Assembly: GCF_009834535.1 (NCBI RefSeq)
Contig: NC_045696.1
Coordinates: 6,450,001-6,514,000, forward strand
Direction of reading: 5' to 3'
From: Camelus ferus
Lineage: Eukaryota
Length of the DNA: 64,000 nt
The notes under the pieces are model-generated. The model made no database searches and was not told where the DNA came from. It saw nothing but the letters and a program-made list of their open reading frames with translations. Position numbers and translations under genes: made by a program. Below, in pieces: positions 1 through 64,000 of the stretch. Every line of letters starts with the position of its first letter. The first letter of the stretch is position 1.

Positions 1-3000
1 TGGCATCTCTCCACTCTAGGCAAGGGAAGATCTTTCTTTAAACCCTGGTTTTCAGCTCAGACAAATCATAAGAGCATTCACGTATGGAGTTTATCCTCAT
101 AGTGACTCTGCAAGATAGTATATTACCACCACCCCCATTTTGCAGGTGAGAACACCTAGGCATATAGAGCCGGGTGAGCTGCTCAAAGTCCCGTACGGGG
201 CAGAGCCAGGATTTAGCTGAAGCAGTGCTGACTTTCAGCCACCATACGGTCTGCCCCTCCAGCAAGTCCCGTCTGAGCCATGCTGAGCCCCGGCAAAGCC
301 TCGCGTCAGGGACACGCCTGCTCCCTTGACCTTGACATGGTGGGGGATCCAGGCTGTGAGCACCCCCAGCTACTGCAGAAGGAAGCCCGAGTGTGGGGCT
401 TGCTGGGCCCCCTCCGCTTTGTTTACTGCTCTGTTCCCCCGTCAGCTGGCGCCTGAGTGCCCTGCTCGGGGCCACCCCTCCTACTTGACCCACCGCTGCT
501 GAGTCACTCCCAGCTCTGCTTTTCTCTGTGGTTTATAAACCGTTTAGATGTTTTGCCCTTTTTTTTGCTCAGTCTGTACCTCTTTGCTACTGTGTTTCCC
601 TTCTTTTAATCACATTCAGAGACCATTTTCCTCCTAAAAATGAAAAGATTGCCTTTGGTCTTCTCCAAAGCCATGCCTCGCACTGCTTCAACCCGGTGGG
701 CTCTCCTGCAGGTTTGCAGCCTACATCTTTGTCCACCCCCACCCCCGCGCCTGCAGTCCTGCCTTTTTAGTTAATCACCCTGGACAAATCTAGGAGAAAA
801 GCAGCTGCTCCTTACTGATGTTGCCAGGGTGTTACCAGGACAGAGGGAGAGTCCTAGGTGTGACGAGTTCCAAAGAAGGTGAAGAAGGTGGTTCATGAGG
901 GGCAGGTGGTGGTGCTGATTGGATGGAAGATCCTGTCCTAGAAGAGCGTCTCCTTTTACTTGCTGGTTTGGCCAGTGAGATGCTCGGCCACTCTTAGACT
1001 TCCTAAATCTTAGGTACCTGTGTTTTGGAACCCCTATTCTGTATTCTAAAATGCACTTTTAGTGCACACCATTGTTTTGATAGTAAAATAAGAATTAAAT
1101 AAACTGCTTTTGAAATTCTGTGGCCGTGAGTAACTCATCTAACTGACCTGTTGACCATGACTTCTCAGCGACCATGGTGCATCCTTGAGATTCTCTCTTG
1201 CACAGCAAGAAAATCTGCTGTAGACTGCGAACACAGCGGATTTTTGTTATATTAAATTTGACAATTAATGACCTTGACATAGTGCTGCACTTTGTAACAT
1301 CTATTTAAACGTTAGTTGGTTTGCATTTATGGTTTTGTTCTCAGGTTTGGAAGCTGATGAATTTTGTTCATAGGTGTCTTCTTCCATAGGCCGTTGCAAC
1401 GCTCAGAGGCCCCGAGCCCTGTGTCTTAAGGGCTGATGGGTAAAACAGTCTAGGGAGAAATTCTTCCTCCGCCCTTTCAGCTTTGAGTTTCTAGCCATGA
1501 ATATAGGTTCCCGCCTTACTAGTTCTTCCGAAGCAGAAGAGCTAGGAAACCACGTTTGCGCACTGTTTTTATCCAGTACACATTTATCAAGGAAGCGGAT
1601 GAACGACAGATTCCCAAGAGGCAGTGCCAAGGTTCGAATGGATACCAAGTAGAATTTTGGCTGTTTAGGTAGATCTGTGTCCTTATACAAAATCTGTGGG
1701 ACTGCACTCTCTATGAGAGGAGGTTGACAGTGAATATTCATTTTCAAACAACGCCATGTGTTTATGTCGAAGCATATGTTAGACTGTTAAATCAAAAATC
1801 CATGTTTTTCCCTATTCCCAGGTCATATATGGAATTTTTTTTTCAAGCAGTGATCCTATGGTTACACTATATATACTAAAACCATATGGTTTTCTCAAAC
1901 TCCTCTTTGTATTTTTAAAAATGCATATTAATGAAATGTTGGGGGCAACAAAACTTGATTGAGAACAGTTTGAATATGTGGTTCTGGAGAAAGCAAAGGC
2001 TTCCATTGCGATGAACTACAAGCTGTTAATACATTTCAAATGTGTTGCTAGACTGAAAATGATCATTTTCCAGAACATATTCAGAAAAGGCTGACCTTTC
2101 TCACGATGCTATTGCATGGATGAATTCACAGTCATACCCATTTCCATGTAGCCAATGTGGAAACAAGGATTTTTGAGTTGGACAATTTATATAGGGAGCT
2201 AGTGGGAAGAATTTTGAGAAAACAAATTTATAATCACTTTTTACATTTCATCAGTTCCCTGAATAGTTCCTTTAGTCATTTTACCACATCTATTGGTATT
2301 ACTGATGGTGTAAGAAGAGGTGGTCGTTTTGGTAATAAGCCCAAGGCGGTGCTGCAGCTGGAGTTTGGGAGGAAAAGCCTGCCTTCTACCCATTTTCAAA
2401 GCTTCTAAAATCTGCTTAGCACATCTCAGCTTCGCCTCATGCTCCATATTTCTGTTGATGTTTGCAGCCATCTCTCCTCTAGGGAGCCATCAGTCATCTT
2501 AAAGTATTGTGGCATGGTGGCTAGAGCGATGTGCCTGGATTTTTCTCTGAATTTAATAAAACATAAAAGCCACATCTATATGCCTCTGGTGGGATCAAGA
2601 GAATTCTGACCGAATACACCCAGTTAAATGAGATCCATTGACTCAGCTGGAGTCTCGCTCGGCTCTGCGAGAGGCCTTGCAATCACTCGGTTTTGCAGTT
2701 TTCCTTTTGGAAATTCTGCTTAACACAATGGGCGTCGCAGCACCGGGGCAACACGTGGGTTTCCGTTAAGATGCATTTGCCTGAATACTGGAAATGGGTG
2801 ATCTGGTTTGAAACAGAGCCAGCTTTTTTCTAAACTTCCTCATTTTGAGTGGGTTAATTCTGTTCTAGGAAAAAGCTTTGACAGAATTGCTTTCTGAGCG
2901 CCAGCAAAATGTTATGTTAGAAATAACGGTGTTTACCTCCATTCTCTATTTTTTTCCATAAACTTTTAGACGTCCATTTCCTAAATCTGACTTTTATTAT

Positions 3001-3691
3001 TTGACTTGACCTCGCCAATATAAATGGTATTAGGTCATTATTGCCATCCATATAATGGCGCTCTCTGCCTCACAAAATAGGAAAAATAAGCCTTTCCACC
3101 CCCGAAACACAAAGTTGACCTACCTGCTCTGCTAAGGAAGTCAGAAATGGATGGAGCCAACTTGAACTCTGCCCCATAGGAATTCTTTACATTCCATAAA
3201 GGACTGGGACCTGTAGATCAGCCGGAGAGTCACCAGGAATCCTCATCTTAGGTCGGGTTCCTCAGACTCAGAGCTTGGGCTGGGGAAGCTTGTGCAGGTG
3301 ATTAATGAAGCCTGTGTTTTCGGGACAGAGGAAGTGAGGAAGCAGGCTAGGGCAGGGAAAGGTTCAGGAAGCTTGTGGACTTAGCTGGGCTCTTGCTCCA
3401 GTCTGACCCCGTGGGGATCTCCGGGCACGAACAGCATCATAGAACTGGTCCCCCTCTGAGGCAGGAGGGCCGGCGTCTGGTACCCTGTGTCAGTTCGTCG
3501 GGGTGAGGGCTCCCTGGGGGTGGCTGAGGCAGTACCTGTGCAGCCAAGGGTGGGTCTCTGGGGAAGAGGGGAGCCTGGGGAGGGAGCTCTGGGTGGGACA
3601 CTGACAGCACCCACCTGTATCCCTAAAGCAAGGATGCCTGGAGCTCAGAGTCTGTTCTCACTGCTGTTCTGTTTCCTTTCCCGCCTCCCAG

Positions 3692-4212
3692 GGAGCGGGC
3701 AGATCCAGCTGTGGCAGTTTCTTCTGGAGCTCCTGTCAGACAGCTCAAACTCCAACTGCATCACCTGGGAAGGCACCAACGGGGAGTTCAAGATGACAGA
3801 TCCGGACGAGGTGGCCCGGCGCTGGGGAGAACGGAAAAGCAAACCCAATATGAACTATGATAAACTCAGCCGGGCCCTCCGCTACTACTATGACAAAAAC
3901 ATCATGACCAAAGTCCACGGGAAGCGCTACGCCTACAAGTTTGACTTCCACGGCATCGCCCAGGCCCTGCAGCCCCACCCTCCAGAGTCTTCCCTGTACA
4001 AGTACCCCTCGGACCTCCCTTACATGGGATCCTATCACGCCCACCCACAGAAGATGAACTTTGTGGCCCCCCACCCTCCGGCCCTACCCGTGACGTCGTC
4101 CAGTTTTTTTGCTGCCCCCAACCCATACTGGAATTCCCCCACAGGAGGCATCTACCCCAACGCTAGGCTCCCAGCCAGCCACATGCCTTCGCATCTGGGC
4201 ACTTACTACTAA
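3692..4212 (+). CDS. ERG: ERG terminal coding exon (ETS DNA-binding domain + C-terminal activation tail); upstream exons lie outside the window
   Basis: Translation [86 protein letters not shown]...[10 protein letters not shown] matches ERG as I recall it, including the ERG-type (not FLI1) C-terminus. It is preceded by a polypyrimidine tract and AG acceptor (tttcctttcccgcctcccAG, 3690-3691; phase 1). Stop TAA at 4210-4212. Confidence 0.97.
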
Positions 4213-7010
4213 AGACCCGAGAGAGGCCTTTCTCAACCACATGCATCACCAATAAATTGCCACAAACTCTGTTGTAGAACATGAATCAGAAGTGCCTCAA
4301 GAGGAAGGACCACGCTTGACTGGGGCTGGGGGAGGACGCCGGGGAAGAGGTTCAAAGACTCTTAGCGGGAGGGGATGACTGAAGTATTGCTACCAAAATC
4401 AAGAGGATGCTACCAATGTAATGCACAAGGGCGTATCATCTGTGACCAACCTTGTAAAAGACATTGTAAGTAGAAGCATGAAGTCACAAGGACTAAGTGC
4501 CACAGAAAATGTTCTGAAGGCGTGTGGAGACTTTAGAGTGGACTCTGGGATCCTGCTCGTGCAAACTGGGGTTCAAGTAAAGCAACAGAGATCACACAGT
4601 CTGGACCGAACATGCCATTTCTCATGTCATTCTAAGGAAAACTACCTGTATTTAAAAAGAGAAACATATCACAAATAGAAGGAAAAAAAAGAAGAAGAAG
4701 AAGAAAAGAGAGAGACAGTGGCCCATCCACAGACATGGGAACAGAACTCATTGGCATTTGCCCTTTTGGGGGAAATCAGATTCATTCCATTTGATGGAGA
4801 GCTCTCAGCTCTCTCCAACTGTGAAGACGACCCAAAGCTTCCGACTCCTTTCCAATAAGACAGGAACTCTGAGCCAAAGGGTGGGGCTGAGGATGTGTCC
4901 GGAGAGATGAGCGTGTGGATGTAGACAAAGGACCGGAGGAGGTGGGAGAGGAGAAAGCGGAGGAGGAAGAGGTGAGGACTGGGAAAGAAACTTCTCAAGC
5001 GGTAAAGACGGGACTCAGGACAGGGCTGGTTCTGCAGAGAACGAGTCATGGAGACCTGAGGCTTAAGGCGGTTAGAGTTTATACCAAATCCAGTGTCAGG
5101 AGGAGGGACCCGGCGTGATGGAGGAAAGGGAAGTCATAGAATTCAGAAGCAAAATTATGCATCTCTTTTGTTTGTTTGTCTATCAAAAGAAAATTGTAAC
5201 TGGAATTGTCTGATATTTAAACGAAACATTCAGGACCTCGTGGTTAGGTGGAGGAGGGGGCAGTGCTCTCCAGGGGGTCAGGTAAGAACTAGCCTTCTTG
5301 GGGACCACAAGCCGAGATCACCTAGGCATCGAGGTTAGGGGGGCCCCAGTTTTCCTTTTGAGTCGCGAACGCTGTGCGTTTGTCAGAATGAAGTCTACAA
5401 GTCCATGGAGTTTTTTTTTTCTTCCTTTTTATATAATAATTATATAACTTATGCATTTATACACTACGAGTTGATCTCGGCCAGCCAAAGATACACAAGA
5501 GAGACAATCCATGATCAAAATGTGGCCTTGAACATTAACTCTGTATGCTTAATGTTTACAATATGAAGTTATTAGTTCTTAGAATGCAGAATGTATGTAA
5601 TAAAATAAGCTTGGCCTCGCACGGCAAATCCGATCGACACGGGAGTCTGCATTTGCACTTTTTTAGTGACTAAAGTTGCCTAATAGAAACGTGGGCTGCT
5701 TGCTGTGGGTTTTGTGTTAGGGTTTTCCTTGGTCCGGGAGTGCGTGCAAGGGAGAGGCAAGCAAATGGGATGTTTGGCACCCAAACGGCGCAGTCTCTCC
5801 AGCGCCTTCCTGCCCGCTCTCATTCCTCACCCCATCTGGAGCAGAAGGACCACATTTCACGTGGGAGCCTCCAGATTTAAGCCCAGAGTGGAAAAAGGCC
5901 TCGAAAGCTGAGGTTGTCCTTAAGAAATTCCAGATCCACACCCAGTCATGAATCGCCCTTAATTCCTGCTCTGATCATAAAGCAACCCTTGGATGGTGAA
6001 TAAGTTATTGCTCTCAATGCCAACTGTATTGTCGTGGGTGAATAAAACATCACGGGTGGCTACAATTTCTCACTTTGACCAGACCAGGGACAGCTTCTAA
6101 ATCTGCGACCTGGCTTCTCCGTCAGAGGATCTCACCAGGTAGACTGTGGCCTTCACCCTCCCCCACCAGGATAAATCTGGGTACCAGAGTCGGATTAACC
6201 AGCTCTGAGCCTGACATAGTATCAGACACAGTTTATTTCTCTGATCTAAAGTCAATCCCCCTTGACATCTCTTCTCTCCTACGGACCGCAAACGATGCCA
6301 GCCTTGGCCGAGGTGAAGGCGGTTCAGGAGGTGGGAGGCCAGGCCGTGGGAGGGAGCAAACCTGGGCAGCTCCTGAGCCTGAGTCAGTTTCTGACTTGGC
6401 CCATCTCATTGCCGTCTGGGGGCTTGTTTTGCACTCTGTAATCCTTCTGCGATGATTAAATGAAGTTGCCAAACCTCTGTGCTCTGGGTATTTTGGCAGT
6501 GGTCTTTCAAGTCCGTAGGATCCGATTACCAAAGCTGCAGACACTCGGCATTACTTGGATTAAAAGAAGTCCAACCATCAATCAGTTCCAGCAGCTTGGG
6601 AAAGGTCCACAAAGTGCCTGGATCTCCTTAGGGGAGATAAGTAAATAAATAAAAACATAGAAGCTGGCAGCTGGGACGCCTGCACTGTTCTGATGGAAGA
6701 GATCAGTCATTTTTATTTTGAGTACAAAGTCAAAGCACACCTACTTTCTGCATATAAATAGACATTTACTCGGATAATCACTCAATTCCACTCTTTCAGG
6801 ATTGTATCGTGGGCGAATTAATATAAACAAGACACTGAGTCTCATATTCAGTTTTCACAGATGTTTTCATTTAGGTTCCCCAACTGCCCCCCGCCCCCGT
6901 ATCCGGATTATTAGCAAACTTTATGACAAGCATGAGCAACTGGGATCATTTTGGATAACATGCTAATGCTGAGCTCTCCCAAATAAATAATTCTTCAATT
7001 ACATCCTAAA
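4213..7010 (+). other. ERG: ERG 3' UTR (distal end approximate)
   Basis: Follows the stop codon. Contains a repeat-free AT-rich block at ~5350-5690 and AATAAA hexamers at 5599-5604, 6041-6046, ~6644-6653 and 6982-6987. Confidence 0.7.
5599..5604 (+). promoter_or_regulatory. Candidate proximal polyadenylation signal of ERG
   Basis: AATAAA with upstream TGTA motifs (tgtatgtAATAAA); GT-rich sequence at ~5700-5730. Confidence 0.55.
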
Positions 7011-7672
7011 ATAACGTTCCTTCTCTGCTCCTGCATAGTTGCATTCCAGAGCACTCTCCAGTTGCTGTTCATAATCATATGAAGAACCTTTTTCTCTCTG
7101 CTTTTCCCGTTTTGCCCTGACGTACACTCACCATGATCCCGGCAGAATCTCACTTCTACTGGCAAGGGATCTTCCCTCTTTTCTTGTTTTAAACAGTCAT
7201 GGGGGCTTTGTACTTGGTGGGATCTCTGCAGATCCCTAAATCTCAATTAAGACTTCATTTTTGCTCCCAGTTTGATTTCCTTGCTATGAGTCAGAGGGGT
7301 TCATGATGAAAGTGATTTGTCAGGACTGGTGCAGGAGAGGACTTTCTGCTCCCCGGGGCACCTCTGTGCTGCTGCAGCCCCTGCCACCTGGGAATGAGGG
7401 CCCGGATAGATGGGGGATGCAGCAGGGACCACTAACACCCGGGATGTGGGGCAGTGATGGCAAATGGGAGAACATGGAGGTCCCACAGGCCCCCACGTGG
7501 GACCTGTAACCTGTTTTTTTTTTTTTTTTTAATCTGGTTTAACTGTTTTTTCATTGTTCCACCCAAATGGGAGTTCTGAGATGACTACTCAGAGAATGAA
7601 AAACACTTTGGGCTACTCAAAGGTGTCTCAAGTTTTGTTCCTTCTTTTTATCTTAACCTTGGTTTAAAAAAT

Positions 7673-7816
7673 GGAGGAGGTAATAGCTCAGTGGTAGAGT
7701 GCCTGCTTAGCATGTGCAAGGTCCTGGGTTCAATCCCCAGTACCTCCATTTATAAGTAAATAGATAAATAAACCTAATTACCTGCCCCCCCAAAAAAATA
7801 AAAAATAAAAAATAAA
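7673..7816 (+). mobile_element. tRNA-derived SINE, Vic-1-like (camelid)
   Basis: ggaggaggtaatagctcagtggtagag (A box)...gggttcaatcccc (B box), then taaataaacctaattacctgccccccc and an A-rich tail. Confidence 0.85.
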
Positions 7817-7962
7817 CTTCTTGAAGTCATAATCAGATGCAAAAAAACTTAATTTGTATGAAAAAATCTTGGTGAAATGTTTCCATGTCACATGGGGAAA
7901 AGATTGGATATAGAAACCAAATGTTAGAAATAACTAAAACCTCCTCATTTATCATAGAGCAG

Positions 7963-8143
7963 CAGTTCTCAGGGTAGGGTCCCAGGGCCGGAAGCAGCCT
8001 CCCCTGGGAACTTGTGAAGTCTGCAAAGTCTTCGGACCCACTGCAGACCTGCTGAATCAGAAACTCTGGAGGTGGGGCTCAGCCATCAGATCCAACACCC
8101 CTTACAGGTGATTCAAAAAGCAAGCTGAAGTTTGGGAACCACT
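7963..8143. mobile_element. MER5A-like hAT DNA transposon remnant
   Basis: cagttctca...cagacctgctgaatcagaaactctggaggtggggctcagc...aagtttgggaaccactg; typical MER5 core and termini. Confidence 0.7.
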
Positions 8144-8340
8144 GCAACAGAGGAAAAGATAATCTGTGTCTGTGTGTGGAGCGTTCAGTGTGAAATCTCA
8201 AACTTGTAACATTTTCCTTCCGTGGCCACATGAAAATCAACCATCAGGGAAGCCAGTGTACTCTGGAAGCATCATCCTGAGTTGCTTCTGACTCAGCTCT
8301 TCTGAGCAACTCTCCTCCCTACTGTTTACTCGCTTCCATG

Positions 8341-8968
8341 TGTGTTAGTTATCTACTGCTGTGTAACAAATTACCATAAACTCAGCATCTGGAAACAACA
8401 CACATCTGTTATCTCGCAGTTCCCAGGTCAGGAGTCCAGGCACAGTTTAGCTGGGTCCTCTGATCACAGTCTCACCAGGCTGAAGTCAAGGAACCAGTCA
8501 GGACTGTGATCTTATCTGAGGATGGGGTCCTTTTCCAAGCTCCCTGGTTGCTGGCAGAATTTAGTTCCTTGCAGTTGTAGGACTGAAGTCCTTTTTCCTT
8601 ACCAGCCATCACCAGGAGCCACTCTCAAGTCTTAGAGGCCACTAGAGGTCCTTGCCACGTGGCCCTCTCCACAGCAAGGCAGTGGCTCCTTCAAGGCCAG
8701 CAGGAGAACCTCTCTCCTTTCAAATCTCTGACTTCTTTTAAGTGCTCACTTGACTAGGTCAGGCCGAGGATAATCTTTTTTATTCATTCAGTGTCTAGTG
8801 ATTAAGGGCCTTAACTATATCTGCAAAATTCAGATAACATAACTAAATCATGGGATGAGAACCCATCACAGTCAAAGGTCCTGCTCACACTCAAGCAGAG
8901 AGGATTCTGTAGGGCATGTACTCCAAGGGATGGAAAACTTATGTGTCATCTTAGAATTCTGCCTACAT
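8341..8968 (-). mobile_element. MLT1 (MaLR) solo LTR
   Basis: Starts tgtgttagttatctactgctgtgtaacaaattacc...; ends cttagaattctgcctaca; internal ggcagaatttagttccttgcagttgtagg motif. Confidence 0.7.
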
Positions 8969-11900
8969 ACCATGGATATACTGCCTGTCTTCTAGCATTT
9001 TCTAAAATCCTCTGGCCAATCAAACCTTTTTAAAACACACATTGCTCCAAATGCCAGCCTTGACTCAGCAGCACTATAAGCCTGAGGTCCTGGTCTCCAT
9101 GGCTTCCTCTTCCACTGGCAATGTGGACTTCTCTGAACAAGTCTAAAATCTGGCCAGTCTGAAAACCTTTATGTTGAAAATGTAAGGGCAAGTGCTAACT
9201 TTTTAATAGTATTTATATATTTTTTGGAGTCTATGGAAGAAGCAGCCCAACTTCATTCTGTATAGAAATAACTGCGCAAACTCATCTAAATTACAATTTT
9301 TCTATTTCAAATTAATTTTATAAAGTGAGATCCTTTCATTTGTTTTCTCATAAAAAGCTTTTACAAGATATTATTCTGGCAAGGCAATAATCATTTGCTT
9401 ATCATTTGTGTCAGAACATGTTGACTTACAGACTCAGGAAGGCAGCATGTTAAACATAAGAACTTGATGAAAAAAAATAGGAGTTTTTCATGATTCATAG
9501 ACACACAGCACATTCCCTAAAGAAAATAATAAAAAAAATGGTAGCCAGAATAAACTTCATAAGGCAGTTTTGAGATTGTACAAAGTCATGACTGATTGAG
9601 TGAGCACAGCCAACGAGTACTGATTAAAAAAGATCGAGATGCACCTGGAAAAGAGGTCCCAGGGACAGACTCCAGGCCTCTGCCCTTGACCTTATTTATT
9701 GATATCTTACTAGAGTGAAGACATAGAAGGTACTCTGACAACAACTCCAGATGCTGTGGGCTAAGGGGAAAATAGGTGACATTATAAGTTCAGCATTTTG
9801 AAGAGCAGGCTGAAGGGATGGGTCAAATCAATCAAACTTACTGGAGCTTAGTGATGTTAGGATCTGCATCACATTGAACACACCTAAGAGCTGGACTGAG
9901 CAAAAGCACAGGTGGACAGCACTTCCGGATTTTGCAGGTGATAGCAGTGATGATGTGGAATATTCAATATTTAATGAGCTAAGGGGCAGGGGCAGGCACT
10001 GTGCTGAGCACATCAGGTGCACTGTCTCATTACTCCTTCCAATTGCCCTCTGGATACCAATTAAAACTAAAAAATCCTGACACTCAGATGAAACAATTTA
10101 CCTAGCTCACCTGCCCCCCAAGGTAAGAGAGTGAGCTAACGCTTGTCCCAGGACTGACTTCCAAACCTCTATTCTTAATCTTAAGCTATGTCATCTCATA
10201 TTGACAGGACTTGGGAAAGAGATGTGATTGCCCAAAAGTAGGTTCCATTAAAAAAAAAAATAGATTGTGAAAGAGAACTTATTTATTCTGTTTTGAATGG
10301 ATGCCACCCACAACTCTGGACGTACATTTGCAGAGGCACACAGGCCAGCTAGAACAAGCCCAGCAGAGAAAGATGAGGGGAAAGAGGGAACCCAAGATTA
10401 TGCCATGGGAGAGCAGGTGAAGGGACTGCCCAGTGTATCTACCGGAAGCAGGATTACATTTATGGTCCGTCCATCCAGGACCCAAGCACAGTGAATGGCA
10501 GGATTAAGCTGTCCATCATGCCCTCAGCTGTGAGATGAATGAACATCTGGAAAGGTAACTGTTGAGGCCAAAGGTGGACTCAGCAGGGATGCCCGTTGGC
10601 CAAACTCAAGGAAGAACTTTTTGACAGAGGAGCTCCACATGGAATGGCCAATCCTTTGCCCAGGAGTAGCTGGATGTGGATGTGCTCAAGGACAGACCAT
10701 GTGACTCTTCACCAGATATTTAGCAGCACTTGGTAGGTGGACTAATTGGATGTAATTTGTATTCTGTAAAATGATGAAGATGATAAGGTGTCATATATGT
10801 ACATGGAAGATCATGAAAAATGGTCTGAAATGTGTGATGGCTTGGAAACCCCACTCTTGGCCAGTATCACTTAGTCCTAAGGGCAGGAGCACATTTGGGG
10901 GTTAAACACTATATAGCCACTAGAAGCCCCCCAAATCTGCTTGTCCTGTGACTCTGTCTCCAGATTGAATTGAGCTCACTTTGCTTGGAGGTTAAAATCC
11001 ATCATATCAGTTCAACACCACAGGGCCCTGGTGAATGGGGAGAGGCAGCTGGCTGGTGGGACTGCTGAACTTCCCCTCCACGTTTTCTCACTTAAGAGGA
11101 AGACCGCCCCACTGCAACACTCTCCCATAAAGGCACACATCGTGGGGGTTGTTGGTCACAGCCTGCTCAGCATTAGTCACGGCTCAGCTGGAAGAGTAAG
11201 GGCTGCCCCAGGGAGCCTCAGCCCAGCTCCAGACTCACCGTTTCCACCTCCCAGCAGGCCTCGGAGGCTGGGAGCCGAGCCTGGGAGCCAAGGCTGGCTT
11301 TCCACTTAAGATGCTATGGAAAGCATGGGAGCAGAAGTTAAATATGTAAGAAACAATTTGGGCTGGAAGTTAGGAAACCATTTGGTAAGGTCTCTTGACT
11401 AGAAGGCCAGGATATTCCAAGAACGTGGCAGGAGGTGGGCAGAGCTCGGAGTTACTCACCTTCTCCAAAGAGGGTGATACCCAGGGAGAGAGTGACCAGA
11501 ATCGATTTCCAGCAGGGTAAGTCCCGCCTCTTCCTGTGGGAGGGACCGGAAGGGGTGGGGAGAGAGCAAGAGTGACTGTGGGGTGGTCACTGGGTTTCAA
11601 ACCTACATTGTCTGGTCTGTGCTCACAGTGTAGTGGCCTTATTCCAATTAAGAAGAAAACACTAACATGTTCTAAATCACTCACTCAGGGAAGACCGAGC
11701 ACTTGTTAAGGTCATTTAATCCAAGTTCACATGGCTGTTAAGTGGCAGGGACAGGATCCGAATGAAAGTCTGACTCCAAAGTTTCTATGTGCAGCCGCTG
11801 TGGTGTTCTGCCTGTCAAAGAAAGCTGAATTAGGAGTAAAACCATAGGCTGGGCACCAATTATTCATGAATTATTATTCATATGATGGTAGGAATCTGGA

Positions 11901-12039
11901 TAAGACAGGAGGAAACTGGTAGGAAGGGAAAACAGTAAGTAAGTAAAACATTTAAAATTCTTGTATGATTCAAGACAAGATGTCAATATTATGGACAAAG
12001 CAAGATGTCTGCCAAAAAGAATAGTAATAAACTATAGAT

Positions 12040-13720
12040 AAAGAAAAAAAGAAAGAGAAGAATCGTGTTCATGGAGTTGATGATTCAGTATTATGAAAAT
12101 GTCGATTATTTGCAAAATCTAGAAATTGACTGCAATCCCTATCAAAAACCCCCAACAGTTTTTTTTTCCTTTTTACCTGTACAAGCAAATTTAAAACTTT
12201 ATACAGAGGCCCAGATTAACCAAGACATTCTTAAAGAAAACACAGTCTATATCTTATGGGTTTTGTCCTCCCAGATACTAAATCTTAATAAAGTTCTAGT
12301 AATTAAGAATTACAAGGTGAGATGGCTCAGAAAGAGAAAAGTAGATGAATGGAAAAAAGAAAAGTCCATAAACAAATCCACATACATGGATACCTAATAT
12401 AATCAGAAATGATACTGAAGATCAGTGCAGTGAGAATGCACCTTTTAATAAATGGAGCTAAAATGGAAATCTATGTTGGGAAAAATATAATGGAGTGTTA
12501 CATAATACCACACAAAAATCAGTTACATCTGGTTAAGGCTAAAATTTAAAATGCAAAAGCACAAAGATTTTCAAAGATCGTACAGAAAAATATCTTCATG
12601 ACCTTGAGGTACAAAAGAATTTTTTAACATGACAAAAAACTACAAGAAATAAAAGAAATATTGATAAAATTTTCTGTGTTAAAATGAAGAACTTCTTTTC
12701 ATTTTAATAGATATCATTAAAGAGAGTGAAAAGACAAACTACCCTCCAGGAAACGGTATTTGTAACCCATATAACCTGCAAAGCACTAGTATCCAGGATG
12801 TGTAACTTACAAATCAATGGGAAAAAGAACAACAGAAAAATAATGTAAAATAATTGAATAGCTCACTTCCCAAGAGTGGAAACATGATGGACAATAAATG
12901 AATGGGTAGTGATCAAGTTCATAGTAATTGAGGATGTGTAAATTAAGACCAAAATGATATCCATTTTATACCCGCCGTATTGGCAAATATTAAAAAAATC
13001 CAATCATGAGCCATGATGGTGAGGATGTTAAAAAAAAAAAAAAAAGGAGCACTCATGCACCACTGCGGGTAGCAGAGACTGGGTACAATCTCTTTGGAAA
13101 ACAGTTCGGCATTCTTTGGCATTCACTGTAGAACAGATGAAGTGTACACCCAAAATCTTGTTAGGGAAATTCCGAAGGAAACTAGGAACCTTTCACAAGT
13201 CCACTGGGATAGGACACATGAACCACTATGTCTCTCTAAGCATGCTTGTAATAATAACAACTGGAAACAGCCCAAGGATCCATCCACATTAGATTAGATA
13301 AGCCAGTTTCAGTATGTCCACCTAATGGAAATATATACAGCTATGAGAGAAACTCACAAATTTAACATTGAACCAAAGAAACAAATACCTGGAAAACACA
13401 GGCAATATGGTTCCATTTGTTTAGATTTCAAAAGCAGGCAAAGACAAATAATACACTGTTCAGAGATCATGCAGAGGTGTTCAAAGAATGACTGAAAACA
13501 AGGGATTAATAATTTCAAGATCAAGATAGTGATCTCCTCTCAGTGAGAAGAAGAGGGATGGGGTCAAGGAGGGAAACTCAGGTATTTTAAAAACCTGGCA
13601 ATGTTCTTTTTCCATTGTGGGAAATATTTCTTTATTTGCTCTGTCCATTTATTTTAAACACTGTTCTGTGCATATGATGTATCTTCTGATACAAATGTCT
13701 TTTAAAATGCTGTCAAAAAG
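12040..13720 (+). mobile_element. Ancient L1M LINE fragment (ORF2 3' part and 3' UTR), decayed
   Basis: tgcaatccctatcaaaaacc, gtgaaaagacaa, ctttggaaaacagtt, acaactggaaacagcccaagg motifs; no intact frame. Confidence 0.7.
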
Positions 13721-13959
13721 AGGACAAACACATAGACAGCCACAGCTTCACAGCCACCAGCAGCACGCTGCTGGAGCAGCGTTTAGCAGCACTGCGGAAC
13801 GTGCTGCCCTCTGACTGCTCCCGGCAAAGGATGCTCCGTTTCCTCTGGTGAGGTGGCTGAACGTTCACTCTCAGTACAATGAGTTTCGGTATTCCCCAGA
13901 AAGCTTTACTTCCTCTACCAAGTGCTCTCTGGGGGTTAGCTACTGTTGATGAATATCTG

Positions 13960-14460
13960 TGCATCATTCTGTCTCTCTCTGGTCCCCTCTATGTCTTCTG
14001 CCTTCAAGAGATAGAGCTTAATTCCCCATCTTTTGAGTGTAGGCTGGGCTTAATGATCTGCTGCTAATAAATAGAAAGTAGCAGAGGCGATGGCGGGTGG
14101 CTTCTGAGATTAGGTGGTAAAAGGCATTGTGACCTTCTCTTTGCCTTCCCTCTTGGATAACTCACTCTGGGGAAGCTAGCTTCCATGTCAGGACACTCAA
14201 GCAGCCCTATGGAGAGGCTCATGGGTAAGGAACCCAGACCTCCTGCCAATAGCCAACCATCCATCCCCGATCAAGTCTTCAGATGACATCATTCATGGTC
14301 AACATTTTGACAAAATTTCATGAAAGATTATGAGCCAGAACCACCCAAATAAGCTGCTTCTGAATTGCTAATGCACAGAAATGTGAAATAATAAATGTTT
14401 GTTGTTTCAAGCCACTACATTTTGGGGAAATTGATGATACTGCAATAGATAACTAATACA
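13960..14460 (+). mobile_element. MLT1F-like MaLR LTR
   Basis: ctcactctggggaagctagcttccatgtc...ataataaatgtttgttgtttcaagccactac...gcaatagataactaataca terminus. Confidence 0.7.
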
Positions 14461-15124
14461 ACTTGCTTTCTCAAGATTGCTGCCTATGGGTTCTGCCCAA
14501 CCTAGCCTATTGCATTAGACTTTAAGAGAGGCTGAGCTGAGACAGCCTGGGTTGACCTCAGACCTGGTGATCCCTCTGCTTCTGAAATATCTTTGTCTGA
14601 TTTTTCTCTCATTCTGTCGACAAGCTATGTGTCAACTCTCTGGTTTTCTGAGGCTAAAGAATATTGCTTAAAGAAATACTTTTCCCACAGATGAAAAGGG
14701 GGGGGGTTACAGGAGCCTAGAACCCTAAAATTCTGGGTTTTGCAGACTGTAGCTGAAACAGTGTGGGTTTCCAAACCCCACAGGCATGCATTGGGTCCTA
14801 CCTAATGTGCTGGCTGTTTGAACTTGGTTATTGTATTTAGCTTCTCGGAAGCTCTCGCTCCTTCTCTGTTGGTCAAATAATAGTTACTTAGGATTCAGTT
14901 TGGCTATGGAAGAAGAAGAGCAATGGTTTAATCAAGGTAGAAGTTTACTCTTCCATGTCAAAATCCAAAAGTCTGGAGCTGGTGTGGCCTCCATGATGTC
15001 GAGAAATCCAGGATCTTTGTATCTTCTTGTTCCACCATGTGTGGTTATTTTGGTCAAATGTTCTAACTAAAGGCTCTAACTCCAAAATATTCACTGAAAA
15101 GCAAAAACTTGGACTTGGACCATG

Positions 15125-15460
15125 TATCCACTAGGATTCTACCAGAAAAACAGAACTAGTTGGATATGAATGAAGACATGAATGTATGTGTGCATGTATT
15201 TCAGGGAATTGGCTTCTGCAGCCGTGGCATCTGGCTGGCAAGGCTGAACTCTAGTGGGCGAGTCAGCTGGATGGAAGCTCTCAGGCAGTCCACAGGCAGA
15301 ATTTCTTCTTCCTCACTTTCGCTCCTAAGGTCTTTCAACTGATTGGATGGGGCCCACCCAGATTATCAGGGACAATCTCCTTTCCTTACAGTGAGCTGAC
15401 TATGGCTGTCAAGCACGTCCACAAGACACCTTACAGTAATACCTAGGTAAGTGTTTGAAT
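15125..15460 (-). mobile_element. MLT2-like (ERVL) LTR fragment
   Basis: ggattctaccagaaaaacagaac...ggtctttcaactgattggatggggcccacccagattatc motif. Confidence 0.6.
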
Positions 15461-17339
15461 AACTGCCAAGAGCACACAAGACATCCCAGGCTGCCGTCCG
15501 GTCTGAGACTGATTTCCCACAAGCTGGTCTCCCTCAAAGCTCCGTGAGGGCCAGGGACAGCTGAGTGCGGGCAGTGGCAAATCAGGGCCTTCCTGCCAGG
15601 TTACAGAAACTACACCTGCCAGGCTTGGATTTCGAGCCCTGGTTCGCCAGGAAAGGGACCTGTGCTCCCCAAACGTGAGTCTGAGCTGCTGGGACAGGGA
15701 TCTAGGGAAAGCCCTGCCACCCCTACGGCTCTTGGATCCTGGCTCCAGGTCCTGCTGGAAGAGACAAGCTTAAGCCCCTCAAAGGGCAGGGGTCCCTCTC
15801 CTGCAGCCTGGTGCCAGGCCCTGCCAGCCCTCCATGGCCGGCCAGCCATGGGACAATGTGTCCACGGGTGACCCACGCGCCCGCTTCTGCTTCTGACTCC
15901 CTGAATTTTCTCCAGTTAATGCCTCCCAGCAGGTCCTGAGTGTGTGCAGGGGGATCGGGCCACGTGTCCTTGGTTGAGTGCCATCTGCAGGCCAGCTGGC
16001 GCCAGTGAGGAAGGGATGAACAGGAGGGACCAAGCACACGTGGCAAGCGTGCTCACTCCCCCAGCGCGCGCCCAGCAGCAGGAAGTCTGAAGGATGCACT
16101 CGTTGCTCTATTAATATGGAAAAAGAGGAAGAAAAGACACTGGTAACTGTCCCTTCTGCCAGCAGGGCTGCCACCAGCACACAGGGCCCCTTTGTGCAAA
16201 TGAGAAAAGGCGCTCGCTTTGGGCAGCCAAACCCTCTGGGTGAAGGGTTCACAACAACGTGGCCTCCCCAGGGTGACACGCCCCTGGGCCAGGGGACAGG
16301 GACTGACCTCGTGTCCGCCTCCACCTGCCCCAGCCCCTCAGCCAGCACCTTTCTGCGGTGCCCCAGGCTGCTCAGAACTGGCCGGACCTGGGGGTCAGTA
16401 CTGGGAATCTTTTGTAACAAGCCTGTGCCCTGTGCTCCCGTTTGAAGGCTGTTTGAAGGCCGAATCTTGAATCTTGGCTCTTCGGAGACCTCTTTCCTGC
16501 ACAGGTGCCTAAACAGCCAAGCTCGAGGGGCTCTGAGCTTGAGACTTTGTGAAGAAGCTGAGAGGATTTGATGACCACACCTGCAATTACATTTTTTAAG
16601 GAGCGCCAAACACTGCAAACTTTATATTTTCATGTCTAGTTGGTCTAAAAGGGATACAAATTGAGAATGTTCCTTCTCACAAGGGAGCTGCAGGGGACAT
16701 CTGATTCTGGATTCCAGAAGCTTCCTATCATGTTGAAAATAGAACCTCAAACTCCTGGCCAGGTCTGCAGGCTCCGCAGGGCTCACCCCCGCGGCCTTCT
16801 CTAGTTTCATTACTCGGCCCTCCCCCTACTCTCCGTCTTTCTCAAACTCATCACCTTTTCCAAGTTCAAGCCTTTGCATGAGCAGGTCCCATTCCCAGGG
16901 CACTTTTTCTCCAGATCATCACAGAGCAGTCGTCTTCTTGTCCTTTGCATCTCGGCGAGGCCATCTCTGATCGCATCTAATTCAGCCTCCTGCATAATGC
17001 CACCTCCCCAGGGGTACTTCCCTCCGGGCCCTTTATCACTGGCGTTCTCCCCTTTTACGTATTTGTCTTTTGTCATCGTCTCATCATTGCTGTTGAAGCT
17101 TCCACGAAGGAGAGTCCTGGCCCCCGGAGGGGTGACTCAGGAAGGGTGTTCTTACCTGTAAGGGACACAGATTTGGAAAGTTCAGGGCTAGGCCTCCAGC
17201 AGGATGCTTCCAGGGGCTTTGTGACCTGTCTTACTCTGTCTCTCAGCTTCATTTCCTCTCTGAGGGTTCAGCCTTAGGTGGGCTTGTTTTAGGCCACACC
17301 AACATAGTTGCCAAAACCAAACTTCAGGCTTAGGGACAA

Positions 17340-17533
17340 TCTCTCAACATCAGCGCTATTGGCATTTGGGGCCGAATGATGGCTGTGGGGCTGCCCTGTG
17401 CACTGTAAGATGCTCTGCAGCATCCCTGGCCTCTACCCGCCAGCATGCCAGTCGTCCCGGACATGACAGCTCAGAAACGTTACCCAGGTTTTCCCAAACA
17501 CCCCTTGAGGAGCACCCCTGGTTGAGAATCACC
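17340..17533. mobile_element. MER20-like DNA transposon
   Basis: tctcaac...ctattggcatttggggc...ctgtgcactgtaagatg...cagcatccctggcctctaccc...ccctggttgagaatcac. Confidence 0.7.
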
Positions 17534-18094
17534 AGCTACATGATGGCCTTTCAGCCGCTCCAGGTGAAAAAGCATCTCTTTTTCCCAACAGTGTGAAGAG
17601 GAGACTTGGAATTAAGCCTCCCTCCTGGACTTTGGTCCCATGCCCTTCCCTGAGCCCATCACTGTAGCCAGAGAAATGGAATACACTGATTGGCCAGCCT
17701 GAATCACTCATGTGCCATCGAGTTGGGGTTGGGTCAATCACACTCCAGCCTTTGATGGTTAAGGAGGAGTTGTCACCCAAAGGGAAATGAGGGAATTGTA
17801 ACCAGAAGGGAAGAATTTTCCTATTCGTCTAAATGCAGTCTCTTTGGAAGAGTCTGCATTGTTATTTTCATGCCACCAGAGGTCAGCACTGGGCCATGCC
17901 ATGCCAATATCATGCCAATGTCATGGTGGTCCTCATACCCTAAGAAAATGCAGATGATTTTAAGTATTTTAATTCACAGAGCAGAGATCCTTAGCTGGGG
18001 CTGGCTACCCTCTAAACTGCATAGCAAAATTTTTTGCATTTGTGAATTTTTCTGGTGAGATGGCCCACTGCTTTCACCAAATCTCCAAAGTTTA

Positions 18095-18322
18095 TAAACA
18101 GTAAGGTCCCACTGCACAGCACAGGGAACTAAATTCAATACCTTCTTATAGTCTATAATGAAAAAGAATATGAAAATAGATAAACCTATACTTATGTATA
18201 ACTGAACCACTATGCTGTACACCAGAAAGCAGCACAACCTTGTAAACCCACTCTACTTCAATAAATTTTTTTAATTTTTAAAAATTAAAAGTAAAAAAAG
18301 AAAAAAAATTTAAAAAAATTAA
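18095..18322 (+). mobile_element. Short L1 3'-end insertion with 16-bp TSD
   Basis: taaacagtaaggtcccactgcacagcacagggaac...caataaa plus A-rich tail; flanked by aaatctccaaagttta (18079-18094) and aaatccccaaagttta (18323-18338). Confidence 0.8.
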
Positions 18323-18344
18323 AAATCCCCAAAGTTTAAATATT

Positions 18345-18497
18345 AAAAGCAACTGATCTAGAAATTGACCTCCTTGTTTCAGGAAGGATGTTTGGTATAA
18401 ATGTCTTGGGAAAATAACTTAAACTCATTTTAATTCAAGTCCTCAGATATACACAGAGAGTATGCAGATTATTATAGCAAAGCTACCCTTCCCAGTA
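18345..18497 (+). repeat. Left copy of 153-bp direct repeat (putative long TSD)
   Basis: aaaagcaactgatctagaaattgac...agctacccttcccagta; ungapped match to 31907-32059 with 11 mismatches by manual count. Confidence 0.95.
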
Positions 18498-18889
18498 AAG
18501 AAGAACAGAGGAAGGGTTAAAACTACCTGCTTCGGGGCTATTTACCTTTAGGAGAGTGGCTTAGGGAAAGTGTCTTAGGAAGTTCAGACTCTGATGAGCC
18601 AAGACTGGAATCCTGCCGATTGTAAACGGCCCATGATGGGGATGCTTCAAGGAGAAGTCTTCTTGGGTTTAGACAGTGAATGCAGGTGTGTCATCCAGCT
18701 CATGGCAACGTCTCAAACCCTTGTGTCATGCCAGGGTCATGCTCTATAAACTGAGGGCATCGGTGTACCCAGGACTTGATATATTTCATCTCATTTCACC
18801 ATCCCCCAAACTGAGCAGATGTGGTTATCTCATTTGATAGATAAGGAAACAAGCTTCAAGACAAGCAAAGCCATTTCTTACGTAGCTGG

Positions 18890-19203
18890 TATCTCAGTTT
18901 GGGCTGCTGTCACAAATTACTGCAGGCTGAGTGGCTGAAACAGCAAACATTGATTTCTCATCGTTCTTGGGGCTGAAAGTCCGAGGGGAGGGTGCCAGCG
19001 TGGCTGGGTTCTTCGTGAGGACCCTCTTCCTGATTTACAGGTGGCGGTCTTCCTGTTGTGTCCTCACGCGGCAGAGAGGAAGCAAGCTCTCTCTCGTTTC
19101 TTCTTTGAAATGAATTAACTCCATCGTGAGGGTTCCACCCTCATGCTCTAATTATCTCCCAAAGGCTCCATCCCCAAAGGCCATCACATTGGAAATTAGG
19201 GTT
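18890..19203 (-). mobile_element. MLT1A-like MaLR LTR
   Basis: gggctgctgtcacaaattac...ctaattatctcccaaaggctccatccccaaaggccatcacattgg. Confidence 0.7.
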
Positions 19204-19259
19204 GGTGCGGATCCTGGGTGCGTGGCTGACCTTGAGTAAATTAATTGACCTGTTTGTGG

Positions 19260-19870
19260 TCTATCCATACGATGGAACATTATTCAGGTTTTAAAAATAA
19301 TGAAATTCTGACACATGTTACAACAGGAACTTTGAAAACATGCTGAGCCAAATAGACCAGTCACAGAAGGAGAGATACTGTATGTTCACTTCAGGGAGGT
19401 ACCTAGGAGTCAGTCATGGAGACAGAAGGTAGACAAACAGATGAACATCAAGTTCATGCTGTGCAGCCCGGGGAACTGTATTCAATACCCTGCAGTAACT
19501 TATGGTGAAGGAGAGCATGAAACGAATACATGCACGTCCATGAAAGACTGACGCGTTGTGCTGTGCACCTGAAACTGACGCAGCGTTGTACACCGGCCAT
19601 ACTCCAATTAAAAATATATATATATATATATGAAAATTAGAATAGAGGTTTTAAAGGGCTGAGGAGTCAGTGTTTAATGGGGACAGGGTTCAGTTTGGGA
19701 AGATGAGAAAGTCCTGGAGACGGATTGTGGAGATAGGTTGTATGACCGTGGGGGTGAATTTTACACTCAAATTACCTTTAATGCCAGTGAACTTTACATT
19801 TAAAATAGTTAAAATGGTAACTATTAACTTAAACATAGTTAAAATGGTTTATATATTTTTTGATAAAACA
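19260..19870 (+). mobile_element. Old L1M 3' end with a nested younger L1 3' fragment (~19430-19630)
   Basis: tatccatacgatggaacattattcag...tttaatggggacagggttcagtttggg...aaaatagttaaaatgg, interrupted by an ...ctgtgcagcccggggaactg...(AT)n segment. Confidence 0.6.
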
Positions 19871-22800
19871 ATTTCAAGAATGCCCAAAAAAGGCTCTCAA
19901 AATCCAGTAACCAAATAATCCTTGAAGGCAGTGTATTTTTAAAAAATCCAAATTAAAGGAGAAAAATCCACGAGGAACAATAGCGAAATTTTAGATAAAG
20001 AGAAAGGGCATGACTGACTTCTCCTTTTGCCCCGGGCTCCACGAAGGCTCAGCCTGCCTCTGAGAGTCACCCTTCTCTGAGAGCTGACATCCTGGTCACA
20101 GCACGAGTGTGGTTTCTCACTCGGGTGGCAACCCCGCCAAGGCACAATTGTTCTCACTTCTCAGTTATATAAACTGAGCCTTCTTGGGGTTAAGGCACTT
20201 GCCTGCAGTCAGTCCTGTGCCTCTGGCCTCTGCAGACCGACCTCTCCAGCTGTGTCCAGCTGAGGAGGAGGTGGCCGCGGGCTCAGAATGGAAGCCTCCC
20301 TGAGAAGAGCCTCTGTGCAGGTCCGAGGGCGAGCTGGAGGTCTCCGTCCTGCCCCGAGGCTCACGGGGAGCAGGCTAATGGGTGACTTTTCCTGCTGTGA
20401 CTCTGCACTCATCTCTTTTTAAATTTCATGTTCTTTCTGATGCTGTGATCCTTCTAGGTCTGCAATAAACTGTAATTAATTGTTATTAATAAATATGTAA
20501 ATCATTGTTGGTGAATGAGTGAATGCATGAATGAACAAAATAAAAGTCTCACCAGTTTAACCCTGAGAAAGAACACACAGCCTTCTTGGCCGCTGTCTTG
20601 GAAATTTGTGCCTGGGGTAGCTGTCGCTTGAGAATTTTGTAGGTTGAAATGACAAAGCGTACAGATGTTGTGACGCTTTTAAAGCACCATATATTAAATA
20701 CATCTCTCTCTAAACCCTCGCTGGAGGTGGAGACAGAGCAATACATATTCTTTCACTTCTACTTCTCTTCACAAGTGGGTAAATTTCTGTATTAGTCACC
20801 CAACACTTACACGTAAGATGTGTTTGCATTTGAGGTGTCCACTAGCCGCACAGACAGCTGAGCTGTCAGACACCCCACTCACGGACAGACGAGCTCGTGT
20901 TTGTGGTCCGAAGCCATAGACTCTTCCCCTGGTTAAAGAGCCTTTTGTCTTGCAAAACAGGTCTAGGGCGGGCCCCCCAAGGGGCCTCTGTGGTTCCTTG
21001 TGCTCCTCTGAAACAGGGGACTTCCAGGGACAACAAGGTAGAGGGAGCAGTGACGGAACAGGTGGGAACCGTGTGTGTGCAGGAGACACACCTCCTCTGC
21101 CCTCTGGTCGTGCCCTCCTGGCTTTCAGGTTTCTGGCCCCAGAGAGCTAACTGCACAGACGCTCCTGTTCACTCAGCCCGGGCTGCTCTAGGTCCTTGCC
21201 TTTTCGCCTGCGCTGTGCCTTCAGCCAGAAATGCCTCTGCCCGCTTCCACTCCCTCTGCTCCTACCCCATAACCAGCGAAAGACCTTTCCTGGCTCAGGT
21301 CCAGTGCCAGCGCGGACACAGGCCGACCGAGACCTGATGAATCAGAATCTGCTTTGTGACAAGACCTCCAAGGGGTTCGCAGGCCCCTCCAAGTGTGGAA
21401 AGCCCTGTAGAGAACTCCTGCTGGTGCTTCAGTACTCAGCTCAGGGCCACCTCCCCCAGGGAGCCCTCCCTGACCTCCCACCTCACCCGAGGTTGCTGCA
21501 GGCAGTCTGGGCGCCGGTGCAGAGCCAACAGTGAGTGTGTAGGCCTCCTTCACCAGCACTCCTGGGCCCTGAGTCCGTCTCTCCACAGCCCGCACACCCT
21601 GCTGGAGGAAACCTAGGGTTCACCTTGGTCTCCCCACGAGTAGCGTCCTCACAGCTCCACTCGGGTAGCCAGCGCCTCACACTTGGGAATCCTCCCCCTC
21701 CCCTCCAGCCCCTCCCGTACCTGCCCTTGGAGTCCCTGTGGTGGGACCCCCAGGGGTGAGACCACTGATCCCGAGGGCCATCAGGGATGGCAGACACCTG
21801 GGGAGCCCAAGTGCTCGCCTGCTCAACCCTCTGTGCCCCAGAGATGAAGGCTTTCACGGGGTGTCACTCAGGGACGCTTGGCTGGATTTTTTCAGGCTTC
21901 CTCTGATGAGATTTGTTAAAAGTTCCTTGAAGTAGAACAAAAGTACACAGGGTTCTTAGAAAAGTCTAGGAGTCGTTCCTCAGTCTTCTTCTCTGACCGT
22001 CCAGTCACCTGCACACGGTCTTTGTGTTCTCCTGGATCTGTGTTTCACCCCCCAGCACAGCCCCCAGTGCTCCACGCAGACCCCTGTGAGCCCCCTTCCT
22101 GCAAACTCCCCCCTCCCCCACCCCACCTTCCGCTCTCTCCCCGCCCACAGAGACCTGTGTAGGATACACATCACTCCGTGTCCTCGGCCTCCAGCCCTCT
22201 CCCCCAGGTCTGCACCCTCCCCTGGTGTCCCTACCCTGCGCTAGAGAGATGTCTGTGCAGCGGGCCTGCTCCCCGCCCCCTCTTCCCCTCCCCGTCCTCT
22301 TTGCCCCATTTCCCTGCCCAGAAACCCAGCTTCTCAGGTCTCTATACTCCTGTCCTCTCTGCCTGGAGTACTCTGCCCCCTGACTTTCCCAGGCCAACTC
22401 CTCTTCCCTTTTAAAATCTCAGCATAAATACCACCTCCTGGTTTCGCATGTTGCACGTCACCCACTGGAGCTGTCTGCAGAGCAGAGATTGCCATCCTTT
22501 GTCTCTTTTTTCTTTATTATCTGAGCTCGTCCTTCCCTGGGTCCATGGGGAGGGGGCCACAGGCCTCACCTGGCTGCCTTTTTCCATCACTCCAACACCT
22601 ATACGTTGTCAAAGGCCACAGACACTCCAAACATACTAAATAAGTGGATGTGAATGAAGGCAATAGACACACACACACATTGGATCAAATAGGGTCAAGT
22701 GTGCTGGTCGTTCTCCAGGTTCTACGGGCCTTTTCTGGGCTGCTCTGCACCGGAGGCTGACTCCTGCCTGCCCTCCCCGGGTCCCCTGGGTGGCTGCCTT

Positions 22801-23144
22801 TTGCTCCAGCAGTAAAAGGAGGGACAGGACAGAGGCGGGGAAGGTTTCCCTGTCCCCCTGACGGCCCCTCGCTGAGCTCAGATGCCGTCTTCGCCCCTCA
22901 TCCTCCAGACCCAGCAGTGAGAAGAGCTTCCTTACTGCCGGCACCTCAGAGCCCTCTTCCTCGGTCCCCCCACATCCCTGATACAGCTCAGGTGACTGCC
23001 TGCATCTCAGCGCCCTCAGCTGCACCGTTTGGATGAAGGGTTTCTAGTTGGACCCTTACTGAATCATCAGGTACCTCTCATTTTCTGTCGATATGATCTA
23101 TGACTCTTTTGTCTATATACAAATTATATACCAAAACAACACCA

Positions 23145-24095
23145 TTTTTATTTTCAACATTTATTTAATCACTTAAAAAAAATGAAACTCTAACTTTACA
23201 TTTTCAGCTACCCACAAAGCAACTGAATAGGCTGACTATCTGTACTGTGGTTGGCGTGTGTGTGTTTGCCATCAAGAGAATACTTTTTAATTTTGACTTC
23301 ATAAATTTTAGAAATGTAAAAACAGAGAAAACTTTTTAACAAAATAACAACAGTTAAGAAAAAAATTACAAAACAGAAAGACATGGCTGCAAAATCTTAA
23401 GTACTCCAATCTGTGAGTTTAGGATTAATCTAATCCGATGAATTTAGGACTAAACTGTGAATTTAGGCGTACACTAACGAAGATTACCTAGTTTGAACGT
23501 GGTGCTATTTTGTTAACATTTTTGTTTGGGTTTTGTTTTGTTTTCACATTTTTTAAAATCAACAGAAGTTGACTAAGGTAAGTGTTAAATTACCTCCTCA
23601 GTTTTGTAAAACTAGCCATTGCATACAGAAATGGTCTTTATTGTGTTCAACTTTTCCATTCATGTCAGACTTAATGGATGCTTCAAGTCATCGTGGGCAT
23701 TCAACTCATCAAAATAAAATACTTATTATGTATCCATGAGAATTATATTATTGGGTCTACATTTAAATAACACTACCATAGAGTTTTCATGCTATTCTAA
23801 TAAGAGTAATTGTGGCATCAATTTAGCAATAATAGCTTAACTAAACAAGGAACAAACGAAATTCCTTCAGCAGAAATACATGCAGATGGAAATGAAAATT
23901 TGAGAAAATCTTATAAATTATGTTTTATCTACTTAGAAAAGAACAATTAAGTTATAGTAGCTAAATATAAAGAGAAAAATCAAAATTACTTTCAAAAGAG
24001 AGCACACGTGCGGATGTTGTGCTGTGGTTGTGAGCGTCTGGACCGACTGCTGTGAGCTGAGTCACACCTGCAGGTGACCGCAGGTCCCTGCTCCC
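23145..24095 (-). other. 3' UTR of the cTAGE-like retrogene, with candidate poly(A) signals
   Basis: AT-rich tract after the stop. Minus-strand AATAAA at 23160-23165 and 23147-23152, followed by a GT-rich element (ggtgttgttttgg). Homologous to the UTR of the second copy at ~27750-28120. Confidence 0.6.
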
Positions 24096-25574
24096 TCACC
24101 GCGGTGCCTTCCTCCTTCCCGGGGGGCCTGATGGCCCAGGGCCCCCCCCCCCCGACACTGGCGGGCCCCTGGGGGCTGCGGGCGGAGCAGCAGGAGCACC
24201 AGGGCCCCTGGGGGGAGGCTGGACGTTGGACTCGACCTGGGCCAGCATCTGCCGGGTGCGGTCACTCTCCTGTCGCAGCTCCTGGAGCTTTCTCTTGGTG
24301 GCCACCGCCGCCAGCCAGCCTTCCCCAGCTCTTTTCTCTTGGAAGTGGATCTTCTTGAGGTGGTAGGAGGTGGTTCTCTCCAATTCCTCGCCTGCGTCTT
24401 GGGCCATCTTCTTGCAGAGGTCGCGCATCTGACGTGTGGAGTCCAGGTCTCTACACACGTGGGTGAGTTGCTTCTCAACTTGTAAGCAGCGAGCTTCCAC
24501 CTGGGACAACTCTCTGTGAAGCTGCGTCACACAGTCGTCATAGGCGTCAGGCAGACTTTGAAGCTTCAGCTTCAGCTGCTCAATCTCACCATCGAGCCGG
24601 GAATTCTCACCCTTCACAGAGGCTTCTTCTGTTTGGAGACTTGTAACTTGTGCTGTAAGCTCTTGGATCATCTGCTTTTCTTCCCGCAGGCGCCTGGCTG
24701 TTCCCTGATGTTCCTCTTGGGGACGGGGAAGGCGCACACTGCGGCCAGCATCACCAGTGACGCCCTTCAGATCGCCCTCCGCCCCGGGGACAGGGCGATG
24801 GCCACCTTCTGCCCCCTCCTTCTGCTGGATGTCTGCGCGCCCGCCACCCGCGGGGCCCCCACGGAGGCGGGGCGAGGGGCTGGCCTTCAGCAGGTGGTCC
24901 GCGACGGATCTGAGTCGGCTGATTCTGCCTTGCAGGCCCTGCGCCTTTCCTGCCTTCGGCCGCTCCAGCCTCCCGCCCAGCTCCTCCTTTCCCTGGACTT
25001 GTCGCTCCCTTCTTCCAATTTCTGGGTGAAACCGCTCTGGACTCTCTGGAAAACCAACCCTCTTATTCAGATCATTCTTTTCTGTCTTCTGAGCTCGTTC
25101 TCCATTCTCCTCTGATGGCTTTAAGGTGTGTTTTCCGTCAGTGACTCGGGAGAGTTGAGGAGGCTGGCTCTTCAGTGCCTTTTCTATAAAGGCAACAGTG
25201 CCCTCAAACAATGTCCTTCTCAGGTTTTCTTTCAAGGCCCAAAAGCATAAGACTTTTAACAAGGGAGGACTGGCCTCCGGCCCAGGTGGCTTGAGGGCTT
25301 CGTGGGCCTGAGTCATCGGGCCCATAGTCTCTTCACATTTTCCACAGACTTCGTCTCGGGCTGAAGACGTTTTTCCAAGCGACCTCCCCCTTCTTAAAGC
25401 GTACCGTCCACTTCCTGCCAGGACCAGCACCCCAGCACACACCAGGCTCTCCCAGCGAAGCACAGGCAGACCCGGGACGTGTGTCAGGCTTTCGTAAACA
25501 AGCAGCAGAGCGCCCCACAGGGGCTCCAGGATCAGCTGGAAAGTGGCCCCGCGGGCAGCCTGCAGGACCTCCAT
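24096..25574 (-). CDS. Intronless cTAGE5/MIA2 (CTAGE family)-derived retrogene, 492 aa: N-terminal hydrophobic/TM segment, coiled coils, short Pro-rich tail
   Basis: Uninterrupted ORF with ATG in perfect Kozak context (GCCGCCATGG). GLPVLRWESLVCAGVLVL resembles cTAGE5 GFPWELVICAAVVG. LQTEEASVKGEN...EELERTTSYHLKKIHFQEKRAGEGWLAAVATKRKLQELRQE is collinear with cTAGE5 LQTEQASLQSEN...[41 protein letters not shown] (recalled sequence). No introns, whereas the parent is multi-exon. Confidence 0.85.
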   Translation of the reverse strand: MEVLQAARGATFQLILEPLWGALLLVYESLTHVPGLPVLRWESLVCAGVLVLAGSGRYALRRGRSLGKTSSARDEVCGKCEETMGPMTQAHEALKPPGPEASPPLLKVLCFWALKENLRRTLFEGTVAFIEKALKSQPPQLSRVTDGKHTLKPSEENGERAQKTEKNDLNKRVGFPESPERFHPEIGRRERQVQGKEELGGRLERPKAGKAQGLQGRISRLRSVADHLLKASPSPRLRGGPAGGGRADIQQKEGAEGGHRPVPGAEGDLKGVTGDAGRSVRLPRPQEEHQGTARRLREEKQMIQELTAQVTSLQTEEASVKGENSRLDGEIEQLKLKLQSLPDAYDDCVTQLHRELSQVEARCLQVEKQLTHVCRDLDSTRQMRDLCKKMAQDAGEELERTTSYHLKKIHFQEKRAGEGWLAAVATKRKLQELRQESDRTRQMLAQVESNVQPPPRGPGAPAAPPAAPRGPPVSGGGGPGPSGPPGRRKAPR

Positions 25575-27749
25575 GGCGGCGAGGCCTCCGCAGCTCTGCC
25601 TCTGAGGACCAGCGTCCTGTGGGCCCAACTGCCCGCTCAGAACCCTGCGGTGTTCCGTCTCCAAGGTAAGCAAGCGCCTGCCCGCCAGGGCGGGCAGCTG
25701 GGCCGGGGGAGGGGAGGCCAGCCAGGTCCTGGTCCGCAGTTGTCCCTAACGTCGCTGGCAGTGGAAAGCGACCTCACTTACCCAGGCCCTGGGGGAGGGG
25801 GAGGGCTGAGCACAGCCTGGAGCTGGGCCACTCGAGGCCCGCCTGGCCCCACAGCAGACCTAGGGGGTCAAAGCAGGGCCAGGCCGGTCCCGTTCTGTGC
25901 CTAAGAGGAGGTCAGGGCAGAGTGGTGGGACCCTGTTCTGGTGAGAGCCAGGCTCCTGAGTTAAGGGTTCCCTCTGCTGCAGAGACAGCTGGTCCTGCCC
26001 CAGAGGTCCCGGGGATCCCCCTCCTCTGAGGCCCCCCTCCCCCTTGTGTGGTCACTGTGGGAAGACAGGGCCCCAGTCTGAAAGGTCTTCTCGACGATAT
26101 TACGTGTGAGACCAGGATTCCAATGGTAACAACTCAGGAGGAATCAGTCTGAATTTCAGGGTCTTACAATCCTGTGTTATCTGTGGAGCCAGCATGTTCC
26201 TGTTGAATCTAAGGCTCCTAGAAGGGGCTGATTCTGTTCCAGGAGGGACACAGTGACATGGGCTGTGTCCCCAGATGGTCCTGCCATTTCAGCTCGTACT
26301 TCCCAAGGTGGGCCTGAGGGGGGTCTCCCGTCCACTGAGCCATCTTCAGAAGTGGCCTCTGTGTAAGGGGACAGGCCTTTCTTTTGGCCCCGTTTATTTC
26401 ACTAAACCACGTCGTGCTCCCCTAGTATCTCTCTGGCACACCCGGGCTCAGAGACTCCTAGTCAGACTCTTGGATCTGTCCCAGCACCTCATCCTCCATT
26501 CCTTTACTGCACAGGGAACCAAGGGAACTGGCATCTGAGACCTTTTCAAGGGTCCCAATGGATGCCAGGCCCAAGAGGGCTGAAAGGGTGGGCTGGGGGC
26601 AGGAACCCTCCCAGGGAAGTCGGGCCTTTTCAGGGCCGTCAGAACCACGTCTGCAAGTGCACGTGGTTGATCTTTAAAATAGATCACGCGTGGGTGAAAG
26701 AAATGGCAGTGTTCTCCCGAGCACTCAGCTAGCCCTAAGATGAGAGAAACAGCATGAAAACTATTGGCCCATCAAGAGGTCCAGGGTGTTTTATTGCCTA
26801 AAACAGCTCGGGGCCAGACGGTATATAGCGAGAGAATTCCAGAGAAGTTCTGGACGGATAGCACTTCTCCAGTGCCTTCTGGGGACGGGAATTTAAAGCA
26901 GCAGGAAGTGGTCTTCCCTCGCCCCCCCCATCCTCCCCCTCCCTCCCCTGTCTGCACCTCTTTTGTCTTCTCTTCAGTTCCTCCCCTCTGTTCTTCTGTC
27001 TTCTTATTTCCTTCCTCTTTTCTGTTTTTAAAAACATGTTCTAAAATTTTTGATATTGTTACTACAAGCATATGTCATTTGTAACTCTTAGGTGACACCT
27101 GACAGGTAGCCAGGTGGGGGTTTGGTCCCCCAGATCTCACAGTGTCCCCTGAGGTCTGCCCCACTGTCTCCAGGATGTGAGCCCCTCCTTCCTGCTTCTT
27201 CTGCTGAGGGAAGTGGAAGTACCACGTCCTGGACCAGCCTGTGCCTCCTGCGGGTCAGCACTCGGGGCCCAGGCTTCATTTCGTCCCAGGGTCTTCTCCG
27301 CTTACTCTGTTCCCAGGGTCCCCTTCCTGTGCAGAGTGATGCCAGCCTTTCCTCCTCAGTGTCCCCTTTGAGCTGCCCCAACCTGGTGTGTGTGTGTGTG
27401 AGTGTGTGTGTAATAGTGTGTGTGTGTGAGTGGGTTTGTTTGCCATGAAGGGAAGACTTTAATTTTGACTGCTAAGTATTAGAAATAGTTAAACCACACA
27501 CAGTATTTTAAGCAAAATAAGTTTACGGCAAAGGTGGACGTTTCATTTAAATCAAACTGTGCATCTGAAATATGCGTAGTTTACTGCACAGAAACTATAC
27601 CACAACAACGTTGTTTAAAAAAATGTTAAAGAAGAAACCAATGACTGAGAAATATCAATGCCCCTAAACTAATCAATGAATTTACCGCCACCCGAATAAA
27701 AATGTTACAGAACTTGAAGGTTGTGTCGTCGTTTTCAAGGTTTCTTTTG

Positions 27750-28568
27750 CATTCATTTTTAAAACCAGTTTAAATTCCTCCCTGCAGATATTAAATCACT
27801 CATACAGGTTTCTCGTAGCAGGTCCTCGCAGACAGAAACGGTCTGCATGGTCTTGAACGTTTCTCTCCGTGTCAGAGTTTGAGGAGGCATAAATCATGGT
27901 AGACATTTCATTTAAGTCAAAATATAAAATTTACACTAATTCTAAAGGGTCCATTGATGGAGAAATAATGTATTCATAAGCATCATATGAACAAATTTGT
28001 ATTTAAAAATACTAACTTAAAATTACATACCAAACTTCTATAAGAGCAATTGCGGCATCAGTTAAACAGCAGGAGCTAAACTGAAAAGAAATACATCGAC
28101 ATTAATATAAGAAAGAAACATGCAGATGTTGTGCTGTGGTTATGAGCGTCTGGACCGGCTGCTGTGAGCTGAGTCACACCTGCAGGTGACCGCAGGTCCC
28201 TGCTCCCTCACCGCGGTGCCCTCCTCCTTCCCGGGGGGCCTGATGGCCCAGGCCCCCCCCCCCCGACACTGCTGGGCCCCTGGGGGCTGCGGGCGGAGCA
28301 GCAGGAGCAACAGGGCCCCTGGGGGGAGGCTGGATATTGGACTCGACCTGGGCCAGCATCTGTCTGGTGCAGTCACTCTCTTGTCGCAGCTCCTGGAGCT
28401 TTCTCTCGGTGGCCGGCACCGCCAGCCAGCCTTCCTCAGCTCTTTTCTCTCGGAAGCGGATCTTCTTGAGGTGGTAGGAGGTGATTCTCTCCAATTCCTC
28501 GCCTGCGTCTTGGGCCATCTTCTTGCAGAGGTCGCGCATCTGACATTGGAGTCCAGGTCTCTACACAC
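27750..28568 (-). pseudogene. 5'-truncated second copy of the cTAGE-like retrogene (C-terminal coding part plus 3' UTR)
   Basis: 28123-28568 is ~95% identical to 24011-24458 (about 22 substitutions and 2 single-base indels by manual count). It ends abruptly at 28568. Weaker UTR homology extends left to ~27750. Confidence 0.9.
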
Positions 28569-28599
28569 TTTAGGAATGATTTCTAGGCAGAGGGAAACA

Positions 28600-29120
28600 G
28601 TAGCTTAGGATTAATCAGGGTGCACCCTCAGATCAAGTGACGAAAGTTTGCAGGAATTACATTGGGACAGGCTAACACCATGTGCCTCCTATCACGACGC
28701 CCTGAAAACAACAATTTCTTTGGTTTTCTGGACAAAAATACATAACTGGAATCTAATCATGAAGAAATATAAGACAAATCCGAAGCGAGAAACAGTCTAC
28801 AAAATTCCTGGCACATATGCTTCAAAACTATGAAGGTCACAAAATTCCTTTAGAAGGGAGCTGAGGGATTGTTTCCGATGAAAACCCCAGGGAACATGAC
28901 ATCTAAATGCAATGCATGATCCTCGACTAGATCCTGGGCCAGAGGGAAGACAAAACACTCAGAGATGATAGTATCTGAAAAACTGACAAAATTTGAACAT
29001 GGACAGTGGGTTAGATAAGCATTATGGCAGTGTTAAATCCCAGCTTTGGTCGTTGTACTATTGTCAGGAAATAGTAAAGTGTTCGTGGGGTCAACAGGCT
29101 TTATGGCTTTAACTTGGTCA
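28600..29120 (+). mobile_element. Old L1MC-like 3' fragment
   Basis: cataactggaatctaatcatgaagaaa...acatctaaatgcaatgcatgatcctcgactagatcctgggccag motif. Confidence 0.55.
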
Positions 29121-29602
29121 AAAATTGTCAGTGACTGACGGTTTCTCGACTGGCCTTCGTCCTGCTGGGATAGCGCAGCAGCGGCTCACGCCAGGTCTTC
29201 GCTCACTTGCTGGGGGGGATTCTCTTCTCAGTGAGAAAACACAAGATCGTACTAACGCTCCAGGGTGGTCCAGATCTGCCCTGGGCCCGCTGGGGCCAGA
29301 ACGCCTCCTCCAAGGGCGTATCAGGGACCACGGAGCGGTCTCACTGCCTGGACCGGGTGGGGGTCCTCCTCCAGTTAACTCCACCTTCAAAGGCCCCCTT
29401 CCTCCTTCTCCCTTGCCGTTAAAATGTCTGAAGTGGTTTTGTGCCTGAACAGCTTCTGGCTCCCGGGCTCCCCACGGGCTTCTGTGAAAAGCTCTGTCTC
29501 TGAATGCCCACAATGGCAACGACCATTTATTCTCTTATAAAACAACAGCAGTTTACTCTCTTGTGATCCTGAGGGCCAGAGCTCTAAAATCAAGGTGTCA
29601 AA

Positions 29603-31910
29603 CACATTTGATAAAATTCAACACCCAGTTATGATAAAAACTCTCACCAAAGTGGGTATAGAGGGAACATATCTCAACAGAATAAAAGCTATATATGACA
29701 AACCTACAGCCAGCATAGCACTCAACGGTGAAAAGCTCAAAAGCTTCCCACTAAAATCTGGAACAAGACAAGCCTGCCCGAATCACAACTCCTATTCAAC
29801 ATAGTCCTGGAAGTCCTAGCCACAGCAATTAGGCAAGAGAGAGAAATAAAAGGGATCCAAATTGGAAAAGAAGAGGTAAAATTGTCACTATATGCAGATG
29901 ACATGATACTATATATAGAAAACCCTAAAAGGTCCACACAAAAACTACTAGAGCTGATTGAAGAATTCAGCAAGGTAGCAGGTTACAAGATTAACGTTCA
30001 AACATCAGTGGCATTTCTTTACACTAACGATGAATCAACAGGAAAAGAAAGTAAAGAAACAATCCCCTTTAAAATAGCACCCAAAGTAATAAAATACCTA
30101 GGAATAAATCTAACCAAGGGGGTGAAAGACTTATACATGGAGAACTATAAAACACTGATTAAGGAAATTAAAGAAGACTTAAAAAAATGGAGTGATATCC
30201 CAGGCTCCTGGATTGGGAGAATGAATATTGTTAAAATGGTCACACTGCCCAAGGCAATCTACAGATTTAATGCAATCCCTATCAAATTACCCAGGACATA
30301 TTTCACAGAACTAGAACAAAGCATTATAAAATTTATATTGAACCACAAAAGATCTAGAATTGCCAAAGCATCACTGAAGAAAAAGAAAGAGGCTGGAGGA
30401 ATAACTCTTCCAGACTTCAGACAATACTACAGAGCTACAGTCATCAAGACAGCATGGTATTGGTACAGAAACAGACATATAGACCAATGGAACAGAACAG
30501 AGAGCCCAGAAATGAACCCACAAACTTTTGGTCAACTAATCTTCAACAAAGGAGGCAAGAATATACAATGGAATAAAGACAGTCTCTTCAGCAAATGGTG
30601 TTGGGAAAGCTAGATAGCAGCATGTAAAGCAATGAAGCTAGAACACTCCCTTACACCATACACAAAAATAGACTCAAAATGAATCAAAGACTTAAACATA
30701 AGACAAGATACAATAAACCTCCCAGAAAAAAATATAGGCAAAACATTATCTGACATACATCTCAAAAATGTTCTCCTAGGACAGGCAACCCAAGCAATAG
30801 AAATAAAAGCAAGAATAAACAAATGGGACCTAATGAAACTTACAAGCTTCTGCACAGCAAAGGAAATCATAAGTAAAACAAAATGACAACCTACAGAATG
30901 GGAGAAAATTTTTGCAAATGAAACAGACAAAGGCTTGATCTCATATGACTCTTATTAAGCTCATATGACTTAATAAGGAAAAAACAAACAACCCAATCCA
31001 AAAATGGGCAGAAGGCCTAAACAAGCAATTCTCCAAGGAAGAAATACAAATAATCAATAGGCACATGAAAAAATGCTCAGTAGCACTAATTATCAGAGAA
31101 ATGCATGTCAAAACTACAGTGAGGTATCACCTCACATCGGTCAGAATGGCCATCATTCAAAAGTCCACAAATGACAAATGCTGGAGAGGCTGTGGAGAAA
31201 AGGGAACACTCCTACACTGCTGGTGGGAATGCAGTTAGGTGCAGCCACTGTGGAAAACAGTATGGAGATTCCTCAAAAGACTAGGAATAGACTTACCATA
31301 TAACCCAGGAATTCCGCTCCTGGGCATATATCCAGAAGGAACCCTACTTCAGGATGACACCTGCACCCCAATGCTCATAGCAGCACTATTTACAATAGCC
31401 AAGACATGGAAACAGCCTTAATGTCCATCAACAGATGACTGGATAAAGAAGAGGTGGTTTATTTATACAATGGAATACTATTCAGCCATAAAAAAGGCAA
31501 CATAATGCCATTTTCAGCAACATGGATGTTCCTGGAGAATGTCATTCTAAGTGAAGTAAGCCAGAAAAGCAAATCTAAAAAAAAAAAAAAAGAACATAAA
31601 TACACAATAGAAACAGACTCATAGACATAGAATACAAACTTGTGGTTGCCAAGGAGGTGGGGGGTGGGAAGAGACAGATGGGAGTTCAAAATTTGTAGAT
31701 ACTGACAAGCATATAAAGAATAGATAAACAAGATTGTACTGTATAGCACAGGGAAATATATACAAGATCTTGTGGTAGCTCACAGTGAAAAAAAAATGCG
31801 TCAATGAATATATGTATGTTCATGTATAACTGAAAAATTGTGCTCTACACTGGAATTTGACATAACATTGTAAAATGACTATAACTCAATAAAAAAAAGT
31901 TTAAAAAAAA
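29603..31910 (+). mobile_element. 5'-truncated, relatively young L1 (ORF2 RT/C-terminal region, 3' UTR, polyA)
   Basis: Translations FDKIQHP...[26 protein letters not shown]...KWCWES and QPLWKTVWRFLK; frameshifts/stops present; AATAAA at 31888-31893 followed by an A tail. Confidence 0.97.
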
Positions 31911-32059
31911 GTAACTGATCTAGAAATTGACACCCTTGTTTCAGGAAGGATGTTTGGTATAACTGTCTTGGGAAGATTACTTAAACTCATTTTAATTCAA
32001 GTCCTCAGATATACCCAGGGAGTATGCAGAAAATTATAGCAAAGCTACGCTTCCCAGTA
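31907..32059 (+). repeat. Right copy of 153-bp direct repeat, directly after the L1 poly(A)
   Basis: aaaagtaactgatctagaaattgac...agctacgcttcccagta matches 18345-18497. Confidence 0.95.
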
Positions 32060-34018
32060 TAGAGACAGTCAGCGGTCTTCCACAGAGGTAGAGGCCCAGA
32101 ATTGGTCCCCACAGTGAGGATATAAAGGGCAGACATGGACTTTACCCCCATCCACTCTCAACTGGTTGTGCAAACCACACTGAAGTGAACAGTCATGGAT
32201 AAGGGAGCATTGGCAGAAGCCAGAGGCAGTAAGCTGATTCATATTTTAAAGGAACTGTTTGCAAATATTCAGAACAGCGATTTCTACCCTACATGCAAAT
32301 AAAACCAACTCGGCGCATCTAAAAATTACTGATGCCCAGACCCAGCTTTCAGAAATTCAGATTTCACTCATCCGTGGTCGAGCCCAGGGGTTGGCCCTTT
32401 GAAAGAGCTTTTTAGGTGCATCTGCTGGGCAGCTAGGGCTGGGGACCATGCGTGTGAGGTGGGGGTTGGGTGTGCTTGGAGAAGACAATATTTTTGGAGG
32501 AGTTTTAGGGGGAGAGAGGGGACACTAGAGAGAGAAAAGAGATCTGCGACCACTGCCTGCTGCCCGGGACCAGGGACTTCAGCAGGATAAGTGGGTAAAG
32601 CTTGGTTGTATCATTTGTGTTTGTAAATTGAGCTGTGTTGTGTATTAGGTGGCTCTGCCTCCCCTCCTCCCTTCCAGCGACAGTCAGTAAAAACCCACAT
32701 TACTTGTCAAAGAGCGTGGATTCAGCTCCGAGTCTTTTGGATGTATTACTACGTAGGATGGCTCTAAAAGGAGAAGCCACTTTTATTCAGGTAAACCCGC
32801 ATTGCTAATTCACCGGGTCTCCATCATGAGGCAACGCTCTCAGAATCCTCCTTCTGTGGATGGGGAAGCTGGGGCTCAGAGAGGTTAAGTGACCTGCCCA
32901 AGGTCACACAGCTCCAAAGTCCAAGATTCACACCCAGGCCTGAGAGCTGAGGTCTCCTGTCAAAGGGGAGCCAAGTTTCTCCCCCGCAGCTGTCAGGACT
33001 CACAGATATTTGGCACTTTCTGTTTGTTGTTTGCTCCTTTCCCTTCGTCTCTTCTAAATCCTGTCTCCCTGACCACTTGTAACTTACTTTACATCAGCTC
33101 CCACAGGGTAAACTATGTGTCCCCTGAAGGGTGGATCATCACTTGCTTTCTTTTTTCCTCTGGGGAAGAGGCTCTAAGTCGTGTCATCAGCCCCCATTTT
33201 GCCAGCCCCTCCAGGAAGGTCGTCACCGCCTGGTGGGCCAGCAGCCCCTGACAGAAGGCAGGCAGTGGGGGTGTGGGACCCGACCCGGGACTTCTGTCAC
33301 CCTGAGGGCCGGCCAAGCAGTGTATGAGAATGTAAACTGTCACTTACCTCTGTCCCTGCCGGAGGCTTCCAGCTTGTCCCACTGTCCCTCTCCTGGGACT
33401 GCCCAGACCTGTACCCTTCTCTGGGGTTGGGCAGGAAAGGGGACTCTTTTCTTTAAACCAGGGTCAGGACCTTGATAAGGCAGCTCTGCTCATCAGGGAT
33501 CATGAGGTTTCCTGTTTCTTCCCTGCTCTGGAATGCAGCGAGATTTGGGGAGGCCAGCATGCTGCCAGATGGCTGCCCCCCCGCACCAGGAGCCTGGCAG
33601 GGCCTGGACAGTGACCCTGCATTGAAGCTGTGGACGCACGGTTCTTTAGGACGTCCCTGTGGGTCCCTGTATGTGTTTGACTGTGTGTGGGTCTGTGTGT
33701 GTCTCTGTGTGTCTGTGTGTGTCCCTGTGTGTATCTGTAGGTGTGTCCCTGTGTGTGTGTGTTTTGCGAGCTACAATCTCAGAGCCCTAGTTCCTCTGAA
33801 ACATCTTTTCAGTTCATAGCGATGGGGAGAAGTTTGGAGTTGCTCCCCTCTTTACTGCAGAAGGCCCCATGAAGAAGCCCCAGTGTTAGAAGTGTTTCTA
33901 GAACACACGGTGTGGTCACGGAGCCTAGAAAGCCGCGGGCAGGGAAGACCTCTGGGCCGGGCCGGAGGTGGCGAGGTGTCTCCGTGGGCGACGTGGAAGC
34001 GCGGGGACTCGTCCCAGC

Positions 34019-34037
34019 CGTCCACTAGGTGGCGCTG
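34019..34037 (+). promoter_or_regulatory. Candidate CTCF site within a small CpG-rich patch (33900-34080)
   Basis: cgtCCACTAGGTGGCGCtg fits the CTCF core CCACYAGRKGGCGC. Confidence 0.7.
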
Positions 34038-34282
34038 GAGCTGCGTGTCACGGCCACCGCGGCCGGGGACGCAAGTCCCAGTTCCCACCTCATCATTTGC
34101 CTTCTTAACTTCGATCATTTTAGTTTTTATGTAAATGAGGCATCTCTCATGTCTCTAGAATAAGTTACAGGTCAGTTGTGAGGTCACGTCCAGCCTGCTG
34201 CGGGCTGGATCCCCAGGGGAGCCTGGGGGGTGCTTGGAAAGAGATTTTGAGATTGAATCTAGGCACACACTTCTCTTTTTGG

Positions 34283-34286
<4 letters not shown>

Positions 34287-34314
<28 letters not shown>
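34287..34314. repeat. (TG)n microsatellite
   Basis: Pure GT/TG run. Confidence 0.9.
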
Positions 34315-36032
34315 CTAGGTTTTGTGGGCTGCAACCTCAGACCTCTTGAAATGTCCTTTCAGTTTCTATTGATGGGGAGAAGGTTGGATTAGGTCCCCCA
34401 GAGAAGAGGCAGCACTGGCAGATTTGGATCAACAGATCTGATGGCCCTTGGGGTGTGGGAACATCCCAGTCAGCGAAAGCCCAAGCCCCCTGCAGATCGT
34501 GCAACTGGCCACTTCCAGGACCCAGGTGTGGTCCTCCTGGGAGCATCTGAAACCCTTCAAGCACGTGGGCTGTGTGTCCTACTGCGTCTCGGGGGGGGGG
34601 GGGTGTCAGGTGCCAAGGGAACAGCCTGCATCCACCAGGGGTGCTGGCTGAGGGCTGCAGACATGATACTGAATAAAAACAGAGAGAACACGGACGACAC
34701 ACCTGTGACCCCCCTGTTGTTGCGACCTGTGAGTATTTCACAAAAGGCAGCATGTTTGTAACTCAGGATGCGCGGCTGGGCAGGGTGGTTTTGCTTTCTC
34801 TTCCTCTCAATCCGAACATCCTTGATCAATTTGACTTTTTGGTGGTTGATGCCACAGGGAGACAGCATTCCTTTGTAGTAAAACACGATTAAATTCAGAG
34901 CCAGAATCCCCACCACTCGCACTGACAACCTTTTTGCCTCTATTTGTGTCGTGAGAGACTCATTTAATTATTTCATCTCCTTTTCAGACAGAGTTCATAA
35001 AAACAGCTCAAATCTAACAGGGAAAATGCGTGCATGTGTATTCTTGATGGAGAAACAACGGGAAGACTCAGGCTGTAAGCTGCCCTGAGATGCCTTGTTA
35101 TTTTGCTTTAATAGCCGGTCAATCTGTCATTTGTTCATTCAAGAATCAGTCAGCAAAGGAGGTGGAGAAGGAAACGAACATGAGCCGTGTTTCTGAGGGG
35201 CCAGGTGCTCACTCTGCAAAGGTGTGCCTGTAGGGCAGGTGATGGCGCTGGGGGAGGGGAAGGGCTCACAGGTGAGTGCAGCCCGCAGACCACCTGCATG
35301 TGGTGTCGCCTGTTAACGATGTCTGGTGTTTGGTGTGTGGCCCAGGCCTAATCTGCTGGTACTGCACGCACTGCAGAAACACTGACCTGATGGGTAAAAT
35401 TGTATCCCAGGGTGGCAAGTGCTGAGAGACAAGAGAGTAGCCCCCAAAACCAGCGATGGCAAACACCTCGCCCCTCATCCATCATGGACCTGTCCCACGT
35501 GCTTTAGGGAGTAATTCATCTAATGCTACAACAAGCATTCTTGGTGGTTTCTGCAATCACCCTGGTTTTCTGGATGAGGGGCCGAGGCACAGAGATGTTA
35601 AGTAAGTCGCCCAAGGTCACAGGACAGAGGCTGATTGGAGGCGGGACCCTAACGCAGGCAGCCCAGCAGCACAGTCCAGGATTTTAGCAGCTATGCCCCA
35701 CTGCCTCTGCTGACGTGTCAGAAGGAAGGCCCTTTGTGTTAGAAGGATAAACATAATCCTCTTAGAGAATTAGCTCTTTGACGGTTTGGACTGATTTATA
35801 AATTTAGGGACTAGGACTGAAGCTTGGATATTCCAGTCAAAGACCCAGTGAGACAGGAGATAAAGAATGATGTGGATGGAAGAGAGGAGACCAGAGATAT
35901 TCGAAATTCTTACAAATAAATAATTAAGAATGTTTCTCTGGGAAGAAGCCCTGGGGTTCTAATTGGAAACTGCAGTTGTGGGAATGAGAGGACCGGCCAA
36001 ACCCCCCAGGGACTCGAGTCAATGCCGCTCTC

Positions 36033-36051
36033 AGCCAACAGGTGGCGCTGG
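36033..36051 (+). promoter_or_regulatory. Second candidate CTCF site, same orientation
   Basis: agCCAACAGGTGGCGCtgg. Confidence 0.55.
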
Positions 36052-36982
36052 TGCTCCCTAAAAGGCTAACGGCTGCCCATCTCACTGCAAAGCTGCCCCT
36101 GAAATCTTTAGGCTCCTATTTTGTGTGCATTGTTGCTTCAAAACACAGAAAGCCCTTACTGGGATTCCCCACAGCGGGAAACACCCAGCTCTGCGAGGCC
36201 ATTGTCGGCCGACCATAATCAACGCTTCCTGAGCCGAGGGCAGGTCTGGGGCCTTGGGCCTGGCCTTGGGGCCCCCCTCGTCTTGGATAAGGACGACTCT
36301 GTGCAGGAATTAGGACAGAGAACTTATCCCTCCCTATTGAATAGCTACCAGGTGAGCAGTTCCACAAACTCCTAATCCTCTCGACAATGACTCTGCTGAA
36401 TGAGTTATTCTTTTTCTTAATCCCCAGTGCATAGTCAAAAAATCAAGACTCAGAGAGGTAGGTTTGCTCTCCAAGCGTGCACAGCCCATGCACGGCTGCG
36501 CTGGGATGGAAACCCTGGGGTCCTTGCCAGCTCCCCTTCAGCCCCACCGCCCTGCCTTGGAGGATGGCGGAGGTGCCCGCCTGCACCCAGAGCCACCCGG
36601 GGCTCTGAGTATTACGAGAAGAAAAGAAGGTAAATCCAGTTTGTTTTCTTAGTATTTGCTTTTCTCTCAAAGGTGGAAGCCAATGTGATTAATTGAGGGT
36701 TTCAGTTAGCTGCGTGCAGGGGTTTAATGTACTTCCTGGTCCAAACTGCAGTGTGACGAATCACCTATAATCCATAGAGCTTAGTGCCTCTTACAGGACC
36801 GGGGGCTAAGGCCTCCCTTTTTAGGACGTGGAAGGCAAACAGAAGAGGTCTTTGATTTCAGGGTTCTTAAATTCCCCACCCTCTGGTCCTATTGACATCA
36901 TCAAAACTTACAGGCAAAAAAAGAAAAAAAAAAAAAAAAGCCAGGAAAGATGTGTCCTGTGGCTGAACTGAAGTTGAGGCCG

Positions 36983-37832
36983 GGTCCATTTGCTTATTTT
37001 TGCTTTTATTTCCATTACTCTAGGAGATGGACTGAAAAAATATTGCTGCGATTTATGTCAAAGCGCGTTCTGCTTATGTTTTCCCCTGGGAGCTTTATAG
37101 TACCTGGTCTTACATTTAGGTCTTTAATCCATTTTGAGTTTATTTTTGTATATGGTGTTGGAGAATGCTCTGATTTCATTCTTTTACAGGTAGCTGTCCA
37201 GCTTTCCCAGCACTGCTTATTGAAGAGACTGTCTTTTCTCCATTGTACGTTCTTGCCTCCTTTGTCATCAGCTAATTACCATAAATGCTTGAGTTTATTC
37301 TGGGCTTTCTACCCTGTTGCATTGATCTATGTGTCTGTTTTTGTGCCAGTACCACACCATTTTGATTATTATAGCTTTGTAGTACAGTCTGAAGTCAGGG
37401 AGTGTGATTCCCCCTGCTCTGTTCTTTCTCAAGATTGTTTTGGCTATTCTGGGTCTGCTGTGTTTCCATACAAATTTTAACATTTTGTTCCAGTTCTATG
37501 AAAAATGACATTGGTAATTTGATAAGGATTGTGTTGAATCTGTAGATTGCCTTAGGCAGTATGGCAATTTTAACAGTATTGATTCTTCCAATCCAAGAAC
37601 ACAGTATGTCTTTCCATCTATTTGTGTTGTCTTCAATTTCTTTCATCAGTGTCATAGTTTTCAGAGGACCTACTGTATAGCACAGGGAACTAACTATATT
37701 AAACATCTTGTAATAATCTATAATGGAAAAGAATCTTAGAAAGAATATATATGTATAATTGAATCATTTTGCTGTACACCCAAAATTAACACAACATTGT
37801 AAATCAACTATATTTCAATTACCAAAAAAAAC
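36983..37832. mobile_element. L1 with inverted structure: minus-strand ORF2 fragment (36983-37662) joined to a plus-strand 3' end (37663-37832)
   Basis: Minus ORFs [22 protein letters not shown]... and [35 protein letters not shown]; then aggacctactgtatagcacagggaac...caactatatttcaat plus A tail on +. Confidence 0.85.
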
Positions 37833-37984
37833 AAAGGCAAGGTCTAGTGATTCTTTTTCTCTCTCTCTCCCTCCTTTTCTCCCTCCCTTCCTTCCTTTTT
37901 TTTTTCTCTCCCTTCCCTCCCTTTTCCTTCTTTCTTTATCTTGGGTGTAGGATGGGGGAGGACTGTGTACAGCCAGCAGAGGAG

Positions 37985-38140
37985 GCAGACACCAGAGCTT
38001 CTCAAATTTTAACGTGCACACAAATAAATCACTTCAGGATCTTGTGAAAGTACAGATGCTGAGTCGTGGGTCTGGGGTGAGCCGGAGATTCTGCATCTCC
38101 AGCATGCTCTCAGATGCTGCTGCTGGGTGATGCTTCGGAC
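37985..38140. mobile_element. MER5-like fragment
   Basis: gcttctcaaattttaacgtgcac...aatcacttcaggatcttgtgaaa...agattctgcatctccagc...gatgctgctgctg. Confidence 0.55.
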
Positions 38141-38351
38141 AGCAAGGCATGAGGAGGTGTCAAAGGATAAAGCTCCCTGCGCTGGCCGAGCCTCCGTGCT
38201 CTGATGAGGACCCAATGGGGGCAGCTGACTGATGGTGTTGAGGCCCGGCCACTGCAAAGCAGCTGGTGCCACAGGGACCACCAGCCCCTGGGCCCCCTCA
38301 GACCAGCTGTGCTAAAATCTGCAGCTTCCCATCTTGGCTCTTGGGGACCTT

Positions 38352-38520
38352 TTCTTTTTTGTTGAAGTACAGTCAGTTACAATGTGTCAGTTTCTGGTAT
38401 AAAGCACAACGTCCCAGTCGTGGGTGTGTGTGTGTGTGTGTGTGGGTGTGGGTGTGTGTGTGTGTATTTGTTTTCATACTCATTTTCATTAAAGGCTATT
38501 ACAAGATATTGAACATAGTT
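38352..38520 (-). mobile_element. Short L1 3' end containing a (TG)n tract
   Basis: ttttgttgaagtacagtcagttacaatgtg...ggctattacaagatattgaacatagtt; flanked by ggggacctt / ggggatcctt (possible TSD). Confidence 0.7.
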
Positions 38521-39409
38521 CGGGGATCCTTTGAGGTCAACAGGCTCTCATCGCGTCCTGAGGAGGTGGACTAAAGAGAGAGCTGTAGAAATGGCAGCAT
38601 CTTGTTGGGGCCCCTAGCTAGTTGATGGTGGGGATGAGAGGTGCCCCCTTCTGGCCCAACGCCAACTCAGCCCCACTGGGCTTCTGATCCCTCCAAGCTG
38701 GGAGGCTCTGGAACACTCCAGACGTGAGAGTAGGGCCTCACAAAGGGTTGTGCAGTGAACTGACAGCTCAGACCACATCTGAACTCCCCGGGGTGAGTCC
38801 CCATCTTGACAAATCGCCCAGATGATTCTGACCGACAGGAAGGTTTGAGAGCCACCATCACCAAGGTCACCTCCAGCTCTAAAAGCTTCTCTTTTCCAGA
38901 CCACGAAGCTCTCCTCCCTACAGTGTCCCCGCAGGCTCACAGGAGGGGCTGCTGTACAGGATGTTGGGGTTCATTCCACCTCTTCCCTTCCCTTTGGAGG
39001 AACTGGAGGCCAGAGACATTCAGTCTTGGGGCGCAGCTGCTGAGGACTGAGCCCAGAGGTTTGGGTTCCTGGTGTAGAGCCTCCCCCAGGACCACCTCGT
39101 CTTTCCCTCCCCTCTCGGTGCCCTACTTTACCTTCTCCCTGCTTCTCTCTGTGGCCTGTTTCTCCTGTTTCTGAACCCTGCCTTTCTAATCCACCTCTTT
39201 GATCCATTCTTCATACTGACAGCTGACTGCAATTTCTCCCTAAATCCCTTATTCTTTTCTGCTCATACTCACACATTTTCTGTGCTTCCCAGCTGCTACC
39301 AAAAAAAAAAAAAAAAGCCCAAACTCCTATTCTCTGAGAAGCCTCTGTGTTTTGCCATCCACTCATTTGTCACCATAATCACCCACCATTCCATTCCGCA
39401 TCTTCCAGA

Positions 39410-39851
39410 TGTGGACTTAGAATGCCACCTGCCCTGTCAGTAAACAAAGGATGTTGCGGCCATCAAGCCATCAGCCACTGCAGCCACCCGCATCGGTGCA
39501 CCCTGAGGGGACTCAGGATGGAGAAAAGTGGGACCCTGGCCCTAGAGAGCTAAGGTGCAGATCAAAGGAGTGATTTCAATGAGCCCAGACTCTTGCATTT
39601 TCCCTTACATAGAATAGCGCTAAACTCATTAACCTGAGATGTCCGGCTTTCTTTACCAAATGGTAATCTTTTGATGTTCTGACTACCAAGGTTTTGTTGC
39701 AAAAATTCCTATATATCCTGGCTCCTCCCTTACCTCCTGGGACCAGTCCCTCAGGGCTATCTAAGAGGCTGTCCTGGCCTTAAAGTCCTCAGAAAGTCTG
39801 TGGATAAAACATAATTCTCAACTTTTAGGTCATACTTTTTTTCAGTCGACA
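39410..39851 (+). mobile_element. ERV solo LTR (ERV1-type), 442 bp
   Basis: TG...CA termini with imperfect inverted ends (tgtggacttagaa / ttttcagtcgaca), TATA-like cctatatatcc at ~39708, gataaa poly(A)-like motif at ~39803, possible 4-bp TSD caga/cggg. Confidence 0.75.
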
Positions 39852-42800
39852 CGGGCAACTGCTGTTTTAATCACTCAATTCTTCTCATTGTTTGCTTCCT
39901 CGGTTTGCTCATACTTGGAGACTCCTCTGCCTACAGCCCCTTAGCCCTTTGTTTCTCCCTGCCAAAGTCCCTCCATCCTTCCAGGCCAACAGCAATAGTC
40001 TCCCTCTCTGGGGACGTCCCTGAGAAGTAACCACTCCCTCCCCTGACTCCCTGCAGTGCTGTGCGTGGTGCTGGGAGGCTCTCTGCTGGGGTCTCACTCA
40101 TCTCCCCGGGGCCAGAGTCTGGTCCAGCACAGGCTCCTGCAGGTGCAGAGCACGTGTCGATAGGCTGAGGGAATGAATGAATGATTGAACAAATGACTAT
40201 GCGTAATGATGCGATATAACCATGTGAACTTCGTGATCTCTAGAAATTTAGGCTTCTCCACCAATTACTGAAGGTAGCTAGGAGGAATTTTTGAGTCCTT
40301 ACTGCAAAATATAAAATCAAATGTAGCACACCCTCAGTTTATCTTTCCCCAGATAGACAGAGGGCAGCAGACACACGACAGCACGGGGTAACCACAAAGG
40401 CACCGCAGGGAGAAAGAACTAATCGCGGCGGCCAAACTATCTGCTCTTTAGAATTGTTAGCGTTATTTATCGAGTTGATTCAGAGCTTTGGAAACTGCTC
40501 AAGCACTTATACCATGAGCTGTAAACTGCCCAAAACCACCTTCAAGGTCAAGTCAAACAGTTTAGACTTGGTTGATGTATAATAGACTGACCTTATTAAA
40601 AGAGCATGAAAATTGGTCCTTTGAGGTTCGATATGGGTTGACGTCAGAGACCTGAGCGATGTCTTCTCTGGGGAGGGTGGGCAACAAATCAGATGACATA
40701 GATTCTCTTATTTCATTTCAAAGTCTCTCAGGCTCCAGGAATCAGAACCCTCCCACCTTTTGCTTAAGTAAGTGCTCTCGCGCTCGGGCTGTGGAACTAC
40801 CCTGATAACCGACACAGAAGATGTTTTCCCGTGTCCAGCCTTCTCAGTTGGTTGTCCCTCCTGCCCGCGTCCCCAAGTAACTTGCAAACACTGTTCCATG
40901 TTGCTTCCTGGAACTTCGCGCGGGACAGTGTGGAGAGTCATTATTTCCATAACCGTCCACGGGCAATTTTTTTACTTAAACCGCATCTCTCCGACCCTCC
41001 TCTCGGAAAACAACCCAAACCGAGAATGTGTTTTCTTAACAAACCTCAGTCAAATATCTTGGCTGGTTTGCTGTTCTCTTTCAGCAGATTCCGGGAAACG
41101 GGGGTGCCTTATGAAGCCCCAGCGTGTGAGATTCCAGACGTGATCCTCCCATCCTGAAAAAGGGTAGCTGGAGGTCAGGTGCATGTGTTTTCCTTTTTTC
41201 CCCTTCTTCCTCTTCCTACTGCACACAGAAGCATAAGTTTAGATTTTGTTTGTTTGTGATTCTCTTTTTCCCTAAGTAAACTATTGTTTGTTAAAAACCT
41301 CTGCTCACATGAGTTTCCTCTCTCCTAGTGCAGATGATGACAATTACTGGGGAATTTAGCTACTTATTCCTGATGCAAATGGTGATGGCATCTCGAGGCA
41401 TCTTAGCAAAGATACTGCACTCTTCCCTGTGGCCGCTGGTGCAGGAAAGGAGGCGAGACCTGTCTGTAAAAGTCCCCCTCCCCCATGAAATCCTGTCCCC
41501 AAATCAGGCATGATTATGCCCCACAAATTTTCATAAGCAGAGACATTTCCCCTCCAGGATCTGGGGTATCTAGGAACCCTCTTTCCTCCCAACCATCAGT
41601 CAATGAAATCAGGGTCTAAGGGACCCAGCTGCCCTATTTCCTGTCCTACCCTTGAGGTGAGAGGTCACCCATGTCCTGGAGGCTATAAAGTGTGTGACTC
41701 AGTTGCCTGCTTTATAATCACCCCGGGAGGGGCTGTAGCACATGGGATCCACCACCTTGACACTGGGTGCATTTTGGGGAGGCTTTGGTGTAGGACATTC
41801 CTAAGGGGATGCAAGACACCACTTCTGCCTCAAGAGAAGACTCGTCAGGGGTCACACTTTCCCCGAGACCACCTCCCCCACGTCCCTACAAATGATCTAT
41901 TGCTGAATTCTGTCTTGTCTTTTCTTTCAATCACCTACATCTCCTCAAAATGCATCCACATCTCCCTGGCTTCATTGCTGCCACCCAACTTAGGTTACTG
42001 AAATAGCTGTCCATCTGGTCTACCCATAGTATAGTATTGTGTAATTGGTAAGCGTGTGGCTTTGCAGCTAGACAGCATGGCTGAAATCCTGGTTATTTAT
42101 TCCTTCTGTATTTTAATTTCTTATGGTTAAAATGAGGATCATACTAGTACCTGTTTCATTAGTGTCCCTACCTCATGTAAACTTTTAAGTGTTTATAAGG
42201 CACATAATAAATCAATCAATGCAAGCTCAATGATCGTCAGTAATACTGCCCACTCTGTCCTCCCTCCCACCTGTCCTTCCCTCTGCAGCCAGAATAAACA
42301 TCTGAGCGCTCTTCTTAAAGCCCATCCACGGCTCCCCGTTGCACTTAGGATGAAGACAGGGGTCTTTAATTGGTCTGAGGAACTGCTCGCTGTGGCGCTC
42401 ACCCTCCTCTGCAGCCCTAGCCCCCACCTCACTCCCCAGATTCTCTGGGCTTCACCCTCGTGCTTCCAGGTCTCGAGCCTGCTGACCTCCTTACCACGAG
42501 ACCTTCTCTGTACTTGCATTTTCTCAGCTTTAGGAAACATCTTCCTTTCCTTTTTAGTTGACGTAAGTCCTACCCATCTTATTTCTCAGTTCAAGCATCA
42601 CTTCCTCAGGGGCGGTCTTCTCGGATTGCTTTTACTTGGCTCGTGTCCCTGGCGGAGGCTTTATTTGTTTGGGGGGTTTTTACGTGAACGCTCACGACCC
42701 GCGCATCAGCACCGTGAGCACAGGAGCGGGCATGGTGCCTGGAGGGTGACAGGTGCCCGGCATTACCTGCCGGGTTTAGTGAGACAGTGCACTCCCGTCT

Positions 42801-45800
42801 TCCCTGCACCTCTTTGCTCCACCAGCCTGACTTGAAGGGCAGGGTAGAAACTCACCCTTTCAGGCTGTTATTTTCAAGCTGCCACGGCCTTTCCAATCTT
42901 CAGTTGAAGGGGAGAGAAACGGTCATGAGCAGATGGAGTTTTATGGTCTCCCATGCACATGTGCACCCATTATCTTAATAGACCCTCACGATGAAGTAAC
43001 TCTCTCGTCGGATCGTTAGTCTCCCCATTTGGCAACGAGCAAACCAAATCCCTGCGAGGATGATTTATCCAAGATCATACAGCCAGTGACTGACAGAGCT
43101 CAGATGAGAATGAGGCCCTAGGAACCTAACTCCTGTATCCTTTCTGCTGTGCTCTGGTGTCTGGCTGCAGCAGAAACCCAGACAAGGAAAGGTGATGACG
43201 GCACCAAAGAAGGCAGCTCTGCCTTTTGTCCTTTCATTCTCCTCTCTGTCTTGGGGAATTTCATCTGTTCTATTTCCTAGTTGTCACAAATTGGGTTCCC
43301 TGGGAGCAGCTGTGAAATGGAGTTTAAAGGACAGGGTATTTATTAAGGAGTGCCCTCAAGACTGACATCAGTGAACAGGAGGAGGAGGACAGCCTGAGTG
43401 TGACAGGGAGCAGTTGAGCAGTGGTGCAGGGGAGACAGCTTCAGCTGACCCCGTGGGGACCTTGGGGGTTAAAATGACCAAATGCTAGGCCCTTATATGC
43501 CCTCTTCGATCTGCCATTTGCCTTGGACCACACTGGTCAGGCATCTCTTTGCAACTGAGGCCATCGGAGGGGGGGCCCACAGCCCTCCCGGCAGCTGAGG
43601 CCAGGTGTCCGTCATTGTGGGCGGAGTCTGGGCAGCATCCCTGTGTCTACGAAGCTGGTCCAGGCTTCCCGCTTTCTCTGCCTAACTGATGGTTTCTCCT
43701 TTGCTCCTCCGCCTTCCCTGCGTATGCAATCACCGATCAGTCTGGAAAGACTTCTCCCAAATGAGTCGCTCATGGTTTGTAGCCGAATGACCAGGGGTGG
43801 CTGTGTGTCTGTGTGTGGGGGTCTTCCTCTGTGATACTAGCGTGACGGTGGGGCCTGAGTACTTACAAATAAGCAGTAAAGGTGAGAGGAGCTTACTTGA
43901 CCTTTTCCACTAGAGTTGTTCCTTTTCCAGCCTAGAGTTTCTATTCCTTTAAGTTTAATTTCTACAAAACTGAATGATTGTATAATGCGTATCCTTGCAA
44001 AAGGCCCAGTGGTCAAAGGCTCTGCATCCCAGGGACCAAGCTTCTGTTCTGCACTTTGTCATTCTTGGACGGCTTTCCCACGTGTGTGAGCTCCCCTATC
44101 AAGGCAGGCACAGCAGAGAGCCACACCTTCCTGGATCTGAGACGACATACAGAGGTGGGTATCATCTCAAGGCGATGGTACCACCTCACAGTAGGGCCAG
44201 GAGGAAAAGGTGGGTCTCTCAACACCCAGATCTCTTCATTCTCTTGATTTTTAATGAGGTCAGTCCCAGGGAGAGTATCCTTTTGCACAGTGGTTTAATT
44301 TTTGTGTAAATATCTCGACTCCTTTTATTGTCCAATTAGATTACTCAGGCTTTAAAGCTTGAGGTAATTTGCTTTCCTTTTGGGGTCAGAGGGGGCAAGA
44401 GTCTTTTTTCTTTTTTTTTTTTCCACTTTGCTCCTGTGAGCCTCAAGGGCCAGAAAGTGTAGACAGCAGCGGAAGCAAGCAAGCGGCTCAGTGGATGTCT
44501 AGTTAAGGTGCTGTCTTTACAGTAACAACAATGATGACAATGCTCCTGGCTGTGGTTATCATCATTATCTGCCTCTCTGGAAAGATGGGCTCTGATATCA
44601 ACCGAGTGAAGCTTTACATTCGCTCTTATTTTTTCCCACCTCCTCTCTGCTCATCTGGGCTCTGAAAGGCGGTCTGTAAATCCCTGCCACAGACTACGGT
44701 TTTCAGACAGGCTAAAGATGATTTCGACTGGACTCGAGACTGATTTTAATTTTCCAGAAATAGACACAAGCCCGCATGAGCCCCACCACCTGGCAACTGC
44801 TGTGACTCGCAGCTGGTCTCTGTGTCCTTTCCTGTCTGTCCGCAGGCTCCTAATCTCCCCTGGCATCAGGGCTCAGACTCTTGCTGTGGGACCCGCACCC
44901 ATGGTCACCGCTCAACCAAAGTGACCCTGAGACGGCCGCAGCATAAACACAGCCCCTCGGGAGTCGGGCGTCTGGGCTAAGCGAACACACGCTGGCTGCA
45001 ACCCGGAAGTGGGTATTGTTTAAGGACTGTCACCTGCCCCCGACTCTGCAGCGCAGGGCTGGCCGGGCTCTGGAGTGTGTGCCTAGTCCGGAACCACACG
45101 GAGGCCAGCGTTTTATCAACACTCAACAGTCAAGTAAACACTTGATTCATTTACTTCTTCCTGGCTTCGCTCTCCTTGATAACAGAGGAAGTGTTCCGGG
45201 GGGAGAGGGGGACGGCAGTGTCGGCGGAAATGACTGCGCGGGTGTCCTTTGCGATGGGCTTCGTGCTCGCCAGAGCTGACGCTCACTCCCGGGCTGGTGC
45301 CGTGGCCGGGAAGGGGCGTTTCTCACCCAGGTCGGCCACAGTCTTTTGCAGCCTGTGAAGCTGCTGCGTTTGACTTGGTTGAGGTTGAGGCTGAGGAAGG
45401 GACTCCGGTTGTCATGAACTAGGAGAGATTGCGATTGTCTCACAGCCCAAGTGACTGAGAGCAGCACATTAAAGGGGTTGGCCCTTCAATCATCACACGA
45501 TCCCCGCCATTCTCAGAAGCCCTGCTTGGCTCTAGTCTACTGCGATGCTTTGGGGCATTTATGAGGTCAGCATCTAGGGAGGAAACACAAGGCCAACTCT
45601 CGTTATAAATATGACTATAAAGCTGTCCATGACAACGTATTACAGTAGACAACCTGGGTGCTTCAGAGAACTTTACTCCTAATTTTGGGGAGTTTTGGGG
45701 AACTCCAAAACTTCCTGGGGAAGTGTGGCAGTACAGGTGGGGAAATGAAGAGGAACTTGAGAAGATATCTGTGAAGGGAATGTTCCCCCCTGGCCAGCTG

Positions 45801-48800
45801 AGGAGCTCCTGGGCTGGAACTCTCCATATACTTCTGACCACACTTGGAGATCATCTGGGGAAGTAAGATCACAGAAGAGTTCCCACCCACGTCTCACAAA
45901 TGGGTAGGAGAGAGCAAGGCGCTTATGAGCAACATATTCAGAGACACAACCTTGGTTATAAGGAGCTGAAGTTTTCTCTCAGGGCAAAGACCTGACAGCT
46001 TTGCTCTTGGAGACACTCTGAGGCTGGCCTATCAGAAAGCAGGGAGAGGGGGGCAAGTCAAGCAGAGAAACAGGATGAGCACAACTTCGTCTTTCCACGA
46101 GCCTGGTGGAAACAGGCTCACCTAGCAGAGTGTGGAATTTCTAATCCTTCTGGTCTACCTGACTATTCCGCTCTACTTGGCCATAGTCAGAAAGGGTCTC
46201 CTGTTAGAAGCACTGGAGAACATGAATGTAGGGATGACAGGTAGAGCGGGCGAACTGGATGAGGGTGACCCTCACCTCCTGTGGGGGTGGTGATGAAGCC
46301 CTGCAAAGAGATCTTGCAAACTCTGAATTATTAGAGCAAAAGTGGTGATCATCAGTGAATTCTTGTGTCTGATGGAGTGAAAGTCTTGATAAATGCCCTC
46401 TCAAATCAGAGCGATTGCTTATTCCATCAATGTCTGTTTAACATTTATCAGCTGTCAGCAGTGAGCTATGCATCAGGGGTAAAATAAGGAATAAGACAGC
46501 GATGTCCCTGCCGTCACCGAGCTGAAGTGCTGTTCCGTGGAACAGCATGGCAGCAGTTAACTGGAGACATGGCTACCTCAGACAATGGTGCACACTTTTC
46601 TGGAACCCTGGCAGGCTTCACAGCTTTTGGTGGAGAGCATAAGAGATCTGAGCATGAGATGCTTCATGCTGAGCTCTTTGTATGGCCTCAAGGATCAAGA
46701 TGCAAAGGTGAAGACTCAGCACAGAAGACGTCCATGTAAGCCTCCTGACCTCGCCAAGGCTGAGACACCTGACTTTGCTATATCAAGGGAATGGGAACTC
46801 TCGGTCACTCCAGGGACACCTTGGGCTCTAGCAGGGGTGTGTTTGGAACTGCTGTCTCTGGTGATGACGTCACATCTCTGTTTTGGCCTGTGGCATGTTG
46901 CCTTTGGCCGTTGGTCTAGGCTCTGCCCACATGTATCTTCTGGGTGAAGTTCTGATGATCACATGAGGTGCCTTTCCGCAGAGGCAAAAACAGGGTTTTT
47001 GGTCAGCGAGCAAAGCAGACTGGTGCCCCGCTGACCAGGATGCTGGCTGTGACTCAAAGTCACTGGGGGTGGGCACAGAAAATCCTCCCTTCTGATAACT
47101 GGTAGGGGCCTTGGGGAAAGAGTGGAGACTTGTGGTGGGGGATCTACAACTCTGGGCAAAAATAGACCTGGAAGGAAAGCAAAGGCGTGACTGCCAGGAA
47201 CCAGGTCTGCTGGGAACTACTGGGGAGAGGGCCAGCCAAGAGCACCTGGCCAGGAAGCCAAGGGCACTGCAGCCTGTGTGCCTCCAGGCCCTGCAGGCTG
47301 GGCGAGAAGGTGCGTAGTTACAGGAACTATGTGTTCCATACCCCTCTCCCAAAGAGGGCAAGTTATCTGACAGCCCTGAATGTTCCTTGAAGGATAACAA
47401 ATCAAAGTAGTGGAATCTGGGATCTATCTGGACTATGTGACTGTCAATTTTGCAGGGAGGTGATAATTCTTCCCCACCCCACAGGGAGGGCTATCCATTT
47501 TATACTTTGGTCTCCTATTCATCTTACTGTTTTCCTTATTAAATACTTGAGAACATGGGAACATATGAGGAGTTTTATTCTTTCCTATTGATTATTATAC
47601 TTTATATTGTTCACATGCACCTTAAAAGAATGATGAAAAACCTATCTACCCCTGCATGTATTTGTAAGTTAGCATATGCCTGTTTCCATCATAAGCCTGA
47701 AAAAGTCAATTTCTTGGTAATAAATAAGACAAACATACAATATTCTATAAGATGAAATAAGATGATGACAATTGATGACAGTTAGAATAAATGTTATGTG
47801 ACTTGATAAAATAGGTATCAAGTATTTTATTGAGTAAAACATATGAAGTCTAAAAGGAATCTCATAAAATTTTTATCTGCACATTTTATATAATGTATCT
47901 TGAAGAACTCAATAGTTGCACAAAACGTCCTGTTTACATTTAGAACAAGTGACAATGACCTAAACGGCTTTGACTGGTCTATATTCAGAACATCATAATA
48001 TAGGTCCAGATACACTATCTCTAATTCCAACCTTCACCAATTAACAGAAATACGTATCAGATAAAGAAAGACAGGAGCCCTGCTGGTTCAATGGCCTTTA
48101 TTTAATCATAGAAACAGACGTCTCCTCTGGAGCCATGGATGCGTTCCAGCTGAGGACAGTGGGCCACAGTATATTTGAAGTGGGTGAGACACACTCATTT
48201 TTTTCTTGTTTTACAGTGAGAAAAGGACTCGCTCTCAGAGAGATCAGTTTTAGGAAAAGGTACTATCCTAGTATAGGTACTTTGAAAACAGACTCAGAGA
48301 AATGGACGTAGACATTTGCTGGGAAGTGTTCTTGGGAGGTGTGCATGGAAGGAGGTGAGGAGGACAGAAGTGAGCCGAGGGAAGGGCTGCTGACAGCTGT
48401 GCCCCAGGAGGAGCTGGAGACTGGGCAGCGCGCACTGACGACAGGTACACGAAGCTGCCAGCACTGGCTGATGGAGCCGCCTTCTCTTGGCAGGAGCCCT
48501 GTGCCTCTGGTGAGGAGCTGACTCTTGGGCTGACTTTCTAACCAATCATTGTGTGTCCTGCCGTCCAGGGTGACGAGAGAGCAGCCCCCACCCACCCCAG
48601 GCAAGTCCTCATGTGAGACGTCTTCTTTGTCAGTTAGGTGCACCGTGAGTTGGGACAGGTTTGGAGAGAGAGTTAGTAGATGGAAATTAGAAAGACGTCC
48701 CGCAGATCATTTCGGAAACTTGAGATAGAAGAGCTTCCTCTGTCGGGCCATGCGATGCTGCCCAGCGGGGAGAGGAGGGCGTGTATATGGCAGAAAGAAC

Positions 48801-50724
48801 CGGTTCAGAGTCTGGGCTCAGCAGAAAGCGGGACAGATAATCAAGAAGTAAGCTCTTCTGTGCCACCCTCCATAAAAGGTGTCCCAGCTAGGCAGGGGCA
48901 AGCAGGCTGGCTGTGGGGACCAGATTCTGATAAGGCTGAACTGGGTTCAGGGTGGAATCCGTCCACTGGGAGCAGGACACAGTTCGGCCCAGAGCAGGGG
49001 GGTAGGGAGACACCAGGGCTCTCTTTGGCTGCCCCTTTCCTTCTGTCAGGGAGGAGAAGTCTCGCCCAGGTCCCTTCCAGCAGATTCCCTCCGGGTGGAA
49101 CATCTGGAAATGGGTCATGGGGTCTGTCACCTTAACCGCAAAGGACGCTGAAGAAGAGGGTATGTGCCTTCTCTGACCGTTATAGAGGGAGGGGGGCCTG
49201 GAAGGAGGGACTCAGCAGGGAGTTTAAGAAACGGACCCAAGCAGGCTACGCCCGAACCAGCTTTATGACCTTGGAGATGCCACTTCCCCTCAGCTTCTTT
49301 ACCTGTGAAATGAGAGGCTTGGCTTGGATAAGATCTACGGTCTCCTTCAGTGCAGAGAAATTTATTCTAGAAACCCAAGCCCTGCCAGCAGGCCCAATGT
49401 GCTCGTGCAGGAGGGTGACTAATTCGGGGCCGTCCCGGGCTGGGGATTCTGAAGCACCTGGGAGCTGCTTGATCTGCTGGGACAGGTTCTCCTCCTCTGC
49501 GCTGGGCACTCAGAAGCGTGTCTGGAGCAGCCGGGCTTGTAGGCCTTTCAGGGGCCACTGATTAAAGTGCGAGGTTGAACATAAGAGGCAGAGCCGGTGG
49601 CTGGTGGTCGGTGGGGCTGTGACATTAACCCGGCTGCCTTCGGGGGAGGTTGTGTGGGACCCCGGAAAGTCAGACAGTGAACGGCGAAAGGGACTGTGTG
49701 TTTAAACTGAGCTTTCTGTCTGCGGAGGTGAAGTGTGCTTGCTGACCTCCCTAGTGTCTTTCTCTTTCCCCTCCTAACCTGTTTCTGGGGTGGACTGTCC
49801 CATTAGCCCCGGAAACAATGGCTTCTGGGGTCAGGCTCTTGGATTAGCAAGCCCAGATTTGGATGCCAGCTCGGCCACTTACCATCTGGCTAACACTGGA
49901 CAATCCACGAGCCTCGAGTCCACCCCCTGTAAAGTGATGGGATGGTATTTCACAGGAGGGTTTTGATAATGAAGTACCTGGTGTGAGCCTGAAACTAAGG
50001 CTCAGTATGATGTGCTTCCTTGACATCTGTTCAAATCAGGAGGGTCTCAAATGACCTAACCTCTGCGTCCAGTTCCCTCTGAGTGCTGCCCCTGCCAGTA
50101 AGAGCCCCCTAATCAAGCAAACCTCCTTATCAAATAGACTCAGTGCAGTTCTTGCTTATTCCTGAGTAGCATTTTTTTTTTCAGTTCCCTGCTAGCCTGC
50201 AGAATTATTCAAGCAAGCCAATCACATCCTGGTGCCTGCAGGAACCCTGGGTCACCCTACTCTCTTGTTACTACAAAGCCTGCCCCCAGGTCCCAGCTTG
50301 TTCCCTCTGTGCCCAAGTGCACCCCTTGTGTGGTATGCAGCCTCTTCCTCCCCTGGGCTGAGTGTGTGTGATGGAGAAACTGCTATTGATCTCACTTCCC
50401 CATTGTTAGATGTTGTGTCATCCCCATAAGAGGCAATTAAAATCCTGTGTGACATCCTCAGAGCCTGGGAGATGCATTTGGAGCCCAGCAAGTGTTGGCT
50501 CTTGCTGTTGCCATTATCTTGAAGGAAGATGACAGTGTGGTTTTCTTTTAATGAAGTTTGATTTTGATTGGTCAGTGTGTTTATCTTGTAACATTAATCT
50601 TAGGTTCTTCTGAGTTTTCTGGACCTTTCTCTCCCTTCTCACATAACATATAGACACACCAATGTATGCCTGTGGGGCAAGTGACAGCTACATGTTTGAG
50701 GGTCACACTGAAAATATATGGAAG

Positions 50725-51065
50725 TTATCTAAGTTCCTATCAATGGATGAATGGATAAAGAAGATGTGACACACGCACACTCACACACACACAATGAAAT
50801 ATTAGTTAGCCATTAAGAAGGAGTGAAATCTTGCTACTTGTGACAACATGGAGGGACAAGGGCATTATGCTAAGTGAAATAAGTCAGACAGAGAAAGATA
50901 AATACTGTAAGATCTCTCTTACATGTGGAATCTAAGAAGAAGAAGAAAAAAAGAGCAAACAAATGAAAAAGAAGCCCATAGACCCAGAGAACAGATTGGT
51001 GGTCACCAGAGGTGATGGTTGGGGGCGGGAGAAACAGGTGAAGGGGGTCAAAAGGGAAAAAGAAA
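50725..51065 (+). mobile_element. L1MA-like 3' end fragment
   Basis: caatggatgaatggataaagaagatgtg...gcattatgctaagtgaaataagtcagacagagaaagataaatactg. Confidence 0.75.
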
Positions 51066-52899
51066 AAGGATAAAGTTGATACAAAATGGACTTAGAAAAT
51101 TTGAATCATATTCAAAGTATTTACTTTACATATATACACATATATGTTTATATAGGAAAAAATAAATGGAATTTATAAATGAATGAATGAATGAATGAAT
51201 GAAGTGAAAGCTTCCTTCAACAACCCATTTAATCTCTAGTGACTCAGCCTTCACTCTGGTCCTCTTCACAGCGTAACTTCTTGAGGGTGTAGTCTGTACT
51301 CACTGGTACGATTTCCTAACCTTAATTTTCTACTCGACCCGCCCCGTCCATTAATTTCCCCATCAGAACTGCTGTCTCGGAATCATCAGTGACACCATGA
51401 CAGTGAACTCAGTGGAAACTTTTTTATCCTCATTTTCTTGGCTTTTGAGCAGCATTTGAGATTGTTCACCATGACCTTGGCTTCTGTGACGGAACTGGAT
51501 TTTTTCTTCTCTTGATATTCAAAAAATAAAAAAAAATAAAAATAAAGGTCCTTTTTAAGTTAATGTAAAGCTATAACTCAACCCAGGGTGTCCCACTTCA
51601 CCAGTCTGATGTCTCAGACTTGAGCAACGAGGGCCGCACATGCTCAGATGAGAAGGAAGCTTACTCTTCCCCCGGCTCCTCATCTGTGTTTAGGAGGCAA
51701 ACTCAGCTCCCTGAGGCTGCAGGACCTCCCAGCCCAGCTGCTGCGGCTCAGAGGGAGTGCCGCTGCTCTTCCAATGTGGCCCCGAGATCTGACATTACTG
51801 TCCAGGTCTAGGGGGCTCTAAAAAGGTACCCCTTCTCACTGCCGCCAATGTCCCCTGGGGCCTGGCAGGCTAACGCGACGTGTCCATGCTGACCACACTC
51901 TCCAGCTGTCTCCTGTGGCTGCTGAAGCACTGCCAGTCTGAGATGGTGTGACTCGACTGAGGCCTTGCCCTGTCTCTTGGTGTAGGTCCCACCATGGGCC
52001 CAGCCAGGGGTGGGCCACACCGGAACTGGACTAGGCCCCAACACGACACCTTTCCAGGCACTCTCACAAACCCCTTTCCTCAGGGTGCAAGCCGGCCCCC
52101 AGCACGGCCGGGATGGACACTTCTGCCACCAGCAACCTAGCAGGTCGAGAATTCCCACCACTGTCCAGTCCCACCGCCTTCTCTTCCACGGTGAATGCTA
52201 TCTCATCCAGCAAACTAAAGAGAATATTCAGCAAGGTGCCTATTGCACGCGGCATGCTTTCCTAGGCACTGTGGGGACGGGAGAAAAGAAGAAAACCCCA
52301 GCCCTCAACCGAGCCACAATTTCCGGTGTTATTGCCATTTCTTGCCTTTTGGGCTTAAATCAAGACCAGCTTCACCAGCCCATTATGTATTATGCAAAGT
52401 GCAGTGTTTCTCTTTCTCTTCTGTCTTTCCTATTCTGTTTTATTTTATCATATTCTTCTATGCAAACTCCCAGTCTGTACCAGCAGTCAGCGGGCTGTAC
52501 CACACTGGGCACCCTGGGAGGTTGGCAGGCGGTGGCCACATCAGAAGAGGGCTGCAACTCCACATTCCTACACAACCAGGGCCCCCGTTACAAGAGAATT
52601 TATTTTTTCTGCATCACGTCGAATGTAGCTTATAATTTACAGCAATAAATGACCAGGAAGGCTTTCATGGCCACCTCGACATCTCAGTACGCAGCTTCAT
52701 GGCAGGGGGATGGTCCACTTATTTTGAATAGAAAGGGTTGAGTTCCCTTCATTGACTCGTGAGACCAGGGAACACAGTAAGAAAGGAGTAGTTCCATGAT
52801 TACCCTCTGCTCGCTGACTTGTGGCAGCTCCCTGAAGGCCCTCCTCCTGACCTGACGTGCAGCCCCCATTCCATCCCCCTCGGCTGCCTGCAAACCTGA

Positions 52900-53433
52900 C
52901 CTAGGGTGATGGTGTGTGTGTGCTCTATGTCCACAGGTTCTTTGACCTTCTCTTGAAAAGGTAGAGCCTACTTGTCTCCTCTTGAGTATGGACTGGATTT
53001 AGTGACATTGCTAATGGACAGGGAAAAAAAGCCGAAGTGACAGAGCTGCAACATCAGAGGCTAAGCAAGAGAAGGCATGGTGGATTCCTGTCTGCTTTCT
53101 CTCTTGGATTGCTCTCTCTGGAAGATGCTAGCTTCCATGTCATGAGAATGACTGTGGAGAGGCCCATGTGGTGAAGACTGAAAACTCCAGCCATGAATCA
53201 GTGAAGAATTGAGTCCTCCCATCAACGATGCTTCCTCCACCCCTGATCAAGCCTTCAGATGACTGCAGTTCCTGCCAGCACCTTGACTGAACGTCACGGA
53301 GACTCTGAGTCAGAATCATCTGACTAAGCCACCCCCGCATTCCTGACCATCAAAAACTTGAGATAAGAAATGTTTATTATAAACCACCATCTTTCAAGGT
53401 AAGTTGTTATGCAGCAATAAGATAACTAATACA
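52900..53433 (+). mobile_element. MLT1F/E-like MaLR LTR
   Basis: gagaggcccatgtggtgaag...tcaagccttcagatgactgcag...gttgttatgcagcaataagataactaataca. Confidence 0.7.
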
Positions 53434-56400
53434 AGGTTCCATTACATTCTCAAAAACGTCTAAGAATCTAGCCTAAAATCACTAGTTTTATTATTGTCAG
53501 GGCATCATAATGACACATTTTAAATTAGCAACTCAAAGTTTACAGCTTGTGTCAGTCAGGCTGGTTACCACCAGCTGCTATAACAAACAAGCGCCCCTCC
53601 CCCCACAAATCCCAGGGGCTTAGCAGGCAGAGGTTTAGTTCTTCTTTGCAAGAAGTCCAATGTAGCTAAGCTATCTGGACAGACTGTAGTCCAAGATCAC
53701 CAAGGGAAGGAAAATATGGAATGAGATTTTACTGGCTTAATCAGAAAGGGACACACATCATTCATGGTCATACTCTGTTGGCCAGAACCAATCGCAAGTC
53801 CCCAGCCTAGCTATGAAGGAGCCAGAAACGTCGGGAGTCCAAGGAACATTGATGACTGCTATTGTCACTGCCACGTGGCCTTCTGAGTCTTCTATTTTCA
53901 AAGCCAGAATAAATGTAGTTTTAAAGAGATATGTAATCTACGTTTGCTCTTCGTATACCAGCCTGGGGATTAAAATGGGGGCTACGTTAATCACAATAGA
54001 CCTTCTTCTGTTATTGCCCCCTGCATAAAGTCCCTGCCACAAATTGTTTTTTGGGAATCCCCGGGTATGTGTCCCAGGCACCTGAGACAAACTTTGTCAG
54101 GTACTCAAGGAGCCCACCATTTCCTTCTTTTCTCCAGCTGGGCAGCGTCCATTACTCTACTAACTGTCCCTGCCACTATGAACAGAAGGGGGTCCATGAG
54201 GGTCTGAGGAGTACCATGCATCAAGCACAATGCAAATGGGTTGCTCCGTGAGAGGGGAGACAACTGCCTCTCTCCCCTTTGTGTCTTCCTTTGTCCCCTG
54301 GAACCTGAAGATGACCTGTAAGGGAAAACAGCTCCTTAGAACTCACACATGACGCTGTGGTCTGAGCCACACCTCTGAAACAAAGATGGCGCTGGGCATT
54401 CCTCCTGCCCCACCTGTGTCCACTTCCTGTGGCACATTTCTTCCCCCTTCTCTGGTCATCCATCCACTCCTAAGCATTCCATACCAACTCCTTTACCACA
54501 TGTCTTAAAAGAAGAGACACGTGGAGAGTGCTGGCGATCCGTGGTGGTGGGGAGGCTTGGGTGCTGACTCTGCTCCACTCTGCAATGGCTATTAGGCACG
54601 TTGCCTGAATGTAAGAGATGAGACAATCTGGAGCTATTTTACACTATGTTGTATTTTCCAGACTTCCCCGAGCATATACCTATTGAATTTACCCAGCTTT
54701 TCCTCACTTTCCGAGAGATTTTCAAATACATTCCTTTAGCACACCTAACATACATGTAATTCTGGGCCCTCGGTCCCTGAAAGCGTAAACGTTCACCCAG
54801 ACCCACATTTTCTGGCACACTAGTTTCCCAACCTTCTGCACTGTTTCCTCTCCCTACATAAACAAGTTTGAAAAAAGGCATAAAATATTTCTCAGACTTC
54901 CAGGAAATTGTATTAAACATCTTGATAGGTAAAGTGCGAAAGAAGTTGAAATATGCAGATCAAATTCCCTTTCAGACCTTGAAGGCTTTTACACAAAGCA
55001 GGGGAAACGTGCTTAGCAGAACCATGCTCTTGGAATTTCTGAACGAAAAGCACTTGAAAAAAAATATCATTGGAGACGTTCAGCAATTCCAAACTGTGGC
55101 TGGACTCACCCATCCCTAATTTCAAGGGAAATTAAATCCATGTGTTTCTCATTCATTTACACTCAGCTCACCAAACTACCATTCGGTAAGAGGGATGAGT
55201 TGACTGGGGAAGCTGCCCAGGCTGGTTCTAAGCCGTGTTGTCGTCAACTGGCAAGTGGGCTCGGCCAAGGGCCGTCAGCTTCTCTAGTGGTTAGTCTTCC
55301 ATCAGGAAGCCACAAAGTCCTAATGGACTCGAAACTCGCTGAGATAGACTCGTAGACGTGGGAGGGCTTGGAGAGGTCAGCGGTCCAGTTCCCTGCCTCA
55401 GGCGGATCTACGTTCAGAGCACTTCTTACTCCAGCTTAACTCTGTCTTCTTTGCTAAACTCTTCTTCTCACCAAGAACCTTCCCCTTCAGCAAATTCCTC
55501 CTTCTTGCTGCCCTGAAAGATTCATATACTGCGCTGGGCACTGTCAAAGCATCACTTAGATTTCCTTGGACACCTTTTGCCAGCCTTCTGTCCCCAGCCC
55601 CCACCTTGTGCCAGCTGCTGCCAGAAGTTCACCCAGGGGTCCTGAAGCTTTCTCACCCTCAGCTCAGGAGAGGAATCATGGATTGTAAAGAACAATTATG
55701 TTGCTTAAAATGGGTATTTTTGATGATCAATCTGGTGTGGATACAGAACCACACCACAGAAGCGTGTGGAAGTGGAAGAGGTTTATTACAATCACAGGTC
55801 CTGAAGGAGGAGGCACAGCTGGGCGTACAGGGGCCACAGGCGCAGAGCATCCAGGGAGTGGGCTCAGCCAGGCAGGTGGGGAAGAGTGAGGACCCAAGAG
55901 CCAATGCCTCCCTAGGGCTCAGGTGGAGCACGCAAGCCAAAGACAGGAGGGGGTTTCACTGGTGTGTCTGAACGTCACAGTCAGGGGAGGGCAAGCAGTG
56001 AAGCCTTGTCACGTGCACCTGGTCACCTGGCTGGGGTGCTCACAGCCTGTTTGTGGGGATGATGAGGCAACTGGAAAATAGGGAGTTTTGAAAATGCAGA
56101 ATTCCAATCAAAGACTGCTTGGAGGATGGATAATGAGCCCAGGTTCTTAGCTGCTTCCCTGGAGATTGGCTGGATGGAAGTGATTGACAGGCCTATAGGA
56201 GGGAACTCCAGAGTCATCCGTGCTTACAATTACATCTCAGTGAGTATCCTCCAGTTGCAGGGGTGGGTATCTTAAGAACACTCCATTTCCGGTAGCCAGA
56301 GATTGAAACGGCAGCCCAAGTCCCCAGAAGCTCACAGCCCGGATCTCTCATAGTGTGGGCTCTCTGATGCGAGAAGACACAGGGCAAAGCGTGGATTCTG

Positions 56401-56739
56401 GTTCTGCTCAAACATGACGCTGCCACTGGGAGGATGGAGGAGGGTGGTAGGGAATGCCAGTTGGCCTTCTTGGCAAAAAGCTCAAGGAGCAGACACTGCT
56501 CGGATGCTGGGTCAATTGGCAAAGGATAACAGGCTTTTAGGGAAGCATACAAAGAGCCGGCCTGTCTCGTGGACAAAGCCCGATCCGTGGCAAGAGCTCA
56601 ATAAATATTTGATGTTGAAACAATAAAGCCCTCCGTAAGGAACAGCAAAGCGGGGAAGATTCTTGGATGTGGACCAGAGATTCTGATGTCTGGGTCGGAA
56701 CCTGCCGTGTCTGGAGCACGATAATTTCTCTGAAGAGAA

Positions 56740-56990
56740 ACCATAGAGCACAGGGTTAAGTGCGAGATGCAGGGGGTTTGAATCTGCCACATCTGGGTGT
56801 CAGCTCTGACCTTGGGCAAGTCCCTTAAACTTTCTGTGCTTTGGCTTTTGACATTTGTTATTATGGGATAACAGTAGTTCCTGCCTCTGTGCTGAGGATT
56901 AAATGAGTAAATTCACGTGCAGCCATGAGAACAGCATCGAACACTTAGTGCGACTTAGTAAATGCCAGATGTGATCGTTACTGTTGTTAG
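56740..56990 (+). mobile_element. MIR SINE
   Basis: gggtttgaatc...ctgaccttgggcaagtcccttaaactttctgtgc...gaggattaaatgag core. Confidence 0.65.
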
Positions 56991-57177
56991 CAGTCTCGCA
57001 GACTGGTGGCACCGGGGAGGAAGTTGTGGGACATGACACAGCCCTGTAGGGATGAGAGACGTGGTGCTGACCACACTCGGAAAGAGGATTTATGATACGC
57101 TCTTTAATTATATCTTACCTAGATTGTAGCTCGGTCTCCGGCTCCTTTAAGTGTTGGCACTCAGACCAGCAGCTTGG

Positions 57178-57494
57178 AGGGGGAGGGTACAGCTCAGTGG
57201 TAGAGCGTGTGCTTAGCATGCACAAGATCCTGGGTTCAGTCCCCAGTCCCTCCACCAAAAAGTAAAATAAAATAAAATTAATTTAAAAATACATAAGTAT
57301 GTGGGGAGGGTATTGTTTAAGTGGCAGAGCGCATGCTTAGCATGCATGAGGTCCTGGGTTCAATCCCCAGTGCCTCCTCTAAAAATAAATAAAGAAATAA
57401 ACCCAATTATTTCCCCCCCCAACAACAACAACAACAAAAATACGTAAATAAACCCAATTACTCCCTCCTGCCGAAAACAAAACAAAAACAAAAA
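57178..57494 (+). mobile_element. Two nested Vic-1-like SINEs (inner copy ~57301-57435) inserted into a MER5-like element
   Basis: Two A/B-box heads (57181 and 57303). Outer TSD cagaccagcagcttgg/cagacccacaacttgg; inner TSD aaaaatacataagta/aaaaatacgtaaata. Confidence 0.85.
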
Positions 57495-57699
57495 CAGACC
57501 CACAACTTGGGTATCACCTGGGAGCTTTAGTTACAAATGCGGAATCTCGGGACCCAGCCCAGAGCTAATGAATCAGAATCTTCATTTTTAACTAGCTCCC
57601 TGGTGGTTAGCAAGTATATCAATTTTTAATCTAATTTATTATGTATGTGAAAATTAAGATATAATAACTGCATGGGTTTAAATTGCCCTGATTGATGTG

Positions 57700-57850
57700 T
57701 GTGTGTGTGCAGCTTATGGAGGTGTAATGATATACAATAAGTTGTGTGCGTTTTAATGCATATACCTTGGTGGGTTTGGTCATTGCTGTCGCTGCAACCA
57801 AAGTACTAAACTTATCCATTGCTTCCAAAAATGTCCTTATGTTTTACTGT

Positions 57851-57892
<42 letters not shown>

Positions 57893-59650
57893 GACCACCT
57901 GGCATTAGATCTAGCCTCTTATTTTAAAGTGCAGAACACTGTATTGTCAACTATAGCTCCTGCCACACAGCAGATCTCTGGAACTTAGCTTTGAGTGATG
58001 TATAGACCTATGAACCATCACCACAATAAAAATTAAGAACACCTCCATCACCCCAGGAGATTTCCTCACGCCTTTTTGCAGTCCATTTCCCTGTCCACCC
58101 CCGACCCCAGGCAACTACTGATTAGTTTTCTGTTACTGTAGATTATTTGGAAAATTTTAGAATTTTATATGGACGGAATCATATGGTATGTACTCTTTTT
58201 GTCTGGCTTCTTTTGCTGGGAATAATGTTGTAAGATTCATCTATATTGCTGTCTTCATCAGAAGACCATTAGTTTTTATTTATTCCATTGGATGGATAGA
58301 TCACATTTTGTTATCCATTCACCTATGGATGAACATTTAGGCTATTTTTCTAGCTGTTATCAATCAAGCTTCCATATTCAATGATGTGTAAGTCTTCGAG
58401 TGGCTGTATGTTTTCATTTCACCTGGGTAATGCCTAAGGATGGAACTGCTGGGTCTCTGCTCACCTATACGGTAGATATGTGACATTATCTCACAGGTCC
58501 CTGGGGCTTATTCACTTTTTTAAAGTCTTTTTTTTTTTTCTCTCTCTCTTCTTTAGTTTGAATAATTCTACTGATATGCATTCAAGTTCACCTCCCCTTT
58601 CCTTTTCATTTCCATTTGCTATTCAACCCCTCTAGTAAGTTTTTTATTTCAGATATTTTATCTTTTCAGTTCCAGAATTTCAACTTGGTCCTTATTTATA
58701 CATTTGGTATCTCTGCTTTCCTAATTTTTTTCCCAGTTCATTTCCACTGTATTTTCTCTCCCTCACTGAGCATAGCCTGAACAATTGTCATCTTAAGGTT
58801 GACCTCTGTTAATTATCTTCTCTCTTGAGAGGAGGTCACATTTTCCTGGTTCTTCATATGTCACTTCATTTTGGATCGTATCCTAAACATTGTCAAAGTC
58901 ATGTTCTAGATAATCTGAATTCTGTCCTCCTCTTACTAAGTGTGCTAATGTTTTCTTTTAGCAAGCCATCGGCTTGGTGAGGGCCAAACTTCAAACTTAA
59001 TCTCACGTGTGGTTGTGCAGTAGCTGTGTTCTGAGTTTGGACTTTGCAGTCTGCCCCATGTGTGTATCCTCCAGGGGTCACCCACAGACTTTTTAGAGTT
59101 TGTGTGCAGCATTCAGGGGTTACCATTCCATGCTCTTGCCTCCCCACTGCCCTCCAGTAGCCCTGGCTGCCCTGGGCACCTTCCCTTGTCTCCTGAGCCA
59201 GAAAACTGATGACTTTCCATTGGAGTCTTAGTTGCCCTATGGCACTGTCACAAATGCAGTTGTCCTTAGAGCAAGGCTGAAAAGATGGGAAGGTCCTCCA
59301 TGCGTGTTGCTTCCTATGAGTTTCAACTCCTCAGAAGTTCACTGGCTTCTGTTCACTCTATTGTAGAGCCCTTGGGTAGTTGATTGTATGAATTTTTTCC
59401 AGTATATACAGCTGCTATCTGCGGGAGGGTAAGTTTGTTACCAGAAACAGAACCATTATTTGTGAATTTTCAGTTTCACTGATTTCTATTATGTTTTTAG
59501 TATTTCCTTCCTTTGATTTATTTTGGATTCAATTTACTTTTTTTTTTAACTTCTTGAAGCTGAAGCTTAAATCATTAACTTTAGACCTTTCTTCTTCTCT
59601 AATAAAATAAACTCCTGAAACTATGCATTTTCCTTTGCGCACTCTTACTA
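57700..59650 (-). mobile_element. Old L1M 3'-end fragments (composite), including (TG)n at ~57850-57890
   Basis: cagatctctggaactta, ccccaggcaactactgattagttttctg, ttatccattcacctatggatgaacatttagg motifs. Confidence 0.65.
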
Positions 59651-61227
59651 ATCTTACCCTTATCTGAAATTTTGATAGTTTGTCCACCATGGATTTTTTA
59701 AAAATCCAAAAATTTAAAATTTTTACTTCAAAATGTAGTCTGGATTACTTCGTTTTTTAGCATCCGTTACATTTCGCACCTGAGGCAAGTGTCTCATTAT
59801 GCTACCTTGCCCCAGCCTAGTCTCCTCAGGAGGGCCGGTGTCAAACCCCTCACCTAAGTGAGCCAGGGCCTGGGAACAGCCCAGCTGCAAGGCTTGGCTC
59901 TAGAGACGCCTCTGGGCAGATGTGGAATGTTATCCAGAGGCAGGGTGAGCCCAGGCTCCACGCCAAGGAAGCTTGCCGGGATGTTGGTATGTCATGGAGA
60001 GTGGATGGAGTGGCTCCCTTATCAGGAGAGATTATTGGCATTGCCAAGAAAACCCCTCATGCAAGGCAGCAAGAAGACCCAGCAGCGACGTCCCAGACAG
60101 GGGGAGAAGCATCGCCAAAGACCCAGAGGATGGCAAGAGGGGAAGCATTCAGGGACTCGCTAACAGCTGGGGATGTTCGAAGACAGAGCGCAAAGGGGAG
60201 GAGTGGCAAGGGAGGAGGTTGTTAGAAGCCAGATCAAGGAGCGCAATGATTCCCATGGTAGGACACTTGGCCTTTATTCTGAAGGATAAGGCTTCGAGTG
60301 AGGGAGACATAGGATCAGATTTTAATACGATCCATTTAAAATGACCCCTCCGGGTACAGTGTGATGGCGTGGAAGGGAGAAAGATGAGAGGCAGGTAGAA
60401 CCAGTGTAAAAGTTTTCCAAAAAACCAGTGGGAAATGATGATGGCCTGAGATACGGCAGGAGTGACTGAAAGAGAAGAAACTGACTTGAGAGTCATTTCC
60501 GGGGTGGTGTGGACTGGGACGGGTGAGGAATTAGATTCAGTGGTGAGGGAGCAGAAGACAGGGTGGGCCCTAGGTTTCCAGCACTGGAGGAAGAGACGAC
60601 TTTGGGGTGAAGAGCAATGTGTAGGAGCAGAAGCACTGTTCCCAGAACAACGTAGTGCTGCCTGATTCAGCAAAATGACGCAAGTGTGAGGACCCAGCAG
60701 GCACACCTCAGCCAGTGAGCTGGCGATGGCTGCCGAGCTGCTTCCACCAAGTATGTCTTTATAGCGGAGACACAAAATGCCAAAAAATGGCAGACACAGA
60801 ATTATGAAACGCATTTAAAAGTCAAGTGCTTTCACTTCTTGGGAAATCAGCAAGCTCTCTGTGACAGCAGTTGAGAGGGGAAGCCCAGTATATGATTAAC
60901 CTGTAGAGGCTACCACTGGCCTCTGACTCTTCGAAAACCAGGGTTATAAAGTCTTCCTGTGTTCAAAAAGGTGGTGAGAACCTCCAAGGAAGAGAATACT
61001 TTGTTCTCTGCACTGAGAACTGAAACCCTCTTGGGGGTTCTCAGATAGCCCACTGGCACGGCTCCCACAATGGAGCATCTGCTGGAGGTTTGCTCTGTCT
61101 GTTGCTTCTGCAGAACTGGGAGGCCCAGAACAGTCGCCATCACTCAGTGGAGCCTCTTATCCTTTCCAAGAACAGGAGGAGGGATGAGTGTTGAGAAGCT
61201 GGTGATGAACTGGAAAGGGAAGAAGAG

Positions 61228-61660
61228 TTGCAGGTTGAATTGGGCCCCCTCAAAAGGATACATGGAAGTCCTAACTCCCAGCACCTCGGAGTGTCACATT
61301 TAGGAATCAGGTCTTTACAACGGTAAGCAAGCTGAGCTCATTAAGTGGTCCCTAGTGTAATCTAACTTCTGTTTTTGTAAATACAAAGGGGAAATTTGAA
61401 CACAGAAACAGACCCACAGAGAGGACAGATAATGTGAAGACACAGGGAGAAGTCCATGCGAAGAGGGAGGCAGAGATTGGAAACAGGCCACCACAAGCCA
61501 AGGGATGTCTGCAGCCACCATGAAGCTGGAGGAGGCCAGGGAGGAGCCTATCCCACAGGTTCAGAGGGAGCACGGCCCTGCCAATGCTGATTTTGGACTT
61601 CTTACTTCCAGAACTGTGAGGCAAGAAGTTTGTGGTAATTCATGACAGCAGGCCTAGGGA
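61228..61660 (+). mobile_element. MLT1B/C-like MaLR LTR
   Basis: ggttgaattgggccccctcaaaaggatac...ggcagagattgga...cacaagccaagggatg...ttccagaactgtgag. Confidence 0.75.
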
Positions 61661-63525
61661 AAGAAAACAAGTGTCATGGCTCTCTCAGGAATCTGCTTTT
61701 ATCTCTTAATATAATAAATTTTGCCAAATCAATATTAATATGGAGACCACAACACTCTAAGGACCCGGCTTGGTGATCGAGTGACTGTTAATGCGTCTAA
61801 TTTGGCTGGGTAAGTATTAAGGGAGGCAACAGACCACTTAACCCAACGGTGAACCACACGCATCCTGCTGTGAGGATGCACCCCAGCCTCCTGGCCTCCA
61901 ACCTCTGCCTTGGACGGCACTGAGGCCTGAGCTGTGGTCTCCAGCTTGGATTCCCACGCTGGGGGAAATGAAGGTGCTCTGGGCCATTGGCCCCTCACCC
62001 GGGCTGCTTGGCCCAGGGCTCGCTCTCCTTGAACCCCTCTTCTGGTGAGGAAGCCCTACTATACTACCCGTTCTGTGCCTGTCGTGGCCAGCCTCTGGCC
62101 TGAGTTCCAGCCTGAGTTTTTCACCCCAGAAATAAGCCTCTGCCTGTTTCCCTTCTTCACTGACTTCTGCTAGGAACAGAGTCCTGCTTCTGATTTGGCT
62201 GCCTTCGGTTCGGATCCTGAGACATCACTCCCTTGATGTCCACTCTTTGTTATGGACACTCGCCACCTCTCTCTCATTCACCCTTCCCTTCACCCGCCTG
62301 CCCAGGGAGCAGGGAGAGTTGCAGTCTAGTCTTCCTGAGCATCAGGGCCCATCCGTCAGCACCTCCCTCTACAATCAGCTTCCAAGGACTCCCTCGTGGG
62401 CTTGGCCTGTGTTTCTGCCTTTTCTGGGTGTCTGGGTCCTGATCCCGCCTGCTGAGCCCTGGTCATCAGTTACAGCAGTGACCGTGTGTGACTGGGGCCA
62501 CTCACTTGTCCCCGTCAGACCCAGGCCCCCTACACTCAGGATCCAATTCCAGGGATCTCTGCTGGGTCTGTAGTGTTTGCTTATCTCTACAAAGCCCTCT
62601 TTGTCTCTCAGCTCCATCAACCAAGACTTTAAAATGATTGCTTACCTTACAGTTACTCGGGAGAGCCCAGTATAAATGCCCCTTGCAAATCAGGTCTTCG
62701 GAGCTCAGCAAAACAGTCAGTTGGAAACTCAGGACTCTGTATCGGCAGCACAGTGGTACATTCCCTTACTATTTGTGCTGTCGCTCACCAGTTATTCATT
62801 CAGCGCCCTGGGGTCAGGTCTGTGGCAACATAGCCGCCCCACCATGGTTTGTTTTCACTTGACAAAAACATGTGAGGACCGAGCAATGGCTGCTTTGTTC
62901 CAAGAACATCAGCCACTAAATCCGTGAGGCTCCTTTAGAGGCTCCTGTGCAGTGAGCGGTCCCTCCGGAAGTCAGGCGAGAACTCCGGGAAGAAGACGGA
63001 CTTTCACTTTGGTCAGTCCTGGCTTTCACTCCTGGCTCTGTCACTTCCTGGCTACGTAGCTTTGGACAAGTTACTTAACTTCTCTGAGCCTCAGTTTTAT
63101 CATCAATAAAATGGAGATCCTGACAAAACCTGCCTGCTTGAAGGAGATACTTTGCAATCATAATGGCTGTGAGGAACTTTGAACTAAACTAGGTATATAC
63201 ACTTGATCAACAAGACCTTCCTCTGGGGTTTCTTAATTCTGGTCACCCCCATGTCTGCTTTTTGGCCAACTGTTTGTCCTTACTGAGATAAACAGCGGGG
63301 CTGTAGATTTTGTTTCCATCTTAGCGAGTGACATTCATACACCTCTGCTCTTTTCTTTCACTTGATTGATTCATATCATTTCTACCTTCTGGATACTTAC
63401 CCTGTGTGCTCAGCCCCTGAATAACAAACCCCTGGCAACATGTGAGGCCTTCGTGGAATTCTTCCAGGCTCCCGGCCTCATGCTTTCCCTGGTGATCCAT
63501 TCTGTCATCACTTAGCCCTGATTTT

Positions 63526-63734
63526 TTTTTCTTATTCTTTAAAAAAAATTTTTTTTAATTGAAGTATAGTTGGTTTACAACATCGTGTTAATTTCTGGTG
63601 TATAGCATCATGATTCAGCTACTCATTATAGGCTATTACAAGGTATTAAATATAGTTCCCTGTGCCATACAGTAGGACCTCATTGTTTATATTTTATGTA
63701 TAGTCGTGTATATCTGTAAATCCCAAACTCACAA
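63526..63734 (-). mobile_element. Short L1 3' end with 14-bp TSD
   Basis: ttttttaattgaagtatagttggtttacaa...atagttccctgtgccatacagtaggacc; TSD ttagccctgatttt (63512-63525) / ttagctctgatttt (63735-63748). Confidence 0.8.
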
Positions 63735-64000
63735 TTAGCTCTGATTTTGACCTATTGTACATAGAAATCAGCTCCACAGTGAGATCCCCATCCCCATGTT
63801 GTAGATTTAGGGGATGGATCATAAGGCCACAAGGGAAAGGCCTGGATTACAGGCCCTGGCTCACTGGGTCACACTGGGTGAGACATTGAACCTCAGTGAG
63901 CTGTAATAGGGTCTTCCATAAAGTATAGGAATTAGACTTGACCTACCTCCTTCATTAGGTATAAAATGGACTATCAAATATTTGAAGTTGCTTGAAGCAT

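Follow-up and report, generated by a model that had tools for sequence, protein, structure and literature searches.

How does an intact gene, embedded in 11.1 kb of unspliced, repeat-rich DNA, come to be joined to the 5′ end of a truncated L1 and enclosed with it in one pair of direct repeats? The case is that of Camelus ferus, in 64,000 nucleotides of one chromosome (GCF_009834535.1 NC_045696.1:6450001-6514000), which are here called the window and in which positions are counted from the first nucleotide. The order of the unit is a 153-bp sequence, an 11.1-kb copy containing a cTAGE5-like gene, a truncated L1 with its poly(A), and the 153-bp sequence again. Apparently the gene was duplicated by one L1 insertion, and the locus is, on balance, probably a single target-primed L1 insertion with a very long target duplication, in which the other DNA end copied nearby DNA. 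Insertions of this kind are known from cell culture and tumours; this one is fixed in the germline and bears a gene. Its parts are as follows.

18100..18344 (L1 to about 18262), plus strand: 3′ end of an older 5′-truncated L1 with an A-rich tail, pre-existing target context, ending tatt/aaaag
18345..18497, plus strand: left copy of the target-site duplication, homology possibly from 18331
18498..29600, plus strand: captured segment, 11.1 kb, an inverted copy of C1:6605999-6617110
24096..25574, minus strand: intact intronless 492-aa cTAGE5/MIA2-like ORF, inside the captured segment
28071..28568, minus strand: partial second copy, 3′ part of the cTAGE-like gene, present in the donor too
29601..31906, plus strand: 5′-truncated L1, ~2.3 kb, starting in the ORF2 reverse-transcriptase domain, with a frameshift and a short A-rich tail
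31907..32059, plus strand: right copy of the target-site duplication, directly 3′ of the L1 tail

The repeats, the target and the L1

Do the two flanking sequences represent a target duplication? They align over 153 bp with no gap and 11 mismatches (93% identity), just as the first-pass annotation of this DNA had it, and BLAST widens the match to 18331-18501 versus 31896-32063 (171 columns, 90.6%), so that the duplication is given here as 153 to about 170 bp. That annotation had regarded its reading as untenable were the unit multi-copy. A search of the whole 2.09-Gb assembly, by a tool whose counts are lower bounds, gave two candidates, both inside the window, and the notion of an interspersed repeat was therefore rejected. 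A metagenome scan for independent or outgroup contigs gave no match to a 24-mer common to both copies; 20 of 23 listed sequencing runs contain 0.83-0.90 of the sampled words of 13000-22000 (the runs with such words being from three organisms and nine studies), which is uninformative on the junctions.

The left copy begins aaaag with tatt upstream, the TT/AAAA-like site of L1 endonuclease that had been pointed out earlier; a duplication starting at 18331 would have the weaker site cccc/aaag. This endonuclease-type target is supplied by the A-rich tail (to 18344) of an older L1, recognised at about 18100-18262 by alignment to two further L1 3′ ends from the window. The older element upstream of the left copy had been overlooked in the first-pass annotation. 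Target-primed reverse transcription is expected to leave a duplication of ~7-20 bp around the L1 alone, and what is present is 153 to ~170 bp, ~ten times the usual length for the 153-bp version, enclosing the L1 together with 11.1 kb of non-L1 DNA. Extremely long target duplications with 5′-truncated L1s occurred in the HeLa assays of Gilbert et al., according to a passage in Kojima 2010 (PMC2912911).

As to the L1 itself, it is 87–93% identical to 20 genomic L1 copies, and 18,434 L1-type candidates were counted genome-wide at a first look. Comparison of its 5′ junction with six related copies, in which translations were also used, makes the homology unambiguous from 29605 and possible from 29600, bases 29601-29604 being ambiguous in origin. 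With Pfam, RVT_1 is recognised on 29732-30613 (40.6 bits against a cut-off of 29.6), and the L1 ORF 29903-30613 and the stretch 29604-29801 gave no match. The A-rich tail, as expected at the 3′ end of a target-primed product, runs up to 31906 and adjoins the right repeat copy, and no short direct repeat of its own is evident by eye at the L1 5′ junction, so that the 153 bp are the sole target duplication; on both points the earlier description holds. Re-examination of the repeat, junctions, L1, ORF and partial copy bears out the structure as a whole, and this anatomy is regarded as established.

The captured segment and its donor

From where did the 11.1 kb come? Capture from elsewhere had been proposed, together with a search for the source, and the source is now identified: C1:6605999-6617110, on the same contig 126 kb downstream and inverted, is 98.16% identical to the segment over 11,130 columns, and its ends are the end of the left repeat and the 5′ junction of the L1. 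In genome searches with sub-segments this was the one other copy of 18482-29600 among the matches listed, which were not exhaustive; a search with the whole segment, also not exhaustive, listed nothing but older paralogs of cTAGE type and missed the self match as well as the 98% inverted copy. The donor has neither the L1 beside the segment nor the 153-bp repeat. The direction of copying is likewise established, since an old LTR-type repeat that is cut off in the window continues across the boundary at C1:6605999-6617110, which makes the latter the donor. In seven of eight other copies of that repeat family the part before the boundary lies upstream of the part after it, and five of the eight score above all 200 shuffles. 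The donor is thus what a templated insertion calls for, and 3 nt past its boundary the LTR-type repeat has a gap of ~60-76 nt that could be the scar of a break.

At the left junction, where unique sequence is joined to unique sequence, similarity to the donor begins at 18482, within the left repeat, giving an imperfect microhomology of 11 of 16 positions (chance 299 in 200,000, or 0.0015, with some freedom in the choice of the 16-mer). Might the assembler nevertheless have misplaced the 11-kb copy, or a join inside the L1? Assembly is difficult where inverted repeats are large and almost identical, but these two copies differ at 184 positions with 27 gap columns, the repeat copies differ at 11, the left junction is as just described, and assemblers do not make diverged duplications or the geometry of poly(A) and endonuclease site. 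An artefact of that sort is most improbable.

Transduction is the known way for an L1 to carry non-L1 DNA inside one set of target duplications, and a long 5′ transduction was one option of the first-pass annotation. Transduced DNA must, however, adjoin the source L1 at the donor, where no L1 is beside the segment and the LTR-type repeat continues instead; 5′ transduction is therefore ruled out. It also involves a full-length L1 read into from upstream, and the L1 here begins inside the reverse-transcriptase domain of ORF2. The core of that proposal, one event started by an L1, with a very long duplication and ~11 kb of foreign DNA taken up, is supported. What if the donor once did have this L1 beside the segment, and retrotransposition, in a manner resembling 5′ transduction, used RNA that had read through as far as the poly(A) signal of the L1, which the donor later lost by deletion? 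The gap in the LTR-type repeat could then be the deletion scar. However, the donor has no L1 remnant, the nearest L1 there being ~2 kb off and only 75% identical; both an RNA of 13.4 kb and a clean loss of 2.3 kb would be required; and an element truncated inside the reverse-transcriptase domain could not drive its own transcription. Such a history is very unlikely. In addition, 3′ transduction was considered and rejected: the L1 3′ ends before the two repeat copies are ~68% alike (a three-sequence alignment of L1 3′ ends has a mean column identity of 69%), and the second poly(A) that 3′ transduction would leave is absent after either 153-bp copy.

DNA or RNA as template

In what form was the donor copied? 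The position of the donor within 150 kb in cis, for which the chance with a random genomic donor is 1.4e-4, the microhomology and the possible donor scar together point to DNA rather than RNA. The competing possibility is that, in the same L1 event, the reverse transcriptase left the L1 RNA for a nascent transcript that was still unspliced, for instance one with a KCNJ15-type intron, copied 11.1 kb of it, and produced a cDNA end that annealed to the reciprocal overhang by microhomology. There are features in its favour. The captured strand is continuous with the sense strand of the L1 and has the same sense as the minus-strand IRK gene, an agreement that suits RNA no less than DNA; the donor lies upstream of the IRK coding exon at C1:6522108-6522533; and the segment runs collinear with the genome and shows no splicing. 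Among experimental insertions described in part of PMC11702581 are nine with sequences of two RNA transcripts, those in the same orientation being attributed there to template switching. On the other hand, agreement of strand has a 50% chance, an RNA donor need not be in cis within 150 kb, and the gap of 60-76 nt in donor DNA at the boundary would go unexplained. The status of the donor as transcribed or intronic is itself putative, as the extent of the KCNJ15-type gene is presumed from that of human KCNJ15. Further, reverse transcription would have had to run through 13.4 kb in all, far more than the length of a complete L1. An RNA template is accordingly rated as unlikely, though it is the alternative to be taken most seriously.

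Concordant ages and gene conversion

Are all parts of the unit equally old? The repeat copies differ at 11 of 153 positions (7.2%), half of which is 3.6%, and the L1 differs from the majority base of the 20 related copies at 98 of 2213 columns (4.4%), a distance that is an upper bound on age since any subfamily differences are included in it; the comparison of these two values, 4.4% and 3.6%, is one that had been proposed beforehand. The terminal 100 bp of the segment, taken at both ends, differ from the donor at 18 of 198 positions (9.1%; Fisher p = 0.56 versus the repeat). The ages of the repeat, the segment edges and the L1 fit one event, as does the geometry of the junctions. The interior of the segment looks younger. 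It differs from the donor at 166 of 10,904 positions (~1.5%), below the repeat copies (Fisher p = 3e-5), and at face value the 11-kb copy would be younger than both L1 and repeat.

Was there, then, more than one event, such as an old L1 with a 153-bp duplication and, much later, an 11-kb duplicate placed at the 5′ junction of that L1, or a replication-based duplication followed by an L1? An interior at ~1.5%, far below the 7.2% of the repeat or the 4.4% of the L1 from the majority base, is what this would predict, and the clusters of mutations near the junctions could also stem from error-prone repair synthesis. Yet the later event would have had to strike the exact bond between repeat and L1, the end base of the left copy being also the end base of homology in the right copy. 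Moreover, no remnant of the L1 lies on the left side of the segment, nor any of the repeat on the right, and no target duplication other than the 153 bp belongs to the L1. Separate events are thus improbable.

The preferred reading of a single L1 insertion does depend on gene conversion having homogenised most of the 11 kb. Mismatches in 44 bins along the segment are over-dispersed (chi-square 168, p = 9e-17), and there are identical runs of 696 and 648 bp where about 319 bp is expected. The left 1.2 kb, for which there is no third paralog, has 50 differences in 1195 positions (4.2%), lower than 7.2% but not significantly so (p = 0.10). In 24161-24373 the main copy of the donor carries 13 variants of the partial copy, and over the surrounding 500 bp (23956-24458) the copy in the window is closer to another paralog (97.6% identity) than to its own donor (95.2%). 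Gene conversion within the cTAGE-like family is demonstrated by such exchanges, and with the patchiness of divergence it explains why the interior looks young. Close to the left junction most of the differences have a donor G where the window has A; an APOBEC-like bias was considered for this and rejected, as the transitions balance over the whole segment (T>C 36, C>T 35, G>A 32, A>G 25).

The gene and its neighbourhood

The 492-aa ORF, which with the partial copy had been recognised as an intact cTAGE-like retrogene and its incomplete second version, belongs by similarity to the cTAGE/MIA2 family. It is 99% identical to a Camelus ferus protein named ‘CTAGE family, member 5-like’, and 99%, 80% and 58% identical to named proteins, the names being CTAGE family member 5-like, MIA2 or cTAGE family member 15-like. 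A Pfam search with it found no family past the cut-off, only sub-threshold matches of coiled-coil type. The partial copy at 28071-28568 is 92% identical to 23956-24458.

About 14 kb upstream of the insertion there is:

3706..3942 (C1:6453706-6453942), plus strand: ETS domain (PF00178, 127 bits), single terminal exon of an ERG/FLI1-type gene

A PNT domain at C1:6434647-6434859 is on the same strand. The earlier view that a gene had been moved next to ERG is therefore sound as regards the ERG/FLI1-type neighbour; the gene was copied there and not moved. The KCNJ15-type (IRK) coding exon referred to above, on the minus strand, lies between target and donor. Is this how the gene family disperses in the lineage, as had also been suggested? 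At none of five other cTAGE-like loci examined was there a poly(A) or an abrupt junction at the ends of homology, the L1 hallmarks sought, and an L1-mediated origin for those loci was dropped.

A possible course of events

The molecular steps would have been as follows. The bottom strand would have been nicked by L1 endonuclease at tatt/aaaag, within the A-rich tail of the older L1, at what was presumably then an empty site, and ~2.3 kb of L1 RNA reverse-transcribed. A break in the top strand ~153 nt downstream would have left long 3′ overhangs. If the L1 event went wrong at its 5′ end and direct joining of the ends failed, the reciprocal end, finishing ...GCTAC(C/G)CTTCCCAGTA-3′, could have paired through imperfect microhomology with DNA 126 kb off on the same chromosome, from which ~11.1 kb would have been copied in inverted orientation, whether through repair synthesis or because a DNA end or fragment was captured. 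Joining of this copy to the 3′ end of the L1 cDNA, and fill-in of the overhangs, would complete the unit with its 153-bp duplication; later the two inverted 11.1-kb copies would have exchanged sequence by gene conversion. A more specific form of this, ‘cut, copy and paste’ coupled to L1 integration, is offered tentatively and is rather doubtful as it stands: the donor might have been broken at the segment boundary, with the 60-76-nt gap as scar, and captured by the L1 cDNA and the long reciprocal overhang, to yield a fixed gene-bearing inverted segmental duplication of which the derived copy alone still has an open reading frame.

How does this compare with known systems? The closest are L1-associated templated insertions and L1-mediated rearrangements. 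There, as here, one breakpoint consists of an L1 with poly(A) at a site of endonuclease type, nearby genomic DNA that is not L1 separates the 5′ end of the L1 from the other end of the target, and a target duplication encloses the unit, with microhomology at a junction. Those are somatic or from culture, whereas the camel insertion is fixed in the germline lineage, its 11.1 kb is gene-bearing, its duplication is 153 bp, and its donor is 126 kb off, inverted and may carry a scar. Chimeric retrocopies due to reverse-transcriptase template switching are mentioned in the same part of PMC11702581. In those of U6-L1 type, too, a 5′ partner is fused to a 5′-truncated L1 in the same orientation with one duplication around both; the partner here is, in contrast, 11.1 kb of unspliced, repeat-rich DNA 126 kb off in cis. 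The 5′ partners known in such chimeras are RNAs, small or processed, whose genomic source may be anywhere. Replication-based duplications with microhomology junctions (FoSTeS/MMBIR) share with the locus a nearby cis template, inverted orientation, junction microhomology and an excess of mismatches near junctions. However, one junction here is L1 cDNA with poly(A) at an endonuclease site, and so the initiating lesion was a retrotransposition intermediate and not a stalled fork.

Significance

L1-linked rearrangements that include templated genomic DNA have so far come mainly from tumours and cells over-expressing L1. This locus is a sequence-resolved and datable germline example, with both junctions, the donor and the target duplication preserved, and in it a whole gene was duplicated by a route distinct from both retrocopying and transduction. 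It provides a pattern for searches of other genomes, namely a duplication, non-L1 DNA, a truncated L1 with poly(A), and the duplication again. The event left 11-kb inverted repeats, 98% identical and 126 kb apart, on either side of the KCNJ15-type potassium-channel exon; exchange of sequence between them is demonstrated, and inversions could arise through them. If the tentative ‘cut, copy and paste’ course applies generally, failed L1 integrations would be a source of segmental duplications in mammals and of paired inverted repeats, which in turn promote gene conversion and inversions; the present pair brackets a KCNJ15-type gene.

Target site and L1

The 153-bp direct repeat, which is read as the target-site duplication of the insertion, aligns without gaps and with 11 mismatches between its copies (18345-18497 and 31907-32059), and BLAST carries the match slightly further (18331-18501 against 31896-32063). 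Could it be an interspersed repeat, the alternative that the first-pass annotation had itself raised? Genome-wide in the 2.09-Gb assembly, of which the window is C1:6450001-6514000 and where counts are lower bounds, both of the two candidates found lie inside the window, and so it is not. A metagenome scan for independent contigs, with a 24-mer common to both copies, gave no match. The motif tatt/aaaag has its first part immediately 5′ of the left copy and its second part opening it, and a short A-rich L1 tail immediately precedes the right copy. Upstream of the left copy there is also an older, different 5′-truncated L1 3′ end (about 18100-18262), unnoted at first reading, whose 80-bp A-rich tail runs to the repeat (end and tail together, 18100-18344). 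A-rich tails of this kind are typical L1 endonuclease targets, and the younger L1 integrated at the end of this one.

That younger L1 (29601-31906) retains a C-terminal part of RVT_1 (40.6 bits) and is frameshifted; on comparison with six related copies its identity is certain from 29605, the origin of 29601-29604 being uncertain. Pieces on both strands make up a third L1 fragment (36986-37831), approximately 75% identical to it, and two short repeats (7673-7811 and 57179-57440; 80% identical) probably belong to a SINE-type element.

The donor and its junctions

A genome search with the full 11.1-kb interior gave, among the matches listed, older paralogs of its central part only, and the two outer parts as queries each gave one near-identical inverted copy. 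Window 29600-18482 aligns with C1:6605999-6617110, on the same contig, at 98.16% identity over 11,130 columns, and the donor is thus inverted and 126.4 kb downstream of the insertion. Its homology stops where the left 153-bp copy finishes on one side and, on the other, at the 5′ junction of the L1; the L1 and the 153-bp unit were sought beyond both donor ends and neither is present. The donor that the first-pass annotation had expected in this genome has accordingly been identified, with no L1 beside the segment, and the long 5′ transduction it had entertained is excluded, both by that L1-free donor and by truncation of the L1 within the RT domain, of which only the C-terminal part remains.

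At the left junction, donor and target repeat agree at 11 positions over the repeat's final 16 nt, with one gap, a likeness reached in 299 of 200,000 trials with random window 16-mers; the join of captured segment to L1 cDNA has at most 1 nt of microhomology. Within 18482-18581, donor and window disagree at 13 of the 98 aligned positions, mostly as donor G/window A (or C/T), a cluster limited to the junction-proximal 100 bp, with segment-wide transitions being symmetrical.

Which copy came first? At the right-hand boundary the donor runs on into an interspersed LTR-type repeat, which we take to be MLT1-like, and genome matches to it begin exactly at the segment boundary. In seven of eight other copies of that repeat family, the terminal 50-75 nt of the segment find their match upstream of the boundary point, and five of the eight outscore all 200 shuffled controls. 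On these alignments, one old element crosses the donor boundary and is severed in the window, which makes the donor ancestral and the window copy derived. The opposite donor flank is unique sequence. Between the two parts in those seven family copies are 59-76 nt that are absent from the donor (C1:6605920-6606000), a gap starting 3 nt past the segment boundary that may be the scar of a break there, or coincidence.

One event or several?

The left repeat and the right repeat's homology end on one and the same base, the segment has no L1 remnant to its left and the L1 has no target duplication other than the 153 bp; the geometry therefore favours a single event, the reading to which we incline. 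A later, separate insertion of the 11.1-kb segment would need to strike one exact bond.

Divergence of the parts of the insertion
153-bp copies against each other: 11/153 = 7.2% (95% CI 3.6-12.5%)
Outer 100 bp of both segment ends against donor: 18/198 = 9.1% (p = 0.56 against the repeat)
L1 against the majority base of 20 related copies: 98/2213 = 4.4% (other copies 2.1-4.5%, one outlier 10.2%)
Half of repeat divergence, the yardstick for the L1: 3.6%

The ages of repeat, segment edges and L1 agree, including in the comparison of the L1 with half the repeat divergence that had been proposed at the outset. What speaks for the separate insertion is the segment interior, which departs from the donor at only 166/10,904 positions (p = 3e-5 against the repeat), a difficulty for a single event. 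This divergence is strongly patchy (chi-square 168, 44 bins, p = 9e-17), also outside the gene-family core (20 bins, p = 9e-13), with identical runs of 696 and 648 bp where about 319 is expected; the left 1.2 kb, without a third paralog, differs from the donor by 4.2%. Ectopic gene conversion among members of the cTAGE-like family can be seen directly: across 24161-24373 the main gene copy of the donor bears 13 variants of the partial copy (28071-28568; donor stretch compared, C1:6607031-6611642), and in the surrounding 500-bp block 23956-24458 the window's main copy is 97.6% identical to a paralog 400 kb away (C1:6063876) and 95.2% to the donor. Because of the patchiness and the visible conversion, the interior is taken to have been homogenised, leaving the edges to serve as the clock, and the single-event reading hinges on that homogenisation. 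With mammalian substitution rates being 1-2.2e-9 per site per year, the distance separating the repeat copies (Jukes-Cantor, 0.076) would date the event to roughly 17-38 million years ago.

The carried gene and its family

24096-25574, minus strand: cTAGE-like ORF, 492 aa

The ORF shares 99% identity with Camelus ferus 'CTAGE family, member 5-like' and 58% with hippopotamus 'cTAGE family member 15-like'; Pfam gave no family above cut-off for it. In the donor gene, codon 434 is a stop (CGA>TGA) and 5 bp are deleted at codons 477-478, and so it is the derived copy, that in the window, which is open. Window and donor genes differ by 9 synonymous and 26 non-synonymous changes, with no sign of purifying selection between them.

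Other cTAGE-like loci are at C1:6.043, 6.061, 6.752 and 28.3 Mb and on contig C13, with a sixth on contig C34. Among the five inspected (all but that on C34) the common stretch is 2.2-5 kb at 83-96% identity, homology fades gradually at its ends and none has an L1 poly(A) there. Frames are open over at least 484 aa at C1:6043565-6045016 (96% aa identity to the window ORF) and C13:48368520-48369977 (76%), and the copies at C1:6.064, 6.753 and 28.3 Mb and on C34 have stops.

Mechanism

Target-primed reverse transcription is marked here by poly(A) at a site of endonuclease type. The top strand would then break about 153 nt downstream to leave two long 3′ overhangs, of which the reciprocal one could pair with the donor at the microhomology, with some 11.1 kb of donor being copied or captured and then joined to the L1 cDNA end. 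Was the template DNA or RNA? A switch to a transcript over the donor is possible, as the captured strand shares its sense with the minus-strand IRK (KCNJ15-type) gene, in which the donor is presumably intronic, going by human gene structure. That route would, however, require 13.4 kb in total, and a DNA template is favoured on this ground and by the donor being in cis within 150 kb (chance 1.4e-4) and the possible donor scar.

L1 expressed experimentally gives complex insertions bearing canonical hallmarks. For tumours, the relevant passages of PMC7058536 describe deletions and duplications mediated by L1, for which the explanation given is that L1 cDNA pairs with a broken end at a distance, and extremely long target duplications with 5′-truncated L1s in HeLa assays are among the work cited in PMC2912911. 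The kind of event is thus known; unlike those cases, the camel one is germline-fixed and carries a gene, and that is what is new.

The neighbourhood

3706-3942, plus strand: complete ETS domain, terminal exon of an ERG/FLI1-type gene
C1:6.07 Mb: ETS1/ETS2-type gene
C1:6.52 and 7.00 Mb: IRK genes
C1:6522108-6522533, minus strand: IRK (KCNJ15-type) coding exon, between target and donor

The PNT domain of the ERG/FLI1-type gene is upstream of its ETS exon, which converges with the cTAGE-like ORF on the minus strand, some 20 kb downstream. The camel order matches what we take to be that of human chromosome 21, ETS2-ERG-KCNJ15-KCNJ6. The outcome of the event is a pair of 11-kb inverted repeats, 98% identical and 126 kb apart, around the KCNJ15-type exon, and this pair is a possible substrate for inversion polymorphism.

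What the first reader, a model, noticed from the sequence alone, without database searches (positions are those of the whole stretch)
24096..25574. Intact, highly diverged intronless cTAGE5/MIA2 retrogene downstream of ERG
Seen: a 492-codon open frame with perfect Kozak GCCGCCATGG, a GC/CpG-rich 5' flank and a 3' UTR with poly(A) signals. Protein identity to cTAGE5 looks low by eye, yet the frame is unbroken. Known: cTAGE5 is an ER-exit-site cargo adaptor (TM, two coiled coils, Pro-rich Sec23-binding domain), and primates independently expanded CTAGE retrocopies with cancer/testis expression. Inference: this is a functional, fast-evolving, probably testis-expressed paralogue. It keeps the TM and second coiled coil but has a shortened first coiled coil and has lost most of the proline-rich domain, so it could be a modulator or dominant-negative of TANGO1/cTAGE5 export. 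I do not recall such a gene in the human ERG-KCNJ15 interval.
Basis: partly seen in the sequence, partly recalled or inferred. Interest (0 to 1): 0.75.

Follow-up and report, generated by a model that had tools for sequence, protein, structure and literature searches.

The report
Short cTAGE5-like retrogene beside ERG
An unbroken, intron-free gene copied long ago from the secretion gene MIA2/cTAGE5 lies about 20 kb beyond ERG in this camelid genome. It is real, but it belongs to a multi-copy family already annotated in camels, hippo, dogs, bats and rhino, so it is an ordinary family member and not a new gene.

Summary
The 492-codon ORF (window 24096-25574, minus strand, GCCGCCATGG start) is real; 0 of 1000 shuffles reach its length. 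It is an intron-free, 25%-identical derivative of the short (cTAGE5-type) isoform of MIA2. The multi-exon parent lies on another contig.

It is not an orphan. A 99%-identical Camelus ferus protein is deposited as 'CTAGE family, member 5-like'. Relatives of about 500 aa are annotated in hippo, rhino, bats and dog, so the family predates camelids.

Here it is one of five copies, 96-99% identical, around ETS2-ERG, and it sits inside an 11.1-kb inverted duplication. Only one sister copy (503 aa) keeps the canonical family end. The window copy has one extra G in a 12-G run, which replaces the conserved ...GHLQV tail; one RNA contig shows 11 G.

Only one long helix (285-450, the parental coiled coil 2) folds confidently. 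Coiled coil 1 has decayed, the Sec23-binding proline-rich domain is absent, and the membrane anchor is marginal.

RNA libraries from three studies (one labelled reproductive system) hold the sequence, but they resolve neither copy nor strand. Long-term selection is purifying (dN/dS 0.44; 0.27 in the helix) and cannot be measured for this copy. A role as a TANGO1/MIA2-binding modulator is inference.

The parts
24096..25574 (-). Intronless ORF of 492 aa (P0001), an MIA2/cTAGE5-derived retrogene copy. Residues 1-65: N-terminal helix plus a marginal hydrophobic anchor. 66-284: decayed coiled coil 1. 285-450: conserved long helix (coiled coil 2). 451-474: Pro-rich stub. 475-492: frameshifted tail.
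24142..24153 (-). Run of 12 C on the + strand (12 G in gene sense). It is one base longer than in most paralogues and moves the reading frame off the family's conserved C-terminus. An RNA contig from run X4 (24111-24209, otherwise identical to the window) has 11.
24062..24095 (-). Remainder of the ancestral coding frame (...GEGAGTCGHLQV, then stop at 24064-24062). It would be read if the G run had 11 bases and would give a 503-aa protein like sister copy L002.
23140..24095 (-). Probable 3' UTR of about 950 nt, ending after the AATAAA at 23165-23160 (gene sense). Dispersed family copies end just after the homologous AATAAA with A-rich tails. Run X1 RNA contigs cover 23176-23966.
25575..26080 (-). 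GC-rich upstream part of the unit shared by all copies (probable 5' UTR and proximal promoter). Identity to paralogues drops to noise beyond about 26100. An X1 RNA contig covers 25495-26036.
28071..28568 (-). Truncated direct duplicate of window 23956-24458 (last ~120 codons plus ~140 nt of 3' flank), 91.7% identical. Matches residues 381-484 at 85%. A gene fragment.
18482..29600 (.). 11.1-kb block duplicated in inverted orientation at C1:6605999-6617110 (98.2% identical). The twin gene copy (L003) has an in-frame TGA at codon 434 and a 5-base shorter G run.
3460..4212 (+). Context: open frame holding the last ERG exon (Ets domain at 3706-3942). The retrogene is convergent with it, about 20 kb downstream.

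Best explanation
SHOWN
- Window 24096-25574 (minus strand) is one copy of an old, intron-free gene family. The family arose by retroposition of the short, cTAGE5-type mRNA of MIA2.
- Family proteins of about 500 aa occur in camels, hippo, rhino, bats and dog/panda. They share the same truncated layout, so the truncation is ancestral.
- In this camelid the family has multiplied by DNA-level duplication around ETS2-ERG: five copies 96-99% identical, with the window copy inside an 11.1-kb inverted duplication. It has also multiplied by secondary retroposition of its own mRNA: dispersed copies end after the same AATAAA with A-rich tails.
- Most copies are broken. One sister copy (L002, 503 aa) is canonical.
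- The window copy is open for 492 codons but carries a +1 shift in a 12-G run that replaces the conserved ...GHLQV end. The shift may be a real allele or a homopolymer error in the assembly.

INFERRED
- The protein is a weakly membrane-anchored ER protein. Its only well-kept module is the long helix 285-450, homologous to coiled coil 2 of MIA2/cTAGE5.
- Through that helix it pairs with MIA2/cTAGE5 or TANGO1 at ER exit sites.
- It lacks the 651-804-type proline-rich domain and most coiled-coil-1 residues. It therefore cannot engage Sec23, and probably not Sec12, and would act as a modulator or competitor of the export machinery.
- It most likely acts in germline or reproductive tissue.
For: Identity
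- BLASTP to an MIA2 short isoform: 25% identity (132/518), E 5e-29, colinear from residue 14.
- The profile of 11 family members finds 620 proteins at E<=1e-3. Among them are MIA2 of raccoon dog, bat, platypus and lizards.
- The atlas neighbours of the hippo member are 'TGO1' and 'MIA2-like' clusters.

Retrocopy
- The parent's exons lie at C6:43911423-43962441 and match at 67-95%. The window ORF is contiguous on C1.
- No joints were found in the laid contigs.

Family age
- Named members come from Camelus, Hippopotamus, Diceros, Phyllostomus, Sturnira, Canis and Ailuropoda.
- An NJ tree of the helix columns puts all ~500-aa members in one clade that roughly follows the orders (no support values).

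Copies
- 45 matches in the genome.
- ORF identity is 96.3-98.7% among L001/2/3/5/6.
- The shared core is about 23900-26080.
- The 11.1-kb inverted duplicate is 98.2% identical.
- A-rich tails follow the AATAAA in L019, L018 and L011.

Selection
- L001 vs L004: dN/dS 0.44, 70.2 synonymous and 107.8 non-synonymous differences, binomial p 2.7e-6.
- In the helix 286-450: dN/dS 0.27, p 4.8e-5.

Architecture
- AF2 gives pLDDT 81-94 only for helix 285-450; mean pLDDT is 55.
- MIA2-invariant columns kept: 27 of 67 in coiled coil 2, 6 of 28 in coiled coil 1.
- Pro 8.7% and Gly 12.8% in residues 66-284, against 0% and 1.3% in the parent.
- The alignment ends near parent residue 523-590, and there is 1 PPP motif against 4.
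- Passages of bioRxiv 10.1101/452904 say residues 651-804 with the PPP motifs bind Sec23A. They also say Sec23-binding mutants still bind TANGO1L and Sec12 and stay at exit sites.

Pairing
- Complex prediction, helix 280-455 against MIA2 300-520: score 0.35, best of 3 controls 0.00, verdict 'weak support'.
- The mark was reached by 51 of 78 solved complexes and 2 of 108 mismatched pairs. At 0.60 or under it was reached by only 5 of those 78, and by all 4 mismatches that passed.
- Partner pLDDT is at least 82, and the runs agree in at least 95% of contacts.
- The two chains are paralogous coiled coils, so the score may only reflect likeness.

RNA
- 9 of the 20 holding runs are on record as RNA.
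- Contigs of X1, X4 and X11 (three studies) cover the ORF. X1 also covers 23176-23966 and 25495-26036.
Against: - For this copy alone, selection cannot be shown. It has 1 synonymous and 1 non-synonymous private change. L001 vs L002 gives dN/dS 0.69 with p 0.25.
- Pairs that include broken copies give similar ratios, 0.42-0.96.
- The window copy lacks the conserved C-terminal tail in its own frame.
- Its hydrophobic anchor is the weakest of the 11 proteins compared: 1.57 against 1.79-2.75.
- All 9 differences between the runs and the window match states of paralogues. RNA contigs over the ORF therefore cannot be assigned to this copy.
- The 3' UTR is 98-100% identical to that of the broken twin L003.
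- Contigs give no strand, and RNA libraries can hold DNA.
- The pairing score is weak.
- No protein-level or tissue-resolved data were available.
- The NJ tree has no support values.
- Frameshifts seen in paralogues, and in L004 relative to the Camelus ferus protein P0003, may be assembly errors.
Confidence: 0.55

Rival explanations
1. The window copy is a redundant young duplicate drifting towards pseudogene status. Its frame is open only because little time has passed since the last duplication or gene conversion. Any family function in this genome is carried by the canonical 503-aa sister L002.
For: - Three of the five near-identical copies are already broken. L003 has a TGA at codon 434. 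L005 has 3 frameshifting indels. L006 has 3 frameshifting indels plus the TGA.
- The window copy has only 2 private substitutions, so little time has passed in which it could break.
- It has a +1 shift that removes the conserved tail.
- It has the weakest hydrophobic anchor.
- dN/dS against near copies is 0.59-0.86, not different from 1 (p 0.22-0.41).
Against: - The X4 RNA contig is exact to the window over 24111-24209 and distinct from all listed paralogues there. It carries the 11-G form that restores the tail, so the shift may be an allele or an assembly error.
- The 99%-identical Camelus ferus protein differs at only 5 of 433 positions and is also open.
- The start context and the helix are intact.
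Confidence: 0.3
2. The locus acts as RNA only (for example a regulatory retrocopy transcript), and the long ORF is not translated.
For: The sequence is present in RNA libraries. No protein evidence is available. Many retrocopies act as non-coding RNAs (abstract of PMC8071448, seen in the listing).
Against: - Open frames of about 500 aa are kept across at least four orders.
- dN/dS is well below 1 over the long term and lowest in the helix.
- DNA similarity to the parent is too low for antisense or sponge effects: blastn found nothing and tblastx found 1 exon.
Confidence: 0.05
3. One reading: this is a camelid-specific, independently arisen and independently truncated retrocopy of cTAGE5.
For: Copy number is high in this genome, and camelid copies cluster together in the NJ tree.
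Against: - Hippo, rhino, bat and dog proteins align end to end with the same truncation point and the same tail motif.
- Identity to the hippo protein (58%) is far above identity to any MIA2 (25%).
- All ~500-aa members form one clade apart from MIA2.
Confidence: 0.03

Closest known systems
MIA2 short isoform (cTAGE5), the parent gene; here at G000:C6:43.91-43.96 Mb
   Same: Colinear homology from the short isoform's N-terminus through the hydrophobic anchor and both coiled-coil regions to the first ~70 residues after coiled coil 2. The long helix is kept: 27 of 67 invariant columns.
   Different: - Only 25% identical.
- No introns.
- About 48 residues shorter in the first third.
- The coiled coil 1 region is Pro/Gly-rich and predicted with low confidence.
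- It ends before the Sec23-binding proline-rich domain (residues 651-804 in human cTAGE5, per passages).
- The family has its own conserved C-terminal ...GHLQV end.
Deposited automatic gene models: 'CTAGE family, member 5-like protein' (Camelus ferus), 'cTAGE family member 15-like' (Hippopotamus amphibius kiboko), 'melanoma inhibitory activity protein 2-like' (Canis lupus dingo)
   Same: Same family and same architecture. The C. ferus model P0002 is 99% identical over 433 aa, with 5 differences.
   Different: The window copy is 492 aa with a shifted tail. P0002 is a 433-aa model. The canonical length is 503-508 aa.
Primate CTAGE genes (human CTAGE2/4/6/8/9/15 are listed in PMC7829582, passages seen; that they are retrogenes with cancer/testis expression is recalled)
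   Same: Also cTAGE5-derived paralogues that lack the lumenal SH3 part. A parallel expansion of the same parent.
   Different: [quoted passage not shown] The family here lost the Pro-rich domain and coiled coil 1.
Second Laurasiatherian cTAGE5-like family of ~210 aa ('cTAGE family member 9(-like)' in Vulpes lagopus and Lontra canadensis)
   Same: Also intron-free, also derived from the cTAGE5 N-terminal part, also multi-copy in this genome.
   Different: It covers only parent residues 1-194 (anchor plus the start of coiled coil 1). It has no coiled coil 2 and is dispersed over many contigs.

Membership tests
MIA/cTAGE family (cytoplasmic, cTAGE5-type members) | Significant, colinear sequence homology to the cytoplasmic part of MIA2/TANGO1 | tested here: met
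   BLASTP E 5e-29, 14-471 vs 14-523 of an MIA2 short isoform. The family profile hits named MIA2 proteins at E 1e-38 to 1e-52.
MIA/cTAGE family (cytoplasmic, cTAGE5-type members) | Signal-anchor / transmembrane segment near the N-terminus | tested here: inconclusive
   A homologous hydrophobic stretch is present, but the best 19-mer Kyte-Doolittle mean is 1.57, against 2.41 in the parent and 1.79-2.75 in relatives. The uncharged run is only 14 residues. AF2 gives a helix at 40-65 at low confidence. The 1.6 threshold is recalled.
MIA/cTAGE family (cytoplasmic, cTAGE5-type members) | Two coiled-coil regions | tested here: inconclusive
   Coiled coil 2 is met: a continuous helix 285-450 with pLDDT 81-94, and 27 of 67 invariant columns kept. 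Coiled coil 1 is not met: pLDDT is below 50 for most of 66-284, Pro is 8.7% and Gly 12.8%, and 6 of 28 invariant columns are kept.
MIA/cTAGE family (cytoplasmic, cTAGE5-type members) | C-terminal proline-rich domain with PPP motifs that binds Sec23 | tested here: not met
   Homology ends near parent residue 523-590. Only a 42-residue Pro/Gly-rich stub remains, with 1 PPP against 4 in the parent at 695-724. The binding region is 651-804 in human cTAGE5, per passages.
Processed retrogene | Contiguous coding sequence where the parent has introns, at a different locus | tested here: met
   The parent's exons are spread over C6:43911423-43962441 (7 exon-sized matches at 67-95%). The window ORF is contiguous on C1. 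No joints were found in the laid contigs.
Processed retrogene | Poly(A) remnant and target-site duplications at this copy | tested here: inconclusive
   The window copy shares flank beyond its poly(A) site with L003, L006 and L004, so it arose by DNA duplication. A-rich tails after the homologous AATAAA are seen in the dispersed copies L019, L018 and L011. Target-site duplications were not searched.
Processed retrogene | Transcription of the copy | tested here: inconclusive
   RNA-library contigs of three studies cover the ORF, and in X1 also the UTRs. Copy and strand are not resolved, apart from one 98-nt X4 contig specific to this copy's sequence.
Laurasiatherian ~500-aa MIA2-like / CTAGE5-like family | End-to-end alignment with the ~500-aa members | tested here: met
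   39-79% identity to 10 members over the whole length. 92-99% query coverage for the full-length hits.
Laurasiatherian ~500-aa MIA2-like / CTAGE5-like family | Conserved C-terminal end (...G-H-L/W-Q-V) | tested here: not met
   In the window's frame the tail reads differently and stops 11 codons early. The motif lies in the +1 frame and would be read with an 11-G run, as in sister L002 and in the X4 contig.

The most novel reading that the evidence does not exclude
Laurasiatherian mammals have kept, for roughly the age of the group, a germline or reproductive-tract cTAGE5 derivative stripped of its Sec23-binding and Sec12-binding parts and carrying its own conserved C-terminal motif. It would act as a natural competitor that docks on TANGO1/MIA2 rings at ER exit sites and tunes large-cargo export. 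Camelids would be amplifying it by birth-and-death duplication around ETS2-ERG, in parallel with, and mechanistically opposite to, the primate CTAGE expansion that keeps the proline-rich domain.
Probability: 0.2. Interest if true: 0.55.

Novelty: new member of a known kind. Interest (0 to 1): 0.3.

Why it matters
If the family is functional, it is a natural experiment on the ER-exit machinery: a cTAGE5 that keeps the TANGO1-pairing helix but has lost the parts that recruit Sec12 and Sec23. It would be a second, independent expansion of the same parent gene outside primates. It would give cell biologists a ready-made separation-of-function variant, and evolutionary biologists a case of parallel retrogene recruitment. 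For genome annotation, the practical points are these:
- The locus is a multi-copy birth-and-death cluster.
- Automatic names ('CTAGE5-like', 'CTAGE15-like', 'MIA2-like') hide one coherent family.
- A homopolymer decides the C-terminus.
As it stands, the gene is already in the databases and nothing about it is very surprising.

Tried and rejected
- Pfam gave only 7 weak coiled-coil-type hits, all below cut-off (best 15.9 bits against 27.6).
- PDB by sequence gave 2 vimentin chains at E 0.28 and 0.92, which mean nothing.
- The word-based search among longer proteins found none of 7999 candidates at E<=0.001. The link to MIA2 came from the profile search instead.
- blastn of the gene region against 50 kb of the parent locus found nothing, and tblastx found 1 exon. 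The origin of the 3' UTR, and whether the truncation reflects an alternative parental transcript, stay open. Only 5 of the parent's 10-kb stretches were fetched.
- RNA cover: X1 has depth in 20 of 30 bins, X4 in 11, X11 in 8, and run X15 (kind not on record) in 30 of 30. The uncovered flanks (22834-23167 and beyond 26508) and the hole at 25005-25171 in X1 are no evidence of transcript ends. Contig depths cannot rank parts.
- The maximum-likelihood tree tools could not be loaded. A plain NJ tree without support values was used.
- The atlas does not hold the window protein, so the hippo homologue was used. Its structure rows have TM 0.16-0.33 and say nothing.
- Earlier findings of the scan: nothing by place or by sequence.
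- Literature: four searches returned no paper on a non-primate or camelid cTAGE5-derived retrogene family. The searches were cTAGE5+retrogene; CTAGE/retrocopies/MIA2/retroposition/CTAGE family; CTAGE5+camel; CTAGE5-like/MIA2-like/CTAGE15-like/CTAGE9-like/cTAGE family member. Subscription journals are not covered.
- Other long ORFs of the window, and the gene fragment, gave no Pfam hit.
- Considered and dropped: that the 98% twin or the cluster copies are assembly duplicates. This could not be tested. DNA run depth over the ORF is about twice that of the flanks (34-71 against 15-30), which fits collapsed multiple copies but is not a copy number.
Full report
OBSERVATION

The start context is GCCGCCATGG. 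None of 1000 composition-matched shuffles gave an ORF that long (median 108, maximum 343).

The 5' flank is GC-rich (0.64-0.68). Its CpG observed/expected ratio is only 0.38-0.55. Gene-sense AATAAA signals lie at 23642-23637, 23165-23160 and 23152-23147.

WHAT IT IS

Pfam and PDB sequence searches gave nothing usable. The word-indexed protein search returned 17 proteins at E<=0.001 among 8000 scored candidates:
- a 433-aa Camelus ferus model named 'CTAGE family, member 5-like protein', 99% identical (5 differences in 433 positions);
- a second C. ferus paralogue at 80%;
- hippo 'cTAGE family member 15-like' at 58%;
- rhino and two bat proteins at 35-55%;
- unnamed proteins at 43-54%.

A search among longer proteins found none.

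A profile of 11 family members, searched against 1.84 billion representatives, found 620 proteins at E<=1e-3. Of the 10 looked up by name:
- 6 are MIA2 of raccoon dog, a bat, platypus and three lizards;
- one cluster holds squirrel MIA2-like proteins;
- one holds dingo, jackal and dog 'MIA2-like' proteins of 507-530 aa;
- one holds a panda fragment.

BLASTP of the window protein against the 806-aa raccoon-dog MIA2 isoform X4 gives 25% identity (132/518) at E 5e-29. The alignment is colinear, residues 14-471 against 14-523, and starts at that short isoform's own N-terminus. I take this isoform as the cTAGE5-type form from its length and N-terminus; that reading is partly recall. The nearest atlas clusters of the hippo member are 'TGO1 protein (Fragment)' and 'MIA2-like'.

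RETROCOPY

In the window's own genome the parent gene matches exon by exon at C6:43911423-43962441, as 7 exon-sized pieces at 67-95% identity. The window ORF matches contiguously on C1. The laid contigs show no joints. DNA-level similarity to the parent is gone: blastn found none and tblastx found one exon.

CONTEXT

The best Ets-domain match of the genome is at window 3706-3942 on the + strand. The frame that holds it (3460-4212) matches ERG best among solved structures (E 2.5e-83, against 3.9e-77 for FLI1). The gene therefore lies about 20 kb beyond the end of ERG, convergent with it. A two-piece Ets match at C1:6072708-6073785 is probably ETS2; the adjacency of ERG and ETS2 is recalled.

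THE FAMILY IN THIS GENOME

The window protein has 45 matches in the genome. Five full-length copies lie within C1:6.04-6.75 Mb, and their ORFs are 96.3-98.7% identical:

| Copy | State |
|---|---|
| L001 (the window) | open for 492 codons, tail shifted |
| L002 | clean 503-aa ORF ending ...GGGGLGHQAPQEGGGHRGEGAGTCGHLQV |
| L003 | TGA at codon 434 and a G run 5 bases shorter |
| L005 | 3 frameshifting indels |
| L006 | 3 frameshifting indels and the same TGA |

Older copies:
- L004 on C13 is 87.5% identical in the ORF and open for 526 aa. It is frameshifted after about residue 448 relative to its C. ferus counterpart P0003.
- L007, L013, L009, L011, L018, L019 and L025 are broken.

All copies share a core of about 23900-26080. 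The window copy lies in an 11.1-kb block (18482-29600) that recurs inverted at C1:6605999-6617110 with 98.2% identity. The block also holds a 500-bp fragment of the gene at 28071-28568.

The dispersed copies L011, L018 and L019 end just after the AATAAA homologous to window 23165-23160, with A-rich tracts (12 A in L019). Their 5' ends are cut at different points. This is what secondary retroposition of the family's own mRNA would leave. It also outlines a transcript of about 2.9 kb, from about 26080 to about 23140.

THE C-TERMINUS

Relative to nearly all paralogues, the window copy has one extra base in the G run at ORF nucleotides about 1424 (+ strand C run 24142-24153). Its last 18 residues are therefore out of the family's frame. 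The +1 frame carries the conserved end ...GHLQV, with its stop at 24064-24062.

A 98-nt RNA-library contig of run X4 (24111-24209) is identical to the window and differs from every listed paralogue there, yet it has 11 G. The 12-G state may be an allele, a species difference or a homopolymer error. No DNA contig of X15 covers the run.

ARCHITECTURE

| Feature | Result |
|---|---|
| AF2 model (11-row alignment) | mean pLDDT 55; only a single helix 285-450 is confident (81-94); low-confidence helices at 8-32, 40-65, 104-135, 184-198 and 209-231 |
| MIA2-invariant columns kept | 27 of 67 in coiled coil 2; 6 of 28 in coiled coil 1 |
| Composition of residues 66-284 | 8.7% Pro, 12.8% Gly (parent: 0% and 1.3%) |
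| Hydrophobic anchor, best 19-mer | 1.57 (parent 2.41; relatives 1.79-2.75) |
| PPP motifs | 1 (parent: 4) |

The protein ends well before the region that binds Sec23A in human cTAGE5. Passages of bioRxiv 10.1101/452904 give that region as residues 651-804 with PPP motifs. They also report that mutants without Sec23 binding still bind TANGO1L and Sec12 and stay at exit sites.

The main change, however, is decay.

SELECTION

Nei-Gojobori estimates over codons 1-474:

| Comparison | dN/dS | Differences (syn / non-syn) | Binomial p against neutral share |
|---|---|---|---|
| L001 vs L004, whole ORF | 0.44 | 70.2 / 107.8 | 2.7e-6 |
| L001 vs L004, helix 286-450 | 0.27 | - | 4.8e-5 |
| L001 vs L002 | 0.69 | 8 / 17 | 0.25 |

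- Other near pairs give 0.57-0.96.
- Pairs that include broken copies give similar values to intact pairs.
- The window copy has 1 synonymous and 1 non-synonymous private change.

Long-term constraint on the family is therefore shown. It is supported also by open ~500-aa frames in at least four other orders. Constraint on this copy today is not shown. The method ignores transition bias.

EXPRESSION

Of 24 listed runs, 20 hold part of the stretch and 9 of those are on record as RNA, from 11 studies in all. Four runs were laid.
- X1 (study P1, labelled reproductive system metagenome, transcriptomic) covers 24266-24796 and 25257-25444 at contig depth 100-118. It covers the 3' part 23176-23966 at depth 7-19, and 25495-26036 at 17.8.
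- X4 (P2) and X11 (P5) cover parts of the ORF.
- All 9 listed differences inside the ORF match states of paralogues.
- The 3' UTR is 98-100% identical to that of the broken twin L003.

Apart from the X4 contig above, the RNA cannot be assigned to this copy, and contigs give no strand. The cluster's sequence is present in RNA libraries. Beyond the label of one study, the tissue is unknown.

PAIRING TEST

The helix 280-455 was folded against MIA2 300-520.
- Score 0.35, best of 3 controls 0.00, verdict 'weak support'.
- The mark was reached by 51 of 78 solved complexes and 2 of 108 mismatched pairs.
- At 0.60 or under it was reached by only 5 of those 78, and by all 4 mismatches that passed.
- Partner pLDDT is at least 82, and the runs agree in at least 95% of contacts.

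The two chains are paralogous coiled coils, so likeness alone may explain the score.

MECHANISM

Shown: origin, family, copy history, architecture.

Inferred: the protein sits on the ER membrane and pairs through helix 285-450 with MIA2/cTAGE5 or TANGO1. Passages say the cytoplasmic parts of cTAGE5 and TANGO1 interact; that coiled coil 2 is the contact is recalled. It cannot engage Sec23, so it would modulate or compete. I give this about 0.35 on its own. The whole best explanation, identity included, gets 0.55.

The main rival is that this copy is a drifting duplicate and L002 is the working gene (0.3).

NOVELTY

The gene and its relatives are in public databases under automatic names. Four literature searches found no paper that describes this non-primate family. 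The passages read list only human members. It is a new member of a known kind, of modest interest.

Noticed in passing
G000, about 30 places, e.g. L036 (C17:39052211-39054765) ORF 845..1585 minus; L037 (C3:113111768-113114322) ORF 884..1630 plus: A second, dispersed family of intron-free ORFs of about 210-250 aa, homologous only to residues 1-194 of the MIA2 short isoform (anchor plus the start of coiled coil 1; 31-37% identity, most without stops). Relatives are named 'cTAGE family member 9(-like)' in arctic fox and otter, and hypothetical proteins in camels, reindeer and deer. Pfam gave nothing.
   Followed up: partly
window 18482-29600 and G000:C1:6605999-6617110: An 11.1-kb inverted segmental duplication at 98.2% identity, about 130 kb apart. 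Each arm carries a full gene copy and a 500-bp gene fragment.
   Followed up: yes
G000:C1:6043565-6045016 and 6064042-6065493, next to Ets matches at C1:6072708-6073785: Two further family copies (L002 canonical, L006 broken) lie within about 30 kb of what looks like ETS2. The cluster therefore brackets the whole ERG gene.
   Followed up: partly
G000:C13:48361101-48361208: An Ets-domain fragment with an internal TAG lies about 7 kb from the C13 family copy L004 (48368520-48369983). It is not known whether it was carried along with a duplicated ERG-flank segment.
   Followed up: no
L004 (G000:C13) against protein P0003; L003, L005, L006: Single-base indels at or near homopolymers separate this genome's copies from deposited camel proteins. 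An example is L004, frameshifted after about residue 448, where P0003 reads the family frame. Some 'pseudogene' calls here may be assembly errors.
   Followed up: partly
ORF codon 434 (CGA in the window copy): The same CGA-to-TGA stop is present in L003, L006 and L013. It is either a recurrent CpG hit or was spread by gene conversion among copies.
   Followed up: no
window 29903-30610 (+), 42230-42832 (+), 60152-60814 (-): Three other ATG ORFs of 201-236 aa in the window. None has a Pfam match at E<=0.01.
   Followed up: partly
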